From a virus: a stretch of DNA of 64,000 bases. A program made the translations under genes and the position numbers. Numbering within the stretch: the stretch's first letter is position 1; the number at the start of each line of letters is the position of its first letter. The stretch lies in the IMG/VR virus record IMGVR_UViG_3300049489_000321, positions 1 through 64,000 of that record; one strand, given 5' to 3'. A model generated the notes under the pieces. It searched no databases, had not been told where the DNA came from, and saw only the letters and a list, made by a program, of their open reading frames with translations. Shown one piece after another: positions 1 to 64,000 of the stretch.

Positions 1-170
<170 letters not shown>

Positions 171-249
171 GGAAAGCTAAGAATCGCGAATGCTACCAGT
201 TGGCACTCTATATCATCAATGATCAATAACAAAGAAAAGGATAATACTC

Positions 250-405
250 ATGGGAAGTTATAATAGCATTTCTGATATTGTTAACGACGTTGTTAGGTTT
301 CGTTCATACGGAATGACGGACGACGAAATCGATCAGGTTCTTGAAGATGATGGAGTGGACCATAGCCATAGGCGCTCTGCTTTCCTTCGGCTTATTAAGC
401 ACTAG
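250..405 (+). CDS. Hypothetical protein (51 aa, not in ORF track)
   Basis: ATG preceded by AAGGA; MGSYNSISDIVNDVVRFRSYGMTDDEIDQVLEDDG... Confidence 0.55.
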   Translation: MGSYNSISDIVNDVVRFRSYGMTDDEIDQVLEDDGVDHSHRRSAFLRLIKH

Positions 406-759
406 CCATAAGCATAGGCACACCCCCTACCATAGCTACATACGCGCATCCATGGCTGTGTACCACACGTGTATGTATAGTGTATATAAATTGAGGTAAT
501 TTATGATCTTTTGTCTTTGTGGTGGTGTTGTAGAAGTTGGATTGATTAGTCTTATTGCTGTTGGTTGTCGTAAATGTTATCTTTGGGTAAGGAATAAGTT
601 TAGTGCGTAATTACTGTAATACTAAGCTTAATTATTGCGAAGATAAGCCTAGCTTTACGTGTGCCGAGCGGACTAACCGTGTAGATAAGTGTCCGTGTAG
701 GCATTGCCGCAATTGGCTTAGCGCTTGGCGTGCAGGTTATACCGCTGGTATTAAGACTA

Positions 760-951
760 ATGCGTGACTCTGTTTGTTGGCCACCTATCCTCGCGTTTTT
801 TAACGGCAACGAATATAAGGCTACACTTTGGTTTGAAACGCCTAATCCGTTGCTAGGTGGAATTAAGCCTAAGCTTATGATTAGACTGGGTAAAGAGCGG
901 AAATTATTTGAAATTATCACCGCGCAATTACGCGAAAACCTAGCAGAATAA
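760..951 (+). CDS. Orphan Xre/MbcA/ParS antitoxin C-terminal (DUF2384-like) domain protein
   Basis: FFNGNEYKATLWFETPNPLLGGIKPKLMI matches the FG..A..WL..PN..LGG..P pattern. Confidence 0.7.
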   Translation: MRDSVCWPPILAFFNGNEYKATLWFETPNPLLGGIKPKLMIRLGKERKLFEIITAQLRENLAE

Positions 952-998
952 TTCTGTATAAAACTCTTAGCCACAAACCACTAACCAAAGGAAATACA

Positions 999-1538
999 GT
1001 GGAAAAGCTTAAGAATAAGACTACGGTTGACGAGCTTGCGGAAATGTTTAAGCTTACCTCTTGGGATGAGCTTGACGATGCTAATTTTGATTATTACTGG
1101 CAAAGTGCGCATGAAGCTATGGCGTATCGCGATTTTGAGAATGACGCCGAGCGTGAAGAGGAAATGTATCGCGTACAGGACTCGACTCGCGACGAGCTTT
1201 TCGCTAATTGGTATAACGCTGTCATGAGCGTTGCTGATACCATGTTTGGAAAGCTTGAGCTTGACTTGGTTCCTGTCAAGGTTAAGGGTAAGGTTTCTGA
1301 GTTTCCGTTTGAGTTTGTGATTAAGCCCCGTAAGAATTGGAAGCATTCTTGCGAGGAAATCGTCAATCTTATCAACGGTGTTGGCTACTTCTATTTCCGC
1401 GATGTTAACGCGCTGCTTTCTAGCGGACCTTACACGCCTATGCAGGCTGTTCTTAATCACCTTGGTTATGTTAACTACTACCACCAGATTTACGGTAGCG
1501 AAAGCCCTTCAAATCTCTATGATAGAGCTTTCCGGTAA
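999..1538 (+). CDS. Hypothetical early protein (acidic)
   Basis: 179 aa ORF, RBS AAGGA, downstream of promoter motif. Confidence 0.8.
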   Translation: MEKLKNKTTVDELAEMFKLTSWDELDDANFDYYWQSAHEAMAYRDFENDAEREEEMYRVQDSTRDELFANWYNAVMSVADTMFGKLELDLVPVKVKGKVSEFPFEFVIKPRKNWKHSCEEIVNLINGVGYFYFRDVNALLSSGPYTPMQAVLNHLGYVNYYHQIYGSESPSNLYDRAFR

Positions 1539-1578
1539 TTCTGTATTAGATTCCTAGCCATAGCCATAACGAGGGTTT

Positions 1579-1794
1579 ATGCGGAACGTTGAGATTATTT
1601 CCAAGTCTAAGCGAATTGACGGCATGCAGTATCTTGTCAAGGTGCCAGAAGCTAAGATTGTGTGCGGCTATGACTTGGTAACCGTATTCATTAGCCATAA
1701 CGGTATGCGGCATTTTAAGAGTGCTAACTGTAGTCGCACGACACCTTTTCATGCTGGCGCGGCGGTTACCAAGCATCTTGCTACAGGTGGATAA
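1579..1794 (+). CDS. Hypothetical protein
   Basis: GAGG RBS, follows promoter motif. Confidence 0.7.
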   Translation: MRNVEIISKSKRIDGMQYLVKVPEAKIVCGYDLVTVFISHNGMRHFKSANCSRTTPFHAGAAVTKHLATGG

Positions 1795-1796
1795 CA

Positions 1797-2186
1797 ATGC
1801 GTAATGATGATGTTAAGCCGAATTTTTGTCTGATTGCGATGGACGAAACCAAGTGGTATAATCTTGGCGACGATGCAGTGTGGATTAAGCAGATTGTCAA
1901 TACTTACGTGTACAACCAGAACGAGTATACATATTGTTGTGAAATGACTCCTAGTCATTGGCTTGAACCAGTTTACACTAGTATTGTCGTTAATGACGAT
2001 ACCCCTGATGATATTAGGGAAGATCTTTACGATAAGTACGGCAACACTTCCTATGAAGGCTGCTACATGCACGTTAGCGCCGTTAAGGCTCACGTGGAAA
2101 AGAATCCTAAGATGCACGATGTTTACGGTGAAGCCGAGTCTATTGACGATGCTAGGGAATATTACCAGGGCAATTACGTTCTATAA
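1797..2186 (+). CDS. Hypothetical protein
   Basis: 129 aa ORF tightly packed with neighbour. Confidence 0.75.
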   Translation: MRNDDVKPNFCLIAMDETKWYNLGDDAVWIKQIVNTYVYNQNEYTYCCEMTPSHWLEPVYTSIVVNDDTPDDIREDLYDKYGNTSYEGCYMHVSAVKAHVEKNPKMHDVYGEAESIDDAREYYQGNYVL

Positions 2187-2231
2187 TTCTGTGTAAACGT
2201 CTTAAGCGTAACTCTCACAAAGGTTGATGCG

Positions 2232-2714
2232 ATGGACAATCAGGTTACTCGATTTGCTTGGGAAATCCCTAACTTCGCGTGTTGGGATAAGCAGCTTACG
2301 GATCGCAATACTACTTGGGCCTTTGCTATGGTAGGCGGCGGTCACCGGGATATGACTAGCATCGATGCCAGTAACTTCGAAGTGATTAAGGATACACTCG
2401 CCAGAATGGATCCGGATAATCTTAGCCATAGATATAGTAGGGCTAGTCATTGGGCGGTAGGCTGGTACGAGCACCTGCTAGTGGATACCACTAACCATAA
2501 GGTTATGGCTTTCCTTAAGGAGTGTATTGATAATCTTGAGGATTATCCTATTCTTAGTGAGGATCACCATAGCCAATTGGAGTATGATTCACACTGTGAT
2601 AACCAGTGTTTCGCAGAATGCCCGTTTGAACATTGCGAGACTTGTCACGATTCCGTGCTAGAGAACGAAACCCATTGCGAATTGCATAAGGATGATGGTA
2701 ATGACGGTGAGTGA
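2232..2714 (+). CDS. Hypothetical phage protein with C-terminal Cys/His cluster
   Basis: 160 aa; SHWAVGWYEHLL and YPILSED motifs; follows promoter motif. Confidence 0.8.
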   Translation: MDNQVTRFAWEIPNFACWDKQLTDRNTTWAFAMVGGGHRDMTSIDASNFEVIKDTLARMDPDNLSHRYSRASHWAVGWYEHLLVDTTNHKVMAFLKECIDNLEDYPILSEDHHSQLEYDSHCDNQCFAECPFEHCETCHDSVLENETHCELHKDDGNDGE

Positions 2715-2925
2715 GCTTAAGGCTATCCTTGACCGGTATCCAGATAATATGCCTGTTACTATCAGGCAATATACCCACGATTATTGGAATACGGTACGCG
2801 CGGATAGTGTCGATACAGTTGAGATTGTAGATCGTAAGTGGTCTAATTATCACAGGAGTTTTGTTATTGTGGACGAGTGTGACGATCAGGACGATCCTAA
2901 ATCTACCGTGCTAATCATTAGATAA
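2701..2925 (+). CDS. Hypothetical phage protein
   Basis: MTVSELKAILDRYPDNMPV, a common small phage protein start. Confidence 0.75.
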   Translation: MTVSELKAILDRYPDNMPVTIRQYTHDYWNTVRADSVDTVEIVDRKWSNYHRSFVIVDECDDQDDPKSTVLIIR

Positions 2926-2932
2926 TAGTTTC

Positions 2933-3006
2933 GCGCTCGTGACATAATGGCATTGTGTACCGGTCTTTTAAACCGATTTACGTAGGTTCAATTCCTACCG
3001 AGCGCA
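2933..3006 (+). tRNA. tRNA-Lys(UUU)
   Basis: Acceptor GCGCTCG/CGAGCGC, D stem ACAT/GTGT, anticodon loop CTTTTAA, T arm GTAGG-TTCAATT-CCTAC; no encoded CCA. Confidence 0.85.
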
Positions 3007-3308
3007 CAATAACAAGGATCTGGCGGAAGTTAAGACTTTTGAGGATCCCGATACCTTTGCAGCCTATCACAAAGCGGAAACCTACGCGCATTCACTCGGT
3101 TACAGTGTCGGCCGAATGGCACGGGATTTGCCTATCGGCATTAAGCTCGCCGATAAAGATCTAGGCGATTGGGATATTGCTAAATGGCACAATCTTAGCA
3201 ATAACGATAAGCGTAACCTTGACGGATTGATCATCGGTGATAAGCGTAACGGGCCTGTTACGGTCCTAATCGGCCGGTGAATAATTTTGTGTAACGATCC
3301 ATTTTGCT

Positions 3309-3419
3309 CTAGGTAAACCCAAAAGGTTTATAAACTCACGGGACCTAACCCGTACCGCAACGGTAACTAACCTGAAAGGTTAGATAGAGATCGGAATTAA
3401 CCGATAGAGCCGATTTTAC
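3309..3419 (+). ncRNA. Multi-hairpin element copy 1 (candidate small RNA)
   Basis: Near-identical to 5682-5793; consecutive stem-loops; directly downstream of promoter motif. Confidence 0.5.
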
Positions 3420-3454
3420 CATAACCATTAACCATAACCATAACGAGGGATACA

Positions 3455-3856
3455 ATGGCCAAGCGTATTAAGGATCGAGAGCACGTTACCACGGTTACAT
3501 ATGCCGTGTTTTACGCTGCTAATCCCGAGGGATCTAGCGGCCTTATGTTTGACTGCGATGCTAGCGGTAACGTGGATCGCAGCAAGCTAAACCCTTGCGC
3601 GCGCGCCAATCTGGCGAAGATCGAACGCGGCGAAATCCCTTATGTTTACAGCGAGCTTACTACGCTGGAAACGTCTTACGTGGATCCGGCTGAAATCCTT
3701 TGCGATTGCGGTGATACTGTGGCACTATACGGATTCACCAATACTTGCGACTCTTGTAATCGCGATTACAATATGAGCGGCCAGGAGCTTGCCCCACGAT
3801 CGCAATGGGGCGAGGATACTGGCGAAACCCTTAGCGATATCCTACGGATCCGATAG
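3455..3856 (+). CDS. Hypothetical protein with C-terminal zinc-ribbon
   Basis: CDCG...CDSC motif; GAGG RBS. Confidence 0.8.
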   Translation: MAKRIKDREHVTTVTYAVFYAANPEGSSGLMFDCDASGNVDRSKLNPCARANLAKIERGEIPYVYSELTTLETSYVDPAEILCDCGDTVALYGFTNTCDSCNRDYNMSGQELAPRSQWGEDTGETLSDILRIR

Positions 3857-3894
3857 CGATCTGCTATCATCGTGATATCACTATGATCTAAACA

Positions 3895-3932
3895 TATCAA
3901 CAAGTTAGCAAAATAACGCTAACTTGTTGATA
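3895..3932. promoter_or_regulatory. Inverted pair of IHF consensus sites
   Basis: TATCAACAAGTTA at 3895 and its reverse complement at 3920, both exact WATCAANNNNTTR. Confidence 0.65.
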
Positions 3933-3993
3933 TTACTTGCGGATAATTCTGTGTAAACGTCTTAGGCGTAACCCGAACGAAAGGCAACCGACA

Positions 3994-4122
3994 ATGCACA
4001 ATTATACGTTCCGATATTGGGATAAGGATCTAAACACTTGGGTTTACGTTTACCGCGACATGGCAAACGATGGCCGATGGATTTATACTTATTCCGCTGG
4101 ATTCTTCAATAGTTTGCGTTAG
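3994..4122 (+). CDS. Small hypothetical protein
   Basis: Promoter motif + GAAAGGCAA leader then ATG. Confidence 0.55.
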   Translation: MHNYTFRYWDKDLNTWVYVYRDMANDGRWIYTYSAGFFNSLR

Positions 4123-4188
4123 AATAATTCTGTGTAAACGTCTTAATCGCTAGGCAACAAAAACAACACCTAGCAGAAAGCAAAAACA

Positions 4189-5157
4189 ATGGCCCACGAA
4201 ATTCTCGACAATAATTGCGTTTTTTCCCTTAAGACTGAGGTTTCCGGTGTCCCGTGGCACGGGATTGGTACGGGGCTCGACGTTGTAACCCCCGATGATG
4301 TTAAGACTTACGCGAGTTTCGACCGCGAGATCGTGCTTAAGGATCTCAAGCTCGCCGGATCGGATGATCTGATCGAGGGATACAAGGCGAGTTTCGATTC
4401 TAAGCATGGGAAAACTCTTGGTATTGTGTCTGATAAATTCGTACTCTTGCAGCCTAGGGATCTGCTTAGCGCGGCGGAATTCCTTATGAATTCAATGGGC
4501 GCCGAGATTTCGTGCGCTGCTACGATCCGCGAGGGTAAGCGCGAATTCCTCTCGCTCGCTATGCCGGATTCGACCGTGGAAGCGCGCGAGAACGATTCTA
4601 TCAAGCGTTATTTCAATTTGGCGCAGGGTCACGATGGATCGCTCGCTGTTAGCGCGGGATCGAGTGACGTTCGCGTGGTTTGCGCTAATACCCTTAGCGC
4701 TTGGATTAGCGAGAGGAATGCCGTCAAGATCCGTCACCGCGGCGATATTGGCAAGGCGCTCGCAACGGCCGTCGCTGCATTTGCTAGCGAAACTCAGTCT
4801 AGGACCGAGTTTTATCAGGCGCTGGCGGGTCGCGCGGTTACCCCGAGCGAAGTTATCGCGTACTACTCTGCTTTGACCGGTGAGGATTACGAGGATTTCC
4901 GCAAGGCAAAGCGTGGCCGTCCGTCGCTTGGCGCTAAGATCGCGGATCTTCTCGATTCACCGGCTAACGCGGACGGTATCATCTGGCAAGATGCGGGAAT
5001 GCCCGCCACCGCTTGGGATGCTTACAATGTCGCGACGCAAGTTATCACGCATGGCTCGACTAGTAAGGATCCGCTTAACAATCTGCTTTTTGGCACGGCG
5101 CATAAGTATCTGATTTCAGCTGAAAAGCTCGCCTCTGATATGTTTCTCGCCGAGTAA
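4189..5157 (+). CDS. DUF932 / TIGR03299-like phage-plasmid protein
   Basis: VPWHGIG, LGIVSDKF..LQP, HDGS...VRVVCANTL, IRH, TAWDAYN motifs. Confidence 0.9.
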   Translation: MAHEILDNNCVFSLKTEVSGVPWHGIGTGLDVVTPDDVKTYASFDREIVLKDLKLAGSDDLIEGYKASFDSKHGKTLGIVSDKFVLLQPRDLLSAAEFLMNSMGAEISCAATIREGKREFLSLAMPDSTVEARENDSIKRYFNLAQGHDGSLAVSAGSSDVRVVCANTLSAWISERNAVKIRHRGDIGKALATAVAAFASETQSRTEFYQALAGRAVTPSEVIAYYSALTGEDYEDFRKAKRGRPSLGAKIADLLDSPANADGIIWQDAGMPATAWDAYNVATQVITHGSTSKDPLNNLLFGTAHKYLISAEKLASDMFLAE

Positions 5158-5166
5158 CAAGAAATA

Positions 5167-5210
5167 CACAGGGTTAGATCGGGAAACTGGTCTAACCCTG
5201 TGATTTCTCT
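5167..5210 (+). terminator. Putative intrinsic terminator
   Basis: CACAGGGTTAGATC...GGTCTAACCCTGTG stem after DUF932 stop. Confidence 0.6.
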
Positions 5211-5326
5211 ACCATATGTCAAGCGGCGGGAATTCGGGCGGATGGCTCGATAACGCGATCTTTTGTTTACTCCTAATGATTACACTAGGTTACCTTTTGC
5301 GATAACTTTGTGATATACTCTTAAGC

Positions 5327-5515
5327 ATGAAACCTAAAACCTTCCTAGCTAGGCTGGCGGATTGTAGGGATACGCGAGAAATCAGCAACCTCGCGTCATA
5401 CGCTCACGAAAAGCAGATCGCAGCGATCCGCGCGGGTTACGAATCTAAGGATTGGCACGATTGTTGGAAGGCCGCTCACGCTAGCTGGAAATCGATCCTT
5501 ACTCAAGGTAGGTAG
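5327..5515 (+). CDS. Hypothetical protein, probably leaderless
   Basis: ATG 24 nt after start of promoter motif. Confidence 0.7.
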   Translation: MKPKTFLARLADCRDTREISNLASYAHEKQIAAIRAGYESKDWHDCWKAAHASWKSILTQGR

Positions 5516-5518
5516 ATC

Positions 5519-5653
5519 ATGGGAAAGCCTAAGAAAAACCGCAAGCGTAATTTTGACGCAATGAATGCGCTCGCGCGTAAACCTGCAACCTTCAAGGATC
5601 GTCGCGAGCCGCGTAAGCAGTCTAACAATTGGCGCAATCATTTGCCCGAGTAA
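5519..5653 (+). CDS. Small basic hypothetical protein (44 aa)
   Basis: MGKPKKNRKRNFDAMNALARK...; stop codon is the TAA of the next promoter motif. Confidence 0.6.
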   Translation: MGKPKKNRKRNFDAMNALARKPATFKDRREPRKQSNNWRNHLPE

Positions 5654-5681
5654 TTTTGTAGATTGTTCTTTAGCGAAAGCC

Positions 5682-5793
5682 CTAGGTAAACCCAAAAGGT
5701 TTACAAACTCACGGGACCTAACCCGTACCCACGGCGGTAACTAACCCAAAAGGTTAGATAGAGATCGGAGTTAACCGATAGGGCCGATTTTAC
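5682..5793 (+). ncRNA. Multi-hairpin element copy 2 (candidate small RNA)
   Basis: Direct repeat of 3309-3419, differences mostly in loops and linkers. Confidence 0.5.
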
Positions 5794-5835
5794 TAGTTCA
5801 AGGCGGAAATCATCAGAATGATTATGGAGTAACGT

Positions 5836-6312
5836 ATGCTGGCGGAATCTCTCAAAGACTGGCGAAAGGTAGCAGAACGCAATGAAATCAATGGGATCAA
5901 GCGTAGGGTTTATCTGGCGAATGCCACCGAACGATCTTGGCATGATAATTGCTTCGTTTTTTGGTTTGGCTCTTGCGGTACTACTTACGTCCTAGCCTAC
6001 GGTAAAGGCATTGATTCTGCTCTGGAATCCGCCGCGCAATGGTTAGCTGATTACGCTCCGGGGCATATAATGCCGCATGATTCCGAAGAATTGCAGGAAT
6101 TGCTTAGGGAAGCAAGGATCGAATTCCGTAAGGAAAATCAGCGTTTGGAAGATCCGGACCATGGATCCGAGGATATGTCACGGGTTTATGAGTCTGCTAC
6201 CGCCGATCTCACCTATACGGAATCAGGTTACCTCACGTCTTACGATTGGGGAATTGCGCTCGATAACCCTAACCCAGCGGAATTGCTAGATTTTGTAAAG
6301 GATAGGCGCTAA
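5836..6312 (+). CDS. Hypothetical protein
   Basis: 158 aa ORF, GGAG RBS. Confidence 0.8.
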   Translation: MLAESLKDWRKVAERNEINGIKRRVYLANATERSWHDNCFVFWFGSCGTTYVLAYGKGIDSALESAAQWLADYAPGHIMPHDSEELQELLREARIEFRKENQRLEDPDHGSEDMSRVYESATADLTYTESGYLTSYDWGIALDNPNPAELLDFVKDRR

Positions 6313-6528
6313 CGTGGTGATTTTGTTTACTGTCATTCTCGCGTGGTTTGTCGGATTCGCGATGCTCGCAATGGTTCGGACCTAGCGTTAGAACGCTATA
6401 GGCTGGCGTATGGGAAGCTTTTAGCGTCCTAGCGTGGATAGGGTATACCCGCGCCTTTCGCTGCTTAAATCGAAGCCTATCGCCTCGGATAATTTTGTGG
6501 GAAAGTCTTAGGCGAAAGGTAGGGAAAA

Positions 6529-6723
6529 ATGACGGTTACGACATTCTATCGAAAGCTCGAATTTTGCGATCGTTCTGATCTCGCTGATTTGCTTGACTAC
6601 GCTCGCGCTAAGCGTGGAAAATTGCTTAATAGCACGCTAAACCATACTAAAGATTGGAATCATCTAAAGGAATGGCATTTGGCATATAAGACTGTTTCCA
6701 ATCGAGTAGGATGGAAGCGGTAA
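6529..6723 (+). CDS. Hypothetical protein, weakly resembles 5327-5515
   Basis: Follows promoter motif; TF..KL..C......L..YA and KDW pattern shared. Confidence 0.7.
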   Translation: MTVTTFYRKLEFCDRSDLADLLDYARAKRGKLLNSTLNHTKDWNHLKEWHLAYKTVSNRVGWKR

Positions 6724-6809
6724 CTTTGTAGGAAAGTCTTAGTCGCATACGGCAAATAGCCGGCCAGTAGAAGCGGCGTAGGATGCAACCATAACAAAAG
6801 GCAAACACA

Positions 6810-6986
6810 GTGGACCATAAGAATACGGATCGAATGATGGATCGGGCAATGCATGCGATTTGCCCGAATGACTACGAAAGGTTCGCGCTTAGGCTGGCGT
6901 ATACTCAAGATCCTGAATTGGCCCTGGTATTTGCCGATCAGCCTATCCACGATCTTGCTGATATCCTTCGCGTTATCGGTGATTAA
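6810..6986 (+). CDS. Hypothetical protein (58 aa, GTG start)
   Basis: AAGGCAAA leader; TAATG overlap with next gene. Confidence 0.6.
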   Translation: MDHKNTDRMMDRAMHAICPNDYERFALRLAYTQDPELALVFADQPIHDLADILRVIGD

Positions 6987-7210
6987 TGCTTATTAACTGG
7001 ATTCCATGGAATGACGCGGACGACGCAACGGATCGCGTTGATTCCCTTGCTAAATCCGCTTCACAGATCCTGAGTGAAAATTGTGAAATGGCATACAGTT
7101 GGACCGGCGATACACTTGTAATTGCTACGAAACTCTCAAACGGTACAACCGAACTAATCCATTGCAAAGTAATTGCGGAAGGCAAGATTCATGCCAATGA
7201 TCATCATTAG
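6986..7210 (+). CDS. Hypothetical protein
   Basis: Translationally coupled ORF. Confidence 0.65.
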   Translation: MLINWIPWNDADDATDRVDSLAKSASQILSENCEMAYSWTGDTLVIATKLSNGTTELIHCKVIAEGKIHANDHH

Positions 7211-7592
7211 TCGGCCACCTAGCATGGCACAATTGTTGCTTGAGATCCTTGATAACCCGTGGGGCAAGGGCCGACATTCGGGGAATCCAGATTATCGCGC
7301 CTGCTATCTTCTCGAAACCATTGACAAAAACCGCGAGCGGGACCACGGGATCCCTCGCGTGTTTGAGTAGGAACAACGACAATGATTAAGCCAGTTTGCG
7401 CGGGTAATTGCCTATCTAATTGTAATTCCACGGAAGTATTCGCGATCGACTCAAAGGGTTATGTTTATTGCGAAAAGCATTTCTTTCGTGGTCGCAAAGT
7501 AACAAAAGCAGAGCGAAAGCAGCTAATTGCAGGAAAACCGATCCGATACGATAGATTTTGAGTAATTTTGTGGGAAAGCCTTAGGCGCAAAC

Positions 7593-8027
7593 GTGAAAGT
7601 ATGTATATCCTGCAAAGTATTAAAGAGTAAATCCAGTGATTTCTCTATCAATTCCCGTCGTAAAGACGGATACAATACCATATGCAAAGAATGTAAAAAT
7701 ACATACAACGTTGCCTGGTATCAGCGAAACAAAGACGAGCATAAAAAGCGTAATAGGATAAACAATAAAAAATACAAGGATTTAGCGTATTCAATTGTAC
7801 GGGAAAAGAAAAGCAAACCTTGTAAAGATTGTGGTATTAGCTATCCTTATTACGTTATGGATTTCGATCATTTGCCTGGATTCACGAAACAATTCTGTAT
7901 AGCTACGGCTATATCAAGAGGCCGCCCTATCTCATTGATTCTTAAAGAAATCGAGAAGTGCGACGTAGTGTGCGCTAATTGTCACAGGATTAGGACGTTT
8001 AACAGAACTAACATTGCTTCCACCTAA
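7593..8027 (+). CDS. HNH endonuclease
   Basis: CKDCG...MDFDH...EIEKCDVVCANCHRIRT; N-terminal CxxC pairs; AT-rich relative to flanks. Confidence 0.9.
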   Translation: MKVCISCKVLKSKSSDFSINSRRKDGYNTICKECKNTYNVAWYQRNKDEHKKRNRINNKKYKDLAYSIVREKKSKPCKDCGISYPYYVMDFDHLPGFTKQFCIATAISRGRPISLILKEIEKCDVVCANCHRIRTFNRTNIAST

Positions 8028-8083
8028 GGATAGGGTGCCGGCCTTCTAAGCCAGCTAGTAAGGTTCAATTCCTTATGGAAGCA
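8016..8083 (+). tRNA. tRNA-Arg(UCU), short D-arm region (possibly pseudo)
   Basis: Acceptor GCTTCCA/TGGAAGC, anticodon loop CTTCTAA, T arm TAAGG-TTCAATT-CCTTA; only 15 nt between acceptor and anticodon stems. Confidence 0.6.
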
Positions 8084-8433
8084 CTAACAGGACGCACTTA
8101 GGGATCGAGTCCTATCTAGTTGTAATAACAACGAAATCCCCGGATAGGTGCAAAGCCTATCGCATTTGAATAACTTTGTGAGATCGTCTTAACCGTAACC
8201 TGAAACGGAAGTCAAACGCAAGTGAAAAGCTCAAAAAATGACTTGATCGAGGCCCTTAGGGCAATCGCGGTTATGCAGCAAGCTTACGGATCGCAGGGTG
8301 ACGCCTACGTGGCCCGCGAATGTCACAGGATCGCGGTAGGCGCTTTGCACGACGGTTGGCACGGCGTATCGCGTAACATAAAGCGTTAATTAATACAGTT
8401 AAAAACGCAAATCTAAGCGAAAGGCAAACGAAA

Positions 8434-8616
8434 ATGGCACGTAAGAGTAAATGGGATCGCGCATTTGACGCTTGTTTCTATGCCAATTCCCACGGAGTCC
8501 AGTTTAACATTATGGATCTGTCAAAGCTCCGTCGCGCGGTTAATGACGCAACGCTTTCTGGCGTAGATCTTGAAAGCGCCGTCAAGGCGGCAATCCAGGT
8601 TTACAGGACTAATTAA
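8434..8616 (+). CDS. Hypothetical protein
   Basis: GAAAGGCAAA leader. Confidence 0.7.
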   Translation: MARKSKWDRAFDACFYANSHGVQFNIMDLSKLRRAVNDATLSGVDLESAVKAAIQVYRTN

Positions 8617-8619
8617 GCA

Positions 8620-8802
8620 ATGGAAAAGCCTAAGCCTAATCCTACTCCTAAGCAAGTGATCGACGCGATCACGCAAGCTTTCCCCAATGATTGCGAGCGT
8701 ATCCTTAGGGATATGCGATGGGATTCTATCAACGGCTGTTATATGTTTGATTTCGCTGGTATGTATGTCGGTTGCGAGCTTGACGGTTACATTCACTCTT
8801 AA
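8620..8802 (+). CDS. Hypothetical protein
   Basis: Packed ORF ending next to promoter motif. Confidence 0.7.
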   Translation: MEKPKPNPTPKQVIDAITQAFPNDCERILRDMRWDSINGCYMFDFAGMYVGCELDGYIHS

Positions 8803-8994
8803 TAATTTTGTGAGATCGTCTTAACCGTAACCCAAGCGGAAAGGCAAAGCCAAATGGAAGCCGTTAATATCTTTATCCTGGAAATGCTGTTTACCGCTAC
8901 CGTGGCGGCATTCCACACTAACCCCACGGAAGCTAACAATCGCGCGGTAGTCCAGGTGTTTACTACCCTTTACGCTATTCGCGGAGCTTAAACA

Positions 8995-9177
8995 ATGACC
9001 GATAGAGATAAGCAGATTAAGGAGCTTGAGCAATCCGGCCACCTTGATCCTAATTGCAGAGGATGTAAGGAGTTTTACGATCATCCCGATCTCAGGCCCT
9101 TTGCTCCATCCCATAAGGCTATGCAATCGTGCCAATCTGGCAAGCGTAATCATTGCACTTGCGACACTTGCTTCTAG
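8995..9177 (+). CDS. Cys-rich small hypothetical protein
   Basis: CxxC...PSH...C.SG..NHCTCDTCF. Confidence 0.75.
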   Translation: MTDRDKQIKELEQSGHLDPNCRGCKEFYDHPDLRPFAPSHKAMQSCQSGKRNHCTCDTCF

Positions 9178-9281
9178 CAAAAGGTATACCATAGTGGCCC
9201 ACCTAATCATCGGGATGATCCTGCTAGCGTTTATTCAGGCAAGAAACACTCCACCCTTTACCTAAGCCATAGGTATACCAA

Positions 9282-9476
9282 ATGCCCGATAACATTGCGT
9301 TTTACTACCGTGGAATGATAGAGCGGCCTTCAAAGCGTGGATATCGCTGGCATTACGGATATTCCGCGAATAGCGACGACGGTAATCCGCTTTACCCCTG
9401 GAATACGAAAGCAGAATGCAAGGCATATGCCAAGGCGCAAGGTAAGCAGGCTAGCTTTATCAGCGAGAAAGGCTAA
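9282..9476 (+). CDS. Hypothetical protein
   Basis: 64 aa ORF on operon strand. Confidence 0.7.
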   Translation: MPDNIAFYYRGMIERPSKRGYRWHYGYSANSDDGNPLYPWNTKAECKAYAKAQGKQASFISEKG

Positions 9477-9495
9477 CCGTAAGGAATCTAGCACG

Positions 9496-9660
9496 ATGGA
9501 TCAACGTACAAAGAATCGAATCAAAGAGCATGCCAAGTTAGGACACAAGCTAACAGAGTCGAAAGCATTGACTACCAGGCCAGGGCAAGCGTTTTTTAGG
9601 TGCGATTGCGGATGGTTAGGATGGTTGACAGTCAATTCCGCTGGTAAGTTAACCACTTAA
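9496..9660 (+). CDS. Small hypothetical protein (CxCGW)
   Basis: AAGGA RBS; GH...CDCGW. Confidence 0.6.
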   Translation: MDQRTKNRIKEHAKLGHKLTESKALTTRPGQAFFRCDCGWLGWLTVNSAGKLTT

Positions 9661-10079
9661 CACAATAACCAGTAAAAACAGTGGAAAACTAAACAATTAC
9701 TAGGAGTCCAGCACCCCCCGAGCTATAAGTACCGGAAATTATTATAGGTTGCAAAATTATGCCCGTGGTAAGCGTATGCAAGTCATGCGCCAGGCCTTGA
9801 CTCCCCGGACGCGGGGTAGGGTGCGAATCCCTTGGCGGGTCTCTTTGCAAATATTGTACCAATGGGATCGCTTGCCTGGTAGCGGGCTAGACGGGTCCGT
9901 TTCCCATGGTCCTGATACCGCGTAGAACGCGATAGGCTGCGATATGGGAAGCTTTCCAGGCATGGGGCTATCGTCGGCGTCTAGCTGGAATCCCTAGCCT
10001 ACAGGAGCGTAGGACGGTCCGATAACTTTGTGGGATGATCCTAGACGCAACCTGCAACGCTCCAACGGAAGGCAAAGCA

Positions 10080-10235
10080 ATGTCAAAGGTTCCTAGCAGC
10101 AAGATCCTCACCGCTAACGCGCGCCTGCATAAGCTTGAACTCAGGCTCGCGATTCTCACTAAGGAATGCCGCGAGATCCCTCCTACGCTCGCGCACGAAA
10201 TCCGCGTTGCGCGGCTGATGATGGTCGCTAAGTAA
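10080..10235 (+). CDS. Hypothetical protein
   Basis: Promoter motif + GGAAGGCAAA leader. Confidence 0.65.
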   Translation: MSKVPSSKILTANARLHKLELRLAILTKECREIPPTLAHEIRVARLMMVAK

Positions 10236-10379
10236 GCGGAACGATTAGACTATGCGTCGGGTGGCGCGGACCATCCTACAATGGACAGCGGTTATAACGC
10301 TTCCCCGACGCATAGTCCCTCACAAGTAATTCTGTGGGATCGTCCTAGGCGCAATCTCTCAAACGGAAGGCAAAGGCAA

Positions 10380-10568
10380 ATGACTACCAATCGCCGGATC
10401 TACATTCTTTGTCCTAACTGCAATCAGGATGCCATTCTTACCCCCGACGGGGCAATCGCTTGGCATGAAGGTACAAAAACTGCAATGTTGCCGGCGCCGC
10501 CTGCTAGCCGTTGCGCGGTTTCCGGCATGACTGAGAAAGCGGCGGATCGGCTGGTTTGGGGCAAGTAA
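10380..10568 (+). CDS. Hypothetical protein (CPNC)
   Basis: Promoter motif + leader. Confidence 0.65.
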   Translation: MTTNRRIYILCPNCNQDAILTPDGAIAWHEGTKTAMLPAPPASRCAVSGMTEKAADRLVWGK

Positions 10569-10881
10569 GCGGAATCACTAACCCTCCCCCGATTTGGGGG
10601 AGGGACGGGACTAGGGGTTTCAACGGGTTAGATCCCACGGATCGGTGGGGGAATGACTGCAAACGCTGGATTGTGTGAGATCGGGCGCTAAGCTTTCCGA
10701 TGATTTGCAGGCGATTTGGCGATTGCTGGCGAGCTTTTCCGGGGCTAATGGGCCGATGGTAGGGTCAAAAGATCGTCGCTCTGAAGCGAGCTAATCGATT
10801 CATGCAAGAATCGTGCCAAGTAGAGAGTAATTCTGTGGGATCGTCTTAGGTGTCCCGACGCTGAAACGAAAGGCAATCACT

Positions 10882-11088
10882 ATGGATTTCGATGATTTCT
10901 GTCGCATGCTGCTTAACCGTCGGAAGCTTAACGGTATGTCGAATGCGGATATCGCTCGCGATCTCAAGCTTGGCAACGATCACGCTCGGCAAATGGTTGT
11001 AAACATTATCGATATTCTCGATCTTCCGGTGCCGACGAGCAACGGTGAATCCATCCCGCCTGTATCCGGTGAAATCGATTGGCGTTAG
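10882..11088 (+). CDS. Small HTH-like hypothetical protein
   Basis: GMSNADIARDLKL. Confidence 0.6.
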   Translation: MDFDDFCRMLLNRRKLNGMSNADIARDLKLGNDHARQMVVNIIDILDLPVPTSNGESIPPVSGEIDWR

Positions 11089-11151
11089 GCGAGTAATTCT
11101 GTGAGATCGTCTTAGGCGCAACCTGCAACCTGCAACGGAAGGCAAAGACAA

Positions 11152-11412
11152 ATGGACAATATCATTCTCGCGCTCGCCACCGAGTATCGTCGCCAGTGTA
11201 AGATCGCTCACGGTTGGCGCGATTACAACGGTCGTTTGACCGGGATGGGGATGGACGCGGTGCGCAAGGCGGATAAGTGCCTGGATATGCTGCGCGCTTA
11301 CGGTTATCGTTTCGACTCGGAAGATAGCCTGTTTTTCGATCATAACCTCGCGGAATCGCTTGATATTCCAACGGTCCTGTGGCCGGAAGCGGCCGACGAT
11401 CAGGACGATTAA
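11152..11412 (+). CDS. Hypothetical protein
   Basis: Promoter motif + leader. Confidence 0.75.
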   Translation: MDNIILALATEYRRQCKIAHGWRDYNGRLTGMGMDAVRKADKCLDMLRAYGYRFDSEDSLFFDHNLAESLDIPTVLWPEAADDQDD

Positions 11413-11934
11413 CTAGCTGAAATCACTAACCCTCCCCCGATTTGGGGGAGGGTAACAAGCAAAGGGCATGCCAATGCGAGTCAACGCACTCGGCCAGTGT
11501 CACCCGGAATGCAGGTTCTGTGCCGTCGAATTTTGGGCCTGGTATAAGGCTAGGATGACACAAATGGCGCGACCTATGCCGGGTGCGCGTGAATCGTTCG
11601 CCGATGCGGCTGCTAGATCGGTGCGTCCTAAGCGATAGGCTGCGATTTGCGAGCGTTTCAGACAACGGACAGGGAAAGACTAGGGTACGGGTCCAGTGAC
11701 CTTCTACGCGAGGTAGGACGGTCCGATAATTCTGTGTAAACGTCCTAGGCGCAACCTGCAACGCTCCAACGGAAAGCGATAAAACAATGATCAAGGTACG
11801 CATTAATAGGATTGGCAATCTCTACGTTCTAGTTAACGCGGAAAATGGCTTTCCAGTGTCTACTCCTACGGATAATCTGCCCGCTGCAAAGGCTGCGCTT
11901 AGCAGGCTGATTTCGCAGGGAAAGGCTAAGTAAA

Positions 11935-12156
11935 ATGATTACTATTGAACGCAAAGGTAGAAGTGTGAGTGGCGGGCGCCTTTGGCACGTTTTTTGCGAC
12001 GGTGATCTCGTGGGGCACGTGGTTGAGCTTTCCGTATCTGAACCAATGTTTGGATCTGGCGCACCACTGTATGCGGTCCACGCGGATCGTGCAAACCCGG
12101 GCAGTTATGAGCTTGTGTCGGATTGGAGCGAAGTCCCATCCTATTTTAATCAGTAG
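11935..12156 (+). CDS. Hypothetical protein
   Basis: Coupled to small ORF 11787-11933. Confidence 0.65.
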   Translation: MITIERKGRSVSGGRLWHVFCDGDLVGHVVELSVSEPMFGSGAPLYAVHADRANPGSYELVSDWSEVPSYFNQ

Positions 12157-12471
12157 GTTAGCGGATCGTGCAAAGGCTAGAGCGTAGGCAAACCGTGGAA
12201 AACGCGATTTGCCTACACTAGTAATGTCGGGCGCTTACGCTTCAAACTCGCTACGCTCGCGCATTTTTCCCTAGGGATCGGGGAAAGGGTAGGGGCAAAC
12301 AAAAGGTGCTTAAATCGAAGCCTATCGCATCATGCAAGAAACATGCCAAGTAATGTCGAGTAGCTATTAGCTAGACTGTAGTGTTATAAGTAGGTATTAG
12401 GTGATGCAATCTGTATGCCAATGATTAGCCGATCTGCGGGCAGGCCCGCCGTTCGTCTCCTGCTGGAGTGA

Positions 12472-12493
12472 TTAGGACACTCTCACAAAGTTA
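12472..12493 (-). promoter_or_regulatory. Reverse-oriented copy of putative phage promoter motif
   Basis: Reverse complement TAACTTTGTGAGAGTGTCCTAA. Confidence 0.7.
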
Positions 12494-12567
12494 TTGGCAC
12501 GGATCGTGCTAAGGCACGTTTATTGCTAGGACACCCAATCGGATAACTTTGTATAAACGTCCTAGGC

Positions 12568-12702
12568 ATGACTCACTCAATCATCTGGAATCGTAACGGT
12601 TGGCAGGTCCTCACCACTTGCGGTGATCTTGAGGTTTCCGCTGCAATCTTCGATACTTACGGTGAGTGTCTTTCCTATTACGTTGAAATGATGGGAGCGT
12701 AA
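12568..12702 (+). CDS. Small leaderless hypothetical protein
   Basis: ATG 24 nt after motif start. Confidence 0.6.
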   Translation: MTHSIIWNRNGWQVLTTCGDLEVSAAIFDTYGECLSYYVEMMGA

Positions 12703-12703
12703 C

Positions 12704-12946
12704 ATGACGCATCATGCTAAGGTCGCGAGACTATTGAAGCTTCACCGAATGATTCGCGCTCGCGCGCATATCTGGCACGATAATTGCGAGAAGTACGCAG
12801 ATCCGCGCATGCCTCGAATGGATCGTTGGATGGAAGAATACGACAGCATGCGTCTTTGTAACGGAACCTACAGTGACGCTTGGCTCGAATATTGCGGGAT
12901 CACTAACGGTGCCGTGACGCATCATGCGGGCGATTTGCTTTCATAA
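12704..12946 (+). CDS. Hypothetical protein
   Basis: GGGAG RBS, coupled. Confidence 0.7.
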   Translation: MTHHAKVARLLKLHRMIRARAHIWHDNCEKYADPRMPRMDRWMEEYDSMRLCNGTYSDAWLEYCGITNGAVTHHAGDLLS

Positions 12947-12989
12947 ACTGTGCCGAGTAGCGGAATAATTCTGTATGGGAGTCTTTGAC

Positions 12990-13190
12990 ATGCACCACGC
13001 GAAACCCGAGGATTTCACTAGGTGGGCTGAAAAGGCCGCTTCTATGTCACTGGAATCATTGAATTGGTCTATCAATGATTGTTGGCAGGCTAGCCTTTGC
13101 GCTCGCGAAATTGGCAACGCAATTGCAGAGGGTAGATATCTAGACGAAATGTATGCATACGCTAGCGAGCGCAAGAATCGTGCCAAGTAG
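12990..13190 (+). CDS. Leaderless hypothetical protein
   Basis: ATG 24 nt after motif start; GRYLDEMYAYASE. Confidence 0.7.
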   Translation: MHHAKPEDFTRWAEKAASMSLESLNWSINDCWQASLCAREIGNAIAEGRYLDEMYAYASERKNRAK

Positions 13191-13248
13191 AGAGTAATTG
13201 TGTAGGCTAGTCTTAGTCACAAGCAACGCAAACCCCGGAGCTAAGACA

Positions 13249-13431
13249 ATGACGCTTTTCGAAGAGTTTGAGGATCGTTACGGTGATGAGCGTATCTCTG
13301 CGAAGGAAGCGATTAGGCTCTGTAAGTTTCATGGCACGGATATTGCCGAGTATCACAAGTATTCGGGATACACTGCTAAGTTGTCGGAATCATACGATTG
13401 GCAGGCAATCCTGATCTGGCTCGGTTACTAG
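13249..13431 (+). CDS. Hypothetical protein
   Basis: GGAG RBS; C-terminal ILIWLGY. Confidence 0.7.
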   Translation: MTLFEEFEDRYGDERISAKEAIRLCKFHGTDIAEYHKYSGYTAKLSESYDWQAILIWLGY

Positions 13432-13469
13432 CAACAAACGTACCAACTCAGAAAACAAGGAAAGTCACA

Positions 13470-13691
13470 ATGACTGTCGCTATTTACACGTTTGTTTGTA
13501 CGCTTGAAGATGGAATCCGTAAGGATCGTTTGAGTAACTTCGAAATGGCACTCTGTGCAAAGCACGTGCCAAAGAATGCTAAGCTTGCACGTCGCGCGCC
13601 AGATTGTCACTGTGAGCTTTGTACCTACAATGAAGATCGAGAGTGTAACAAGGGATTTGGCACGAATGATGAATATCACGGTGGTTGGTAA
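13470..13691 (+). CDS. Cys-containing hypothetical protein
   Basis: AAGGA RBS; stop is TAA of promoter motif. Confidence 0.65.
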   Translation: MTVAIYTFVCTLEDGIRKDRLSNFEMALCAKHVPKNAKLARRAPDCHCELCTYNEDRECNKGFGTNDEYHGGW

Positions 13692-13799
13692 TTTTGTAGG
13701 GAAGTCCTAGTCGCAACCTCTGAATCCCGACGAGTCGTCTAAGTAGGCTAAATCATTAACCCTCCCCCAAATCGGGGGAGGGTAGAAAGGCAAGCGTAA

Positions 13800-14018
13800 G
13801 TGCTCAAATTCACTAATGAAGAATGTAACAAGCTGGAAACACTCAAGCTTCTAGTTGACGCAGAGTGGCAAAATTTCGGAGGTTATCTTAGATACACGGA
13901 TGCTATGAATATTGTTGGGCTTTCTACGCTGAAGAAAGCTATCAAGCTGAATTTAATCGTCCATTTCAAGGGATCGGATTGGATCGATACTTGCTACACT
14001 AACAGACTGTACAAGTAG
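13800..14018 (+). CDS. Hypothetical protein
   Basis: GAAAGGCAA leader. Confidence 0.65.
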   Translation: MLKFTNEECNKLETLKLLVDAEWQNFGGYLRYTDAMNIVGLSTLKKAIKLNLIVHFKGSDWIDTCYTNRLYK

Positions 14019-14379
14019 TTGTAATTACATAAACGCTCTAGAATGACCTAGGAGCGACGATTTAGCAGGGTAGGCTAGTCTGCTAGGGTAGAGAGAAACC
14101 CGCTCCTACGTGAGCCTATAGCGTTATACGAGAGATCTAGTCAATCTTCCTGGTAGCAAAGGACTAAACCACTGTGATCAATGATTACAATACGTTGGAA
14201 GCCGTTAGGCATTTGCTCGTACTTGGCCCGATTGTTGCTTTGTCTGTCATACTCTTGACCGGAATCCTGTATCTGGCGATTCGCCAGTAAATACAATTAC
14301 TTAAGCTAAGTAGTTGAAAACACTTAGAGTAATTGTGTAGGCTAGTCCTAGGCGTACCCCCAACGAAAGGCAAACGCAA

Positions 14380-14643
14380 ATGACTAAGATCCTTAAGAAT
14401 GCCGGTGTACAGCTTATGGGCCGGTCGATTCGCGTGTTTGACCGCCAAACTAACAAGGATATCGCTGACTTCGACATGCCCGATGTCGATGATGAGACCC
14501 CCGATTGGATTTGTGATGCAAAATTCGATAGTTGGCTGATCAACGTGCAAAGGACTGTTAATTCAAAGGGTTACGACGTTACGACGGTGTACGCTGTTAA
14601 CTCGGATCGTCCTAACTCGCGTAAGATCATCGCAATCGGCTAA
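14380..14643 (+). CDS. Hypothetical protein
   Basis: Promoter motif + leader. Confidence 0.75.
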   Translation: MTKILKNAGVQLMGRSIRVFDRQTNKDIADFDMPDVDDETPDWICDAKFDSWLINVQRTVNSKGYDVTTVYAVNSDRPNSRKIIAIG

Positions 14644-14717
14644 CTAGTTGAAATGCCATGGTAGTAATTCTGTAGGGAAGTCTTAGGCGCAACCTCTCAC
14701 AAACGGAGAAAACGAAA

Positions 14718-14963
14718 ATGACCGCTAAGACCCGATATGTTGGCATGAAGGCCGCAATGCACCGCCACCGCGACGCTTGCGAGTGGTCGGAAGGTAGCAG
14801 CGAACGTATTAGCCGAGCTAATGACACGCTTCGAGCCGACATTGCTAAGTATGGGGAATTGTACTACAACGCGCTCTGTACCAGTCAAGGTGCTGATATC
14901 CTTGCCAATCGTCGCCCGGGCGACGCAATCGCTCGTGCCCGTAGCGCATCGATTCCCTTCTAA
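14718..14963 (+). CDS. Hypothetical protein, last gene of early block
   Basis: Promoter motif + GGAG RBS. Confidence 0.7.
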   Translation: MTAKTRYVGMKAAMHRHRDACEWSEGSSERISRANDTLRADIAKYGELYYNALCTSQGADILANRRPGDAIARARSASIPF

Positions 14964-15202
14964 GTACCTGATTTCCCATGGTGACGCTCCCTAGGCAACT
15001 AGGGAGCAACACCTGTTTTCAGGCACTTAGAAGTCTTTGCAGCCTGGTAGCAGGGGTCAAAAACGTCAAGATCCGCCCGATCCTACCGTAGCAATTACAC
15101 CATGGTAGGACCCTAATAGGCTACGCTCAAGCGATTTCCGCCCCGAGTAGCGTCCTAGCTAGGGTCAAAAGATCGTCGCTCTGAGAGCATCCTACGCATT
15201 CA

Positions 15203-15988
15203 AGCAATCCCTATGCCAATCCTCGATCTCTAGCACGTCTTATGCCAACCATGGTAGTACACTATCCTACACCCTACTACCTATTAGGTGGCACGACTCT
15301 TGCTAAGGCACGCTTATTGCTAGGACTACTGTGTTGGCATACTTGTTGCGAGCATCGAATCTGGTACGAATACTGCATATAGCACTACCATGGTACGGAT
15401 CTTGCATCAATACAGGCACTTGCAACAATCGTGCCAAACATACATGTATGCAAAAGACGTACCATGGTGACTGTTTGCAAGAATCATACCAACTATAGGA
15501 CGTGCAATAAGCATACCAGTCACAGCTATTGCAACATTTATGCCAATTATCAACGTATTGCAAGAATCGAGCCAAAAAAGACACACAGCAGTACGTGCAA
15601 ATTCTATGCCAACCCTACCATGGTGCAACATCTGTGCCAAAACAGGGGGTATGCAATAACAGGGCCACTACCATGGTAGGACACTATACTACACAGTAGG
15701 CACAACTCTTGCTAGTACGTACTAGTTGGCACGTATAGTGCTATAGGCATACATATTGCACACAATAACAGCATTTTGGCACGCTTATTGCTAAGGCACG
15801 AATGTTGCAACAAAGCTAATTTGGCACAGTACGTGCATACACTGGGTGGCACACCCCCTGCATACCCTACCATGCTGGCATCTCACTTGCATACGACCGA
15901 CATTCACCTACCCCACCCTAGTTCGCGTGGCACGTTTCTTGCATATCCACCCGTATCCCGTCTCAACCGAAGTGGCACGATACTTGCA
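15203..15988. repeat. Non-coding array of 26 sigma54 -24/-12 consensus sites (WGGYN-N7-TGC, GG-N10-GC)
   Basis: 16-mers at (-)15203,15232; (+)15289,15306,15335,15362,15391; (-)15421,15449,15476,15503,15530,15559,15596,15624,15652; (+)15698,15727,15745,15777,15794,15822,15847,15876,15928,15973. Confidence 0.9.
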
Positions 15989-16216
15989 CCATGAGCTATC
16001 TATCTGAAATTACAAGCACTGTGTGATTTCAACGAGTTGCTTTCCCGAGGAGTCCCACTTGTATAGTTTATAAATTTGTGAAACTTATTTTTTGATATTA
16101 TAAAGATTTCAAATACTTAGATGAATGAGGTAGTTTAGTGCTGTGTCTATAGCACTACTTCAGAACAGTAGTAGATTGGTTTTCGTATTTAGTTATTATA
16201 AAAAAATACGAAATAC

Positions 16217-16453
16217 TTAACGTAGGTGCTTGGCAGATTCTAGTATAAGTACAAAAGCATGTTCGTCTGCTACGTCCTTACACTCCCGTTGAGTCTGTCC
16301 ACTACCTATTCGCTTGTTCTCGTAGCTAACTATATACGACTCTGGTCTGGTTAAACCACCGTAAATAGGGGATATTACATACTTACCGCAATGAGAGTAT
16401 ACGTAGTGTTCCTTAGCACGCTGCCACTCTATAATGCTCTGATAGCAGTTCAT
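16217..16453 (-). CDS. Hypothetical protein
   Basis: Last ORF of the long minus-strand block. Confidence 0.7.
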   Translation of the reverse strand: MNCYQSIIEWQRAKEHYVYSHCGKYVISPIYGGLTRPESYIVSYENKRIGSGQTQRECKDVADEHAFVLILESAKHLR

Positions 16454-16454
16454 G

Positions 16455-16661
16455 TTAGTAGAATTTCATCCACGTGAAGTAGATGGGAATGTCTGGGTAT
16501 AGTAGCGCCATGGAAGCACGTATTAGGTTAGCATCTTCTTTGTTGTAGCACTCAAACTGGATGCCGTCTCTAGCCTTGGGGTTTGTACGGTACTCATGTG
16601 CAGCTTTAGCGCATAGCTTAAGGTTACTTCTTGTAACTAGTTGATGTTCGTAGTCATTCAT
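16455..16661 (-). CDS. Hypothetical protein
   Basis: Coupled to Thg1 gene. Confidence 0.7.
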   Translation of the reverse strand: MNDYEHQLVTRSNLKLCAKAAHEYRTNPKARDGIQFECYNKEDANLIRASMALLYPDIPIYFTWMKFY

Positions 16662-17416
16662 CTCTTTCCCTCCACTGTAGGCTCCATTAGATAGACTAGG
16701 GTGTTAATGTAGTTGCGGTCTTGTGTAAGGATAGGCATGTCTAGGTCTTCTCGCCACTCAGACCGTTCAGCACTACCGTTGTAGTACTTATACTTAACAA
16801 TCGCTATACCGCGCTTCTGCGCCGTAGGGCAGTCGTTCCAGTTAACGTTCTCCCTGGCTAAGAGCATGTTCTGCATCATGTTGCTGTTAACCTTGTGTAA
16901 TTGCTTGTGACTAAAGTACTTCTGCGCTAACATTGCGATGCTGTTCCTAGTTGCATCTTGTTGTCTCCAGATGAAGTAGTTACAGACTTCCGACTGTGGG
17001 ACGTTCCAAACCCTACAGTCGAAGCTAGGGAGGCTTTTGGGGTAGCCGAACCTCTTTACGTACTCTTCGTAGAACTTCACGCTGGCCATGCTGGCGGCGA
17101 TAGAGCACGTCTTTTGTACTTCGTTGTCAAACCAGCCTTGGGTCTGTAGGTTCTGGTAGTCCACCAATAGCAACGATATCTCGTCGCTTTGAGTGTAAGC
17201 AATCTTACAACCGGAGACTTCCTTACACAGATACTTGGCAGTCTCCACCATGCAGTGAACCATACGCTCATCTAAAGGTCTTTCCATGCCTCTAGTAAAC
17301 GTGTGGAAAGCCCTACCGTCTAGCCTCATTAGCACGGGCATTTTGGATACTAATTTTGTCCGGGGAGTGTTTTCGTACGATTTCATACGATCCCCTAAGC
17401 TATCTTTATTACTCAT
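16658..17416 (-). CDS. thg1: tRNA(His) guanylyltransferase Thg1-like protein
   Basis: LGDRMKSYE, RLDGRAFHTFT, YTQSDEISL, FDCR, NYFIWRQQDATRNSI. Confidence 0.95.
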   Translation of the reverse strand: MSNKDSLGDRMKSYENTPRTKLVSKMPVLMRLDGRAFHTFTRGMERPLDERMVHCMVETAKYLCKEVSGCKIAYTQSDEISLLLVDYQNLQTQGWFDNEVQKTCSIAASMASVKFYEEYVKRFGYPKSLPSFDCRVWNVPQSEVCNYFIWRQQDATRNSIAMLAQKYFSHKQLHKVNSNMMQNMLLARENVNWNDCPTAQKRGIAIVKYKYYNGSAERSEWREDLDMPILTQDRNYINTLVYLMEPTVEGKR

Positions 17417-17929
17417 AAATAATCTTTGGAACGCTTTAACTTTACTGGGTAGAATTCACTTCTACAGTCGTCGTAATCTTCGCGTAACTCTTCTACTAGG
17501 TCAAGGATAATCTCATTCCACTGTTTCCTACGTCGATTGTGCTCTGCCTCTATCCAAGCCCTAGCACTCTTTTCGTTGGTAAAGTAGCCGGCTTCTCGTA
17601 CTACTCCATAGTCATACGCTATTGCAATTACCCAGATACTCATAATTACTCTATAACACTACCAAGTTGAATGCCTAAGCACACATACCCATCAACTACG
17701 CTTAGGACAATAGGACTGTCTTCTACGAACTCATGGCCAGTGAAGAACAGAATATCATTCAGGTTTGGGTAGACAAAAGGGTTGTTAAACACGAACTGGA
17801 AGTAGTTCGGCGTCAGCCAGTGGATCGTACCCTTCTCTAGCGTACTCACTGGAGTTAGCTTTTCTGGGTACATTCGCTGGGTTGTTTGCTTTAGCTTTAA
17901 CCAGTCTTGGTATTCGTATTGTTTAGTAG

Positions 17930-18496
17930 TCATTTGTTGGTATGGTCACCGCGTTCAATTCGACTGATGAGGTAGTCACAGCCGTACGATTTAAGCACTC
18001 CTTCGTCGCCTCCACCGTAGCGCCAGTCATCGGATACTAGCTTAATGTCCGCCACTATCCTAGCGCGTTCCGCTGCAGCGCCTTCCTGTCGCAGTCGCTC
18101 CGCAGAGCGTCCTAGTTTATCAAACGCCTTTTCTACGCCACTCAGTTCCGCTAAGCGCTCCTTGACAGCATCTCCGTAGCCCCGCAGTGCGTTCATTAAT
18201 TGTTCATTTTGTGCAACAAGCTGCTCTTGCTTACGTAGCAACGCATCCATCGCAGCGTTGGACAATTGCTTAGCTGGTCCCTTGAACCACTGTCCTTTTG
18301 ACTCGATGCATTTTTGACACTCGTAGCATTGTCCGCCGTCGTACATGGCGTCGCACGGACCATACCACGGGTGTACTGCCTCCTTCAACCGCTCTACTTC
18401 CGCCAGAGCGGAGTCACGTTGTGCAATTGCTTCATCGAACCGTTCGTCGCGCATCGTGGTTAACCGGTGAGCTACCTCGCTGCAACAGTTTTTCAT
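17930..18496 (-). CDS. Hypothetical coiled-coil protein
   Basis: 188 aa ORF, overlapping neighbours in operon. Confidence 0.7.
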   Translation of the reverse strand: MKNCCSEVAHRLTTMRDERFDEAIAQRDSALAEVERLKEAVHPWYGPCDAMYDGGQCYECQKCIESKGQWFKGPAKQLSNAAMDALLRKQEQLVAQNEQLMNALRGYGDAVKERLAELSGVEKAFDKLGRSAERLRQEGAAAERARIVADIKLVSDDWRYGGGDEGVLKSYGCDYLISRIERGDHTNK

Positions 18497-18564
18497 AGTT
18501 CACCTTGCTTCGTCGCTTGTGTTATGCGTTGTTTAGCAGTCATTTATAAACCTTTATAAAATAG

Positions 18565-18636
18565 CTCCGGCAGATGGGATCGAACCACCAACCATCCCGT
18601 TAACAGCGGGACGCTCTACCATTGAGCTACGTCGGA
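18565..18636 (-). tRNA. tRNA-Asn(GUU)
   Basis: TCCGACG..TGCCGGA acceptor, GCTC/GAGC D stem, TCCCG-CTGTTAA-CGGGA, TTCGATC T loop. Confidence 0.92.
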
Positions 18637-18652
18637 ATGTGTTATCTTTTTG

Positions 18653-18725
18653 AGCCCCCAGACGGATTTGAACCGCCGACCTACTGATTACAAATCAGTT
18701 GCTCTACCAACTGAGCTATAAGGGC
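18653..18725 (-). tRNA. tRNA-Thr(UGU)
   Basis: GCCCTTA..TGGGGGC acceptor, ACTGA-TTTGTAA-TCAGT, TTCAAAT T loop. Confidence 0.95.
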
Positions 18726-18746
18726 GTGTGTTGCTATAGTTGTTTA

Positions 18747-19124
18747 TTAGGGATTTTCTCTTTGTTTATTGTTATTTACAATCTTCGCTTCGGGTAACGA
18801 CTTACGTGCAACTCGTTCGTCCAACACATGGTTCACAGCAGTAAACGGCTTCAACGCACAGTATTCACAACACTTATAACCTTTGTACACCACCCATGCT
18901 AAAACGTAGATAGCACCTGTCGGAATAAGTACCGGCCAGAAGCATCCGTGGAACGCTGCTACTCCAGTAGGCGTGCGATCATAATAAAATCCCATAAAAT
19001 CACGATACGATTGTCTGTGGGACACTATTGCTGTTGTAAACCCAACCACCGCATAACCCAACATGCAGCCAGCGACGATGAATACAGTACTCATCCTGGC
19101 CTGCTTTCGTGACAACCCCAACAC
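18747..19124 (-). CDS. Hypothetical membrane protein
   Basis: Two hydrophobic segments, FWP motif. Confidence 0.7.
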   Translation of the reverse strand: MLGLSRKQARMSTVFIVAGCMLGYAVVGFTTAIVSHRQSYRDFMGFYYDRTPTGVAAFHGCFWPVLIPTGAIYVLAWVVYKGYKCCEYCALKPFTAVNHVLDERVARKSLPEAKIVNNNKQRENP

Positions 19125-19554
19125 TTACGTCTACTACCTAGGTCTTCTCCACAGGTTATACATAGGTTAGTGCGTAGCTTGATCAAATCCCATAGAAATG
19201 CGCGAGTACAGTCGTCCATTTCTACAATCTCTTTTAGTACGTTGTTAGCTTTATCAATATCTGTGTCTTTTCTCATTTATCACTTTTCAGTATGTGCTAA
19301 ATCGTCTAACTATGGTATAGCGTTAAAAATAAAAAATTAACCGGGGTGGCTTTGATCATCTTGGCACCCGTTCCAATCATTTATTAATTTATCTAGTTTT
19401 GCTTTATGTTTTACAAATGTAACGTTTTCCATATCTACTATTCCTTCTAATTCTTTGAAAGTAATTAGTAGTCTAGATTCATCTTCATTAAACGAGCAGA
19501 TCGCTTCTGGAAAAGCTGTCTTTAGAAACTCTATAAAATTATTTGGATTTTTAA

Positions 19555-19803
19555 TCACTTCTTTACCTTAATTCGTTCGCCTACAATGTACGACGCCCAA
19601 AACGCTGTAGCCACCGAAGTAAACAACGTTAACGTAAGTATACGCGGTCGTGTAGGATTCTCATTAACTAGTTCGCTCGAAACTATAGCACAACCTGTTG
19701 CGTATGTAGCGGCAGTTAGATCTAATAATGACGCTGTTTGCGGACGTATGGTTTGCGTAGCACACGACGACAATAATAGCGTTATTAATACGGCTTTGAT
19801 CAT
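19555..19803 (-). CDS. Putative lipoprotein/membrane protein
   Basis: LLLSSC lipobox. Confidence 0.6.
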   Translation of the reverse strand: MIKAVLITLLLSSCATQTIRPQTASLLDLTAATYATGCAIVSSELVNENPTRPRILTLTLFTSVATAFWASYIVGERIKVKK

Positions 19804-20057
19804 TTCTTATACTTTTTAAATAATTCAATCAACGCAGGAGTTGGTGGTCTAGGGTTCTCTACCATGTCTACTAGAACATCCCACTGCTCTGGTGACAAGA
19901 CAATTCGACGCGAGGTACATTCTTTTACGTGATTGTCCATAAGTTCTTGTTCTTCTGGCGTTAGGAAATCACTAAAACCATTAGGACGGTCACCTGGAAT
20001 AACCAACTCTAAACACGCTCCACAGCTTACTCCATGGTCTTTCAAGCAAGCTTCCAC
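19800..20057 (-). CDS. Protein with TacA/DUF1778 antitoxin C-terminal-like segment
   Basis: RIVLSPEQWDVLVDMVENPRPPTPALIELF. Confidence 0.65.
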   Translation of the reverse strand: MEACLKDHGVSCGACLELVIPGDRPNGFSDFLTPEEQELMDNHVKECTSRRIVLSPEQWDVLVDMVENPRPPTPALIELFKKYKK

Positions 20058-20207
20058 CGTTCTTTTAACGCTGGCTTGCCTTTACGGAAACGCTCGTTGT
20101 TTATTTGATTAATCTTCTCTGGAAACCAACCTAGATCGAAACAGTCACAACACTCTCCTGGGTGTTCGAAGCCGTGTTTGACCGGTTCTCCGCAAGGGCA
20201 GGTTAGT

Positions 20208-20543
20208 TTATTTTCTTCCATGTTCTATTTCCGCTACTCTAGCTAAGTACTTCTCGGCGATGTCAATCATCTTACGAGCTTGACCAGGATTAACTATAGT
20301 GTTGTTCCAATGACCAAAGTTACAAGGAGTAGCCTTAAAAAGATACCGAATAGCTACCCATAGCCGCTTCCAGACAGGATAGTAAGGGCGCATCTGCATG
20401 TCAAGATACAAGCTAACTTCCCAAACATCTTGTTCTTTACCAGGTTCGTTTAAATCCACGTACTGTAAACAGACTACGTGGTCTTTAGAACTGCAGTCGC
20501 ACTCTAGATATAACTTTTCTTCTACCATTTTACAATTATCCAA
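20208..20543 (-). CDS. Hypothetical protein, paralog of 46902-47262
   Basis: CxC..H, WKR.W.AI.Y.F, GHW shared. Confidence 0.8.
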   Translation of the reverse strand: MDNCKMVEEKLYLECDCSSKDHVVCLQYVDLNEPGKEQDVWEVSLYLDMQMRPYYPVWKRLWVAIRYLFKATPCNFGHWNNTIVNPGQARKMIDIAEKYLARVAEIEHGRK

Positions 20544-20977
20544 GTTTGGTTTCTAGGACCAGTATACGTCCTATACTGGTCAATTTCATAAGAAAATCCA
20601 GCTTTTTTAACTTCTTTAAGAAACCACTTCATTTCTGGTGAGTCTAGCTTGCCCCAATCTGAAGCGTCATATCCACGCTCTGTTGCGCCGGTTTCTGCAC
20701 TTCTCTTGATACGGTACAAAAAGTCTTCCCATCTATCTTTTCGAACCTTTGGCTCCCATTCCTTGGCTAACTTACGATATTTACTAGCTGGTGTGCCGGT
20801 AAAGTACTGTGTTACGTTGTTGCCTTTCCATATATCTGCAACTAAGAAAGACACGTGGAAAGCAGCTGCTAGAACAGAGATACCAAAGTAAACCATCCAG
20901 TACTTCTTCAGACCAACACGTAATCTAGTACCGGAATCTGTTATTAATTTAACTTCTGGATAATCTTTATTACTCAT
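20522..20977 (-). CDS. Hypothetical membrane-anchored protein
   Basis: One TM segment; operon packing. Confidence 0.7.
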   Translation of the reverse strand: MSNKDYPEVKLITDSGTRLRVGLKKYWMVYFGISVLAAAFHVSFLVADIWKGNNVTQYFTGTPASKYRKLAKEWEPKVRKDRWEDFLYRIKRSAETGATERGYDASDWGKLDSPEMKWFLKEVKKAGFSYEIDQYRTYTGPRNQTWIIVKW

Positions 20978-21323
20978 TTGTATACTTACACAAACAGATA
21001 TCGTATAGTTCTTCGTTTAGATCGCACATGAACTTCTCCACCACAGTCATCAGAGGCTTACCGTCTAGTGCATTAAAACAATCTTCGTACGATTGCTTGT
21101 AGTCTTCTCTAGTAAGACCGTCTTCGTCTCGTGCGCGCGATTCACAAGCAACTAAATCTGCGTTAGATTCGTCGTATAATTTACGATAATAGTCTTCGCG
21201 ATCGTAAGAAGCGTATAGATACCCCTTCATGGCATCGAAATTATGATTACACTGTTTCAAATGCTTTTCTGTTTCAAAACTACACGCAGCTAACAACAGC
21301 AGTAATATAAATAGTTTGTTCAT
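20970..21323 (-). CDS. Putative lipoprotein
   Basis: MNKLFILLLLLAAC lipobox. Confidence 0.7.
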   Translation of the reverse strand: MNKLFILLLLLAACSFETEKHLKQCNHNFDAMKGYLYASYDREDYYRKLYDESNADLVACESRARDEDGLTREDYKQSYEDCFNALDGKPLMTVVEKFMCDLNEELYDICLCKYTNE

Positions 21324-22322
21324 TTAGACTTTTTCTTTCGTTTTGTAGCAACATTATTAACCCTGTCGCATATTAAAGAAGAAGCGGCTACGGAAGCTGC
21401 TTGAGCAGCAATGTCGTGCAGATCTCTAGGAGAAACTCTAGGTTCTATTTCTCTAAGAAATTCTCTTATATTTACAGACAGTTCGACAAATTCTTCTCTA
21501 TATTTTCCGTGACTGCCTTCTCCAGCCACGCCGAATTTATTAAACCATTTTTCTTTATTCATAACAAATTTCCTTTAATACAAAACGCGCAGTACGTAAG
21601 TAGTCGGCTTTCCACCAACTCGCCGGGTTTGGTTCACTGAGCAGTTTACCGCTGTGCGTATTACTACGCTTTTAATGGTAGCCACCGGACTATTGCTCGT
21701 AGGTCTTAACCAGACACGGGGATACGGGCCTACGAACTCAAACATGCCTATCTTTTCCTCATATTTGTCCAAGTTATAAGCCAACCAGTAAACACTCCCA
21801 TTATGTACCCGGCAAAATACATCTTTTGCACTACAGACCCTCCACTAGTTCAAGTTCTTCGTCTTCTGAAAATGGACCAGCTCCGTAAAAAGATGAACCG
21901 CCTGGATTGATGAATCCTAAACAACTGTTAATTCCTCTTCGCGGATCTCCTGGAAGAATCTTCTTAATAACTCCGTCTTTTAGACTCTTGAGAGCTTTAC
22001 CTTGATTAAATAGCTTATACTGTTCTTGTGTAGTGTACTTCATACTTCATCCTCTGTTGCTAGTCTAAAATCTTCTGGATGTCTCATGGTTTCAATATGT
22101 TGGTCTTCCATGGACACTAGAACAATGTGCCCACCTTGTGGCTTGTGTTCACACAAATAGGTATACAAATGCGGTCTATCCTTTGGTCTACCGTATCCAA
22201 GCACTCCGTAGTACTGAATACGCTCATACTCAGGTAATTTGTCCCACCATGATTTGTTGAAATTTTCTGTGGTAAAAATCAGCGTATCACCTGGGTTAAA
22301 ATTGTTTGTTTTTTTCATAATT

Positions 22323-22679
22323 TTACTCTGGCCAACAAGTCCAATAGTCATAAGGTACTGTAGCAGCTAATTGACAACTATAACCAACGGGACAATCTAA
22401 ATCACTGTAACAAGTGAAAAGACAGTGGGATCTTGTATAGTTATAGTTTGTGTAAAAACACAGTTGTTCTGGGTAGTAAGGACAATCTGTTTGGACGTAA
22501 CATTCCGCCGCACACAGTTGTTCCCCTTGTAGGTAAAGGCAGGAGTCATATAAACAATCGCTGTCGAATACACAATGTTCTCCTTCGTCTAGGTTCAGAG
22601 GTGTTTGGTACGTCTGTACTGTACACGCACCAGAAAATGCTGGTGATATGATCAGAAATAGTAGGTGTTTAATTGTCAT
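22323..22679 (-). CDS. Cys-rich repeat lipoprotein
   Basis: SGAC lipobox; three CxxxxDC repeats. Confidence 0.75.
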   Translation of the reverse strand: MTIKHLLFLIISPAFSGACTVQTYQTPLNLDEGEHCVFDSDCLYDSCLYLQGEQLCAAECYVQTDCPYYPEQLCFYTNYNYTRSHCLFTCYSDLDCPVGYSCQLAATVPYDYWTCWPE

Positions 22680-22795
22680 AGTATTTTAGTTTTATTTACT
22701 TTTTAAATATCAAATACATTGAAATTATAAATATCCAAATAGAATTAACAACAATAAACAAAATTGCGTTAAGATGCTTGTCTTCGCAGTCTTCG

Positions 22796-22978
22796 TCACA
22801 CGCCATAAATCTTTTTTAATCTTTCTACAAGTTGCTCGTCTTCTAAGTTGTACAATCCTGAGTAGTTTCCGTCTTCTACACAATTTATAATCATTTGAGA
22901 CAACCTGGTATCCGGGTACTTGTGCCAAATTCTACGTACTAGATCTAGTACCTTATCAATTCTTTCTGGGTCGCGCAT
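22796..22978 (-). CDS. DUF1040/YihD-like small phage protein
   Basis: MRDPERIDKVLDLVRRIWHKYPDTRLSQMI. Confidence 0.75.
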   Translation of the reverse strand: MRDPERIDKVLDLVRRIWHKYPDTRLSQMIINCVEDGNYSGLYNLEDEQLVERLKKIYGV

Positions 22979-23210
22979 TAATAAAACCTGTAGTGTTCAA
23001 AAGCAGGACCAGATTGAAACATTATTCTATGTTCTTGTTTTTCGTACCTAATACGATACCCAGGCTCAGTACCGTTGTTTGAAAGTTCAGCAAAGGTCTT
23101 TTTGACAAGATCCAAAGACTGTGTGTAAGGCGTACACCTTACCCAGCAATCTGTCTGTGGGTCTATAGATTCTACATAAAATACTTCTTTGATTTTATCG
23201 TTTTCCACGT

Positions 23211-23615
23211 TTACCACTCCACCCAAATAGGTACGTCAATTACTTCATCGCCAAATTCTTTAGTTATTAAACCCATAATATCTAAAACAAATCTAGGAGT
23301 GTACATGTATACACCATTGTGTGCTCCATTGGAGACATCATAGCACTTTGGATCATCTTTTACTTCGTTGTTTAAGTACTCATCCGTTGGAAAATAAACA
23401 CTAGAACCATTATGTACGTCTGGATTCACAGCCATCATGTAATGCCAAAAATTAGCATACGGTGGTTCTTCGTCTGGGTTAACCCACGGTTGTGCCGTTG
23501 ACTTACGAAACTTACCATAATAATCCATAGTATTTATGCTGTACTTCTTTTCAATATAGTTGATTATATCGTGGTATTCCCACCGTTCTATAACCTTCAT
23601 TGTTGGTTTCTTCAT
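23211..23615 (-). CDS. Hypothetical phage protein
   Basis: YANFWH..NGS; terminal WVEW. Confidence 0.75.
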   Translation of the reverse strand: MKKPTMKVIERWEYHDIINYIEKKYSINTMDYYGKFRKSTAQPWVNPDEEPPYANFWHYMMAVNPDVHNGSSVYFPTDEYLNNEVKDDPKCYDVSNGAHNGVYMYTPRFVLDIMGLITKEFGDEVIDVPIWVEW

Positions 23616-23850
23616 TGTGACAATTCCTCTAGAAAATCCTCTACTTCACCATAAGCTGCTTTAAACTCAGGTGACTCTAGTAGAAGCTGATCTTGTTGAA
23701 TTTCAAACCACTTTTTCTCTCTATAATGCTCCCTTACAAAAACAGGAATAAGAACCGAGCCAACTATAGCAGACACTGCTGAAACTACTGTACAGATAAA
23801 TGCAAACACTATGGACCTCCATGTTTTAAACAAAGCAACAACAAAGAGCT

Positions 23851-24378
23851 TTATACAGAGTTACTCTTCTTTGGTTTCTTTTTAGGTTCAACGGGTCTTG
23901 GCTGCGGTCCCTGATCAGGAGGTCCCATTCCTAGCCAGTCTAGTTCTTCTCTTTTAATATACTTTTTACCTAAAAGATATTTGGCAACGTATGTTAAATC
24001 GTCTTTAGTATATTTAACGCTGTCACGTTCTTGACGATACATATCTTGCAGCGCCGTATGCACGGCTTCGTTAATATATGATTCTGCGGATCTAAACGTG
24101 TGTCCTACATCTTGTGCATATGGTTGAAATCTAACATTATTCCACCGTATTTTAACAGTGTAGTAATACTTATCAGCATGGTATTGACGTTTATACCACG
24201 GTACTTTCGTCTCTGTTATAGACACTTCTCCAAGATAGCCTTCTAGTATCCATATTTCAGCAACTACGATAGGTTTATGTTTATTCTCTTTAGTACGCGG
24301 ATGATTGTGTCGCCAATTCTTTAATTCAAACTCTATAAGAGGATTGGATTCTGCGCTCATTGTCCGTACTCGTCCCAT
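23851..24378 (-). CDS. Hypothetical protein
   Basis: 175 aa ORF in operon. Confidence 0.7.
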   Translation of the reverse strand: MGRVRTMSAESNPLIEFELKNWRHNHPRTKENKHKPIVVAEIWILEGYLGEVSITETKVPWYKRQYHADKYYYTVKIRWNNVRFQPYAQDVGHTFRSAESYINEAVHTALQDMYRQERDSVKYTKDDLTYVAKYLLGKKYIKREELDWLGMGPPDQGPQPRPVEPKKKPKKSNSV

Positions 24379-25008
24379 CCTACGTATTTCTCTAACTCAT
24401 CAACAGCCTTAATGTACGCCTCACGTAATTCGTGGAATTTCTTATCTTTTATCTCTTCGAAATTACTATAAAATCTGAAGGCATAATCAGCACTTCCTTC
24501 GATATCGATGGTTTCACAGACGTACTCTTTTTGTTTTTTAGTCATAGTCTTTTCCTTCCCCCGGTAAGTTCATTATAGCTTCTGCGAACTTGAAAGCTTC
24601 GTTTGCCGCCATAACGTGATCAAATTTCTCATCTCGAAAACCAGGCATCTGACTAGCTAGTCGTCCAACAACCATAGCAGCAAGATCTTCTTTACGTTTA
24701 CGATTCTTTCTGTTTCTTTCGTCTATAGAATATGCGCACCAGTTGCAGTATTTTCCGTCGTATCTATCTATTTGAAATCTTCCAAATAGCGTATCTGGGT
24801 GGTCCGCGCACTTTTTACACCAATAACACGTCCAGACAGACGTTGTTGGTTCTTTATTTTTCTTTTTAAAGAACATTAACGCTTAAAACCTCCACAAACG
24901 ACAAACAAATCCTGTGGAAAAACACTTTTTTCCCATTTTTGTTTGTTCTATAGCTTCCATTAATGCTTAACACGTGATGAAAGCCTCAACCACACGGAAT
25001 ATATGTGC

Positions 25009-25572
25009 TCACGCAGCCCCTTCAGGAATATACGTGTTAACCGGATTATCTTTGTGCAACATAATTTTACTTAGGTTTAATCCACGTACATCGAAAGGCT
25101 TGGTAATGATGTGAAATCCTTTACGACTGGGAACCGTGGTAATGACTTCAGGACGAGCAAGTAATGCGCGCACATCTGGAGTCTCTTCGAACCAATCTAC
25201 ATCAAACAGCCATCGCTTTTCAAGCGGTTTTGACCGCCCGCATGCAGTGTAGTAAGTAGACCGCATTCCTTCCCAATTACCACTTAACGACTGATCTACT
25301 ACCAGTTGAGTAAATAATCTTCCTACCTTGGCAAAGGATCTTGTGGAAAGACGAGTGTAAGCTCTAACTTTGAAATATTCACACATTTCAATGATTTGAG
25401 GTACGTGTTCGTAGAAGTTGTCTCTTCCTCGATGATAGAACGACTTAACTATCCTACCTCGATTGTTGCCGCTTTTCTTACGACGGTCTAGGAGTTCTGT
25501 GTATAAAAATGTGTCCCCGTCAAAAACCTTGGGAACGAATTGAGCAATCTTGTCTGTGTTGTCAATTATCAT
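25009..25572 (-). CDS. Hypothetical protein with AEP-like motifs
   Basis: WLFDVD and SRKGFHI resemble archaeo-eukaryotic primase motifs I/II. Confidence 0.5.
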   Translation of the reverse strand: MIIDNTDKIAQFVPKVFDGDTFLYTELLDRRKKSGNNRGRIVKSFYHRGRDNFYEHVPQIIEMCEYFKVRAYTRLSTRSFAKVGRLFTQLVVDQSLSGNWEGMRSTYYTACGRSKPLEKRWLFDVDWFEETPDVRALLARPEVITTVPSRKGFHIITKPFDVRGLNLSKIMLHKDNPVNTYIPEGAA

Positions 25573-25994
25573 TAATCATCATACCAAGTGCATGTAGATT
25601 TAAGAGCTTTGCGTGTTGCGTCGTTTTTCAACGCTATTATTCCGCAGTTTACGCAATAACTCCAGTGAAGTATCTTTTTATTGAGATTATGGTTGCCACT
25701 TCTTCTTACGCCCTGTTTACGGAGAAATTCTCCTACGTCACTTATCTGCGTCCAATCTTTACTCATTTAGCAATTCAACCAGTACTTTGTAAACGTCGTT
25801 ACCTCTATATTCTTCTAGCTCTACACCGCCCAATGGGTTGTAGTATGTCTTCCAAGCATAAGCTCCGCTTTTATCTACAAAGTAAGAAATTCTCTTACGA
25901 GCCAAGCTTCCTGGTTGTCCTCCAAAAACCCATTCTAAATGGGTAAATCCTTTTTCCGCATTTATAGTTACAAAATCTGGTATTCTTGTAGTGA

Positions 25995-26435
25995 TCATTT
26001 ATTGATAGGTTTAAAATAAAAGTCTGGTTGGCTCCAATACGTAATGGTTCTAACCGGGCATGTGGAGTCTGTTACTGCTATAGTAATTCTGTTGTCTTCA
26101 TTAATCAAATCATCTATACGAAGTTCGTAAAGCATGACCATGTGATCTGGGCAAATACCTAAATCGGTGGCCAATTGTGAAGCATGTTCTGGTAGTACTT
26201 TTTCCGGACACCTATCCCAGTCTTCTTGTTCTAGGTAGACATATGTATCCTCGCTAACAGGATCACCGTCGTCTGTGAACTTCTCTGTGCTACACCTGTA
26301 GCATTCAAAACAAGGCTTCCCTAAATCCCAGTGCATAAAGCCTAAAGGTGAATGCGGTGGGTATGTGTCTGGTAGTTGGTCTGCTTTTGGTTCTTTGCGC
26401 TTGTATAGATAGGTTGTCATTCGTAAAAGCTCCAC
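25995..26435 (-). CDS. Hypothetical protein
   Basis: Acidic ORF in operon. Confidence 0.65.
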   Translation of the reverse strand: MELLRMTTYLYKRKEPKADQLPDTYPPHSPLGFMHWDLGKPCFECYRCSTEKFTDDGDPVSEDTYVYLEQEDWDRCPEKVLPEHASQLATDLGICPDHMVMLYELRIDDLINEDNRITIAVTDSTCPVRTITYWSQPDFYFKPINK

Positions 26436-26607
26436 ATATGAACAATGTGTCCGGTTTTGCGTTTATGAGCAGCGGCTCTAGCTGCTACGGTTGTTTTGTC
26501 TTGAGACTTTCTACCAACTGCTGGACAGGCGCTGTCGTCTCTCGAATCATTACCTTGATTAACATGCCTACAATCCCAGATCCAGTACTTTCTAGTACCT
26601 TTTTTCA

Positions 26608-27018
26608 TTAATAAAGCTTACCCTTGTTCCACAGTGGTTTGGCGTTATTGGCAATACCCTTAAACGCACTGTTCTCATCTCTAAGCTGTTCTCTAGTAAT
26701 CCCACCAGAATCCAGTCTTCTTTGATCTTCGTCTTTAGACTCTTGTTTTTGCTTAGGTCTATTTTTAACTTCTTCACCGTATTCACACAGAAACGTATGA
26801 AGCTGTTCAATAAACGTAGCAAACGACATATCTTCCGGATTACCAATATGTACGTGAGTTCCATGAGCAGCTACGGTAGCAGAGTTTTCGAACATGTCAG
26901 GATAGAAGCCTACACGCGGCTCGTTAGCTTCAAATTCTTCAACAGTAACGGCGTAATTACATAGTTCCCTAATCTTGAGAACTATCTCGTAACAAAGCTC
27001 TTGGGATGTTTTATTCAT
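26608..27018 (-). CDS. Hypothetical protein (likely start MNKTSQE)
   Basis: Overlaps end of upstream gene. Confidence 0.65.
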   Translation of the reverse strand: MNKTSQELCYEIVLKIRELCNYAVTVEEFEANEPRVGFYPDMFENSATVAAHGTHVHIGNPEDMSFATFIEQLHTFLCEYGEEVKNRPKQKQESKDEDQRRLDSGGITREQLRDENSAFKGIANNAKPLWNKGKLY

Positions 27019-27448
27019 CTTCCGGTATCCCAGTCTCAACCTTGCGCAAAGCGCGCACGATGTGTCTATGTACAGCCCGCCACGAATCATCATACGTGTT
27101 CTCTGGTAGGCGATGACGCCACTCATTGAACGCTTTAACAGCCTTCAGCAATTCTGGAGCGGCAGACATAAGCTTGGCAATTGGCTCTGTTGGGGTGCCC
27201 ATCACCACACCGGTTGACAGTTGGAGACAGGTAAGGGGAAGGCTGGTAATCGAGCAGCTGGCTACAGCCTTCCACGGCAACCGCAACTCGTCGGCTTCGC
27301 GGTCGGCCTTGGCTTGGGCGGCCAACTCTTTTACCTTGCTAACCAACGGGCGTAACGCTGTTGTCAGGGACGGTCCAGGCAGAAAGTAGCCCCAGTCAAC
27401 CTCGGCCAACTCCTCTGCTGTAAGTTCTAGTGTATAGGTCTTCTTCAT
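27011..27448 (-). CDS. Hypothetical phage protein with AAPELL motif
   Basis: AKLMSAAPELLKAVK. Confidence 0.7.
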   Translation of the reverse strand: MKKTYTLELTAEELAEVDWGYFLPGPSLTTALRPLVSKVKELAAQAKADREADELRLPWKAVASCSITSLPLTCLQLSTGVVMGTPTEPIAKLMSAAPELLKAVKAFNEWRHRLPENTYDDSWRAVHRHIVRALRKVETGIPEDE

Positions 27449-27658
27449 AGATTTAACTCCATATGCATTTTGTAAATACCACACATGCAGGTTTCGACGT
27501 GGTTATCCTGACATTCGTCCCAAGCTTGATTAGCTAATTCTATCTTTTTTAGAGCCTTTTGTAGTTCTTGTTGTAGTCCGTGTACGTAACAGGCCCGACA
27601 ATTAGCGTAGCAACCTGGATCGCCGTCTCCCTCATACCTGGCTTTATCATGCGCAAAT

Positions 27659-27943
27659 TCAACCGACATAGTTCTTCACCTTAAATACGTAGTGACCGCC
27701 TCTTTTTGAGCTTTCCCAGCACAACATCCAAAATATTCTGTTGTCCATTAAAGCACATATAATGTCTTCGTTTCCGCTCCAACCGCAGGTACTGATACGG
27801 TATGTGTTGCCTTTTTGTTTCCAATACTTGTTGTAATTCCACAGGGTATAGACAAATACCATTAATCCTTCGAAATCAGACGAAGGCCAGTTCTTGATTA
27901 ACTCTAGCGATTCTTCGCTAGGATATCCGTTGTCATCAAACAT
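27659..27943 (-). CDS. Hypothetical phage protein
   Basis: GYPSEESL, STCGWSGNE, RGGHYVF. Confidence 0.75.
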   Translation of the reverse strand: MFDDNGYPSEESLELIKNWPSSDFEGLMVFVYTLWNYNKYWKQKGNTYRISTCGWSGNEDIICALMDNRIFWMLCWESSKRGGHYVFKVKNYVG

Positions 27944-28522
27944 TAGTTGATTGATTTTAGAGGCTTGTCTTCGGTCATGTACTCCTGAACGGCGCCTTCC
28001 GCGTTAGGAATGAAGACTATACATCTATCTGATTTACGTTCGTCGCAGATAGCAACCAGTTCTAGCAATTTTTCTCTAGAGAAAATGTAAACAACTCCGT
28101 TATCTACACGCGTTACGGCTACGCCGTCTTTAATAACCTTATCGAACAACTCATCAATGATTCCGTCAACTTCTCCGTCATTGTCGTTCATAGACCTAAC
28201 ACTTCCTTCCTAATATACAGAGACCAATCGTCGCTCACTGCGACAAATCCGTTGTCGATCAGACGCCTTAAAGCGTCTTTACCTTCTCGTTCGTCAATCT
28301 CTAGACGTTTAAAAAGTATTCTAGCGCGCACTCGACTTGAAGAGATAGCCGACAGCATATTTTTTTCTAACTTACTAAGGATACGTCGCGCGTTAGTGTT
28401 AGGGTCAAAGACCATTACGTTTTCAAATACATGTGTGTTAGTAGACATTTTCTCCTTAAAACAAAACCGCTACGAGTCCTGATACAACCCGTAGCGGCTT
28501 GGTAACAGTTGTCAAAGTTTTT

Positions 28523-28921
28523 CTACTCTACACGGATAGGAATCTTGTTGTCAACCACATTGGTTGAGTCTTTTTTAGGCACTGAAATGGTTAGTACACC
28601 TAGTTTTAGGCAAACATCGATTTTATCTAAATCCATAACGTCGTGAATAGTTAATTTAGTCTGGTACTTTTTGTTGTTGCACGAATAGTTTACGTGAAGC
28701 TTACCGTTAGTGATCGTAACCGCCACGTCTTTTGCGGGCACCCCGGGTACTGCTAACGAATACGTGTACACGCCGTCTTTTTCAGACCAATATCTTGTGC
28801 CGCTATGCCAGCCGTTCCAAGTATCGGTTGATAAGTCTTTAAACACGTCATTGAATCCTTGAAAAATGTCGTCCCACTCATTGCGTCGTTTAGTCATGTT
28901 ATTGTTATACCTTGTTAACAT
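28523..28921 (-). CDS. Small heat-shock protein (Hsp20)
   Basis: LAVPGV..KDVAV, LKLGVLTISVPK; AGGAGG RBS; downstream hairpin at 28467-28498. Confidence 0.9.
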   Translation of the reverse strand: MLTRYNNNMTKRRNEWDDIFQGFNDVFKDLSTDTWNGWHSGTRYWSEKDGVYTYSLAVPGVPAKDVAVTITNGKLHVNYSCNNKKYQTKLTIHDVMDLDKIDVCLKLGVLTISVPKKDSTNVVDNKIPIRVE

Positions 28922-29233
28922 AGTTAACCTCCTGAGACTACAATTTAAGCATTGTTTGTTAGGCGTCAAGAGGTGGAATGTCGATTTCATTACATTCTGG
29001 GCAAATTGCTCGAAATTCCGTTACTTTATCGTCCATGTACCAGTACGTGTTGTTGCGTTCTTCTGTGTTAAAAACGTGCTTATTGGAGCACATGTAGGTA
29101 CTTGTGGGTTCGTTTTTGTCGTCTACAACGACCCACATGCTTCCGTAACTCTCCGAAACTCTTTTAAAAAAGAATCTTTTAACAAAAACGTATAAAAAAG
29201 CGATGATGTTTACAACTAGTAGAAACGTCCACA

Positions 29234-29788
29234 TCAACGCATGCTCTCCACTACCTTGTAGGCAACCAGAGCAGCCGCTACGCCCACGTTTAGAGAAATG
29301 TTGACTCCGTACATAGGGATCGAAACAAACGCGTCACAGAGGCTTAGAGCCTCTTCTGAGACCCCTGTGGTTTCGTTACCTACCACGATAGCTGTTGGAC
29401 CGTCAAACTGAAGCTGGTTGTAGTCCACTGATTTTTCGCTCAATTCTACAGCTACGACCTTAATATCACGGTAATGTTTTAAATAGTCGATAGCGTACGC
29501 AGCTGATTCTGCCTTTCGCCAAGGAACAATCTTGTACGTCCCGCACGAAGCTTTTGTGATTTTGGTGTTAGGCGGTACCTCAGAATTGCCACAGATTATC
29601 AGCATTTCTGCGAAAACCGCGTCGGCAAGACGAAACAACCCACCGATGTTGAACGTGTCCAAAATGTTGTCAGCAATAATGATTAATGGATTACGTTTAG
29701 AACTTATTTTTATTTCTTCTATTGGCATTTTTCTTATTTGACTACCCTTTAGCTTTGAATTTTCTGAATTGTATGATATATTAGACAT
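29234..29788 (-). CDS. SpoU/TrmH family RNA 2'-O-methyltransferase
   Basis: NIGGLFRLADA, VVGNETTGVS, IPMYG..SLNV. Confidence 0.95.
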   Translation of the reverse strand: MSNISYNSENSKLKGSQIRKMPIEEIKISSKRNPLIIIADNILDTFNIGGLFRLADAVFAEMLIICGNSEVPPNTKITKASCGTYKIVPWRKAESAAYAIDYLKHYRDIKVVAVELSEKSVDYNQLQFDGPTAIVVGNETTGVSEEALSLCDAFVSIPMYGVNISLNVGVAAALVAYKVVESMR

Positions 29789-30431
29789 TATGATATCAAA
29801 AAGTCCTATTCCAGATGATGTTTTTATTAAAGCAATAGAAAATGCTGTTACCGTTAGAAATGCGTTAGAGTTAATGGGAAGTGCTATTAGTGGAAATAGT
29901 TACGCTATATTTTGGAGACGTGTCGAAAGACTTAATATTAATACAGATCACTTAAATGTAAGGCATTGGCGTTCAGACAGAAAACCTAATCCATCAAGAC
30001 CTGTTTCATATTATCTACAATTTGAAGGACCAGTTGTACAATCTACATTATTGAAAAAACGTCTTATAAAAGAAGGACTATTAAATGAAAAATGCTATAA
30101 ATGTGGCGTAATTGAATGGTGCGGTGATAGATTGACGCTGCATTTAGATCACATAGATGGATATAAATTCAATAATCAATTAGAAAATCTACGTTTACTA
30201 TGCCCAAATTGTCATAGTCAAACCGATACGTATGCAGGAAAGAATTATAAACATTACGACAAAAACAAAATCATAAGAGCAATGAAGGCTAGTGATGCTT
30301 GGGATAGAAGCAAGATACTAAAAATTTCTCCTGCTGTGAAGCCTGTAAAAACGTGTGTTACTTGTGCGAAAGAAATATCCAAAAAAGCTAAAAGATGTAG
30401 TTCATGTGCTGCCAAAAATAGAGGCAGATAA
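29769..30431 (+). CDS. HNH homing endonuclease
   Basis: LKKRLIKEG, CYKCG, LHLDHIDG..NN.LENLRLLCPNCHSQT. Confidence 0.93.
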   Translation: MYDILDIMISKSPIPDDVFIKAIENAVTVRNALELMGSAISGNSYAIFWRRVERLNINTDHLNVRHWRSDRKPNPSRPVSYYLQFEGPVVQSTLLKKRLIKEGLLNEKCYKCGVIEWCGDRLTLHLDHIDGYKFNNQLENLRLLCPNCHSQTDTYAGKNYKHYDKNKIIRAMKASDAWDRSKILKISPAVKPVKTCVTCAKEISKKAKRCSSCAAKNRGR

Positions 30432-31635
30432 CTTACCACGTTCGTTCCTTCTTTTCTACGCGAATATTCGCGCCATCCCAATAGTCAAGTTCGTAATAAA
30501 TTGGATTACCTTCGTCGTCTTCAAGACCGTCGTAATTCAGCGACTGTTCTCCCCCGCCGTCGCTCATCCACGCTTTGAATAACGCAGCATCTTCGTATGA
30601 ATCGAACACAAACGTTAACTCATTATTATGTTCGTCCCATCTGGCTTTTTTAGCTTCTCGTTCTTCCGGAGTTAAGGATTTCCAATCAATACTCATGTCT
30701 ATCTCTGTTCATTTTCAATCTTCAATTTTACTAAACCGTGTACGCTAATAAACGTCATTCCATTAACTACGTAGTTAAACGCATTTGAATAAATACACAT
30801 TCCCGAAGCAACGGAGTTTCTGATCTCAGTAGAAACGTCCTCCATGACTCCAGCTTGATTCAAAAACCAATAAGCATCACGTGGTTTTAAATAGACGAAT
30901 CCGTCGCTAACAGCCTTCTTACAAAGGGAATCAAAGAGTTTTTCATCAAACTCTTTAACTCCCTCAGCTTCTAGTTCTTGTAACGTTGTCGAAAGTTCTT
31001 CCATGTTTATCACACGTAATTACTGATTTATATAGATGTTCTTTTGGGTAATAAAGCTTAACTAATTCATTGAAATTACATATGTCTTCTTTGTTAAAAA
31101 GATCTGCGTAGTCTTTTGTAGCCTTGATCTTACGATCATACAGTCTAAATCCTACAGTTCTCCACCATATTGATCTAAGCCATTTGAACGGCTGATAATA
31201 GACACCACAGAACTCACATCTAAAGAACGACATACAAAATTACTGCTTCTTTTTACCGGAACGCATATCTAGTTCTTCGCACGCCGCTTTATTACGTGCT
31301 TCCGTTTCTTTAATGGTGTCGTTAATTCCTTTGGAATACGACTTTTTATCCTCTTTTAAATTATTAATTCTTTCAACATTACGCACTACCGCGTCCTTAA
31401 TCTCGTCGTCCGTCATTGCGCTAAAATCAAATTCAAAATCTTCCATGTTATCTCCTTTATTTCTTATTCGCTGATGTTTCTATATGATCGTAAAACCTAA
31501 CACCGCCCCAACGCCTTGACATCATTCCACGAAGCCACTTACTAAAGTCTTTAGCACAGGCGCCACACAAAACAGTATTTTCTGAATGTATGTGTCCTGT
31601 TGCTTCATGATACGGACTTCCACAAGCAGCGCAAG

Positions 31636-32289
31636 TTATTTTGTTAAACTGTTCTCTACCATCCACGTATATAACTCTTCTTCATATTTATCAAATTGAT
31701 TAGAAACAATCCTGTTTCTTTGTAAGACAAGCCTTCTAATAATGTCTTTCTTAAAAGGCCACATCTTGTAATAGTCCCAACCAGTAAAGTACTTGGAATA
31801 TACTTCAAGCCTATCATCGGTTAATGCCTTACCCTCGTAGTAATCACATCGCATACTAATGGAATAGCCCTCGACCTCCATCTTCATACGCCAGTATGCG
31901 GGCCATGGCAAGAAGCATAAAGCTGTTGGTATTAAAAACCACAAAGAAAGTATAGAAAGTAACCCAAAAATCGGTATTAGAGAAAGCGGAAATAGATACA
32001 GAAATCCCATAACTAGACGAGTATACTTCTTTGCCTGTAGTGCGTGTCTACCTTCGTGCCACAACACGCTGTATTCACCTGTGAATCTAGGCATGTCTGC
32101 TAGGTTAGGACGATACACTGTATACCCGATGGTCGTCCAGAAATCCGCCATATAGTATGGATTTCCTACTAGTTTTAATAGTCTACTTATTAAGTTCTGG
32201 TGCCACACGTTTCGTTTGTTTTTAACATTAAATTTAGGTACAAAACGTTGTTGTATACGTGCTAGCGCACTAATTGCTGTTTTATGCAT
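31636..32289 (-). CDS. Membrane zincin-like metallopeptidase
   Basis: LWHEGRHALQ, TM segment, downstream EVEGY. Confidence 0.7.
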   Translation of the reverse strand: MHKTAISALARIQQRFVPKFNVKNKRNVWHQNLISRLLKLVGNPYYMADFWTTIGYTVYRPNLADMPRFTGEYSVLWHEGRHALQAKKYTRLVMGFLYLFPLSLIPIFGLLSILSLWFLIPTALCFLPWPAYWRMKMEVEGYSISMRCDYYEGKALTDDRLEVYSKYFTGWDYYKMWPFKKDIIRRLVLQRNRIVSNQFDKYEEELYTWMVENSLTK

Positions 32290-32292
32290 AAA

Positions 32293-32880
32293 TTACGTCC
32301 ATAGATATCCTCTAATAGAAACCAGTTTAATAAGTTGCTCATTATCGCGTGTGTCTGAAAAGTTGTACGCCTTTAACCAAGCTTCCATATCCCCGCTCTC
32401 GTCGGCCTCTTTCATTAAACGCTTGGACTCTTTGTAGTCTTTTTCACGACCACCATTAACCCACCATTCGTATAGTTCAACGGCGGTTTCGTACACACGT
32501 TTTGATTCTTCATCAGCGCTGTATTCGTATTGAAATAGTAGATTTTTCAATCCCTTTTCTTTTTCACAAAAGTCTTGGAAGATGTTAAAAGCAGCGTACA
32601 AAATGGCGGAATCTCTATCGATCCATCCCCATTTGTAACCCGTAGCCTTGTTAGCCAAAGACACCATGTGATATCTGTTCCATATATGGCATCTAATGAA
32701 ATACCAAGCATGTGAAAGATTACTTACCACGTGCCTATGCCACAACAAAGGCAATTCACGTTTAATAAAGTATTGCACAGGGAATTTACTTTTAGTTTCG
32801 TCGTGCCAAGTTTCCCATTCTTCCCACGTCAAGCCATCAGGAGTATTGTATGCAGTCCAAAATAGTAAGAATCTTTTCAT
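32293..32880 (-). CDS. Hypothetical phage protein
   Basis: W.DRD..ILYAAF, ELYEWW, R.YLWT. Confidence 0.75.
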   Translation of the reverse strand: MKRFLLFWTAYNTPDGLTWEEWETWHDETKSKFPVQYFIKRELPLLWHRHVVSNLSHAWYFIRCHIWNRYHMVSLANKATGYKWGWIDRDSAILYAAFNIFQDFCEKEKGLKNLLFQYEYSADEESKRVYETAVELYEWWVNGGREKDYKESKRLMKEADESGDMEAWLKAYNFSDTRDNEQLIKLVSIRGYLWT

Positions 32881-33323
32881 ATTAGTAATTTTCTTCTATA
32901 TCTGGTTGTACAGCAAAATCTTTTATAATCTCCATAATACAAGACTCGCATAGATCGAATCTGTATTCGGTGCAATCACCCATTCGTGAGCCGTATCCAC
33001 CAGAATACCAAACATCAAGGAAGTTACCGTTTGTTACTTCTTCCTTATCTATAGTAAGTTCGCATCTATTGCAAACCACTGCTTTATGTATAACTACCGA
33101 TGTGGTTACTTGTTTTGTTTCTGTAATTCTCATGAGTCGATAAGATCCAAAAGCTCTGCGCTTAGTTCGACTATCCTTGTTACCTTATCTAGCTCGTGAC
33201 TGTCAAGGCTGCCGTCGTTATAATATAAAATGCTTTTCATATTATTTACAGCCATTCTAAAGTTCATATCTTTTGTTTTGCTCTGCAGTAATGGCAACCA
33301 CATTGCAATGCAATCTCGTGTGC

Positions 33324-34187
33324 TTATCCCCATTTACGTTTAAAGTCTCCTGGTTCCATAGAACAGTAGTCGTCCCAATATTCTTTATTATCAAATTTAC
33401 CAGATGAAGTAGTCGCTTTTTCAAACAATTGGTCCACAAAACTTTTAGTCACTCGTTCAGGTTCGGTTGGTGGAGCTTCTACTAGTTCATCTAGTGTAGT
33501 AAATCCGCGTTTTTTGTATTTATCAATTCTGTGCAAAGCAGTACTTACATTAGCCGTACCGCATATAAGTAGTTTTTTATCCAAATTAGCCTTCACCGCA
33601 CCTTCGTTTTGGTAAAACATGTGTGTTACTGTCTTTCCTCCAAAAGCGTGATACGCTATACCTACTCTGCAGTGTAATAAATCAAAATGCCTAATAACAT
33701 CATAACAACTATTGTGCCACTGTCTTTTAATTAGTTGAATAGGCTTATCTACAGGCAACATGTTCAACGGTCCTGGTAGCATGTTAATATAATTTAGTTT
33801 ATATGGTTCTTTTTGTAGCAAATTCAGATCGTTAGGATCTTCTACGTAATACCCTAAATCAGTCAATCTGTTAACAACTCTAGTAAACTGTTGAAGATCT
33901 TTGAAGAAGATATCAATGTCATTAGCGTCGCCTAGATTGCCGTAAAGACAAGCTGCCACACATCCCCCAGCAATGTACACGTCTTCTGGAATCCAATCCA
34001 AACAATCCTGAATTTTCTGTATTCCCTGCTTGTCCTTCCACGGAACAGTGTTCATTTCACACGTAGGTAACTCATGTCCATTAATGTGTGACGCGTAACT
34101 AAATTCCTCTGCCGACATGCTTTCGCCTGTTGCATGGTTTATTTTGTCAGGAATGTTGCTGGTTTTGTTATTTTTTGTGTATGACAT
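33324..34187 (-). CDS. Nucleotidyltransferase (poly(A)/CCA-adding class II head-like)
   Basis: YIAGGCV...NDIDIFF; FD..C; R..KY..RGF. Confidence 0.8.
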   Translation of the reverse strand: MSYTKNNKTSNIPDKINHATGESMSAEEFSYASHINGHELPTCEMNTVPWKDKQGIQKIQDCLDWIPEDVYIAGGCVAACLYGNLGDANDIDIFFKDLQQFTRVVNRLTDLGYYVEDPNDLNLLQKEPYKLNYINMLPGPLNMLPVDKPIQLIKRQWHNSCYDVIRHFDLLHCRVGIAYHAFGGKTVTHMFYQNEGAVKANLDKKLLICGTANVSTALHRIDKYKKRGFTTLDELVEAPPTEPERVTKSFVDQLFEKATTSSGKFDNKEYWDDYCSMEPGDFKRKWG

Positions 34188-34539
34188 TTACTATTTTTTG
34201 GTAGATACTGAGACCGGCTCTTTTTGCTTCAAATAACATGTTATTTGAACCATCACTTGTTCCATCCCACACTAGCACCAACCCTCCGGTTGATCCAACG
34301 TATTCGGCCATTTCTTTGTTTCTTTTTGGACCGGCTGCTAGCCCAAAAGTATTCCACTTAGCTATGAATGGTTGCACGGGAATGTCGTATTTATTGGCAT
34401 AATCCTCGCCTAAGCTATCTACGCCTCTACATCTTCCTGAGACTATTTCTGTTATAACAAATCCACTCTCTTTTATAGCCTGTTCTACTACGTCGTAGTC
34501 GTAGAAGTTACGAGATCCAGCCACAATTACTTTCATCAA
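34168..34539 (-). CDS. SLOG family (DUF2493/YspA-like) protein
   Basis: VIVAGSR, IVSG..RGVD, AAGPKRN.EM, WDG.S.GS. Confidence 0.9.
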   Translation of the reverse strand: MMKVIVAGSRNFYDYDVVEQAIKESGFVITEIVSGRCRGVDSLGEDYANKYDIPVQPFIAKWNTFGLAAGPKRNKEMAEYVGSTGGLVLVWDGTSDGSNNMLFEAKRAGLSIYQKIVNVIHKK

Positions 34540-34946
34540 TGATACGTCTTTTTTAGTGCCGTTTCAGCGTCGTAGAGCTTAACTTTACCTTCTGGCGTGT
34601 CTAAGGTGTTTTGGAATTCAAATACACGCATAAATGGCACATCTGTGTGGTGATCTTCCCTCGCCTCAAGGTACTCTTGAAAAAGCACGTCTTTGGCTCT
34701 TTCTTCAAGAGTCTCGTATTTTACTAGGCATTCTGATTTTGGAGTAACTAAATGTACTTGTTCTTTGCTTTTTCCAAAGAAATGAAAGACCTTGACAGCA
34801 GACTTGTAGTACCTGGCGCACTCGTTTGCGTATTCTATGGCTTTATTCTTATTAAGAACATCTCGTAAGACCTTCCAATAGTTAGCTCCCATATGCGGCT
34901 CAGCCATATGCAGCATCTCGATCCTGAATACGTTAATTATGGACAT
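34536..34946 (-). CDS. Hypothetical protein
   Basis: Operon packing. Confidence 0.65.
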   Translation of the reverse strand: MSIINVFRIEMLHMAEPHMGANYWKVLRDVLNKNKAIEYANECARYYKSAVKVFHFFGKSKEQVHLVTPKSECLVKYETLEERAKDVLFQEYLEAREDHHTDVPFMRVFEFQNTLDTPEGKVKLYDAETALKKTYH

Positions 34947-35144
34947 GAGACAATAACGTTATGAATCTCGCTAATTACTTTTTTATCAACACCATTTTTT
35001 ATTAATATGTCTAGTACTTCTTCTTTCATTCTGAAGCGTCCCTCTAAGTAACTATCAACACACGCATCAGACAGTACCTTAGCTAGTGTGTTGATAGTTA
35101 CTTTGGGTTGGGCTAACTCATGCAAAGTATTAGCTAATATGTTA

Positions 35145-35462
35145 TTAATCTCGTTCATCTAGCTTCTCTTGTAGATCCCAAATTGTTTGTTGCGCGTCTT
35201 CCAGATCATGTTCTAGCTCTGTGACCTTGTGCTCAAGATCGTTAACCTGTTGTTGTAGGAAATAGTTTTCGTCTTCTAAATCTTCCTTGTCCACTTGATC
35301 CTCCTTTACGTCTTGTTCGTAAGCATCTAACACTTGTCTCTCTATGCAATACCGCAAATCTCGTATAGTGTCTACTCTATTCCAGTCAGATAACAACGTT
35401 GCTTTTTGCTCTAATTCATTGAAAATATTGTTAAATTTGTCTTTACTGTAGCTGTCGCTCAT
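35145..35462 (-). CDS. Acidic coiled-coil hypothetical protein, first gene of minus block
   Basis: Heptad-rich C-terminus. Confidence 0.7.
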   Translation of the reverse strand: MSDSYSKDKFNNIFNELEQKATLLSDWNRVDTIRDLRYCIERQVLDAYEQDVKEDQVDKEDLEDENYFLQQQVNDLEHKVTELEHDLEDAQQTIWDLQEKLDERD

Positions 35463-35614
35463 GTCTATATACCACCACACTACCTGTCGATCGTCAAGAA
35501 ATGATGATTATTTTTATTAATTGTTTAAAAAACACTAATATTTCACTTGCACTGGTGTTGAAAGCGTACTACTTTTAACCTTGGCCGTATAAAGAGCCAG
35601 AAAGAAGTTATAAA

Positions 35615-35836
35615 ATGATTAAAAGTATTAGAACCGGAGAAAAAACCACCGCCCGCCGTTTTGCCCAGGAAGTGCTGGCTGAGGGGATTGTTTCGCGTAA
35701 GGAAGCTGGTTGTACAGATCCAGAAATGACCGATCGCGAAAGGACTCAAGTTGTAGAGCACATTAACAAGCTTTCAGATAAGTTGCTTGCGCGCCTTCGT
35801 GTAGAAGCTCCAACTTCCGAAGAAGTTGGCGAATAA
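35615..35836 (+). CDS. Hypothetical protein
   Basis: First gene of divergent + block. Confidence 0.7.
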   Translation: MIKSIRTGEKTTARRFAQEVLAEGIVSRKEAGCTDPEMTDRERTQVVEHINKLSDKLLARLRVEAPTSEEVGE

Positions 35837-35861
35837 GTAGTTTAAGTACGGTAGGAAGTTT

Positions 35862-36050
35862 ATGTTAAGTGACAAACAAAAGAAATTACTAGATACTTTA
35901 ACGCAAGCTTGGGCTAAACGTCCAGGGTTGCGGCTAGGTCAATTACTTGACGAAGCTTCCTACCGTAGCGGGTATGGAGAGCCGGCACTGGTTTGCGACG
36001 AAGATATCGAACAAGCACTTAGAGAATTTGTAGGATTACCAAGGAAATAG
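35862..36050 (+). CDS. DUF1040/YihD-like protein (paralog of 22796-22978)
   Basis: W..RPGLRLGQLL. Confidence 0.7.
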   Translation: MLSDKQKKLLDTLTQAWAKRPGLRLGQLLDEASYRSGYGEPALVCDEDIEQALREFVGLPRK

Positions 36051-36931
36051 TGATGTACGTACACTGGTTGAGCGATCAACACTGGAATTGGATTTCACCA
36101 AAGGAACTACTAGCCTATGGACATAAACTTGGAAACAGTATCCAGAGCGAGGATCATATCACTATTTCTGGTGATCTTAGTGATGGTGATTGTTTGGTGG
36201 CTAATTTAGTTAATTTTGTAAATGCAGTTAGAGAAGTTCGCAATGATGCAAAAATTAGCTTTGTTCTTGGCAACCACGATTATTGGGGAACCAGTATAGA
36301 CCATCAGCAAAAAGACGTGCTATCCGCAGCTAAGACGCTTGGTATTACCTATTTAACCAAAGAGAATGCAACCATTCTTTCAAGCAACACCGCGTTAGTA
36401 GGTACAGACGGATGGGCGGACGGCGGGTTCGGTAACGCACACGGACCTCTTATAATGGGAGATTGGACGTGTATCAAAGATCTAAAACCTATTTATAAGG
36501 TATTTGGTGTAGGTAAATTGACCGATTTTGTAAAAAAATTAGCAGAACAAGAAGTAGCCAATGTAGCTAGTAAAATATCAAAAATTGTATCTAGTCACGA
36601 AAACATAATTATAGTTACACATATTCCTCCTTGGAAAGAAGCCACCTGGCATGAAGACGCGATTAGTAACAATACATTTTTACCTTGGTTTTCCTCAAAA
36701 ATAATGGGCGAATATCTACTAGATGTAGCTAATATAAATAAAGACAACAAATTCACTGTTTTATGTAGTCACACACATGGTGCTGGCGTTTTTATCGCAG
36801 CTAATAACCTTAGATGCTATACAGGCTTTGCAGACTACAGGCATCCACAGCGCGCCGGCCTTCTACGCGTAGACTCGACAGGAGTTACTATGGAAGAATT
36901 TCATAACCCACACAACAACCGGATTGACTAA
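36050..36931 (+). CDS. Calcineurin-like metallophosphoesterase
   Basis: SDQH, GDLSD, GNHD, THIPP, SHTH. Confidence 0.92.
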   Translation: MMYVHWLSDQHWNWISPKELLAYGHKLGNSIQSEDHITISGDLSDGDCLVANLVNFVNAVREVRNDAKISFVLGNHDYWGTSIDHQQKDVLSAAKTLGITYLTKENATILSSNTALVGTDGWADGGFGNAHGPLIMGDWTCIKDLKPIYKVFGVGKLTDFVKKLAEQEVANVASKISKIVSSHENIIIVTHIPPWKEATWHEDAISNNTFLPWFSSKIMGEYLLDVANINKDNKFTVLCSHTHGAGVFIAANNLRCYTGFADYRHPQRAGLLRVDSTGVTMEEFHNPHNNRID

Positions 36932-37434
36932 TGTACACATTGATCGGTACAGAAACTACTGGTCCTGATATCGGCAAACACCAGATTTTAGAACTAGTAG
37001 TATTGACGACAACAGATGCGTTTGAAATAAAAAACGTATCACCTACGTACGTCCTCCACAGGACGCCAGGGTCGCTTATAACGAAAGAAGCCTACGAAGC
37101 GTACTCTTCTAACAAACTTCTTGAAGAATGCGCTATATCGTCTATTAACCCAATGAAAGCAGAGCACTCATTGATCGAGCGCTTTGGTAGACATAACAGA
37201 AACATGTTAAATGCTACAACAATTTACGCAGATAGCGCTGCGGAACTGCACGTTAAACACGCAATGCCAGAATTTTACAATTCTATAGGCAGAAAAACCG
37301 TGTATTACGACACGGTTTTGCCTGCGGAGTGGGACAGTAAATTTGCTAAATCAAATAGAGCGCTTGAAACCGTGCTAGTAATGTTAAGTAACATAAAGAA
37401 GCTTGTAAATACCTGTAATTTAACACTTAATTAG
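36931..37434 (+). CDS. Oligoribonuclease/DEDDh-like protein with degenerate active site
   Basis: LIGTETTGPD...ILEL vs Orn WIDLEMTGLD...IIEI; NRALET vs HRALDD. Confidence 0.6.
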   Translation: MYTLIGTETTGPDIGKHQILELVVLTTTDAFEIKNVSPTYVLHRTPGSLITKEAYEAYSSNKLLEECAISSINPMKAEHSLIERFGRHNRNMLNATTIYADSAAELHVKHAMPEFYNSIGRKTVYYDTVLPAEWDSKFAKSNRALETVLVMLSNIKKLVNTCNLTLN

Positions 37435-37504
37435 ATATATCGACACTGATTAAGCCGTGGTATAGTAAAAGTGTAGTAATATACAAAAGGACGCTAAACT
37501 ATTA

Positions 37505-38656
37505 ATGCCTAATAACCAGCAGAAAAAGTGCTCTAAATGCGCACAACACAAGAGTGAATCGGAATACCAGAGAGACTCTTCACAATCGTCAGGGCTCAAA
37601 TCGGCCTGTAGAAGCTGTTGCAACGAGGCTAAGCGCGCCGCTAGACAAGGGTACAGTCCTGAGCACAGCATGACTAAAACAGTACCAGACGGGTTCCATG
37701 TAAAAGGAGTATCCAGTCTGTATGATGCTAGTGGAGAACTAGTTGCACAATGGGTTAAAAGCGCAGCAGATAAAGACAACGAAGTTCAAGCACTTTTAAC
37801 CGCCATGGAAACACTTGCTGCTCCGTACAAGGGACTTGCTAAACCGGTTAAAAGACCTGCTGAATCAGACAGCGACCTACTTGTTGTTTACCCTCTCGGA
37901 GATCCACATATAGGAATGCATGCGTGGTCACGTGAAACTGGTGACAACTTTGATTTGAAAATTGCTGAAGCGGACCTGACAGTAGCCGTTGATCGCCTGG
38001 TTGAGCTTGCTCCTGCTTCGAAAGAGGCACTAATAGTAAGTCTAGGTGATTTAAGCCATGCAGATTCTACAAAAAATCAAACCACTAAGGGAACACCTGT
38101 TGACGTTGATAGTAGGTGGCCAAAAGTTCTTGAAGTAATAATCCGTACGATGCGTAGGTTGATTGAACGAGCACTACAAAAACACGAACACGTTACTGTA
38201 ATTATAGCTCTTGGTAATCACGATCACCACACAAGCATCGTGGTAGGTACTTGTTTAGCCAATTACTACGAAAACGAACCACGCGTAACTATTGACAACA
38301 CACCAAGTAAATTCCATTGGTACAGATTTGGAGACAACTTACTTGGTGTACACCATGGAGATTCTACAAAGAGGGACGCACTTCCCGGTGTGATGGCTTG
38401 TGATCGTGCAAAGGACTGGGGTGAAACAAAGTATCGTATGATGATGGTTGGCCATTTCCACCATGAAACAGTAAAAGAATACCCTGGAGTTGTGGTAGAG
38501 ACATTCAACACGCTTTCTCCAAAAGACGCGTGGCACGCCTCCTGCGGTTATAGATCAGACCAAAATTTAAAATGCGATGTATGGCATAAAAACTTTGGAC
38601 GTATCATGCGACACACTGTTGGAATAAACCAAGTAAGAGCACTTCAGAAGAAATAA
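37505..38656 (+). CDS. Metallophosphoesterase with N-terminal zinc-binding segment
   Basis: GDPHIG, LGDLSH, GNHD, HHGD, GHFHH. Confidence 0.88.
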   Translation: MPNNQQKKCSKCAQHKSESEYQRDSSQSSGLKSACRSCCNEAKRAARQGYSPEHSMTKTVPDGFHVKGVSSLYDASGELVAQWVKSAADKDNEVQALLTAMETLAAPYKGLAKPVKRPAESDSDLLVVYPLGDPHIGMHAWSRETGDNFDLKIAEADLTVAVDRLVELAPASKEALIVSLGDLSHADSTKNQTTKGTPVDVDSRWPKVLEVIIRTMRRLIERALQKHEHVTVIIALGNHDHHTSIVVGTCLANYYENEPRVTIDNTPSKFHWYRFGDNLLGVHHGDSTKRDALPGVMACDRAKDWGETKYRMMMVGHFHHETVKEYPGVVVETFNTLSPKDAWHASCGYRSDQNLKCDVWHKNFGRIMRHTVGINQVRALQKK

Positions 38657-38659
38657 ACA

Positions 38660-39136
38660 GTGAAGCTGCAGGAAAAGCGCTATTCGTGTGGGCCAGCGGC
38701 ACTACGTGCCGCGCTTTATATGCTTGGACGAAAAGTACGTGAGTCTACTATACGAAAGATAGCCGGTACCACTCCACAGGAGGGTACCGATGAATTTGGC
38801 TTGTTTAAGGCCATAAAACACTATGGCTATGAGTATGACGAGTACACAGACAAAGATCCAACACGTGGTTGGAACCGCATCAAGCGCAATCTACGTATCG
38901 GTCAGCCGTCTATTCTTTGTGTGTCTTGCTCTGAAGACCTGGACCACTGGGTCAGTGCAATTGGTCTAAACGGTGATAACGTCATAATATTTGACCCACA
39001 GAATCCAGACAGCAAATCCAAAAAATACTCCGGTCTTCAAGTAGTTGATATTGATGATTTTTATGAAAAATGGTCTTTTACCGACGAAGACGGTATCGAC
39101 AAGTTTTACAGTATAACTATTGTGAAAGAAGAATAA
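38660..39136 (+). CDS. Peptidase C39-like cysteine protease
   Basis: Q...SCGPAAL, HWV, IFDP. Confidence 0.85.
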   Translation: MKLQEKRYSCGPAALRAALYMLGRKVRESTIRKIAGTTPQEGTDEFGLFKAIKHYGYEYDEYTDKDPTRGWNRIKRNLRIGQPSILCVSCSEDLDHWVSAIGLNGDNVIIFDPQNPDSKSKKYSGLQVVDIDDFYEKWSFTDEDGIDKFYSITIVKEE

Positions 39137-39140
39137 TACG

Positions 39141-39479
39141 ATGTTTCCTAAAAAAGTAAAAATTCAAAATCAAACGTGGTCTATTGAGTACTGTGATGTT
39201 CGTCAAAAAGCAAACGACGATCATATACGCTTTATAGGAGATATAGACTCTGACGAGGTAATGGGTTATTGCGACGTTACTAAAAGAGAGATTTGCGTTG
39301 ACGACGACATGTGCGAAGCAGCGCAAGTAGAAGTACTTCTTCATGAAATTGGACATGGATTTTTTAACGTACTACCCCACAATATTCCTTCGGAATATGA
39401 TGAAAATTTTGCAAAAATGTTCGCAACAGCTGTGTTAGACTTGTGTATAAATAATAAATTAGATTGGATCAAAAAATAA
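39141..39479 (+). CDS. ImmA/IrrE-like zinc metallopeptidase
   Basis: LLHEIGH. Confidence 0.75.
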   Translation: MFPKKVKIQNQTWSIEYCDVRQKANDDHIRFIGDIDSDEVMGYCDVTKREICVDDDMCEAAQVEVLLHEIGHGFFNVLPHNIPSEYDENFAKMFATAVLDLCINNKLDWIKK

Positions 39480-40022
39480 TTGAAATACATAAACACAATA
39501 CTGTTGTCGGTATACCTTCTGTCTTGCCACAATAACAATGGATCTACTTTTGTTGGAAAAGACGACGTATTAAGGACGCCTGTTTTTGTTTATGTTAATG
39601 AAAAGTCAGATCAAGAATATTACGTAGAATCTGCTGTTAGCATGCTCCATACAGCAATTGGTTGTGAGATATTTATGGTGATTTCAGAAGACGCTTACGT
39701 AGCAGACGTATTTATTGAAAATCACAGAAACATTAAAGATGGCAAAAACACGCTACCTAAAGCAGACAACGGCAACTACAGGTTGGCAGATGTTTCTAAA
39801 CAAAAGAGATGGAGTAGAACTGTTTTCATAGTACGCATGTTTGCAGATTATAAAGATATTTTTCAAACTATGATTTATATACACGAATTACTTCACGTCT
39901 TAGGAGTAGACCACGACACCGTTCCTAGTGGTATAATGAATGCTGTTATAGACAAGAACCACGATCAACTGTCTAATGAGCTAATAGCTGATCTACACAA
40001 CTCATATTGTCAAGCTCAATAA
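39480..40022 (+). CDS. Matrixin-like metalloprotease, putative lipoprotein
   Basis: LLSC lipobox; HELLHVLGVDH...IM Met-turn. Confidence 0.8.
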   Translation: MKYINTILLSVYLLSCHNNNGSTFVGKDDVLRTPVFVYVNEKSDQEYYVESAVSMLHTAIGCEIFMVISEDAYVADVFIENHRNIKDGKNTLPKADNGNYRLADVSKQKRWSRTVFIVRMFADYKDIFQTMIYIHELLHVLGVDHDTVPSGIMNAVIDKNHDQLSNELIADLHNSYCQAQ

Positions 40023-40048
40023 TATTGAATGCTTAGATGCAAATTCAC

Positions 40049-40077
40049 TTGCATAATTCAAAAGTAATATATACAAT
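40049..40077 (+). promoter_or_regulatory. Sigma70-type promoter
   Basis: TTGCAT-N17-TACAAT. Confidence 0.55.
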
Positions 40078-40482
40078 AATATTGAGGTGACAGTAATGAG
40101 CACGGAGAATACATTGCGAATTTAACACCAGCGTAACCGATGTTACTAAGGAGTTCGCAATGGCGATTAAAAAGTATAGAGTGAGAGTAAAAGTAGAATT
40201 TACGTTAGATATACCTGTAACTGCGTCTAACGAAGACGACGCAATAGAAGAATTCGAAAAAGTAATACATAAACACGATAACTACGAAATAGTAAACAGA
40301 GCTATTAAAAAAGAGATGGAAATTGTTGATATTAACGAAGCATATGAATAGTGAAAACGACAACCAAGAAGCTATAGAGAACTTACTAAGAGCTGCTAAA
40401 ACAGTTGTCAACCAGCACTGTGGATGGTATAAAGAAACGTGTCAGTGCTCTCTATGCGCGCTGCAACGGTGTGTAACAGAAT

Positions 40483-40821
40483 ATGAGACTAAAACTGTAC
40501 GAAGTAACGTCTAACGAGACGTGGTGGGTAGCTAGTTTTGACGAACTAGGTGTAACGAGCTTAATTAGAGAAGAGATGGAGTCGCGAGATTACGCGGACG
40601 ACGAAATTGACAATATGTTGAGTGAATTTGATATAAATGAACTTACGAAGTACGAGGCTGAGTCTATCGGTGTTTCCACTAGATTCGACGGAGACGTGCG
40701 GTCACTTTGGAGTCTCTATGTATCCAATAAACGTGAATGTGTTTTAGGAACATCCGTTGATCAAGAATCTGTAGATCTTGAAGGAGTCGAAGAACTAAAC
40801 TTCGACTCAGATGACTATTAA
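40483..40821 (+). CDS. Acidic hypothetical protein
   Basis: Operon packing. Confidence 0.7.
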   Translation: MRLKLYEVTSNETWWVASFDELGVTSLIREEMESRDYADDEIDNMLSEFDINELTKYEAESIGVSTRFDGDVRSLWSLYVSNKRECVLGTSVDQESVDLEGVEELNFDSDDY

Positions 40822-41131
40822 TATGGACCATTTTCGCCAACCTCTGCGATACAACATTACAGTGCAGTGGTCTGATCGTCACAATGGATACATTTGTTTT
40901 GTTAATTCTTTAATAAAAAGCGCTAAGATGTTCGCTCCTGACATGAACATGATCGGAGTTGGAACGTCTCCTGAACAGGCCATTACAGATGGCTTACACA
41001 AATCTTATACATTTCTCTCGTTCCTTCAGTCGTTAGCAATCCTGCCTCCTGCTGAAGAAATAACCCCAGTTAGTGAGTTTGAAGAACGAGAACTAACTGT
41101 ACAACAAAAGACAAGTTGTGGAAATTATTGA
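40811..41131 (+). CDS. HicB-like antitoxin N-terminal domain protein
   Basis: YNITVQWSDRHNGYICFV...GVGTSPEQAI. Confidence 0.6.
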   Translation: MTINMDHFRQPLRYNITVQWSDRHNGYICFVNSLIKSAKMFAPDMNMIGVGTSPEQAITDGLHKSYTFLSFLQSLAILPPAEEITPVSEFEERELTVQQKTSCGNY

Positions 41132-41316
41132 TTATAGTGTACTTTCGGATGAAAGCGCCAAACAAGTCTTCAGAAACGCTAAACCTTGCGCCATTTGCGG
41201 CAGCAAAGATAATCTAGCTATAAGTATTGTTACAACAGGAGTAGCCGCTGGTCGGTTGCTTCTGCATTGCTTTCATTGTCAATTCGACCCAACTGAAGAT
41301 TCTGTAAAGGAATAGC

Positions 41317-41889
41317 ATGCGTAAATTAGAAATTCTCTGTGACTTAGATTCAGTAGTCGCAGATCTAATGACGGATTGGCTGTTTCTATATAACCAGGAA
41401 TACGCAGACAATCTTACTGTAGATAGAATTACAGAGTGGGACACTCATCTTTTCACCAAGGAAGCTTGTGGAGAGCGTATATACTCTTACCTTACGGCAG
41501 ACTTGTTTTCACGACTCAACCCACTTCCAGGCGCCGTAGAGGCTGTAACAACTATTGCTGACAAGCACACCGTGCATTTTATTACGGCGGCACCAGTAGG
41601 CACGGCTGACGCCAAAGTTGCTTGGGTAGAGAAGTATTTTCCTCACCTTAAGCACAATGTGTTCACAGGCAAGCACAAGTGGAAACTACGTGGTGATGTT
41701 TTAATCGATGATTACGATGAAAACATACTAAACTATAAGTTCTACAACCCAAATGCTAAAACAATTCTAATGGGTTATCCGTATAATGAAAAAAGCCACC
41801 AACACGAATCCGTAGATTTTGTGGTTGATGGCTCTAAACCCAAAGAAGCTTGGTCTGATATTATTTCTTATATCAGTTGGCTAGAGTAG
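41317..41889 (+). CDS. 5'(3')-deoxyribonucleotidase (NT5C, HAD family)
   Basis: CDLDSVVAD, PLPGAVEA, K..WV.KYFP, GDVLIDD. Confidence 0.92.
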   Translation: MRKLEILCDLDSVVADLMTDWLFLYNQEYADNLTVDRITEWDTHLFTKEACGERIYSYLTADLFSRLNPLPGAVEAVTTIADKHTVHFITAAPVGTADAKVAWVEKYFPHLKHNVFTGKHKWKLRGDVLIDDYDENILNYKFYNPNAKTILMGYPYNEKSHQHESVDFVVDGSKPKEAWSDIISYISWLE

Positions 41890-42273
41890 TTATTTACGGC
41901 TTCCATTACAATCGTAAGCCTTGCAACCATCGTTTTCGGTGCATTGGTGCTTGTTTGCAGTGCTAGTATCATTAGTACTAACTGAGATAGTACCGATAGT
42001 TGTGTCTGTGGTGGTTGGATACGTTAACGTCCAGCCCGCCTTACCGTCACACGAGCACTGATCCGTGTGTGGAGCGTTCATTTTGTCGCAACGAGGACAA
42101 AGCCATGCTTGCTTATCTGTAGTAAATTTAGGCCAATACTGTGGTGGTGTGTAGAATTTATAGTAATCTACTGGAGTGTGGTACGGGCACCTTTGTGGGA
42201 AGTCGCTTACTTGATTACATGGGCACACTAAATGTTGCACTTGTGGATAAAAGTTAGTTCCGTCACCAGTCAT
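41890..42273 (-). CDS. Cys-rich hypothetical protein
   Basis: WLCPRC..MNAP...QC.C. Confidence 0.7.
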   Translation of the reverse strand: MTGDGTNFYPQVQHLVCPCNQVSDFPQRCPYHTPVDYYKFYTPPQYWPKFTTDKQAWLCPRCDKMNAPHTDQCSCDGKAGWTLTYPTTTDTTIGTISVSTNDTSTANKHQCTENDGCKAYDCNGSRK

Positions 42274-42274
42274 A

Positions 42275-42655
42275 TTAACCTCTTACTGAGTGCGTAGTGG
42301 TTTTATTACGCGCACCGTGACAAATTAGTTTAAAATCATTTGAATACAAAACTGTTTGTCCAAAAGGCACTTGTATGTTTGCACATTCTTTGTGTAATTC
42401 AACAAACTCCTCTTTAACTGTTATTAGGCTTTTATGACCAGCTGGATTGCACACTGTTGTGAGCAAGTTGAACAACACAAACATACTGTTACCGCAGCAG
42501 TGACAACACAACTCCAGAACGCCATCGTCTCCTAACATAACACCGTAATCAGTAACAATACTGTGTACATGTACATGCGGGTGCTTGGTAAAATACATAA
42601 CGCTAGAATTAGGTCTAGCCGTTAGTGCCGTACTAGAATTATCAAATACTTCCAT
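42275..42655 (-). CDS. Hypothetical protein
   Basis: Coupled to endolysin gene. Confidence 0.65.
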   Translation of the reverse strand: MEVFDNSSTALTARPNSSVMYFTKHPHVHVHSIVTDYGVMLGDDGVLELCCHCCGNSMFVLFNLLTTVCNPAGHKSLITVKEEFVELHKECANIQVPFGQTVLYSNDFKLICHGARNKTTTHSVRG

Positions 42656-43338
42656 TATACTAGATCTTTCTCTGCGGCAACCAGTGCTAATGTTCTCTTT
42701 GTAACGTCGTCGGCTATCCCACTGTCAGCCAAATTCCAAGCTCGTTGGAAAGCTCCAATGGCAGCTTTTGATATTGGTCCTAGTTTGCCATCTATACTAC
42801 CATTATACAACTTTAGCCTAGCCAACTCTTCTTGAATTGTAAAACTATTTTGTTTAAAGTCTTTTTCGTATAATTCTAGTATTTTATACTCTATATATCC
42901 TGCGGTTGTTTTGACTTTAGTACTAATCTCTATTCCTATGCCTAAATGGTTGTAGTGCCAGTTTTCGGATTCCATCTTGTGATCTCGACGGTGGCAATAC
43001 CAAAATCTATCTTCCATCCAAGTATCTAATTCTTGTTTATTCTTCATTCCAAGATTTAACATTGTCTTTTTAACATCTATATCTATAGATAATCCAAAAT
43101 TATGACCACTGTACCCAGGCGGCTTGGCACCTCTACCGGATTTAACCGCCGCTAAAGAGGATTCTGGGGTTCTGAAGATGTCGCTGACTGTGGCTATGGG
43201 TGCTATGTGTGTTAAAAACGAATCTGCTACGGTTGGATGAAGATAAAGTGATCTTTCAGGCATCCTTCCCTTCACTCCGTTTATTGTATAAGACCCCTTA
43301 ACGCTATTTGTATCTAATTTGACAAGTTTTAATTTCAT
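42655..43338 (-). CDS. Endolysin: M15 peptidase plus C-terminal peptidoglycan-binding domain
   Basis: FRT, SGHNFGLSID, ENWH; DGKLGPISKAAIGAFQ...SGIAD..T. Confidence 0.88.
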   Translation of the reverse strand: MKLKLVKLDTNSVKGSYTINGVKGRMPERSLYLHPTVADSFLTHIAPIATVSDIFRTPESSLAAVKSGRGAKPPGYSGHNFGLSIDIDVKKTMLNLGMKNKQELDTWMEDRFWYCHRRDHKMESENWHYNHLGIGIEISTKVKTTAGYIEYKILELYEKDFKQNSFTIQEELARLKLYNGSIDGKLGPISKAAIGAFQRAWNLADSGIADDVTKRTLALVAAEKDLV

Positions 43339-43841
43339 TATTCAATTCCTAGCCATTTATCCCATAAATCAGAATATTTCTGATTAATAATCATTCTAAA
43401 ATAAGTAGGTACATACGTTTTTGTTATCAAACGCATGCCAGCTTCCTCTGGGGTTCTATTGCCCTTTTTTTGGTTACAAGATTTGCACGCAGTTACTATG
43501 TTTAGCCAGTCGTTTCCCTTGCCACCACGACTTTTTGGATAAACATGATCAAACGTAACGTCTTTTGGCTGCAATTTCTTTGTACAATAGCAACACTGGC
43601 TGTTGTCCCTAGTACACACCGCGTTTCTAGTAAACTTTGCTGTTCTTCGCTTTTTTTCGAAATAACTACGAAGGCGTATAACAGCTGGAATGTTCATCTC
43701 AATACTAGGACTTCTAGCTACTTCTTCATATTCTTCTAGAAGATCGGCTTTTTCTTTTAATAACAAGACCAATGCTTTTTGCCAACTAATCGAACAAACA
43801 GCTACGTAAGAACTATCAAGAAGCAGGGTCTTGTTATTCAT
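43338..43841 (-). CDS. HNH endonuclease (McrA/HNH_5-like)
   Basis: PAVIRL, RD..CCYC, TFDHVYPKSRGG, NIVTACKSCN.KKG.RTPEEAGM. Confidence 0.93.
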   Translation of the reverse strand: MNNKTLLLDSSYVAVCSISWQKALVLLLKEKADLLEEYEEVARSPSIEMNIPAVIRLRSYFEKKRRTAKFTRNAVCTRDNSQCCYCTKKLQPKDVTFDHVYPKSRGGKGNDWLNIVTACKSCNQKKGNRTPEEAGMRLITKTYVPTYFRMIINQKYSDLWDKWLGIE

Positions 43842-43844
43842 GGG

Positions 43845-44501
43845 TTATTCTAGAAAAGTGTTAATAGATTCCGCGTTAGCGATAAAAAACTGTCCAGTCA
43901 CTGGGGAAGGAAGACCAAACGGACTGCTCTCAGCGTACATGAAGATCATGATACCTACAAGCGCATTATCGTCGTCAACACACATTCCGCCTGACGAACC
44001 GAAGTACATATCCGCAGTGATTCTGTCTACGTCTTTAAACTTAGTAGCAATAGTACCTTTTGTCACACTTAAGTGAACTTCTCCGTCGTGTCTTTGATGA
44101 GGATATCCGACACACGTTACGTTTTCACCCACAAAGCTGTCAAAAGCTACCGGAGTAACAGGACCAGGGTTTCCTTCTACTTCAAGTAGTAGCAGATCAA
44201 AATCGACGCTTTTTCTTACTACTTTGGCTGGAAATTCTAGCTGATTTACGTTAACTACACTGATTTTACAGTTACCGCCTTCATCCATATGCGCAGCAGT
44301 TAGAACAGCGCTTTTTTTATTACTTAAATCACTGGAAATGATCACGCCGCTTCCTGATCCGGAACCATCGTCGCAATCTACCTTAACCTTAACAGCAGTG
44401 CTTGTTAGTAGTTCAATACGCCCTCGCTGCTCAGGCTTCTCTGGAACGGTGGCAATTACACAACTTGATAACAGTAAACAGACTAATGCCGCAAATTTCA
44501 T
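43845..44501 (-). CDS. Trypsin-like serine protease, putative lipoprotein
   Basis: LSSC lipobox; GSGVII, LTAAH, DLLLL, GSSGG. Confidence 0.9.
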   Translation of the reverse strand: MKFAALVCLLLSSCVIATVPEKPEQRGRIELLTSTAVKVKVDCDDGSGSGSGVIISSDLSNKKSAVLTAAHMDEGGNCKISVVNVNQLEFPAKVVRKSVDFDLLLLEVEGNPGPVTPVAFDSFVGENVTCVGYPHQRHDGEVHLSVTKGTIATKFKDVDRITADMYFGSSGGMCVDDDNALVGIMIFMYAESSPFGLPSPVTGQFFIANAESINTFLE

Positions 44502-44514
44502 ATACCTACTCCTA

Positions 44515-44748
44515 TTAGTTGAATATTGAAACAGATAGCATGGTTCCAATAAACAGTCCCAACAGGTAAGGGAATATCATTTTTCTATTATCAAATATAG
44601 CGGTATAGCCGATGATTGAAGGTAAAGCTATACCCAAAGAAGTGATACCAGACAAAAGTATCTCGTCGTTTTGTACACTTTTTATCCACGCGACATAAAA
44701 AAAGTCGATTACAAATCCGCACAAGAACTGTCTTGCATACCGGGTCAC
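44515..44748 (-). CDS. Small multi-TM membrane protein
   Basis: Three hydrophobic segments. Confidence 0.65.
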   Translation of the reverse strand: MTRYARQFLCGFVIDFFYVAWIKSVQNDEILLSGITSLGIALPSIIGYTAIFDNRKMIFPYLLGLFIGTMLSVSIFN

Positions 44749-45113
44749 TAGTTTATGAGTTTTTCCTTTTTAACTATTGAAGGAATTGAAGTATCTAGTC
44801 CAAAGTCATTGTCGTGACTTGAGTTGCGCTCCGCAAAATCAAAGTCAGGAAAATCAAGTTCCTGTCCGGTGTCGTCAGCGTGTTTTCTGCTTATTATTTC
44901 AGTAGCTTTTAATCCGTACACATCACCAACTTGTAGAATCGTATCAGTAACCCCGTCCAAATTTTGGACCAATTCAAGTACTCTAGAGTAGTCACCAGAC
45001 GCTATTATTTCATTGCCTTGTTTTGTTAAATCCACCGCATATTGGTGCAGTTCCGCTACTCTTTTAAACCACGAAACCAGTAGATCAGCTAACTCTTGGT
45101 CAAATTTATTCAT
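44748..45113 (-). CDS. Hypothetical protein
   Basis: Operon packing. Confidence 0.7.
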   Translation of the reverse strand: MNKFDQELADLLVSWFKRVAELHQYAVDLTKQGNEIIASGDYSRVLELVQNLDGVTDTILQVGDVYGLKATEIISRKHADDTGQELDFPDFDFAERNSSHDNDFGLDTSIPSIVKKEKLIN

Positions 45114-45121
45114 TATTTCCT

Positions 45122-45544
45122 TTAGTTACTAGGTATTTGTATTTTTACAAATATACTATCTTCTGGGTAGAAGATCCCTTCTAGTCTACTATTTACGTGT
45201 GCTTTCTGTCTATTAAGTTGTTTTTCTAGATCAGAAGTAGTACTTAGTGGAGCCATAACCTTGTATAACTCCTTAATATCAGTATATAACAAGTCTAGTT
45301 GATATACACTAGTTTTATACATATTTGTATCGATTGATACAATTAAACTTCTATTTGCATAATCGTTACTAACCACAGTCCCACAGAACCTATTGTTCAT
45401 GTATTTAGTTAGGTTTTTAGGTAAAGAAGATTTTGTTTGTCCTAGTTTTTTTAAAAATATCTTATTAACTTTTTTATACCTATTAAGCTGTACGACAACA
45501 TTATCGCCAGGTACTACGTTTCTTATATGAAAAAATAGTGTCAT
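45122..45544 (-). CDS. Hypothetical protein
   Basis: 140 aa ORF. Confidence 0.65.
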   Translation of the reverse strand: MTLFFHIRNVVPGDNVVVQLNRYKKVNKIFLKKLGQTKSSLPKNLTKYMNNRFCGTVVSNDYANRSLIVSIDTNMYKTSVYQLDLLYTDIKELYKVMAPLSTTSDLEKQLNRQKAHVNSRLEGIFYPEDSIFVKIQIPSN

Positions 45545-45587
45545 TTAACTTTTTAAATAACTTACAACAATGATACCACACAAGCAG

Positions 45588-46676
45588 CTAAATACGTATA
45601 AATTTCACTAAGTTCTGAAAACTCTTAATATCTACTGCACCTGCATACGTAATCGCGCTTCTTAACGCACCAGCGTAAGCATCTAATAGTTCTTCAACTG
45701 GCCCTGACGGCTCAAGTTTAATTGTTATACCTTCTGCAACGGTTCCTTTTTTAAGACCGCCCCGCCATTCGTTTTGAACAGCTAAGGAAGACATTCCAGA
45801 ATATATTCTTTTAGTTCTTAGACCGCACTCAGGGTCTACCCACCATTCTGCGGCGCTGTCTGTGCAAGCCGCAAAAATACTACCAGCCATGACTGCAGAA
45901 GCTCCTGCGCCTATGGCTTTACTAAAATCACCCGGTTCTCTAATTCCACCGTCGCTTATAATAGGCATTCCAAGTCGTTTAGCTTCCTCTTTAAACTTCA
46001 GTACAGCTGAAAACTGCTTTTCAGTAGCACCGGCAGTGTTTTTTGTGGAACAGGCAAGCCCTTGTCCTATACCGACTTTGACAGCATCAGCTACGCCGTC
46101 GTAATCATATAAAGCTTCTAAATTATTAACATTTCCTACAACAACTTTAACTTGTTCGGAATATGCTTTGTACGCAGCAGCGTCTTCGTAAACAGCATCT
46201 GACCAGCCGTGTGCAATATCGATAAACAAAATATTTACGCCTCGATCTATGAGGTTTCTACCAATTTTACGCTGCTCCGGTCCGACACCTACAGAAGCGG
46301 CAACCCACGGTGAATCACTCATTACCGACATTCTAGTAACTTCACGATAGTAGTCTTCTTCGTTAGCCCATGCGCGGTGCAATACCCCCATCGCACCTAA
46401 ACTTCGAATCTTCAGGGCGAATTCTGAGTCGATTACAGTGGACATGTTAGCAGCCATTAGAGGAATAGATAATTTAACTCCTCTAATGACTTCAGAACAT
46501 ATGTCGGCATCTAGACGACTTTTAAGTACATTCTTAGCTTGTGCGATGGCTACGTCTTCGAAACCAAGTGACTTATACAACAGTTTTGCGCTTGGATTTA
46601 CGCGCCACCCGCCATCTCCATCTGGAATAATTAAGTCAGATTTTTCTAATTCAATTAGTAAGTTATCTAGTTGCAT
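45588..46676 (-). CDS. IMP dehydrogenase / GMP reductase family (no CBS domain)
   Basis: PLMAANM, IDIAHG, KVGIGQGLACST, ISDGGI, VMAGS, LRSAITY.GA. Confidence 0.93.
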   Translation of the reverse strand: MQLDNLLIELEKSDLIIPDGDGGWRVNPSAKLLYKSLGFEDVAIAQAKNVLKSRLDADICSEVIRGVKLSIPLMAANMSTVIDSEFALKIRSLGAMGVLHRAWANEEDYYREVTRMSVMSDSPWVAASVGVGPEQRKIGRNLIDRGVNILFIDIAHGWSDAVYEDAAAYKAYSEQVKVVVGNVNNLEALYDYDGVADAVKVGIGQGLACSTKNTAGATEKQFSAVLKFKEEAKRLGMPIISDGGIREPGDFSKAIGAGASAVMAGSIFAACTDSAAEWWVDPECGLRTKRIYSGMSSLAVQNEWRGGLKKGTVAEGITIKLEPSGPVEELLDAYAGALRSAITYAGAVDIKSFQNLVKFIRI

Positions 46677-46901
46677 TTAACACTTTCTCAGCTTCTTTAT
46701 TTACAGGAGTTAATCGGTTTTTATGAATTACAATTTTTCTATTATTGAATAGTATCACACAATTATTTTTAGAGTCAGGACCAGAAACCAGATCACACTC
46801 TGTGTGTATTATCTCGGCGTTTACGCTGTTTATTAAACGACGTTTCACTAAGATAATAGCCTTTACTTTTGGTGTTACCGCCCCAAGATATTGTCCTCCT
46901 A

Positions 46902-47262
46902 TTAATTAGTTTTTGGTTTATAATTCAATATAGTTGGAGGTTGAAAATTAGTAGTTCTTAGTTTGTAATCTATCTCAGAGTCGATTGCGTTGTCGCAAAG
47001 TTCTCTAAGCTTAAGTATGCTGTCGTGATTAAGCAAAACCGTGTCCCAATGTCCGCCGTCATTGGTTTTTCGTCTAAACACATATTTTATAGCGTACCAA
47101 ATTCTTTTATACCACGGAAGCCATTGATTTAGTTGTACTTCCATCGCCAGTATTGGTTGATAACCTTCATAATTTTCTTGAAAAAAAAGCACCGTATGAG
47201 CAGGAGACAAACAACTACATGTAACTGCTACGAAATTGTTACCAGTTGGAGATTTGTTCATT
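46902..47262 (-). CDS. Hypothetical protein, paralog of 20208-20543
   Basis: Shared motifs; upstream TTGACT-N17-TATGCT promoter. Confidence 0.75.
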
Positions 47263-47311
47263 GCTACTAGCATATAACTTTGAAGCACTGCAGTCAACCA
47301 CAACGTAGGCG

Positions 47312-47333
47312 TAACTGTGTATGTATGTCTTAA
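47312..47333 (+). promoter_or_regulatory. Isolated copy of putative phage promoter upstream of primase operon
   Basis: TAACTGTGTATGTATGTCTTAA, ATG 25 nt after motif start. Confidence 0.65.
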
Positions 47334-47336
47334 TAC

Positions 47337-47648
47337 ATGGACCTTAACCCTCTGGTAGACTTTTACGATTTACAAAGTAAGAAACATCACAAAATTTGGA
47401 AATTTAGTAATAAATACGGCATATCAGCTGTAAAACAACCTCCTGGCGAAGATGTTCGCGGAACAGACGGAACCACTTGGTCTGTGGCTGTCATTAAATT
47501 TTTTGGACCAGAGATCGATCAATTCGAGGTAGACTATAATAACTCTCTTTGTCGAGAACAAGGTGACTTATTCACGTTCGTACCAGACGAGCAACTCGAC
47601 GCTATCGTACTACTTGCTTCTAGGATGGAATGTCAAGATTTCAGCTAG
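47337..47648 (+). CDS. Hypothetical phage protein
   Basis: FSNKYGISAV...WSVAVI. Confidence 0.75.
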   Translation: MDLNPLVDFYDLQSKKHHKIWKFSNKYGISAVKQPPGEDVRGTDGTTWSVAVIKFFGPEIDQFEVDYNNSLCREQGDLFTFVPDEQLDAIVLLASRMECQDFS

Positions 47649-48685
47649 CCATAGACAACCTCGATCTTCGAGATTGGATTGAGCAATACGCTACCACCCA
47701 GAGCATGGGTGGTAGTGAGTTTACGATTAAAGAATGTCCTAAGTGTTTAAACAATAAAAATAAACTTTATATCAACTCAAGTAAAAAGACATGGTTTTGC
47801 CAGAGGTGCGCTTGGGGTAAGGGCATCGGCGATATCACGATACTCATGGCAGAAGTGTCTGGGCGTAACCTGCACGACGTTAGAGTGGAGCTACTACAGA
47901 CCGTCGTACCTGCTACGTCTTCGGACGATTACCTGAACAGCCTAGGACGCGCTTTTGGCGAAGTTACGTCGTCAGACGACGACGACTTATTAAAAGACCT
48001 TATACTGCCTACAGAGCCTCCTGGTACACAGGACTGGGGATCGTTTGTAGGCAAGCAAGTACTCTCATATGCCAAAAAGCGTGGGCTAGATGAAGAATTG
48101 CTTAAATTTATCTCATGTAGAGTTGCCACGTCTTTGAATAACCGAACTGGACCGTTTTTGGTTTTTCCAGTTATTTTCAACGGAATGACAGTAAGCTGGC
48201 AAGGTCGTCGCATTAATTCAGGCAATCCAAAGTACATCAGTCACACCAACATCGGAGAATGGATATGGCCGTGTTCTAGTAACTACATTGAATCATTGAA
48301 AGAAAAAGGATCTACTGTTTTAGTAGAAGGCGTTTTTGACGCACTAGGCTGTATTTCAGCTGGCGTTGCGGCACAGTGTACATTTGGTAAAAATATTACA
48401 AACAAACAATTGAAATTACTAGTAAGTCAGGGGATTAAAACTGTATACTTAGGATGGGATCCCGGTACTTACCAAGATATCGTGAAAGCAGTAGACATGC
48501 TTTCTCCTATGTTTGACGTAAAAATACTTAACATAGAGCCTGTAGGTGATTCTGATAAAACCGACCCTGGTGACGTACTGACAGATAGATCACTTATACC
48601 GTGGATTACAGACGCCTATGAAAATGCTATGGACGCACACTCACCAGCCTATAACAAGTGGAGATTAACTAAGGAATTTAAATGA
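47630..48685 (+). CDS. DNA primase (zinc ribbon + TOPRIM)
   Basis: CPKC...CQRC; WQGR; LVEGVFDAL; FGK; WD; DPGD. Confidence 0.9.
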   Translation: MSRFQLAIDNLDLRDWIEQYATTQSMGGSEFTIKECPKCLNNKNKLYINSSKKTWFCQRCAWGKGIGDITILMAEVSGRNLHDVRVELLQTVVPATSSDDYLNSLGRAFGEVTSSDDDDLLKDLILPTEPPGTQDWGSFVGKQVLSYAKKRGLDEELLKFISCRVATSLNNRTGPFLVFPVIFNGMTVSWQGRRINSGNPKYISHTNIGEWIWPCSSNYIESLKEKGSTVLVEGVFDALGCISAGVAAQCTFGKNITNKQLKLLVSQGIKTVYLGWDPGTYQDIVKAVDMLSPMFDVKILNIEPVGDSDKTDPGDVLTDRSLIPWITDAYENAMDAHSPAYNKWRLTKEFK

Positions 48686-48942
48686 TTTACGTTGTATTTT
48701 ACGCTTATGACAATAGCCACGCACCTTCTGAAGTAGACCTAGATAAGTACACAAAGGTTGGAACGGTAAAGGCAGGTAGTCTTAGCGAGGCCATGCGCAA
48801 GTGGAGAGAAGGAAACTACATCCGTTGTCTAGGCGAACATCGCCCTCTTTTGACGGGCGATTTAGTCAGAGATCAGAACGATAAGTACTTTATCGTATCT
48901 CCGCTTTTTCAGTTTGCTAGCGTAACCCTTACTTCAAGGTAA
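48682..48942 (+). CDS. YodL-like small protein
   Basis: Y.KV..V...SL....HRPL..GDLV....YFIV. Confidence 0.45.
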   Translation: MIYVVFYAYDNSHAPSEVDLDKYTKVGTVKAGSLSEAMRKWREGNYIRCLGEHRPLLTGDLVRDQNDKYFIVSPLFQFASVTLTSR

Positions 48943-49089
48943 TTTGTATATAACTATAAGTATTTGAATTCTTTTGTAGGAAATTATTTACTTGACAAGA
49001 TCCAGTGGACCCCCCTTATAATCCCCCCGGGAGGCAGGTTGGTCAGACCAAAATAAAACACGTTGAATTCACCAATTGATGATTTAAAC

Positions 49090-49229
49090 GCGGCAACGTA
49101 GTTGCCGCATTCCTCCGAAGGAGTTAGCGTTAATTCAATGGATTTAAGCATAGGTCTATATTGAATCTGAGTACCTTATCGCTTATTGACGCCGCCTGCG
49201 GCGGCGAATACCCACCTTCGGTGGGTATT
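49090..49229. other. Cluster of four C-GNA-G triloop hairpins (candidate origin/priming site)
   Basis: GCGGCAAC-GTA-GTTGCCGC, CTCC-GAA-GGAG, CGCCGCC-TGC-GGCGGCG, AATACCCACC-TTC-GGTGGGTATT. Confidence 0.6.
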
Positions 49230-49324
49230 TTTTATTTACTTTTATATAATAAAAATCATTATTATTAAGTATTTACATATTTTCATCGTTGTAATGTGTA
49301 AAAAACTGTTGTATCTTTAGCTCC

Positions 49325-49573
49325 ATGAAACCTAGCAAAGACATAAGTAAACCGGCTAGGACTGCTAAATCAATTATAGAACGGTACGGTTTTGACCGTT
49401 TTATGTACCTTTTGAGGGGTTTTGAAAAAGGAGTCTCTACAAAGGACATTTGTAAAACACTAGGCGTTCAACCAACTACTGTTGCGTACTGGAAAAAACA
49501 ACTAGGTAAAAGCGTAACACTTTATATAATAGATCCTGGTGTGGTGTCTGTTATAAACAAGGAATTAAAGTAA
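49325..49573 (+). CDS. HTH DNA-binding protein
   Basis: GVSTKDICKTLGVQPTTVAYWKK. Confidence 0.75.
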   Translation: MKPSKDISKPARTAKSIIERYGFDRFMYLLRGFEKGVSTKDICKTLGVQPTTVAYWKKQLGKSVTLYIIDPGVVSVINKELK

Positions 49574-49615
49574 ATTATTGACTTTTTTGGCAATTAGTGT
49601 GACAATTTATCGAGC

Positions 49616-49777
49616 ATGCCAGAGTTTGTTTGTTCGTTTTGCGGCAAAGAACTCTATACATCAAGGTTAACTGTTGTGCTGTGTACTTGTGAAGGTTTTC
49701 TACGCAACGAACACGCTAGACGCGAGTCGCACAATAGACCTGTTCCACGTGGCAAGAAAAAGTCCAGTTACAGATGA
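49616..49777 (+). CDS. Small zinc-binding hypothetical protein (53 aa)
   Basis: CSFCG..CTC; preceded by TTGACT-N17-GACAAT at 49578. Confidence 0.55.
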   Translation: MPEFVCSFCGKELYTSRLTVVLCTCEGFLRNEHARRESHNRPVPRGKKKSSYR

Positions 49778-50208
49778 TTATTAAAGACAATAGATTGCCT
49801 GATAGATTTTGGAGTAAAGTAAAATTGTATGAACCCACGCAATGTTGGGTTTGGACCGCTAGTTTAAACAATAAGGGTTATGCTAAATTTAGATGGAATG
49901 ATAAAATATCTTTAGGCCATATAGTTTGCTATAAGATATTAGTAGGCGAAATACCTGATGGATTGTGCCTAGATCATGTAAAATCTAGAGGATGTATATT
50001 CCGTTGTTGCGTTAACCCCGCGCATCTAGAACCTGTAACACAAGGTGAAAATTGTGCAAGAGCAAGGAAAACACATTGTAAAAGAGGACATGAATTAGTA
50101 GGAGAAAATCTTCTTTTACAACCAACAGGCAAACGTTGCAAAAAATGTCTTAGTATGTTGAATAGAATGTATTATTTAAAAGGAAAAAATAACAACTATG
50201 AGCTTTAA
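49774..50208 (+). CDS. HNH homing endonuclease
   Basis: RFWSKV, CWVWT, LDH...CVNPAHLEPVT..EN, THCKRGH. Confidence 0.93.
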   Translation: MIIKDNRLPDRFWSKVKLYEPTQCWVWTASLNNKGYAKFRWNDKISLGHIVCYKILVGEIPDGLCLDHVKSRGCIFRCCVNPAHLEPVTQGENCARARKTHCKRGHELVGENLLLQPTGKRCKKCLSMLNRMYYLKGKNNNYEL

Positions 50209-50926
50209 CCCAAATCGTCTGAACCCTTCCAACGCTAAATTTAAGAAAAGACAAAACGCAAGAGGAGGCGGTGTTTCACATAGCGCTGTAGCTCGTGGCA
50301 AAGGAGTTGGTGATTTTGCTCCAAGCAATGCCCAAGAACCTACGGCACACGGTATTCGTATCCCTTCGTTTTTGTGTGATGAATTCGTTACTTACTACGA
50401 ATGTTTGTTTTCTGGTAACAACACTGGATTTGGGTTAAGCGCCGACAAGAACAAGACGGTGTGTGTTCTAAGCGGCACTGTTTACATTACTACCGCTGCA
50501 ACTGTAAAAACAGAAAATGGTTGGGAAGTAGACAATGACACCAAGACCATGATAAAAGTTAACGCTGGCGCACATGCTAGTTTTCCGGCTGGAACGGCGT
50601 ATAGCCTAGCCACTACAGGCAAACAGAATGTTGAGATGCTAGTTACGACTAGCATTGGTTATGACGATTCTTTTATACCATTAGAAGAATCGATTTCTAA
50701 GCCTGGAAAAATGATTATGAAGGCTCCCGAGGGACCTGTCAAAGCGCGTGTTAACAGTCAAAAAGAAAAAGACGTAGTTGCATCACAGTTTGCTCGTAGA
50801 CAGAGGCAACGTGGTGCCAACGTCGGTAAACGAACTGAGTTGTCTGGAACAAGTTCTGTTCCTAATGTAAACAGTTCAACAGTTATAGGCGTGAATCCAA
50901 TGCCCTTTAGGTTCACCGACGAATAA
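50198..50926 (+). CDS. Hypothetical protein with cupin-like core
   Basis: VLSGTV...AG..ASFPAGTAYSL. Confidence 0.55.
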   Translation: MSFNPNRLNPSNAKFKKRQNARGGGVSHSAVARGKGVGDFAPSNAQEPTAHGIRIPSFLCDEFVTYYECLFSGNNTGFGLSADKNKTVCVLSGTVYITTAATVKTENGWEVDNDTKTMIKVNAGAHASFPAGTAYSLATTGKQNVEMLVTTSIGYDDSFIPLEESISKPGKMIMKAPEGPVKARVNSQKEKDVVASQFARRQRQRGANVGKRTELSGTSSVPNVNSSTVIGVNPMPFRFTDE

Positions 50927-50933
50927 GGAGTAG

Positions 50934-52526
50934 ATGCCTGAATTAACAAAAGGTTTTGGACCTCCTGCTACTGCTGGACAAAAACAGCGTCGTAGCATGT
51001 TAACAGCTGGTAACACGTCTACTACTGTTAATACCGGTCGCTCAGCTAGTCCAGGCGCTGCTCTGTGTCCTATGTGTGACCACCGTCACGGTCCTGGTAG
51101 TCAGTGTAGCTATCAAAAAGGTATTTTAGATCTATTTGATATTTCAAAAGCTGATCAACCAACTATGCCTGGTAAAAAAGGCGGTGGAGGTATACCTGGT
51201 CACACAGGAGGAAATAAGCACCACGGTCCTGACGGACGGTTCACTACGGCTGGTAAGGCTGTAAGCGTAACTCCTGCCAAGGGAAAACCAGCCGTAAAGG
51301 TTCCTAAACCAGATGAAGTTAACGCTGGCGGCGGATTCAGTGTTCCGAAGCCTAAAGATGACTTTAAAGTACCAAAACCAGGTGAAGTAAGTGCAGGTGG
51401 CGGTTACGAGGTTCCTAAACCAAATACCATGAATGCTGGTGGTGGATTTAAAGTTCCAAAACCAAAGGACGAGACGGTGGGCACTGTAGGTCCGTCTCCA
51501 AAAGCAGAGTCCAAGTTTGACCCAAATAAAACCGGTGCTGCGTCTCCTAAAGCGAAAGACGGTGGTCCGCTAAAAGGCGAAGAAGGCGGCAGCGGCGGCG
51601 TTACAGGCGACGGCGCTAAGACTAAACAAGGCGGCGAAGAAGACGAAGCCTATAACAAGGTGGTCGATGAAAACAAAAACAAGTTCCTTCCACCAGGATC
51701 TGAGAAACCAATAAAGCCAGATGACTATAGCAGAGCACACATTAATTTAACCCAAAAAATGGGAGATCGCGCTCGTTCTGCAGCTAAACAAGCTGGGCAC
51801 AGTACTTCTCAAGTAAACTTGGCTGCGTTTGAAGCAGACCAAGATGCTGGACATGCCGTTGGATTGGCCAAAGAAAGAGGGATTCCCGCACACGAAATAG
51901 AACAACATCTTCCTCAATTAATGGAAGAGGCAAAGCAGGCGCGTATAAATGCTGCTAATCAGCCTCCTACTGTAGAGGGGTTGTTTGACCAAGGTCAACA
52001 ACCCGTTTCTGGAACTATATTTCAATCTCCAACAAAACTAGACGCACATCCTGGTATTCCGCTAGACGGATCAACGCAGACAACTTCTGTCGGTACTCCT
52101 CAAGGAGTTGAGCACAACTTACGAGATCCAAGTAAGATGGGAACAGGAATGAGTTCACCTCCTGCTTCCGCAACGCCTCCAACACCTAACGGACCTCCGA
52201 CTCCAAAAGGTAAGACTCCACCAAAAGGAAAAAAAGGCGGGTCACTTGGTCTTCCTATTGCGCAAATGTATGGTGCTGGTAGTGCTATAGGAAGCGGATT
52301 GGCTGGTAGTCCTGGTGGTGGTGTAGCGCCTACGGCGTCTTTTGCTGCTCAAAGAGCACATCAATTGTTAAATCCTAATTTAAATTCAACTACCGGACCA
52401 GCTTTGGCTAATCCTGGTTCCGGCCCTGGTGGACGTGCTGCGTGGCAAAGTGCCAACGCTTCTCAAAAGCCAATTCATAATAATTTTGGTATTCGTAAAT
52501 CAGTTTTGGATGTTTTGGATGACTAA
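50934..52526 (+). CDS. Disordered Gly/Pro-rich putative internal head protein
   Basis: Repeats of KVPKPxEVxAGGG[FY]; HGPDGRF motif. Confidence 0.7.
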   Translation: MPELTKGFGPPATAGQKQRRSMLTAGNTSTTVNTGRSASPGAALCPMCDHRHGPGSQCSYQKGILDLFDISKADQPTMPGKKGGGGIPGHTGGNKHHGPDGRFTTAGKAVSVTPAKGKPAVKVPKPDEVNAGGGFSVPKPKDDFKVPKPGEVSAGGGYEVPKPNTMNAGGGFKVPKPKDETVGTVGPSPKAESKFDPNKTGAASPKAKDGGPLKGEEGGSGGVTGDGAKTKQGGEEDEAYNKVVDENKNKFLPPGSEKPIKPDDYSRAHINLTQKMGDRARSAAKQAGHSTSQVNLAAFEADQDAGHAVGLAKERGIPAHEIEQHLPQLMEEAKQARINAANQPPTVEGLFDQGQQPVSGTIFQSPTKLDAHPGIPLDGSTQTTSVGTPQGVEHNLRDPSKMGTGMSSPPASATPPTPNGPPTPKGKTPPKGKKGGSLGLPIAQMYGAGSAIGSGLAGSPGGGVAPTASFAAQRAHQLLNPNLNSTTGPALANPGSGPGGRAAWQSANASQKPIHNNFGIRKSVLDVLDD

Positions 52527-53226
52527 CGAACCTATAGATTTATATAAAAGTAAGTCAAATAACAACAGAATTGTAGAAAACGCCATAATAACAGCGTTTG
52601 TTTATGAAGGCATAATTCCTAAATCAGTTCGTTATACTTTGCAAAATACTGAAATTGCTGGTATAGTTAAATCCACATCTTCTGATGTGTATTTTTTTAG
52701 TTACAACAGTGGTATAAATAATTTAGAGTTAAGTTTAGTGGATTCATTTTCGTATCGTAAAGCAACAGAACTTTTTTCAAAAAGCGAAGAAGGATTTGAT
52801 CTAGAATATGCGGAAGAAGAAGAGAAATCTGGTCAATCGGGCGGACAAAATGCTGGTGGGTTACCTGGTACAATTGACGAAGAAAGAAACGTAGCTGCAC
52901 AAAGACGATTAATAACAGAAGAACACCCTGGCGCTGCTGTAGGCATGACTCCTGATAGACCTGATCGCGGTCGTCAGTGGCATCAAGACACTGTTAAGTC
53001 TCTACAAGACCTATCAGAAAACATCAATAAATCTGTAACAAGTTATTTTAATATTGCTTCTCCTACGGAAAAACAATTCATGGTTGAAGTAATGGGGAGA
53101 TCCCCAGATGAGGTTGATTCAGGCACTATAAAGATGACTCCCTTACAAAAAGTTACATATCAAAAGTGGTTGGCTAAATCAGTTTATAAAGACTACACGT
53201 CACTAAATTCGTGGCGAAATCGTTAA
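52519..53226 (+). CDS. Hypothetical head-associated protein
   Basis: Immediately upstream of portal; multiple xKS motifs. Confidence 0.7.
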   Translation: MTNEPIDLYKSKSNNNRIVENAIITAFVYEGIIPKSVRYTLQNTEIAGIVKSTSSDVYFFSYNSGINNLELSLVDSFSYRKATELFSKSEEGFDLEYAEEEEKSGQSGGQNAGGLPGTIDEERNVAAQRRLITEEHPGAAVGMTPDRPDRGRQWHQDTVKSLQDLSENINKSVTSYFNIASPTEKQFMVEVMGRSPDEVDSGTIKMTPLQKVTYQKWLAKSVYKDYTSLNSWRNR

Positions 53227-54977
53227 TGAAGAAAAAATACGGAAATAGCGTTAATTACGAGAAGATCGTTGAAGAAGTTGCTCGTATGTCTGTTGCTACG
53301 CAACAGATAATGCCTATAGTTAAGGAACAAATAGAAAAAGGATGGAAGCAAATTCCAAATGTTGACGCTAAACGCTCAACAAAGTCTTGGTTTTATGATC
53401 CTCTTTCAGTTCAATTTGCGCTAGGCTATAAAGACCGTAACTTCTCTTTAACTTTTGACATCTTAAAGAGAACAGTACAGCAGCTAGCGCTGCTAAACGC
53501 CATTATCAATCTTCGATGCGCGCAAGTAGCTGCCTTCAGTCAACCGTATAGAAGTACAAGAAGTCTTGGTTTTGTAATTAAACACAAAGATCCAGATCAT
53601 CCTACTACTCGTGCTGAGGTTGAGTTTATTAAGGAATTGGAAGCGTTTGTACTTAACTGCGGAAGATCTGAGAGAAACCCGTATTCTTTAGCAGATAGAG
53701 ACGACTTTGATACTTTTTTGCGTAAAATTGTTCGTGATTCTTTAAGCTATGATCAAATATGTTGTGAGGTAGTTCCTGATAAAATGGGAATTCCTTATGA
53801 ATTCGTAGCAGTAGATGCTTCTACAATACGGTTTTCAGCCGATCCTAGAATACTAGGTGCCAACATGGCTCCTTCACGCAACGGATTTAATCCAATAAAT
53901 CCTAAAATCAACCTAGGACCCGCCACAGCAGATCCATTTACTGGTGCTGTGGAATCAGAAGGAAAGCCAACCAAGTTCGTCCAGGTTGTTCAGGGGCAAA
54001 TAGAGAACGTATACAATGAAGACGAGTTATTTATAGGTATTAGAAATCCTAAAACAGATATCTTAACCGGAGTTTACGGGTACTCAGAAGTAGAACAGCT
54101 AATCAACACGATCACAGGCATGTTGTATGCCGAAGAGTACAATCGAAACTTCTTTAAGCAAGGAAGCTCTCCTCACGGTATTCTAAATTTTAAAGGTGAC
54201 GGCGTAACAGATGAGACTATTGAGGGTTTCCGTAGGTATTGGGCTGCTCACGTAACGGGTGTACAGAACAGTCACCAACTTCCTGTTCTAAACTCAGAGG
54301 GTCTAGAATTTATTGATTTCCACAAGACTAACACGGAGATGGAATTCAATAAATGGATTGAATACAACATTAAGACTATTTGCGGTGTGTTCCTTATAGA
54401 ACCAGAAGAGATCGGCTTCTCGCTATCTGGTGGTGTAAGTCAAACTCCTTTATTTGAGTCTTCTTCTGAATGGAAGCTAAAAGCTAGCCGTGATAGAGGT
54501 TTAAAGCCTCTTCTTAAGTTTGTATCTAAATTAATAAATAAGAACATTATTGACAAGATTGACGATCATTTTGCCTTAGAATTCGTAGGTCTAGATGAAA
54601 TGGACGAACAGTCCAAGCACAATATGATGATCGAACAGATTTCATCATATATGACGCTTAACGAAGCTCGTAGACAACTAGACATGCCTGATATAGAGGG
54701 CGGTGATATTCCGATGAATCCCACATACCTTCAGATGATGAAGATGAAGATGGACGCTGATCAGGCGAAACAACAAATGCAACAGGACCAAGCCGCGCAG
54801 GCACAACAAGCACAAGCACAGCCTCAACCGGGACAGGACCAGGCTCAGGATATGCAGGGACAACAGCCCAACGCCTTGCCAGGAAGCTTCCCAGATCAGC
54901 CGCAGCAACCGCCTAACTACAGTTCTACTTTTGGATTACCTGACTTTCCATTTTTTGACGATAACACGGGAGAATAG
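53211..54977 (+). CDS. Portal protein
   Basis: F.RKIVRD.L.YDQ, F.AVDASTI, RNP..D..YGYS.VE, N..FF.QG..P.GIL, MEF.KW, MTLNEAR. Confidence 0.95.
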   Translation: MAKSLMKKKYGNSVNYEKIVEEVARMSVATQQIMPIVKEQIEKGWKQIPNVDAKRSTKSWFYDPLSVQFALGYKDRNFSLTFDILKRTVQQLALLNAIINLRCAQVAAFSQPYRSTRSLGFVIKHKDPDHPTTRAEVEFIKELEAFVLNCGRSERNPYSLADRDDFDTFLRKIVRDSLSYDQICCEVVPDKMGIPYEFVAVDASTIRFSADPRILGANMAPSRNGFNPINPKINLGPATADPFTGAVESEGKPTKFVQVVQGQIENVYNEDELFIGIRNPKTDILTGVYGYSEVEQLINTITGMLYAEEYNRNFFKQGSSPHGILNFKGDGVTDETIEGFRRYWAAHVTGVQNSHQLPVLNSEGLEFIDFHKTNTEMEFNKWIEYNIKTICGVFLIEPEEIGFSLSGGVSQTPLFESSSEWKLKASRDRGLKPLLKFVSKLINKNIIDKIDDHFALEFVGLDEMDEQSKHNMMIEQISSYMTLNEARRQLDMPDIEGGDIPMNPTYLQMMKMKMDADQAKQQMQQDQAAQAQQAQAQPQPGQDQAQDMQGQQPNALPGSFPDQPQQPPNYSSTFGLPDFPFFDDNTGE

Positions 54978-54978
54978 T

Positions 54979-55494
54979 ATGAATAAAACTACAGAGATTC
55001 TTGAGGATTTTATAAAATCTTTAAGTACGTCATGTGACGATAGAGATGACGATTCTATACTTGATATAGACAAGGTTCCTGCTGCGGCATCTGAAATAGA
55101 TAAGACCGTAGTTGAGATTGAGGTAGAACCAGACGACGTACATTTGCGTGAAAAAGAAGAAAACGAAGAAGTAGAAAAAGCAATGACCGTTGGTTCTATT
55201 CCTACTCTCGGTAGTGCAACCAGGCGCAGTATATACGCGTCTGCTACCACTCCTGTTACTAGACAGTTTACAAAACTTACTCCACCAGAAGGTAGAGCAC
55301 CTCTTCTACCTGTTCCGTCAATGAAATATGCTCATGATGAATACTCAAGCTGTAATGCACACGGACTTACTTATAAGTCAACCAGTGAATGTCCACATTG
55401 TGCTATGTCTAAATCATACTCGTGTAAGTCGTGTGGTGGTGATTTGGTTAAACAGATAGGTGGCACCACTTCGTGCCAGAAGTGCGGAGCCTAG
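54979..55494 (+). CDS. Hypothetical protein with C-terminal zinc fingers
   Basis: CPHC, CKSC, CQKC. Confidence 0.75.
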   Translation: MNKTTEILEDFIKSLSTSCDDRDDDSILDIDKVPAAASEIDKTVVEIEVEPDDVHLREKEENEEVEKAMTVGSIPTLGSATRRSIYASATTPVTRQFTKLTPPEGRAPLLPVPSMKYAHDEYSSCNAHGLTYKSTSECPHCAMSKSYSCKSCGGDLVKQIGGTTSCQKCGA

Positions 55495-55495
55495 T

Positions 55496-55615
55496 ATGTC
55501 AAAAATTACAAAAAATCCTCGTCTTGTGTTAGCTACTCCCGCTAGTAAAGACGTTGTGGTGAAGTCAGTTAAAGATATTAAAAAGAGCATTCCTCTTTAC
55601 ATAAGGATTAAATAA
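55496..55615 (+). CDS. Small basic protein (39 aa, not in ORF track)
   Basis: Fills gap between neighbours; MSKITKNPRLVLATPASKDVVVKSVKDIKKSIPLYIRIK. Confidence 0.6.
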   Translation: MSKITKNPRLVLATPASKDVVVKSVKDIKKSIPLYIRIK

Positions 55616-55617
55616 TT

Positions 55618-56082
55618 ATGGCCAACTACGGACCAAGAAAACCAATTCACATGCAGGATTCTGAGCTAAGTAAGTCATATAAGAATCCGTCTTTTGAATC
55701 TTTTAGAGACAACGAAATACATACATCCGACTACAAAGAGATGGAAGATCGTCCGTCAACACATGCTATGGCATCTATGCGACGGTATCCAAACGGCGAA
55801 CTAGAGTACCAATGGGCGGTTGCCGTTATTATGGACGCCTTACACAAAGCCGAAAGAGGTATGTTTTTAACTCCTCTAGAAGAGTCCATGATTAGCGTTG
55901 TTTTTCCGGAATACAAGTCTGACGCCGCTGACGCTGCACTAGCGCAGGTTCGTACTAAACTTTCACAGACGGAAAAAGAAAATCTTAAGATGATGGTTGA
56001 AGCACAACTAAAAGAAGAGTTTAATTATAACGCGGGGCGCGGCGGGGGCAACACTCCAGGCCGCACCAGAACACTTCCATAA
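55618..56082 (+). CDS. Hypothetical head-associated protein
   Basis: N-terminus MANYGPRKP shared with next gene. Confidence 0.75.
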   Translation: MANYGPRKPIHMQDSELSKSYKNPSFESFRDNEIHTSDYKEMEDRPSTHAMASMRRYPNGELEYQWAVAVIMDALHKAERGMFLTPLEESMISVVFPEYKSDAADAALAQVRTKLSQTEKENLKMMVEAQLKEEFNYNAGRGGGNTPGRTRTLP

Positions 56083-56093
56083 ACGGAGAATTT

Positions 56094-57635
56094 ATGAGCA
56101 ATTACGGACCAAAGAAGCCTTTAAACTGGAGAGAACCTACGTTTGCCAAAGCGGTAAAACGCGTTACAACTCTTGAGGAAAAACTAGATATTCACTATCG
56201 TGACGGAACTCCACCTACTCGTGGAGGGGCTTCTTGGGGCGCTCCTAGTGGTCTTCGTCCGCCTATTCCAAGCAAGCTCAATCCACCGCTGATTATTAAG
56301 GCTGTTTTAGCCCCTGTCAAATACGGCGAAGAAGGCAAACCGCAGTTTGCCCGTAAACGCGGACCAGACGGTAAGTTCGTTGAAGCCGAGAGCACAGGAT
56401 CTGAATCAACTGCTCAAGACGACGCTCAACGTAATGAACGTGAAAGCAAGTTATCTGAACATCGTTCACACGACAAACTAGTCGATACTAAGTTACGTGC
56501 GCAAGCAGTATCTCGTGGTGAGTCTGTAAAGAATCCGAGTGTTAAAGATAACAAAGAAAAAGATGGGAAAGTAGATAAAGCATTAGGTTCACAAGTACCC
56601 GGTGTTTCGTCTGCGATGCCTATTGACACGGTAAACGATCCAGTTAGTAAGCAGATCGGTGTTACAAAAACCGGTAATCCTATTTTCGATGATCCACACC
56701 ACTCAGAACACACAGATTTCACACCAGATGACCACCAGGATGCTGCGCAAGCTAACGCTACAGGTGCCCAACAAGCTATGGCAGCCGGCGATCAAGCAGG
56801 AGCCATGCGTATGCAGAACAACGCCAGCATCCACGATTCTATGGCTAACGATACAAGCAATCCTTCTACTAGGTTCTTGAATCAATTAACGACAGACAAT
56901 GGGCAAGCTCCTTCCATGGATGATCTACCGCAGGACGACTTGTCTGCACTAATGGGCGGTACTCCTCCTACACAAGACCCGATGGCAGCGCAGACAGCTA
57001 CACAACCTCCTGGTATGCAGTCTACGCCACAGGACGGTTTATCTACATTAATGGGCGGGCCTACTGCTCCTATGCCGCCACCAAGTGCTGCTCCTACAGG
57101 AGTTACTCCACCTAACGTACCTCCTGTTGCTCATAATACTGCTGGCGCAGAGCCGGATTTTAGATCTGATGCGCTTAGTAATTTTGTAGACCCAGGCGCC
57201 GATAAAAACAAGCCAACAATGAACCCGCCCGCAGCTGGACCAGCTCCTGGCATGATTAATAGTCAAACTGGTACAGGAGTCGGCCCACAGACAGACTCAT
57301 CACAGTTTGCTGGAACGATGTCGCAGCCTCAATCACCTCAAGACGAAATGTCGCCTGTATCTCCCGACACGTCTGACACAACCGGTGCTGTTGACTTAGA
57401 TCAGCTGTTTGGTAATGGAGAAGACGGTGATAGCGACACGCCTCCAATGGGAGCACCTGGCGAAGAAAGCGACGACAGCGACTCTATGCCTAATGATCCT
57501 GCTGATGACAAACCGTCTTTTGGTGGTAAAGAACCTGCTTCTGATGATTCTGCTGACGAATCTGACGAAGAAGACAAGGATAAATTAAAAGTCGCAATGA
57601 ATAAAGCTCTGGTGGCGTTATCTAGACTAATCTAA
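56094..57635 (+). CDS. Disordered acidic putative internal head protein
   Basis: MSNYGPKKP; RGPDGKF; IG.TK.G.PI...H..FT.DDH.DAA. Confidence 0.75.
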   Translation: MSNYGPKKPLNWREPTFAKAVKRVTTLEEKLDIHYRDGTPPTRGGASWGAPSGLRPPIPSKLNPPLIIKAVLAPVKYGEEGKPQFARKRGPDGKFVEAESTGSESTAQDDAQRNERESKLSEHRSHDKLVDTKLRAQAVSRGESVKNPSVKDNKEKDGKVDKALGSQVPGVSSAMPIDTVNDPVSKQIGVTKTGNPIFDDPHHSEHTDFTPDDHQDAAQANATGAQQAMAAGDQAGAMRMQNNASIHDSMANDTSNPSTRFLNQLTTDNGQAPSMDDLPQDDLSALMGGTPPTQDPMAAQTATQPPGMQSTPQDGLSTLMGGPTAPMPPPSAAPTGVTPPNVPPVAHNTAGAEPDFRSDALSNFVDPGADKNKPTMNPPAAGPAPGMINSQTGTGVGPQTDSSQFAGTMSQPQSPQDEMSPVSPDTSDTTGAVDLDQLFGNGEDGDSDTPPMGAPGEESDDSDSMPNDPADDKPSFGGKEPASDDSADESDEEDKDKLKVAMNKALVALSRLI

Positions 57636-57648
57636 CCACTGTTGTTAA

Positions 57649-58365
57649 ATGGAAAAGGCTAGAAAATTGTCACGTCGTATGGAATTTCAAGGACTTAATA
57701 TTTCCATCGAAACTGACAAAGGTGAAATTAGAGAATGGTTTGATACTAATTCCGGACAGTCTGGTAAGACTACCATGGTATACCCTTACGGGTATATTAC
57801 TGGTCTTAAAGAAAAAGGCGAAGACGGTGACTGTTTAGATTGTTTCGTTGGTCCTAATAAAGACGCTGAAGTTGTTTACGTTGTTAGACAGTTAAAGAAA
57901 CCAGAGTTTAAAGAATTTGATGAAGAAAAAGTTATGTTTGGTTTTGAAACAGAAAAAGAAGCCAAACAAGCTTATCTAGAACACTATGATGATAAGAGAT
58001 TTTTTGGGTCGATTTATTCTATGCCAATAGATGAATTTAAGTCTGAATTAGTAAAGTCCATGGGAAATCAACTTCCTATGGACCAAATGAAGCCTCAATT
58101 TACGTACGACATTGATCAACTTCCTAACGTTGAACACTGGTTAAACAGCGTTGGATCTTTAAAAGAAAAAGATATTTTAGGTCTTTGTGCTGAAATATGG
58201 GGACCAGGTTATTCTTTTATAAAGCTAAGTAAAACACACATTATTGCTGAGTTACGCGGATTTTTAAGAGATCAGCAGGAATTGTTGTTATTAGCACAAC
58301 CAGATGTAGTAGAATCTTCTGTCGATCCAGTAGCGGTGCCACATGCAGAACAACCTAATAATTAA
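57649..58365 (+). CDS. Inorganic pyrophosphatase-like (InPase) domain protein
   Basis: FQGLNISIE..KG..R, YPYGYI, DGDCLDCFVGP, FDEEKVMFGF. Confidence 0.82.
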   Translation: MEKARKLSRRMEFQGLNISIETDKGEIREWFDTNSGQSGKTTMVYPYGYITGLKEKGEDGDCLDCFVGPNKDAEVVYVVRQLKKPEFKEFDEEKVMFGFETEKEAKQAYLEHYDDKRFFGSIYSMPIDEFKSELVKSMGNQLPMDQMKPQFTYDIDQLPNVEHWLNSVGSLKEKDILGLCAEIWGPGYSFIKLSKTHIIAELRGFLRDQQELLLLAQPDVVESSVDPVAVPHAEQPNN

Positions 58366-61171
58366 AAGCGAAGAGTCTGCGGCTCCTACCGGTCCTGGTA
58401 GCGGATCTTCTGCACCCGGAGGCGGCCAACAGCGCGCGGGACATAAGTACATAAAACGCACACCAAAGCCAGGTGGCGGATGGGACTATGAATACGCTCC
58501 TGAGCCTGGTCAACACCACGGAATACAAAACACGGCTAACGATGAACACACGCTGTCTATACCGTCTTCCATTAGCGAAGAAACACATAAGCAAGCTTCC
58601 GGTGGTGACAAAAACGCATTAAAACAAGTATATCAACAGTCGCGACAAGCGGCTTCTGATCTTCCTTCTACAAAAGGAACTCACAGAGGCAAACATCCTG
58701 TTACTGGTTCTCCTGTAGAATACGGCGTAATTGCTGACAAAGCCTCTTCAACTGGTCATAGAATTAAGGTATTTGACTTAGACGAAAAAGGCAACCGCAT
58801 AAAAGGTGAGGACGGTAAGCCTAAAAAAGCGTCCTACATAGCCACAGACTGGGACAAAATACATAAGTGGCATAAGATGGCTCCTTTAACTGAGGAGATT
58901 AAAGGACCGGACGGAACTACGCACTACATGATCATGCCTGTAAGCGATGAGTTTGATGAAGAAACCAATAAACCTAAGCCATCTAAAGACGGTCTCAACT
59001 GGCGTCTAAAAGTAATGGATCATGCTGCTGAGCGCGGTCTGTTGGATAAGCGTGGAGAGATTCGAGTTACAGACAAAGACAGTGCTAAAGCACGTCTTAA
59101 AGCTTTACAGAATGGGCATGTCGCGATGCAGCAAAATGCTGGTAAGCAGTCCGCAACAGAACACATCGGCTCTGGAAAGAGCGCCGCAGAAGTTCTAGAA
59201 GGCGGACACTTGCCTGTGAAGGTAGGCACTACTGGTCGTGCTAAGAACTTGTTTAAGGACGACAAGGAAAAGGACGCGTTCATTCATAAACTAGCTACGG
59301 AAAAAGGTGACATGATCCGTGATTTTGCTGAAAAATACGGACAACCTTTGGACGGTGACTTAGAAAACGTAACCGGTGATAAACATTCAAATCTTTATAA
59401 TGCACTAGATATCGTCGCCAGAAACTATCGTCCTGGTGATGGTAAAAATCTTGATGGTCATATTGTTAGTACTATTAACAACATGAATACACACGGACAC
59501 TTTACTAGAGACGCGTCTGGTAAAAGAGTACGTCACCAAGGCATACGTAGTCAAATGTCCATGCAAGGTGACGAAAAGACCGCACAAGCTGCTGATGCTG
59601 CTGCCGCAGGCGTTCTCAAAAAAGAAGAGGGCGGCGGTACTAATGCTGCTCAACAAACAGAAGATGATATGTTAGATAGCATTGACCAACGCAATGCTAT
59701 GATGAATAAGTACAAAGATACACAAACACATAAATTACGTACGTTCGCGTCCCAGTATGCAGACAACAAGGACGTACAAGATTTAATTAATGTACTAAAT
59801 CAAAAGCTTAAAGCAAGTTCTGATCCTTATGAATACCACAAAGATATTTCTAATGGTCTTAGTAATATGGGTCTTTCTTCCCGTATTTCTGACATATTGG
59901 TGCATCCAGACGAGCTAATGGATGAGATGGGTAAATCATTTTCTCACAATAATCCTGTACTATTAGATTTTCACAAGTCTTACGCCGTGTCTTACGCCGT
60001 GTCTAGTATTGTGATGGAAGAAGATTTGGTAAAGGCTACCACTGATCGGTACAGCCATAAAGATGGCTCGTTATATCCTCGTTATTACTACAAAGACGGT
60101 AGAGGAAATTACGTTCGTTACACAAACGCTCCTGACGGAACAGATGATGCTTCGAAATTCTTTGGTGAAGCACAAAGATACTCAGGAGAACCTGACTATG
60201 GTACTAATCCAGAATTCTTTACACCAGATGGTAGAAAGCTAAGTCGTGTTCCTGCTCAAAATGCTCCTGTTGAGTGGAATCGTAGTTACCACCCATCAGA
60301 CACCAAGAATCTTTGGGCTGGTAGATGGGTAAACCCTGTTACCGGTGCGCACGAATACACTTATGTAGAATCTGATTTATTTAATAATGACGTTTTGAAC
60401 GTCCATCGCAATAACGTGGTTGTTGACGCTAGACTTAATGTTTTGCGTAAATACGTAGTATCGTTAATGCAGTCACAGAACCTTAAGGATAAGATCACGG
60501 GTTTAATGCTCGCGTTACTAGACCAAGGTCGTTTTAGAATTCGTGAATTAATATCTTTACGCGTCGGTGATGTACGTAATGAGGGAGACATCTATACTAT
60601 AGGACGACGTAAATGTATGATAGACAACACCATTCAGAACATACTTACTGTCATTACGTCCGGTCGTCAACCACAAGACATGTTGTTCATGGTCCCCAGA
60701 GTTGGTAAAGACGGTGGAGTAGACTATTCAAAGATGCGTCGTCTTGGTCCGCACTACGTTGTTAATATTATTGAAGAAATGGGAATTCCACTACAAGCAC
60801 TAGCTACCTACCACGCTTCCCAAACATATAGCGTAGAGATTCAACGCATGTTTTCTCAACACAATACTTCGTATAATGCCGCACACACGTTCGCATTGCT
60901 TGAAGTTGCTAGTGAGATGGGGCATAATCTAGATAACGTTGAAGACTTCCAACAGGCGATCGAAGTGATCGGACAGACTGTCGTTGACCCAATAGTCGTG
61001 CGTACTATCAAGCAAAACGTTACAGACATGGGAATTGGTGGTCAAGATTACCTGAAAAGACCTGTTCATCAAGCTGTTTACCATGTTGTCTCAAATCTGG
61101 ACGGATTAACGCAAGACGAGCGATTGTTTAGTCAATGGATCCACAGCGCGCCTATCCATAATTATTTATAA
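58343..61171 (+). CDS. Large putative internal head polyprotein with C-terminal topoisomerase IB-like domain
   Basis: HKYIKR..GGWDYEY N-terminal motif; LLDQGRFR, TYHAS, EVASEMGH, VVDP C-terminal motifs. Confidence 0.65.
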   Translation: MQNNLIIKSEESAAPTGPGSGSSAPGGGQQRAGHKYIKRTPKPGGGWDYEYAPEPGQHHGIQNTANDEHTLSIPSSISEETHKQASGGDKNALKQVYQQSRQAASDLPSTKGTHRGKHPVTGSPVEYGVIADKASSTGHRIKVFDLDEKGNRIKGEDGKPKKASYIATDWDKIHKWHKMAPLTEEIKGPDGTTHYMIMPVSDEFDEETNKPKPSKDGLNWRLKVMDHAAERGLLDKRGEIRVTDKDSAKARLKALQNGHVAMQQNAGKQSATEHIGSGKSAAEVLEGGHLPVKVGTTGRAKNLFKDDKEKDAFIHKLATEKGDMIRDFAEKYGQPLDGDLENVTGDKHSNLYNALDIVARNYRPGDGKNLDGHIVSTINNMNTHGHFTRDASGKRVRHQGIRSQMSMQGDEKTAQAADAAAAGVLKKEEGGGTNAAQQTEDDMLDSIDQRNAMMNKYKDTQTHKLRTFASQYADNKDVQDLINVLNQKLKASSDPYEYHKDISNGLSNMGLSSRISDILVHPDELMDEMGKSFSHNNPVLLDFHKSYAVSYAVSSIVMEEDLVKATTDRYSHKDGSLYPRYYYKDGRGNYVRYTNAPDGTDDASKFFGEAQRYSGEPDYGTNPEFFTPDGRKLSRVPAQNAPVEWNRSYHPSDTKNLWAGRWVNPVTGAHEYTYVESDLFNNDVLNVHRNNVVVDARLNVLRKYVVSLMQSQNLKDKITGLMLALLDQGRFRIRELISLRVGDVRNEGDIYTIGRRKCMIDNTIQNILTVITSGRQPQDMLFMVPRVGKDGGVDYSKMRRLGPHYVVNIIEEMGIPLQALATYHASQTYSVEIQRMFSQHNTSYNAAHTFALLEVASEMGHNLDNVEDFQQAIEVIGQTVVDPIVVRTIKQNVTDMGIGGQDYLKRPVHQAVYHVVSNLDGLTQDERLFSQWIHSAPIHNYL

Positions 61172-61377
61172 TGTTTTTACCAAAAATTACGTGTATTTGC
61201 GGAGATATAGTGGTTAAGTCTACTATTGATGGCACATCAAAAATAAGATCTAAAATATTGTTGCTTAAAAACAACACTGCTTATGCGGTGTGCAAAGGAT
61301 GCGGAACAGAAGTTAAAGTACCTATAAAGGTGAGTAGCGACGCAGTTAGCCCACCTTTGTTTATTAAAAGTAAATAA
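61171..61377 (+). CDS. Small zinc-ribbon protein
   Basis: CICG...CKGCG. Confidence 0.7.
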   Translation: MFLPKITCICGDIVVKSTIDGTSKIRSKILLLKNNTAYAVCKGCGTEVKVPIKVSSDAVSPPLFIKSK

Positions 61378-61404
61378 AACGTAACATTTTTTTAGTTTTT
61401 GTTG

Positions 61405-61433
61405 TTGACTTCACAATTTACCCAAGGTATTAT
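61405..61433 (+). promoter_or_regulatory. Sigma70-type promoter of head operon
   Basis: TTGACT-N17-TATTAT, followed by structured leader 61443-61513. Confidence 0.6.
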
Positions 61434-61526
61434 ACATAAATACTGGTTTTTAAGCCAGAATGCGCTCCAACTAGAGGGAGGCTAAGTACCTTAACTGGTA
61501 GTTAGACCTCCCTATTTTATTTCTAA

Positions 61527-62264
61527 ATGAATCAAGATAAAGACATTTTTAATTTTTGGGTTCCAGCTGAGATGCTTAAAGCGTCTGCCGAATCTGACGG
61601 AACTCGTAGAATTAAAGGTATTGCTAGCACAGAAAGCAGAGACCTTCAAAACGAAGTAGTTGATTTAAAAGGAATTTCTTTAGATTATTTTAGATCACAC
61701 GGCGTATTCAACGATGATCACGGACAGAAAACCGCCGACATTGTAGGAGAACCTACTGAAGTAAAGATTACCAAAGACGGTTTATACGTAGAAGGCATTG
61801 TCTACAAAGGAAAAGAAAGTTCTGACCGTATTTGGGAGCACATGAACAGCCTTGAACAGTCTGGTGCTAAGCGTAAGCTTGGTTTTTCTATTGAAGGCAA
61901 GGTTGTTGAGCGTCAAGGAAACAAAATTAAGAAGTGCTGGTTAAAGAATATTGCAATTACACCGCATCCTGTAAACACAAGCACCTGGGCAGAGATTGCT
62001 AAGTCTTTCGAAGGCGCTAAATGGGTAGACGGTTCTGAAGAAGAGGACAAAGCTATGACAACCGCGTCAGCCGGCGCTCTCTTACCAGAGTCATTAGAAG
62101 GCAGTAAAAAGCCTCAAATATATAAAAGTTTTAGTGAAGTACCTGACGGTGTGGAACTGTCCTTTGAAGATTGCGTACGGACGCTGCAATTGGAGAAGGG
62201 GTGGTCTAAATCAACAGCTGAGGCTGTGATGGACTGTGTTTTCATACAAAAAGGGCTTAAGTAA
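61527..62264 (+). CDS. Prohead protease (HK97/S78-like)
   Basis: IKGIAST..RDLQNE, N.DH, LGFSIEG, IAIT..PVN. Confidence 0.93.
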   Translation: MNQDKDIFNFWVPAEMLKASAESDGTRRIKGIASTESRDLQNEVVDLKGISLDYFRSHGVFNDDHGQKTADIVGEPTEVKITKDGLYVEGIVYKGKESSDRIWEHMNSLEQSGAKRKLGFSIEGKVVERQGNKIKKCWLKNIAITPHPVNTSTWAEIAKSFEGAKWVDGSEEEDKAMTTASAGALLPESLEGSKKPQIYKSFSEVPDGVELSFEDCVRTLQLEKGWSKSTAEAVMDCVFIQKGLK

Positions 62265-62306
62265 GGGCCTGTACAAGAGGCGAGTTCAAATAATCAAGGA
62301 GGAATC

Positions 62307-63272
62307 ATGAGCAATAAAATTAGTAAAGATGCCGTGCAGAAGAGTATCGCCAAGCTACAGGATTTAGCTAAGAGCCAGCTGCACCACACTCCGTCTAACT
62401 CGGAGCCTGGCGTTTGGGCCGGTACTTCGGCTGAGGCGCAGGATGAACACGAAGATGATATCAAGAATGGAACCGATTACGCTGGCGTGCGTAAGTCACT
62501 TGCGAATAAAGTTCGTAAGTCACTAGCGCTAACCCCTGCGGAAGTCGCCATTGCGGAAGGTCGTAACCCACTTCCACTAATCGGAGCGAAGCTAGCGAAG
62601 TCCGAATCGCTAACTTCAGCCGAACAGTGGGCGATGAAGAGTGGTTTTGCCGGCATGAACAAGTCAGCCGGGCAGCCAACCGACGCCGTTAGCGCTCCTG
62701 GCGAAGACGACAGCGCGGAAGCTGTCCCAGAGAGTCACGCTGGTGAAAAGGAAGACGAAGTTATGGCGGATGCCAAAAAGTCACTTCGCTCTGCTATTGC
62801 TGCTAGCGACGAACTATCGAAGGGTCTGGAGCTTTCTCCATTCCTAGCCGAACTAGCCGGTGCGCTAACTGCGGCTCTAGATGGCGTTGAAGCGCGCATC
62901 ACCAAGTCATTCCAGGCGCAGCTAGAAGGCGTTAAAGCCGACCTAGCCAAAGGCCAGAACGATCAGACCGAATTCAACAAGTCACTAGCTGACGCTGTTG
63001 TCGGTATTGGTAAACTAACTCAGGCTCAACAGGAAGTTGTTGCGGCGGCTGCTTCGGCTCCTGCTCGCGGTCCAAAGAGCACTATCGTTGCTAAGTCGTT
63101 CGCTGGTCAACAGCCGTCCGACATGACGAAATCACAAATCGTTGAAGTAATGGGTGACCTTGTTAAATCAAACAAGATCCCTGCTATGGAACTAATTAAA
63201 TACGAATCGACGGGTCATATGTCAGAGAGTGCTCGCCAGGCTGTCCAGGCGCACTTAGCTGGCACCCGCTAA
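62307..63272 (+). CDS. Putative capsid scaffolding protein
   Basis: Between protease and MCP; Ala-rich helical; many xKS motifs. Confidence 0.75.
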   Translation: MSNKISKDAVQKSIAKLQDLAKSQLHHTPSNSEPGVWAGTSAEAQDEHEDDIKNGTDYAGVRKSLANKVRKSLALTPAEVAIAEGRNPLPLIGAKLAKSESLTSAEQWAMKSGFAGMNKSAGQPTDAVSAPGEDDSAEAVPESHAGEKEDEVMADAKKSLRSAIAASDELSKGLELSPFLAELAGALTAALDGVEARITKSFQAQLEGVKADLAKGQNDQTEFNKSLADAVVGIGKLTQAQQEVVAAAASAPARGPKSTIVAKSFAGQQPSDMTKSQIVEVMGDLVKSNKIPAMELIKYESTGHMSESARQAVQAHLAGTR

Positions 63273-63291
63273 ACCGGAAAAGGAGAAATAT

Positions 63292-64000
63292 ATGAACGGA
63301 GTAAGTCTAGCTCATTACAACAGCCAGCCGGTTAGCGGCTTTGGTACTGCCCCTGCTGCTGATGTACAAGAATTGTCAAAGGCCCTAGAGGCCGGCTACC
63401 AAGTGTCGTCACAGACAGGTGGTGGCGCTCTACGCGTCGAATCTCTAGAGGGTTCTCTAAAGGTTGTCTCGTACACTTCTCACCACATCAAGATGTGGAA
63501 GAAGATCCACAAGAGCCCAGCGTACAGCACGGTTGAAGAGTACAACCAGCTAACTGCGTACGGCTCAAACGCTAACGCCTTCCTACGTGAAGGCGAACTA
63601 GCGCCAACCCAGGACTCAACTTACGCGCGTAGAACCGCGTTCGTTAAGTACATCGGCGTTACCCGCGAGGTAAGTCACCCGATGACCGTTGTCCACCCTG
63701 CTCACGGCGATGTTATCGCTCTGGAAAACCAGAATGGTATTCTCTGGCTGCTACAGCAAGTCGAGAACTCACTATTCCACGGTGATTCAAGCCTAGCGTT
63801 TAGCGGTGAATCAGAGCAGTGGGATGGTCTCGATGCTCTAATTGATCCAACCTCGTACCTCGACCTCGAAGGCGACCCAATGCAGGAAGCCGATATTGAA
63901 GAGGCTACTAACCTACTAGTTGAACAGTTTGCGTACCCCACCGACCTCTGGCTCGGTACCCGCAATGCTTCTGACCTAGTTAAGACTTTCTACCCACGTG
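63292..64000 (+). CDS. Major capsid protein (5' part, runs off window)
   Basis: AGGAG RBS; ELSKAL..G...QTGGGALRVESLE..LK...PAYSTVEEYNQL resembles Herelleviridae Cps N-terminus. Confidence 0.9.
   Translation, partial: MNGVSLAHYNSQPVSGFGTAPAADVQELSKALEAGYQVSSQTGGGALRVESLEGSLKVVSYTSHHIKMWKKIHKSPAYSTVEEYNQLTAYGSNANAFLREGELAPTQDSTYARRTAFVKYIGVTREVSHPMTVVHPAHGDVIALENQNGILWLLQQVENSLFHGDSSLAFSGESEQWDGLDALIDPTSYLDLEGDPMQEADIEEATNLLVEQFAYPTDLWLGTRNASDLVKTFYPR

Follow-up and report, generated by a model that had tools for sequence, protein, structure and literature searches.

The first 64,000 nucleotides of IMG/VR record IMGVR_UViG_3300049489_000321 (the window), from the 147-kb genome of an uncultured phage, contain a stretch scattered with sequences resembling the sites of sigma-54 polymerase, on both strands and inside genes as well as between them. 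This raises the question of whether the motifs are selected and, if they do not serve as gene promoters, how they act. The contig joins up with itself through a (GCT)n repeat and is rated 86% complete; its portal is ~40% identical to that of SPO1, and its head module is SPO1-like.

Number and quality of the sites

Strict sites were defined by a literature-style sigma-54 consensus, TGGCAC-N5-TTGC, with at most one mismatch and with the GG and GC fixed. Between 3000 and 14300, we found 24 of them (2.1/kb), compared with three (33292, 38531 and 82219) in the 135 kb outside this field and the array described below, which makes the field 96-fold denser (Poisson p ~5e-39). Dinucleotide-preserving shuffles of the region (n = 500) yielded a mean of 0.38 sites and a maximum of 3, and the observed number is ~60-fold higher. 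Eight sites keep the perfect core, and the GG and GC are exactly 10 bases apart in 24 of 24 strict sites and in every array site. The positions that had not seeded the search also track the sigma-54 consensus YTGGCACG-N4-TTGCW, with T (0.61) before TGG and C/T (0.95) and G/A (0.90) after GCA, and, near the -12 half, T (0.82) before TGC and A/T (0.81) after it.

A preliminary description of this DNA had listed 22 correctly spaced sites. All 22 indeed carry GG-N10-GC, and 21 are strict; the one at 11510-11525 (-), near the antisense site 11458-11473, retains the spacing but is weak, with two mismatches and a PWM score of 10.3. Three strict sites had been absent from that list, namely 10419-10434 (-), 13430-13445 (-) and 14224-14239 (+), the last being the final scattered site ahead of the array. 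The predicted concentration was also apparent with the looser pattern WGGY-N8-TGC, for which 60 of the 125 genome-wide matches fall in 5-20 kb.

The field ends at a dense array (15203..15988), in which 21 strict sites, or 25-26 by PWM, occur at 27-29 bp spacing on both strands in blocks of alternating orientation (26/kb). The array is gene-free and lies at the junction of a plus-strand small-gene block and a minus-strand block. All 24 scattered sites are within the last 11 kb ahead of the array, and their density climbs toward it. Scattered sites and the 26-site array most likely constitute one graded, one-sided field. The suggestion that this selection covers the whole early segment proved too broad, since the small-gene block, as delimited by the cassette promoter described below, also includes 130.8-147.5 kb and 1-3 kb, and these parts hold no sites.

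Arrangement of the sites relative to genes

The 24 strict sites are split 12+/12- between the strands, and their density is equal within (2.27/kb) and outside (1.97/kb) ORFs. Thirteen are within called ORFs, eight in sense and five in antisense orientation, which bears out the early impression that many are antisense or within codons. Trp-His had been noted as a frequent reading; TGG is in frame as Trp at six of nine sense sites, and four of those six read W-H.

At the left end of the field, a sense pair at 3117-3132 (perfect core) and 3185-3200 (one mismatch) directly follows tRNA-Lys, in a doubtful 54-aa ORF. The sense site 5938-5953 lies in a real gene (5836-6312), where it reads W-H-D-N-C, and the first member of a divergent back-to-back pair, 7181-7196 (-) and 7225-7240 (+), lies 11 nt ahead of the stop codon that closes ORF 6986-7210. 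In 9.0-11.8 kb, six of six strict sites are antisense. A run at 9417-9432, 9777-9792 and 9846-9861, with weaker members at 9176-9191 and 9520-9535, all on the minus strand, occupies weakly coding DNA. It is followed by the antisense site 10419-10434 within ORF 10380-10568 and by the genome's best site (within 10803..10849, minus strand; perfect core, PWM 24.8), which stands back to back with the cassette promoter at 10828, 10 nt away. The antisense site 11458-11473 adjoins the GGGGGAGGG hairpin at 11429-11453.

Further along, ORF 11935-12156 contains a sense site with a perfect core (11983-11998, W-H-V-F-C). A gene-free hub (12333..12527) holds two antisense sites, 12333-12348 and 12405-12420, and an overlapping plus-strand doublet, 12495-12510 and 12512-12527, located between a minus-strand promoter (12472-12493) and a forward promoter (12544). 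ORF 12704-12946 carries a sense pair within 12773..12896 (W-H-D-N-C and W-L-E-Y-C), and ORF 12990-13190 carries a sense site (13112-13127) together with an antisense site (13170-13185) that stops 2 nt short of the termination codon, at a distance of 10 nt from the cassette promoter at 13195. Finally, a sense site (13332-13347) and an antisense site (13556-13571) lie in ORFs 13249-13431 and 13470-13691, respectively.

No link between sites and ORF starts was found: the fraction with an SD-led ORF no more than 120 nt away is 0.13 for sites and 0.19 for random positions, and in 10 other phages SD-led ORFs are likewise no commoner after sites than after random positions. Downstream of the antisense sites, we found no credible minus-strand ORF. 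A short conserved hairpin and a T-run lie downstream of two antisense sites, and the hairpins in this position fold no better than shuffles. A promoter is expected to precede the gene or operon that it serves and to point in its direction, and the field sites are not so placed. That they cannot all be gene promoters, as had been argued, is upheld, and this applies to most of them.

The small genes, which lie on the plus strand, are headed by a separate promoter-like motif, TAAYTYTGT-N7-TCYTAG, with 23 plus-strand copies in 949..14686 and 10 further copies at 130855-147032. In seven copies, an ATG lies exactly 3 nt downstream, and the only cassette promoter on the minus strand is that at 12472-12493. 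It is this motif, rather than the sigma-54 sites, that is placed to serve the small genes. Sigma-70-type promoters are depleted, and intrinsic terminators show no enrichment in the small-gene block. The many small orphan proteins encoded in the block are uncharacterised.

Selection on the motif

Synonymous-codon shuffles (n = 300) gave 4.25 +/- 1.34 sites (maximum 8) and codon-order shuffles gave 0.26, against 13 observed in ORFs. The flanks of 23 of 28 sites are unrelated, with only the 16-bp core in common, and these sites therefore have independent origins. Five of the 28 lie within duplicated modules, common to the array or to one another. The 46-nt module of 10803..10849 recurs at 13171-13216 with 91% identity, and the array repeats the doublet module of 12495/12512 at positions 15289 and 15777. 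Five homologues of the conserved gene 5836-6312 in other phages use different codons at the position of 5938-5953 and have no site there; the site is lineage-specific and arose in place through amino-acid changes.

The scattered motifs are thus under selection, at the codon level too. The excess outlasts all three kinds of shuffle, and the independent origins and the creation of a site inside a gene agree with the selection first proposed. Chance intragenic sites, or noise, were rejected as an explanation, as density and quality exceed the expectation from composition and coding.

Activator search and other phages

PF00158 and PF04552 gave no match in the phage contig at its 86% completeness rating, and PF00158 gave none in 30 other site-rich phage records, of which six are 90% complete or more. 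An activator may be non-canonical, or its gene may have escaped the search. An IHF-like consensus has three matches in 13.3 kb, where the rest of the genome predicts ~0.9, which is not a clear enrichment.

Clusters of the same 16-bp consensus recur in 57 or more unrelated phage groups, whose GC content spans 33-64%, which points to a conserved host reader. We found no protein families common to this locus and the loci of other phage groups. A dense edge with a one-sided tail was likewise seen in two other phages, G002 and L154. The tandem sites of L154 lie upstream of genes and are mostly co-oriented with them, and sites of this type could be true promoters. In other phages, only a few kb often separate the clusters from the large terminase gene, which places them near packaging sites or genome ends.

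Discussion

Sigma-54 polymerase forms a stable closed complex at its sites, and initiation needs an ATP-driven activator. Given this biology, the finding of no canonical activator and the indifference of the sites to strand, coding and gene starts, occupancy rather than mRNA is the most likely outcome of binding. Overall, we therefore propose, in what we regard as about an even call, that selection maintains the scattered motifs as docking sites for the host's sigma-54 polymerase and that they work through occupancy. We infer that sigma-54 reads the motif, in a host assumed to carry rpoN, that the complexes stay closed and what their occupancy achieves. Occupied sites would retain the host enzyme on the phage stretch. 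The enzyme might in this way be drained from the host's own sigma-54 genes, with ~45-50 near-consensus sites per phage genome versus 135 in E. coli. Bound complexes may also obstruct or insulate locally, for example where sites stand back to back at the cassette promoters 10828, 13195 and 12493/12544.

As in a sponge, the sites are many, predicted to be of high affinity and uncoupled from a regulated gene, although a pure decoy is unproven. A gene-free array would be cheaper to lengthen for that purpose, and the sites forced into coding DNA therefore suggest that position along the DNA matters. Several points count against occupancy: a pure sponge needs no intragenic sites, holoenzyme cannot sit simultaneously at all sites 17-29 bp apart, and single intragenic sigma-54 sites in E. 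coli have no roadblock effect (PMC4591121). More tentatively, we speculate that stalled host sigma-54 polymerase serves phages of many lineages as a building block attached to DNA. Here, a graded coat of closed complexes on the distal end of the small-gene block might set the time at which those cassettes are shut off or insulated, or the pace of DNA entry, while stripping the cell of sigma-54 and silencing sigma-54-dependent stress and repair responses.

A possible but doubtful alternative is that the sites are conditionally active sigma-54 promoters, fired, at a certain time or in a certain state of the host, by a host activator or an unrecognised phage activator. The small-gene cassettes would then be shut off by RNAs or head-on transcription from the antisense sites, and the sense sites would add read-through transcripts. 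The near-perfect promoter sequences, the uniformly antisense strict sites of 9.0-11.8 kb, the hairpin and T-run after two antisense sites and the co-oriented tandem sites of L154 upstream of genes are consistent with such firing, and some intragenic sites of E. coli are true promoters with long leaders (PMC4591121). A precedent exists in phage YuA, in which a few rpoN-dependent sigma-54 promoters serve the particle-formation and lysis region (Ceyssens et al. 2008, as cited in bioRxiv 10.1101/2023.10.13.562163). As far as that secondary account goes, our phage resembles YuA in carrying host sigma-54 recognition sites but differs from its few promoters in having dozens of sites, half of them antisense and many intragenic, and genes with another promoter-like motif. 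However, no canonical activator was found here or in the 30 other such phages, ORF starts are unlinked to the sites, and IHF-like sites lack clear enrichment. Moreover, overlapping doublets and 27-29 bp packing are unusual for promoters, and the downstream hairpins do not outperform shuffles.

We consider it unlikely that the field serves primarily in DNA handling, with bound sigma-54 polymerase acting as a graded brake, anchor or ratchet at genome entry, or forming a barrier zone at the array, the point at which plus-strand early transcription (or a replication fork) runs into the minus-strand block. The one-sided gradient ending in an array at a convergent junction would suit this role, as would the similar edges of G002 and L154, the frequent proximity of clusters to the large terminase gene elsewhere and the unenriched intrinsic terminators. 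However, the contig joins up with itself via its (GCT)n repeat, TerL is at 121 kb, far from the field, and single sigma-54 sites in E. coli do not block transcription (PMC4591121).

Still less probable is a phage-encoded DNA-binding protein that reads the motif in the manner of an iteron, centromere or packaging system, the sigma-54 likeness being coincidence or mimicry. A dense array with scattered copies in both orientations does resemble iterons, parS and DnaA boxes, an alternative reading of the motif is an 11-bp-spaced direct repeat of TKGCA suited to tandem winged-helix binding, and the many uncharacterised orphan small proteins may include a reader. Yet ten positions match sigma-54, degenerate ones included, and the consensus is identical in those 57 or more groups across their GC range with no protein family shared with this locus; one specificity kept over such distances is unexpected for phage-specific proteins. 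Finally, the fall in density away from the array and the five sites in duplicated modules might suggest functionless debris, i.e., array units spread neutrally by duplication or recombination, but this is very improbable given that 23 of 28 sites share the core only, ORF sites are threefold above the synonymous-codon expectation, the site in gene 5836-6312 was made in place by amino-acid changes and eight cores are perfect.

Promoters of the glnAp2, pspA and nifH type lie upstream of and co-oriented with their operons and work with an activator and upstream activator sites. The phage sites share their GG-N10-GC spacing and extended consensus TGGCACG-N4-TTGCW but lack co-oriented operon placement, and no canonical activator was found. 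In the host-takeover module of Bacillus phage SPO1, strong sigma-A promoters are clustered among the small early genes that they drive. Our phage, with its SPO1-like head module, similarly has a block of numerous small orphan genes, arranged as separate cassettes and rich in host-polymerase-type sites, but the sites are of the sigma-54 type and do not drive the genes. At the P1 incA iterons and E. coli datA, many high-affinity sites titrate the replicon's own initiator. We propose a similar soaking up of a factor rather than control of an adjacent gene, with the differences that a host sigma factor would be the target and that sites also occur in coding sequence.

To our knowledge, no bacterial sigma factor other than sigma-54 keeps polymerase parked on DNA without initiating. 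The phage pays for some sites with amino-acid and codon choices in its own genes, which suggests that this property is exploited on purpose. In E. coli, 135 sigma-54 sites have been mapped in 4.6 Mb (~0.03/kb), many of them silent and intragenic (Bonocora et al. 2015, PMC4591121); at the silent sites, polymerase is bound and transcriptionally inactive, and a decoy role has been discussed (PMC4591121). The phage sites have the same -24/-12 motif, the same frequent intragenic location and both orientations. They differ in density (2.1/kb in the field and 26/kb in the array against 0.03/kb), in being closer to the consensus, in their confinement to one 13-kb stretch and in belonging to a virus whose contig yielded no canonical activator.

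We found no paper describing arrays of sigma-54 sites in phages or such holding or trapping of the host enzyme. If binding holds, a host transcription route would be taken over or disarmed by DNA sites alone, with no phage protein needed. Sigma-54 "promoters" predicted in phage genomes need not be promoters. The proposal, if true, would also account for the contrast between viral contigs, in which tight sigma-54 arrays are common, and bacterial genomes, from which they are almost absent: triple arrays were found in at least 120 viral contigs, whereas 596 Gb of bacterial genome sequence yielded 20 stretches.

Sigma-54-like sites are concentrated in the early region

Overall, we found that the early region of this phage carries a real, strongly non-random and selected feature, with a putative function. 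The contig, a single viral record from IMG/VR of 147,530 bp whose first 64 kb form the window, was scanned for -24/-12 motifs of the form TGGCAC-N5-TTGC. GG and GC were fixed, at most one mismatch was allowed among the six non-fixed letters, and the consensus was taken from the literature and not from these sites. Genome-wide, 48 strict sites were detected: 24 in a scattered field at 3000-14300, 21 in a dense array at 15200-16000, and 3 in the other 135 kb. Site density is thus 2.1/kb in the field compared with 0.022/kb in the other 135 kb, a 96-fold difference, and the field does stand above the rest of the genome, as the preliminary description had proposed. Dinucleotide-preserving shuffles of the region (n=500) yielded a mean of 0.38 sites and never more than 3, compared with the 24 observed, and the background in 1.4 Mb of unrelated phage DNA (Thg1-anchored loci, used for this purpose only) was 0.034 sites/kb. 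The unfixed positions also agree with the sigma-54 consensus, with T before TGG, a pyrimidine followed by a purine after GCA, and T before TGC with A/T after it. The 22 scattered sites listed initially are real (21 are strict and the one at 11510 is weak), and three further strict sites were absent from that list.

The field is a one-sided tail of the array

The field lies in a block of small genes headed by a separate promoter-like motif, TAAYTYTGT-N7-TCYTAG, here called the cassette promoter. Its plus-strand copies number 33 (23 at 949-14686 and 10 at 130855-147032); a single copy is on the minus strand (12493), and elsewhere in the genome there is only one weak copy. A (GCT)n-rich coding repeat is common to both contig ends (1-180 and genome positions 147330-147530). 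Therefore, the two contig ends most likely join, the assembly having broken in the repeat, and the record, rated as linear and 86% complete, probably has its break inside a low-complexity gene. With this closure, the cassette promoter delimits a single uninterrupted block of small orphan genes that starts at ~131 kb, crosses the junction and reaches 15 kb.

The first ~20 kb of this block (130.8-147.5 kb plus 1-3 kb) contains no site, and all 24 sites fall in its last 11 kb, 5 of them in 3-9 kb and 19 in 9-14.3 kb. The earlier suggestion of selection over the whole early segment was therefore too broad. Density climbs toward the array (Spearman 0.66, p 0.04), where the scattered field stops, and no scattered site lies to the right of the array. 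The confinement to the last 11 kb and the rise toward the array identify the field as a one-sided tail of the array. Like that of the array, its orientation is arranged in blocks: 4 plus and 1 minus in 3-9 kb, 0 plus and 6 minus in 9-11.8 kb, and 8 plus and 5 minus in 11.8-14.3 kb.

A palindrome, ACCATGGT (once in the full form CTACCATGGTAG), is present in six copies in or next to the array (15099-15680) and in two copies elsewhere in the genome. It overlaps TGGTAC variants of sigma-54 sites and may be the site of a second protein.

The sites are imposed on coding sequence and are indifferent to genes

Within the field, 24 ORFs (5.7 kb) hold 13 sites. When synonymous codons were shuffled within each ORF (n=300), 4.25 +/- 1.34 sites were obtained (maximum 8), so the codon-preserving check proposed in the preliminary description yields a clear excess; shuffling the codon order of the same ORFs left 0.26 sites. 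Together, these values indicate a bias toward the motif in the choice of amino acids as well as of synonymous codons. TGG is read as Trp in six of the nine sense sites, four of them Trp-His, in agreement with the frequent Trp-His codons noted at first. A protein motif, W-H-x-x-C, was considered as the source of the DNA pattern and rejected, because half of the sites lie antisense or outside coding sequence, T is the last base of the fourth codon of W-x-x-x-C in 5/5 cases (providing the T of TTGC), and the motif is missing from homologues. Other phages carry homologues of ORF 5836-6312, a real gene; its site falls in a variable stretch, and the same codons in five homologues form no site. The phages that carry these homologues are unrelated and high in GC, and both the site enrichment and the cassette promoter are missing from them.

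The 24 strict sites are split evenly between the strands (12 plus, 12 minus), with the genes of the block on the plus strand, and their density is 2.27/kb within called ORFs compared with 1.97/kb outside. The fraction of sites with an SD-led ORF beginning no more than 120 nt from the predicted start is 0.13, compared with 0.19 for random positions. The view that most of the sites cannot be gene promoters was thereby upheld. A real stop codon coincides with 2 of the 14 antisense sites. IHF sites were too few for a judgement. An arrangement of a promoter plus an immediate terminator was also rejected: only two 5-bp stems were found, their folding did not surpass that of shuffles, and terminator-like sites were not enriched.

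The same motif recurs in unrelated phages

The portal shares ~40% identity with the portals of SPO1-like Bacillus phages, and the contig encodes a sheath, baseplate, terminase, DNA polymerase, helicase and ribonucleotide reductase. Megablast of the region against cultured phages gave no match, no IMG/VR relatives were found by portal protein, and PHROG and Pfam searches of the early proteins and of the large unassigned proteins returned DUF932 only.

Scanning IMG/VR for two strong same-strand sites within ~50 bp retrieved at least 119 contigs, compared with an estimated ~1 expected by chance. They form at least 57 sequence-unrelated groups, with a GC content of 33-64% among the matches listed. 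Among the same listed matches, at least 31 of the 57 groups had five or more sites, and sites besides the selecting pair occurred at 0.39/kb. Multi-kb two-strand fields exist in several other contigs: L154 carries 24 sites in 4.5 kb, and in G002 ~23 sites occupy 3 kb, dense at one edge and trailing off to one side only. Three tandem sites were found in at least 120 viral contigs compared with only 20 stretches in 596 Gb of bacterial and archaeal genomes, which supports the specificity of such triplets to viruses. One contig among these 20 bacterial matches, from a Leptonemataceae MAG (CBDHEM010000034.1, 3168-7624), has nine matches within 8 kb at repeating intervals, and a repeated element or a prophage might account for this cluster. 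In L093, L094, L107, L136 and related loci of other phages, the large terminase is often found only a few kb from the site clusters, and these neighbors represent three terminase families over many unrelated groups. Our literature search found nothing on arrays or fields of sigma-54 sites in phages.

Putative reader of the sites and mode of action

One identical specificity over unrelated viruses argues for a conserved host protein, sigma-54, and not a phage-specific binding protein; this comparative argument, which we regard as decisive, points to sigma-54 as the probable reader. The sigma-54 holoenzyme forms a stable closed complex on its sites and needs an AAA+ activator for opening, as is well established (see PMC4591121). 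In E. coli, 135 sigma-54 sites have been mapped in the whole genome, and silent intragenic sites are known (PMC4591121). Neither a Sigma54_activat domain nor a sigma-54 DNA-binding domain was detected on the contig, and the activator domain was found in 0 of 30 other site-rich phage records. Since no activator domain was detected and the sites disregard both strand and gene positions, they are best read as acting by occupancy, and we give an even chance to their being selected docking sites of this kind. Conditionally fired promoters giving antisense control seem unlikely, albeit conceivable: true sigma-54 promoters are reported for phage YuA (Ceyssens et al. 2008, cited in bioRxiv 10.1101/2023.10.13.562163), and here no credible ORF was found downstream of any antisense site.

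Under the occupancy reading, the ~45-50 near-consensus sites per phage genome, compared with 135 in E. coli, imply that even at a low phage copy number much of the cellular sigma-54 polymerase could be tied up. This number supports the earlier idea of a decoy, binding host sigma-54 away from its own targets, as one consequence of the putative occupancy. A pure decoy could grow at no cost through a longer gene-free array; that sites have been pressed into coding DNA, in a field that is graded and one-sided, suggests that it matters that this stretch in particular is occupied. Occupied sites might obstruct or insulate cassette promoters, and back-to-back contact between the two is seen at 10818/10828, 13185/13195 and 12495/12493 (two of these contacts being one duplicated 46-nt module). 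The occupied stretch could also be a barrier at the convergent junction or act in DNA handling during entry.

As the explanation of the sites, an entry, barrier or DNA-end role is improbable in our view. The array does lie at the boundary between the plus-strand block and a minus-strand block (16-36 kb); the large terminase, a recurrent neighbor of site clusters in other phages, is 41 kb off in this phage. A phage-encoded reader is quite improbable, because the identical specificity recurs over unrelated viruses and this locus and other site-rich phages have no linking protein family in common. That the sites spread neutrally from the array we consider scarcely credible; flanking sequence is common to another site in only 5 of 28 sites, and the others share just the 16-bp core and thus originated independently.

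Cassette promoter and other elements of the block

The cassette promoter sits immediately 5′ of the ribosome-binding sites of small genes. In seven copies, an ATG lies exactly 3 nt past it, as expected of a fixed start site giving leaderless mRNAs. Sigma-70-type promoters are scarcer in 1-16.5 kb (14 observed compared with 26.3 +/- 5.5 in shuffles). Searches of the contig for a phage RNA polymerase or a clear sigma factor that could read the motif found none: a sigma-70 region 2 search gave no match, helix-turn-helix predictions gave just two sub-threshold hints, and a T7-type RNA polymerase search was uninformative, since control genomes likewise gave no match. No other viral contig in IMG/VR matched the cassette-promoter pattern. 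A 942-aa ORF amid the head genes (58343-61171) has no PHROG or Pfam match and, in view of the unexplained cassette promoter, may be a candidate virion-carried polymerase.

Additionally, three further elements were observed. A multi-hairpin element of ~115 nt is present in two copies, 93-96% identical, in the leaders of genes 3455-3856 (copy at 3306-3419) and 5836-6312 (copy at 5679-5793, directly 3′ of the cassette promoter at 5651). A perfect hairpin, ACCCTCCCCC-loop-GGGGGAGGGT, occurs at 10581-10604, 11429-11453 and 13759-13783; two copies lie just past ORF stops and one in a 5′ leader, and a T-run follows none of the three. Between cassettes, a ~30-nt element with GCGATAGGCT is found on both strands (6386-6422, 6460-6483, 9920-9956, 11623-11659, 12302-12328 and 14096-14128), and it twice adjoins a cassette promoter or an antisense sigma-54 site.

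Follow-up and report, generated by a model that had tools for sequence, protein, structure and literature searches.

In cosB of phage lambda, with its R sites and an IHF site, and in the pac sites of P1 and SPP1, phage-specific repeats are read by the small terminase. Phage T5 carries the non-coding iss region at the right end of its terminal repeat, with eight DnaA boxes, and a role in DNA entry has been hypothesised for it (bioRxiv 10.1101/866236). How linear phage DNA escapes end-loading nucleases at entry and how long terminal repeats are delimited are old questions that are still open (for T5, see 10.1101/866236). In bacteria, sigma-54 binding is stable and mostly silent (PMC4591121, PMC4551910), and in E. 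coli its intragenic binding does not block elongating RNA polymerase (PMC4591121). Here we describe a locus that probably brings host sigma-54 sites and a phage genome end together. The stretch analysed, which we call the window, covers positions 1 to 64,000 of a virus record of 147,530 bp, and it holds 26 sigma-54 (-24/-12) sites at 15203-15988, each with the exact 10-base spacing GG-N10-GC and consensus flanks. The array is laid out as follows.

15203 to 15988, no strand assigned: the array, 26 sigma-54 consensus sites (motif scan)
15203 to 15247, minus strand: block 1, 2 sites (motif scan)
15289 to 15406, plus strand: block 2, 5 sites (motif scan)
15421 to 15667, minus strand: block 3, 9 sites, with one exact IHF consensus at 15548 between two sites
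15698 to 15988, plus strand: block 4, 10 sites, terminating at the sharp edge of the gradient
14653 to 15878, no strand assigned: ACCATGGT palindrome, a second, lineage-specific motif (exact copies at 15099, 15248, 15387, 15461, 15617 and 15670; variants at 14653 and 15867)

A sequence-only reading of this DNA had reported the array, and our scan found all 26 GG-N10-GC sites again at the same coordinates and in the same order of orientations (2-, 5+, 9-, 10+). Dinucleotide shuffles of the stretch (n=1,000) gave a mean of 0.2 sites and a maximum of 3, and no match was left in the array stretch when the spacer was changed by one or two bases in either direction. The site logo reads T-G-G-C-A-Y-R, four loose bases, T-T-G-C-W, which is the sigma-54 consensus; outside it the flanks carry no information. 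Simple tandem duplication, which that reading had also dismissed, is ruled out because all 26 16-mers are distinct and identity among the sites is low (0.35 for the 4-base spacer, 0.27 for the 3' flank); internal duplications are short only. Distances between neighbouring sites are 25-30 bp in 16 of 25 pairs, and mostly 27-29 bp. We do not count helical phasing (mean 0.55-0.67 turn) as support, since the search pattern itself restricted the spacing. An independent Logan contig (SRR35532292) keeps the identical 1,254-bp distance between the genes flanking the array, which excludes an assembly artefact. The roughly 790 bp are indeed devoid of a credible gene: the array ORFs find no support from known families, the two that we inspected lack a ribosome-binding site, and Rfam gave no RNA family in the stretch. 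The ACCATGGT palindrome occurs in six copies in or beside the array and two elsewhere in the whole genome, and is a candidate site for a phage protein, for example the small terminase.

Given a host with rpoN, which we assume, host sigma-54 very probably binds the array sites, to judge from their sequence. Such binding is likely to be silent, because the sites match the full consensus, face both directions, drive no gene and come with no detectable activator. Across the whole genome we detected no sigma-54, RpoN DNA-binding domain, sigma-54 activator (PF00158) or sigma-70 region 2. An ordinary promoter was rejected: there is no co-oriented gene or RNA downstream, and the nearest genes on either side run towards the array. 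A role in transcriptional control, with promoters fired by a host activator or nearby phage promoters occluded, has precedents in phage YuA, which has one active sigma-54-like promoter (PMC10914365), and in E. coli, where sigma-54 represses overlapping promoters (PMC4551910); in addition, four of the sites precede early promoter motifs by 25-49 bp. We nevertheless consider it highly improbable, as the array faces no gene, 11 of the 26 sites point backwards, activator sites would not fit into the spacing, and the orientation relative to neighbouring operons is mixed across phages. At 27-29 bp, there is simultaneous room for about 12 of the 26 sites with a 50-bp footprint or 16 with a 30-bp footprint; we infer from this crowding that sigma-54 would bind without core polymerase, or that the array would speed loading rather than reach full occupancy.

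We searched IMG/VR for three sigma-54 sites in a row and obtained at least 119 viral stretches. Among the matches listed, the arrays fall into about 47 groups with few or no common proteins and 31-64% GC, mostly with 3-12 sites each, and the whole viral records have one array zone each. A control pattern with the spacer lengthened by one base gave 18 IMG/VR matches, 87% of them in long ORFs and 60% exact repeats; with the true spacing, both figures were 10% among the matches listed. The bacterial genomes (all GTDB, 596 Gb) yielded 20 three-in-row matches, several of which are plain tandem repeats. Such arrays are common in viral contigs and hardly occur in bacterial genomes. A few bacterial genome bins (L236, L244 and L247, from Bacteroidota and Saccharibacteria) contain phage-like degenerate arrays, which are possibly prophages or mis-binned phage contigs and could hint at hosts. 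One viral locus, L353, has two arrays of opposite orientation 2.5 kb apart (G030, 55294-55442 and 57896-58209), upstream of the terminase.

The activator domain PF00158 was absent from 28 other viral records. An identical motif in phages of 31-64% GC with unrelated terminases points to a conserved host protein, for which sigma-54 is an exact fit. The sites might instead bind a phage protein (a terminase subunit or an initiator) or another host protein with a motif that resembles the sigma-54 box by chance, the region being a pac site or an origin. This is very unlikely, since the sites of phage proteins change by lineage and the sigma-54 motif is fixed over some 47 unrelated groups among the matches listed; besides, the sites are an exact-spacing sigma-54 consensus, the genome has no RpoN DNA-binding domain and the array has no DnaA box. 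In favour of it, the array is non-coding, occurs once per genome and sits at a strand switch, and DnaA boxes are enriched 7-fold over background beside the sigma-54 sites of other phages (21 of 119 loci among the matches listed). Such boxes accompany sigma-54 sites at L202 2023-2045, L234 543-603 and L255 ~3980-4090, and at L114, L116, L136, L170 and L177; they also occur in Limnohabitans phage DC31 and, close to its left end, in Vibrio phage Wyman. Along with transcriptional control, a phage-protein site fits the data least.

The genome around the array is that of a SPO1-like myovirus, with a capsid protein 43-46% identical to those of SPO1 and relatives and a match to the GpA-type terminase ATPase. 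Despite these matches it is too distant and too rearranged to be filed in the Herelleviridae. Unlike in SPO1, the large terminase (121238-123088) follows the replication genes, far from the portal (53 kb). We found no close relatives; the best Thg1 homologues reach 52-65%, with no array adjoining them. In relative G002, the large terminase has the same neighbours, and a gene-poor region (L213 14680-16950) carries scattered sigma-54 sites and an enriched ACATGT word that resembles the ACCATGGT palindromes. A GCT-rich low-complexity coding repeat spans the record ends (window 1-170 and the end of the record), which suggests that the record is a circular map opened at this repeat. Small plus-strand genes, all headed by one promoter-like motif, extend from about 125 kb across the record end to 14,963, and the minus block ends at 16,217, so that the two converge on the array as the sequence-only reading had it. 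The surroundings of the array are as follows.

949 to 14963, plus strand: early-type small genes, each headed by TAAYTYTGTR-N6-TCYTAR and transcribed towards the array; the last gene is 14718-14963
3117 to 14239, both orientations: decaying tail of 29 further sites, about half of them inside small plus-strand ORFs
15989 to 16216, no strand assigned: AT-rich edge (30-32% GC at 16001-16200), site-free for the next 16 kb; predicted genome end or terminal-repeat border
16217 to 17416, minus strand: end of the converging minus block, with Thg1 (tRNA-His guanylyltransferase) and two small genes; given for context only

The motif TAAYTYTGTR-N6-TCYTAR heads about 40 genes (in the window at 949-14686, at 125-147 kb, and at 23863(-), 31242(-) and 47312), and IMG/VR contained no exact match to it when extended with downstream bases. 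The early region also holds a pair of nearly identical, structured intergenic elements, each about 110 bp long (3307-3420 and 5684-5790). Other genes of the window encode a DUF932 protein (4189-5157), Thg1 (16658-17416), an IMP dehydrogenase/GMP reductase-like protein (45588-46676) and an inorganic-pyrophosphatase-like domain (57649-58365). Regarding the host, nothing in the genome data points to Myxococcus or the enterobacteria.

The array itself was described correctly by the earlier reading, but its extent was understated, as 29 further sites lie at 3.1-14.2 kb, where shuffles give a mean of 1.4. Allowing one mismatch genome-wide, 50 of 52 near-consensus sites are within bases 1-16,050. Leftwards from 16,050 the number of sites per 2 kb is 27, 13, 5, 4, 2, 2, 2 and 0, and rightwards it is 0 for 16 kb. 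The genes at 125-147 kb have the identical early promoter motif and almost no sigma-54 sites; density therefore tracks the distance from a landmark at about 16.0 kb and not gene class. From this edge and the layout of the Pseudomonas phages K8 and PAK_P1 (see below), we predict a genome end or terminal-repeat border at 15989-16216, and the position around 16.0 kb is probably the physical end of the phage genome.

The gradient bears on the function proposed by the sequence-only reading, a sponge that titrates host sigma-54 or core polymerase and silences sigma-54 regulons, increasingly so as genomes replicate. The silent binding on which it was built is likely to be right, given the consensus match and the lack of a driven gene or activator, but the titration role is disfavoured by the gradient and by the position of arrays relative to terminases and terminal repeats. 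Each genome copy would bring about 55 sites (twice as many should the region be a terminal repeat), sigma-54 forms closed complexes that stay bound without transcribing (PMC4591121, PMC4551910), and the sites are found in ORFs and in both orientations with no activator, all as expected of a sponge. However, a sponge needs no particular place, and from it one would expect neither a sharp edge nor a gradient nor a link to termini. Most other arrays have 3-12 sites, which is few for titration in comparison with 135 on the E. coli chromosome (PMC4591121), and here only about 12 of the 26 sites could hold a 50-bp footprint at a time. Hence, we regard titration as quite unlikely to be the function. 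The other suggestion of that reading, a roadblock between convergent transcription units, is weakened because there is no elongation block in E. coli (PMC4591121) and some arrays sit between divergent, not convergent, genes.

Among the matches listed, the large terminase is the sole protein family common to many array loci. The array is upstream of the terminase in all 20 other viral records with a terminase match, at 0.7-13 kb. In whole records, the distance between them is 1.5-19% of genome length, with a combined p of ~1e-9 that comes from rounded distances, estimated lengths for fragments, one end-joined record and partly non-independent groups. In a large marine group, the array lies about 1.2 kb upstream of the large terminase, directly before a small-terminase-like gene, and outside this group it is upstream of the terminase in 18 of 19 loci. 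The supposed terminase of locus L112 was identified as PhoH instead, and L112 was left out of the terminase tallies. The sites point towards the terminase in some groups and away from it in others, so they are not terminase promoters.

Outside the marine group, extra sites trail away on one side: there are 38 in 66 kb away from the terminase versus 17 in 108 kb on the terminase side, and the misassigned L112 contributes 11 of these 17. No such tail is seen in the marine group. Five loci (L112, G033, G037, L192 and L196) have an edge and a tail as in the window. Furthermore, among the matches listed, 39 of 49 marine loci and 8 of 30 others have a G-run beyond the array, on its terminase side, and a contig end lies no more than 300 bp away from 27 of 116 arrays where 7 would be expected. 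The DNA upstream of the terminase is where many phages cut their ends. In many phages it also serves as the main control region, so the upstream position alone is not decisive for a terminus; contig breaks at repeats can arise for technical reasons, and the TerL of the array phage is at 121 kb, far from the array.

We then looked at cultured phages. In K8 (KT736033), whose ends have been mapped by restriction and sequencing (PMC4773840), each copy of the 1,188-bp terminal repeat has 7 sigma-54 sites (137-1099 and 92828-93790), which amounts to 14 of the 21 sites genome-wide (p 2e-10, counting one repeat copy). From the left end it is 137 bp to the first site, and the last one stops 89 bp before the right end. 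These sites are in both orientations, 5 of them inside annotated ORFs, and are 55-280 bp apart, versus 27 bp in the window array. All 7 are kept in PAK_P1 (67902-68851, which maps onto the K8 terminal repeat) and 6 of 7 in PaoP5, which is 78% identical over the repeat. The order of small plus-strand early genes, sites and minus block is the same in the three phages as in the window, although they are unrelated to the array phage, and in K8-type phages, as in the array phage, the terminase is tens of kb from the sites. The sites are not confined to ends, because a second cluster of 3 perfect sites (K8 80273-80458) is located where the early block begins, 12-13 kb inwards from the right end. This cluster is also found at PAK_P1 55436-55621 and PAK_P3 50797-50961, and falls in a non-coding gap in K8 and PAK_P1. 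The Pakpunavirus papers covered, PMC4773840 among them, make no mention of sigma-54 sites in terminal repeats.

Elsewhere, Vibrio phage Wyman has two perfect sites per terminal-repeat copy, and rV5 has one in a 2.6-kb non-coding gap between converging blocks that is a presumed, not a mapped, end. A dense 27-bp array was present in none of the 25 cultured phages scanned, which included SPO1, Nachito, LysYB1, phi92, YuA, phiCbK, HTVC115P, HMO-2011, phiM6, CRP-235, nickie, R9Y3, Wyman, DC31, Kp7, rV5, PVP-SE1, T5, CR3, Felix O1, ICP1 and PAK_P3, and BLASTN of the array against cultured phages gave no match.

A single idea, that the sites mark virion ends, accounts for the arrays linked to terminases, for K8 and for the one-sided gradient. 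We propose that the array would be a cis-acting platform located where the virion DNA ends, in the terminal repeat or at its border. Host sigma-54, either free or in a closed complex with RNA polymerase, would bind there without transcription. As sigma-54 is already in the cell, the end could be coated during entry, ahead of any phage gene expression. The coat might slow end-loading nucleases (RecBCD/AddAB) or end-sensing defences, and, acting as a ratchet, might keep the DNA inside the cell once it has entered. We give somewhat less than an even chance to this reading, a platform coated by host sigma-54 that most likely protects or anchors the genome end at entry, and its weakest step is the protective or anchoring role, which we infer. 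RecBCD is able to displace bound proteins and, together with the lack of an elongation block in E. coli, this means that protection may be slight. Differences among close capsid relatives also count against this reading: G018 has an array, G002, G003 and G012 have scattered sites only, and G004 and G005 have none above control. The rpoN-linked phage resistance of Salmonella was considered as support and discarded, as it is explained by RpoS and glutamine (PMC8744999).

The same positional evidence, that is, the terminase-adjacent arrays and the K8 repeats, would suit a packaging or terminus signal, in which sigma-54 bound on the concatemer slows the packaging motor or a repeat-duplicating polymerase and fixes the cut together with ACCATGGT. 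The G-run just past the array on the terminase side agrees with this, as do the lineage-specific palindrome interleaved here and the related ACATGT enriched in the matching G002 region. Yet marking a cut makes a 12-kb tail inside early genes superfluous, relatives with similar terminases have no sites (Pelagibacter phage HTVC115P and phiM6), and orientation to the terminase is mixed. A packaging signal explains the position equally well as an entry coat does, but not the tail, and we consider it unlikely. The roles considered here need not exclude each other.

Extended to other phages, the entry-coat reading would imply that many unrelated lytic phages have independently evolved end-capping with hijacked sigma-54, shielding or anchoring the incoming DNA before any phage protein is made; this is conceivable, but we lean against it. 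If true, sigma-54 would act as a structural DNA-end protein, a new role for the factor and a new strategy for phages, in which silent binding is put to a non-transcriptional use. It would explain how phages get through the first seconds when they inject no end-protection protein. Arrays of this kind are frequent among uncultured phages and could then serve as a sequence marker for genome ends and for rpoN-carrying hosts. The proposal is directly testable in K8 and PAK_P1, which grow on laboratory Pseudomonas aeruginosa and have the sites in mapped ends. As receptor, both use the O-antigen and not the RpoN-dependent pili (for K8, PMC4773840).

When compared with known systems, the array shares the consensus, the exact spacing, the in-gene sites and the probable silent binding with bacterial RpoN promoters and silent intragenic sites (PMC4591121). 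Bacterial sites are single, whereas here 26 are packed ~28 bp apart, face both ways and come with neither a gene nor an activator. Phage YuA (PMC10914365) is lytic and uses a host sigma-54 site, but has one working promoter and no array. An iteron replication origin was rejected, as all 26 units differ and occur in both orientations, and the primase is at 47.6 kb. Lambda cosB and the P1 and SPP1 pac sites are alike in having repeated protein sites near packaging genes or the genome end, with help from a host protein; their repeats are phage-specific, while the array motif is a host sigma-factor consensus common to unrelated phages. We rejected a small-terminase array of the pac/cos type because TerL is at 121.2-123.1 kb and the motif is not lineage-specific, which ACCATGGT could be.

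The nearest analogue is the T5 iss, also a repeat- and palindrome-rich non-coding stretch with an array of host-protein sites. It differs in using DnaA instead of sigma-54, and T5 has no sigma-54 array; a T5-type injection stop was rejected here, since 1-22 kb of the array phage contains no DnaA box. In line with the sequence-only reading, which knew of no such phage system, a literature search that covered few subscription papers found no description of sigma-54 site arrays in phages. The Pakpunavirus terminal repeat resembles the window in its conserved cluster in both orientations between plus-strand early genes and a minus block, but it has 7 sites in 1.2 kb versus 26 in 0.8 kb, belongs to an unrelated family and has no long early-gene tail. 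We therefore class the array as a new kind of phage cis-element with a putative function, and the link between such arrays and genome ends is new.
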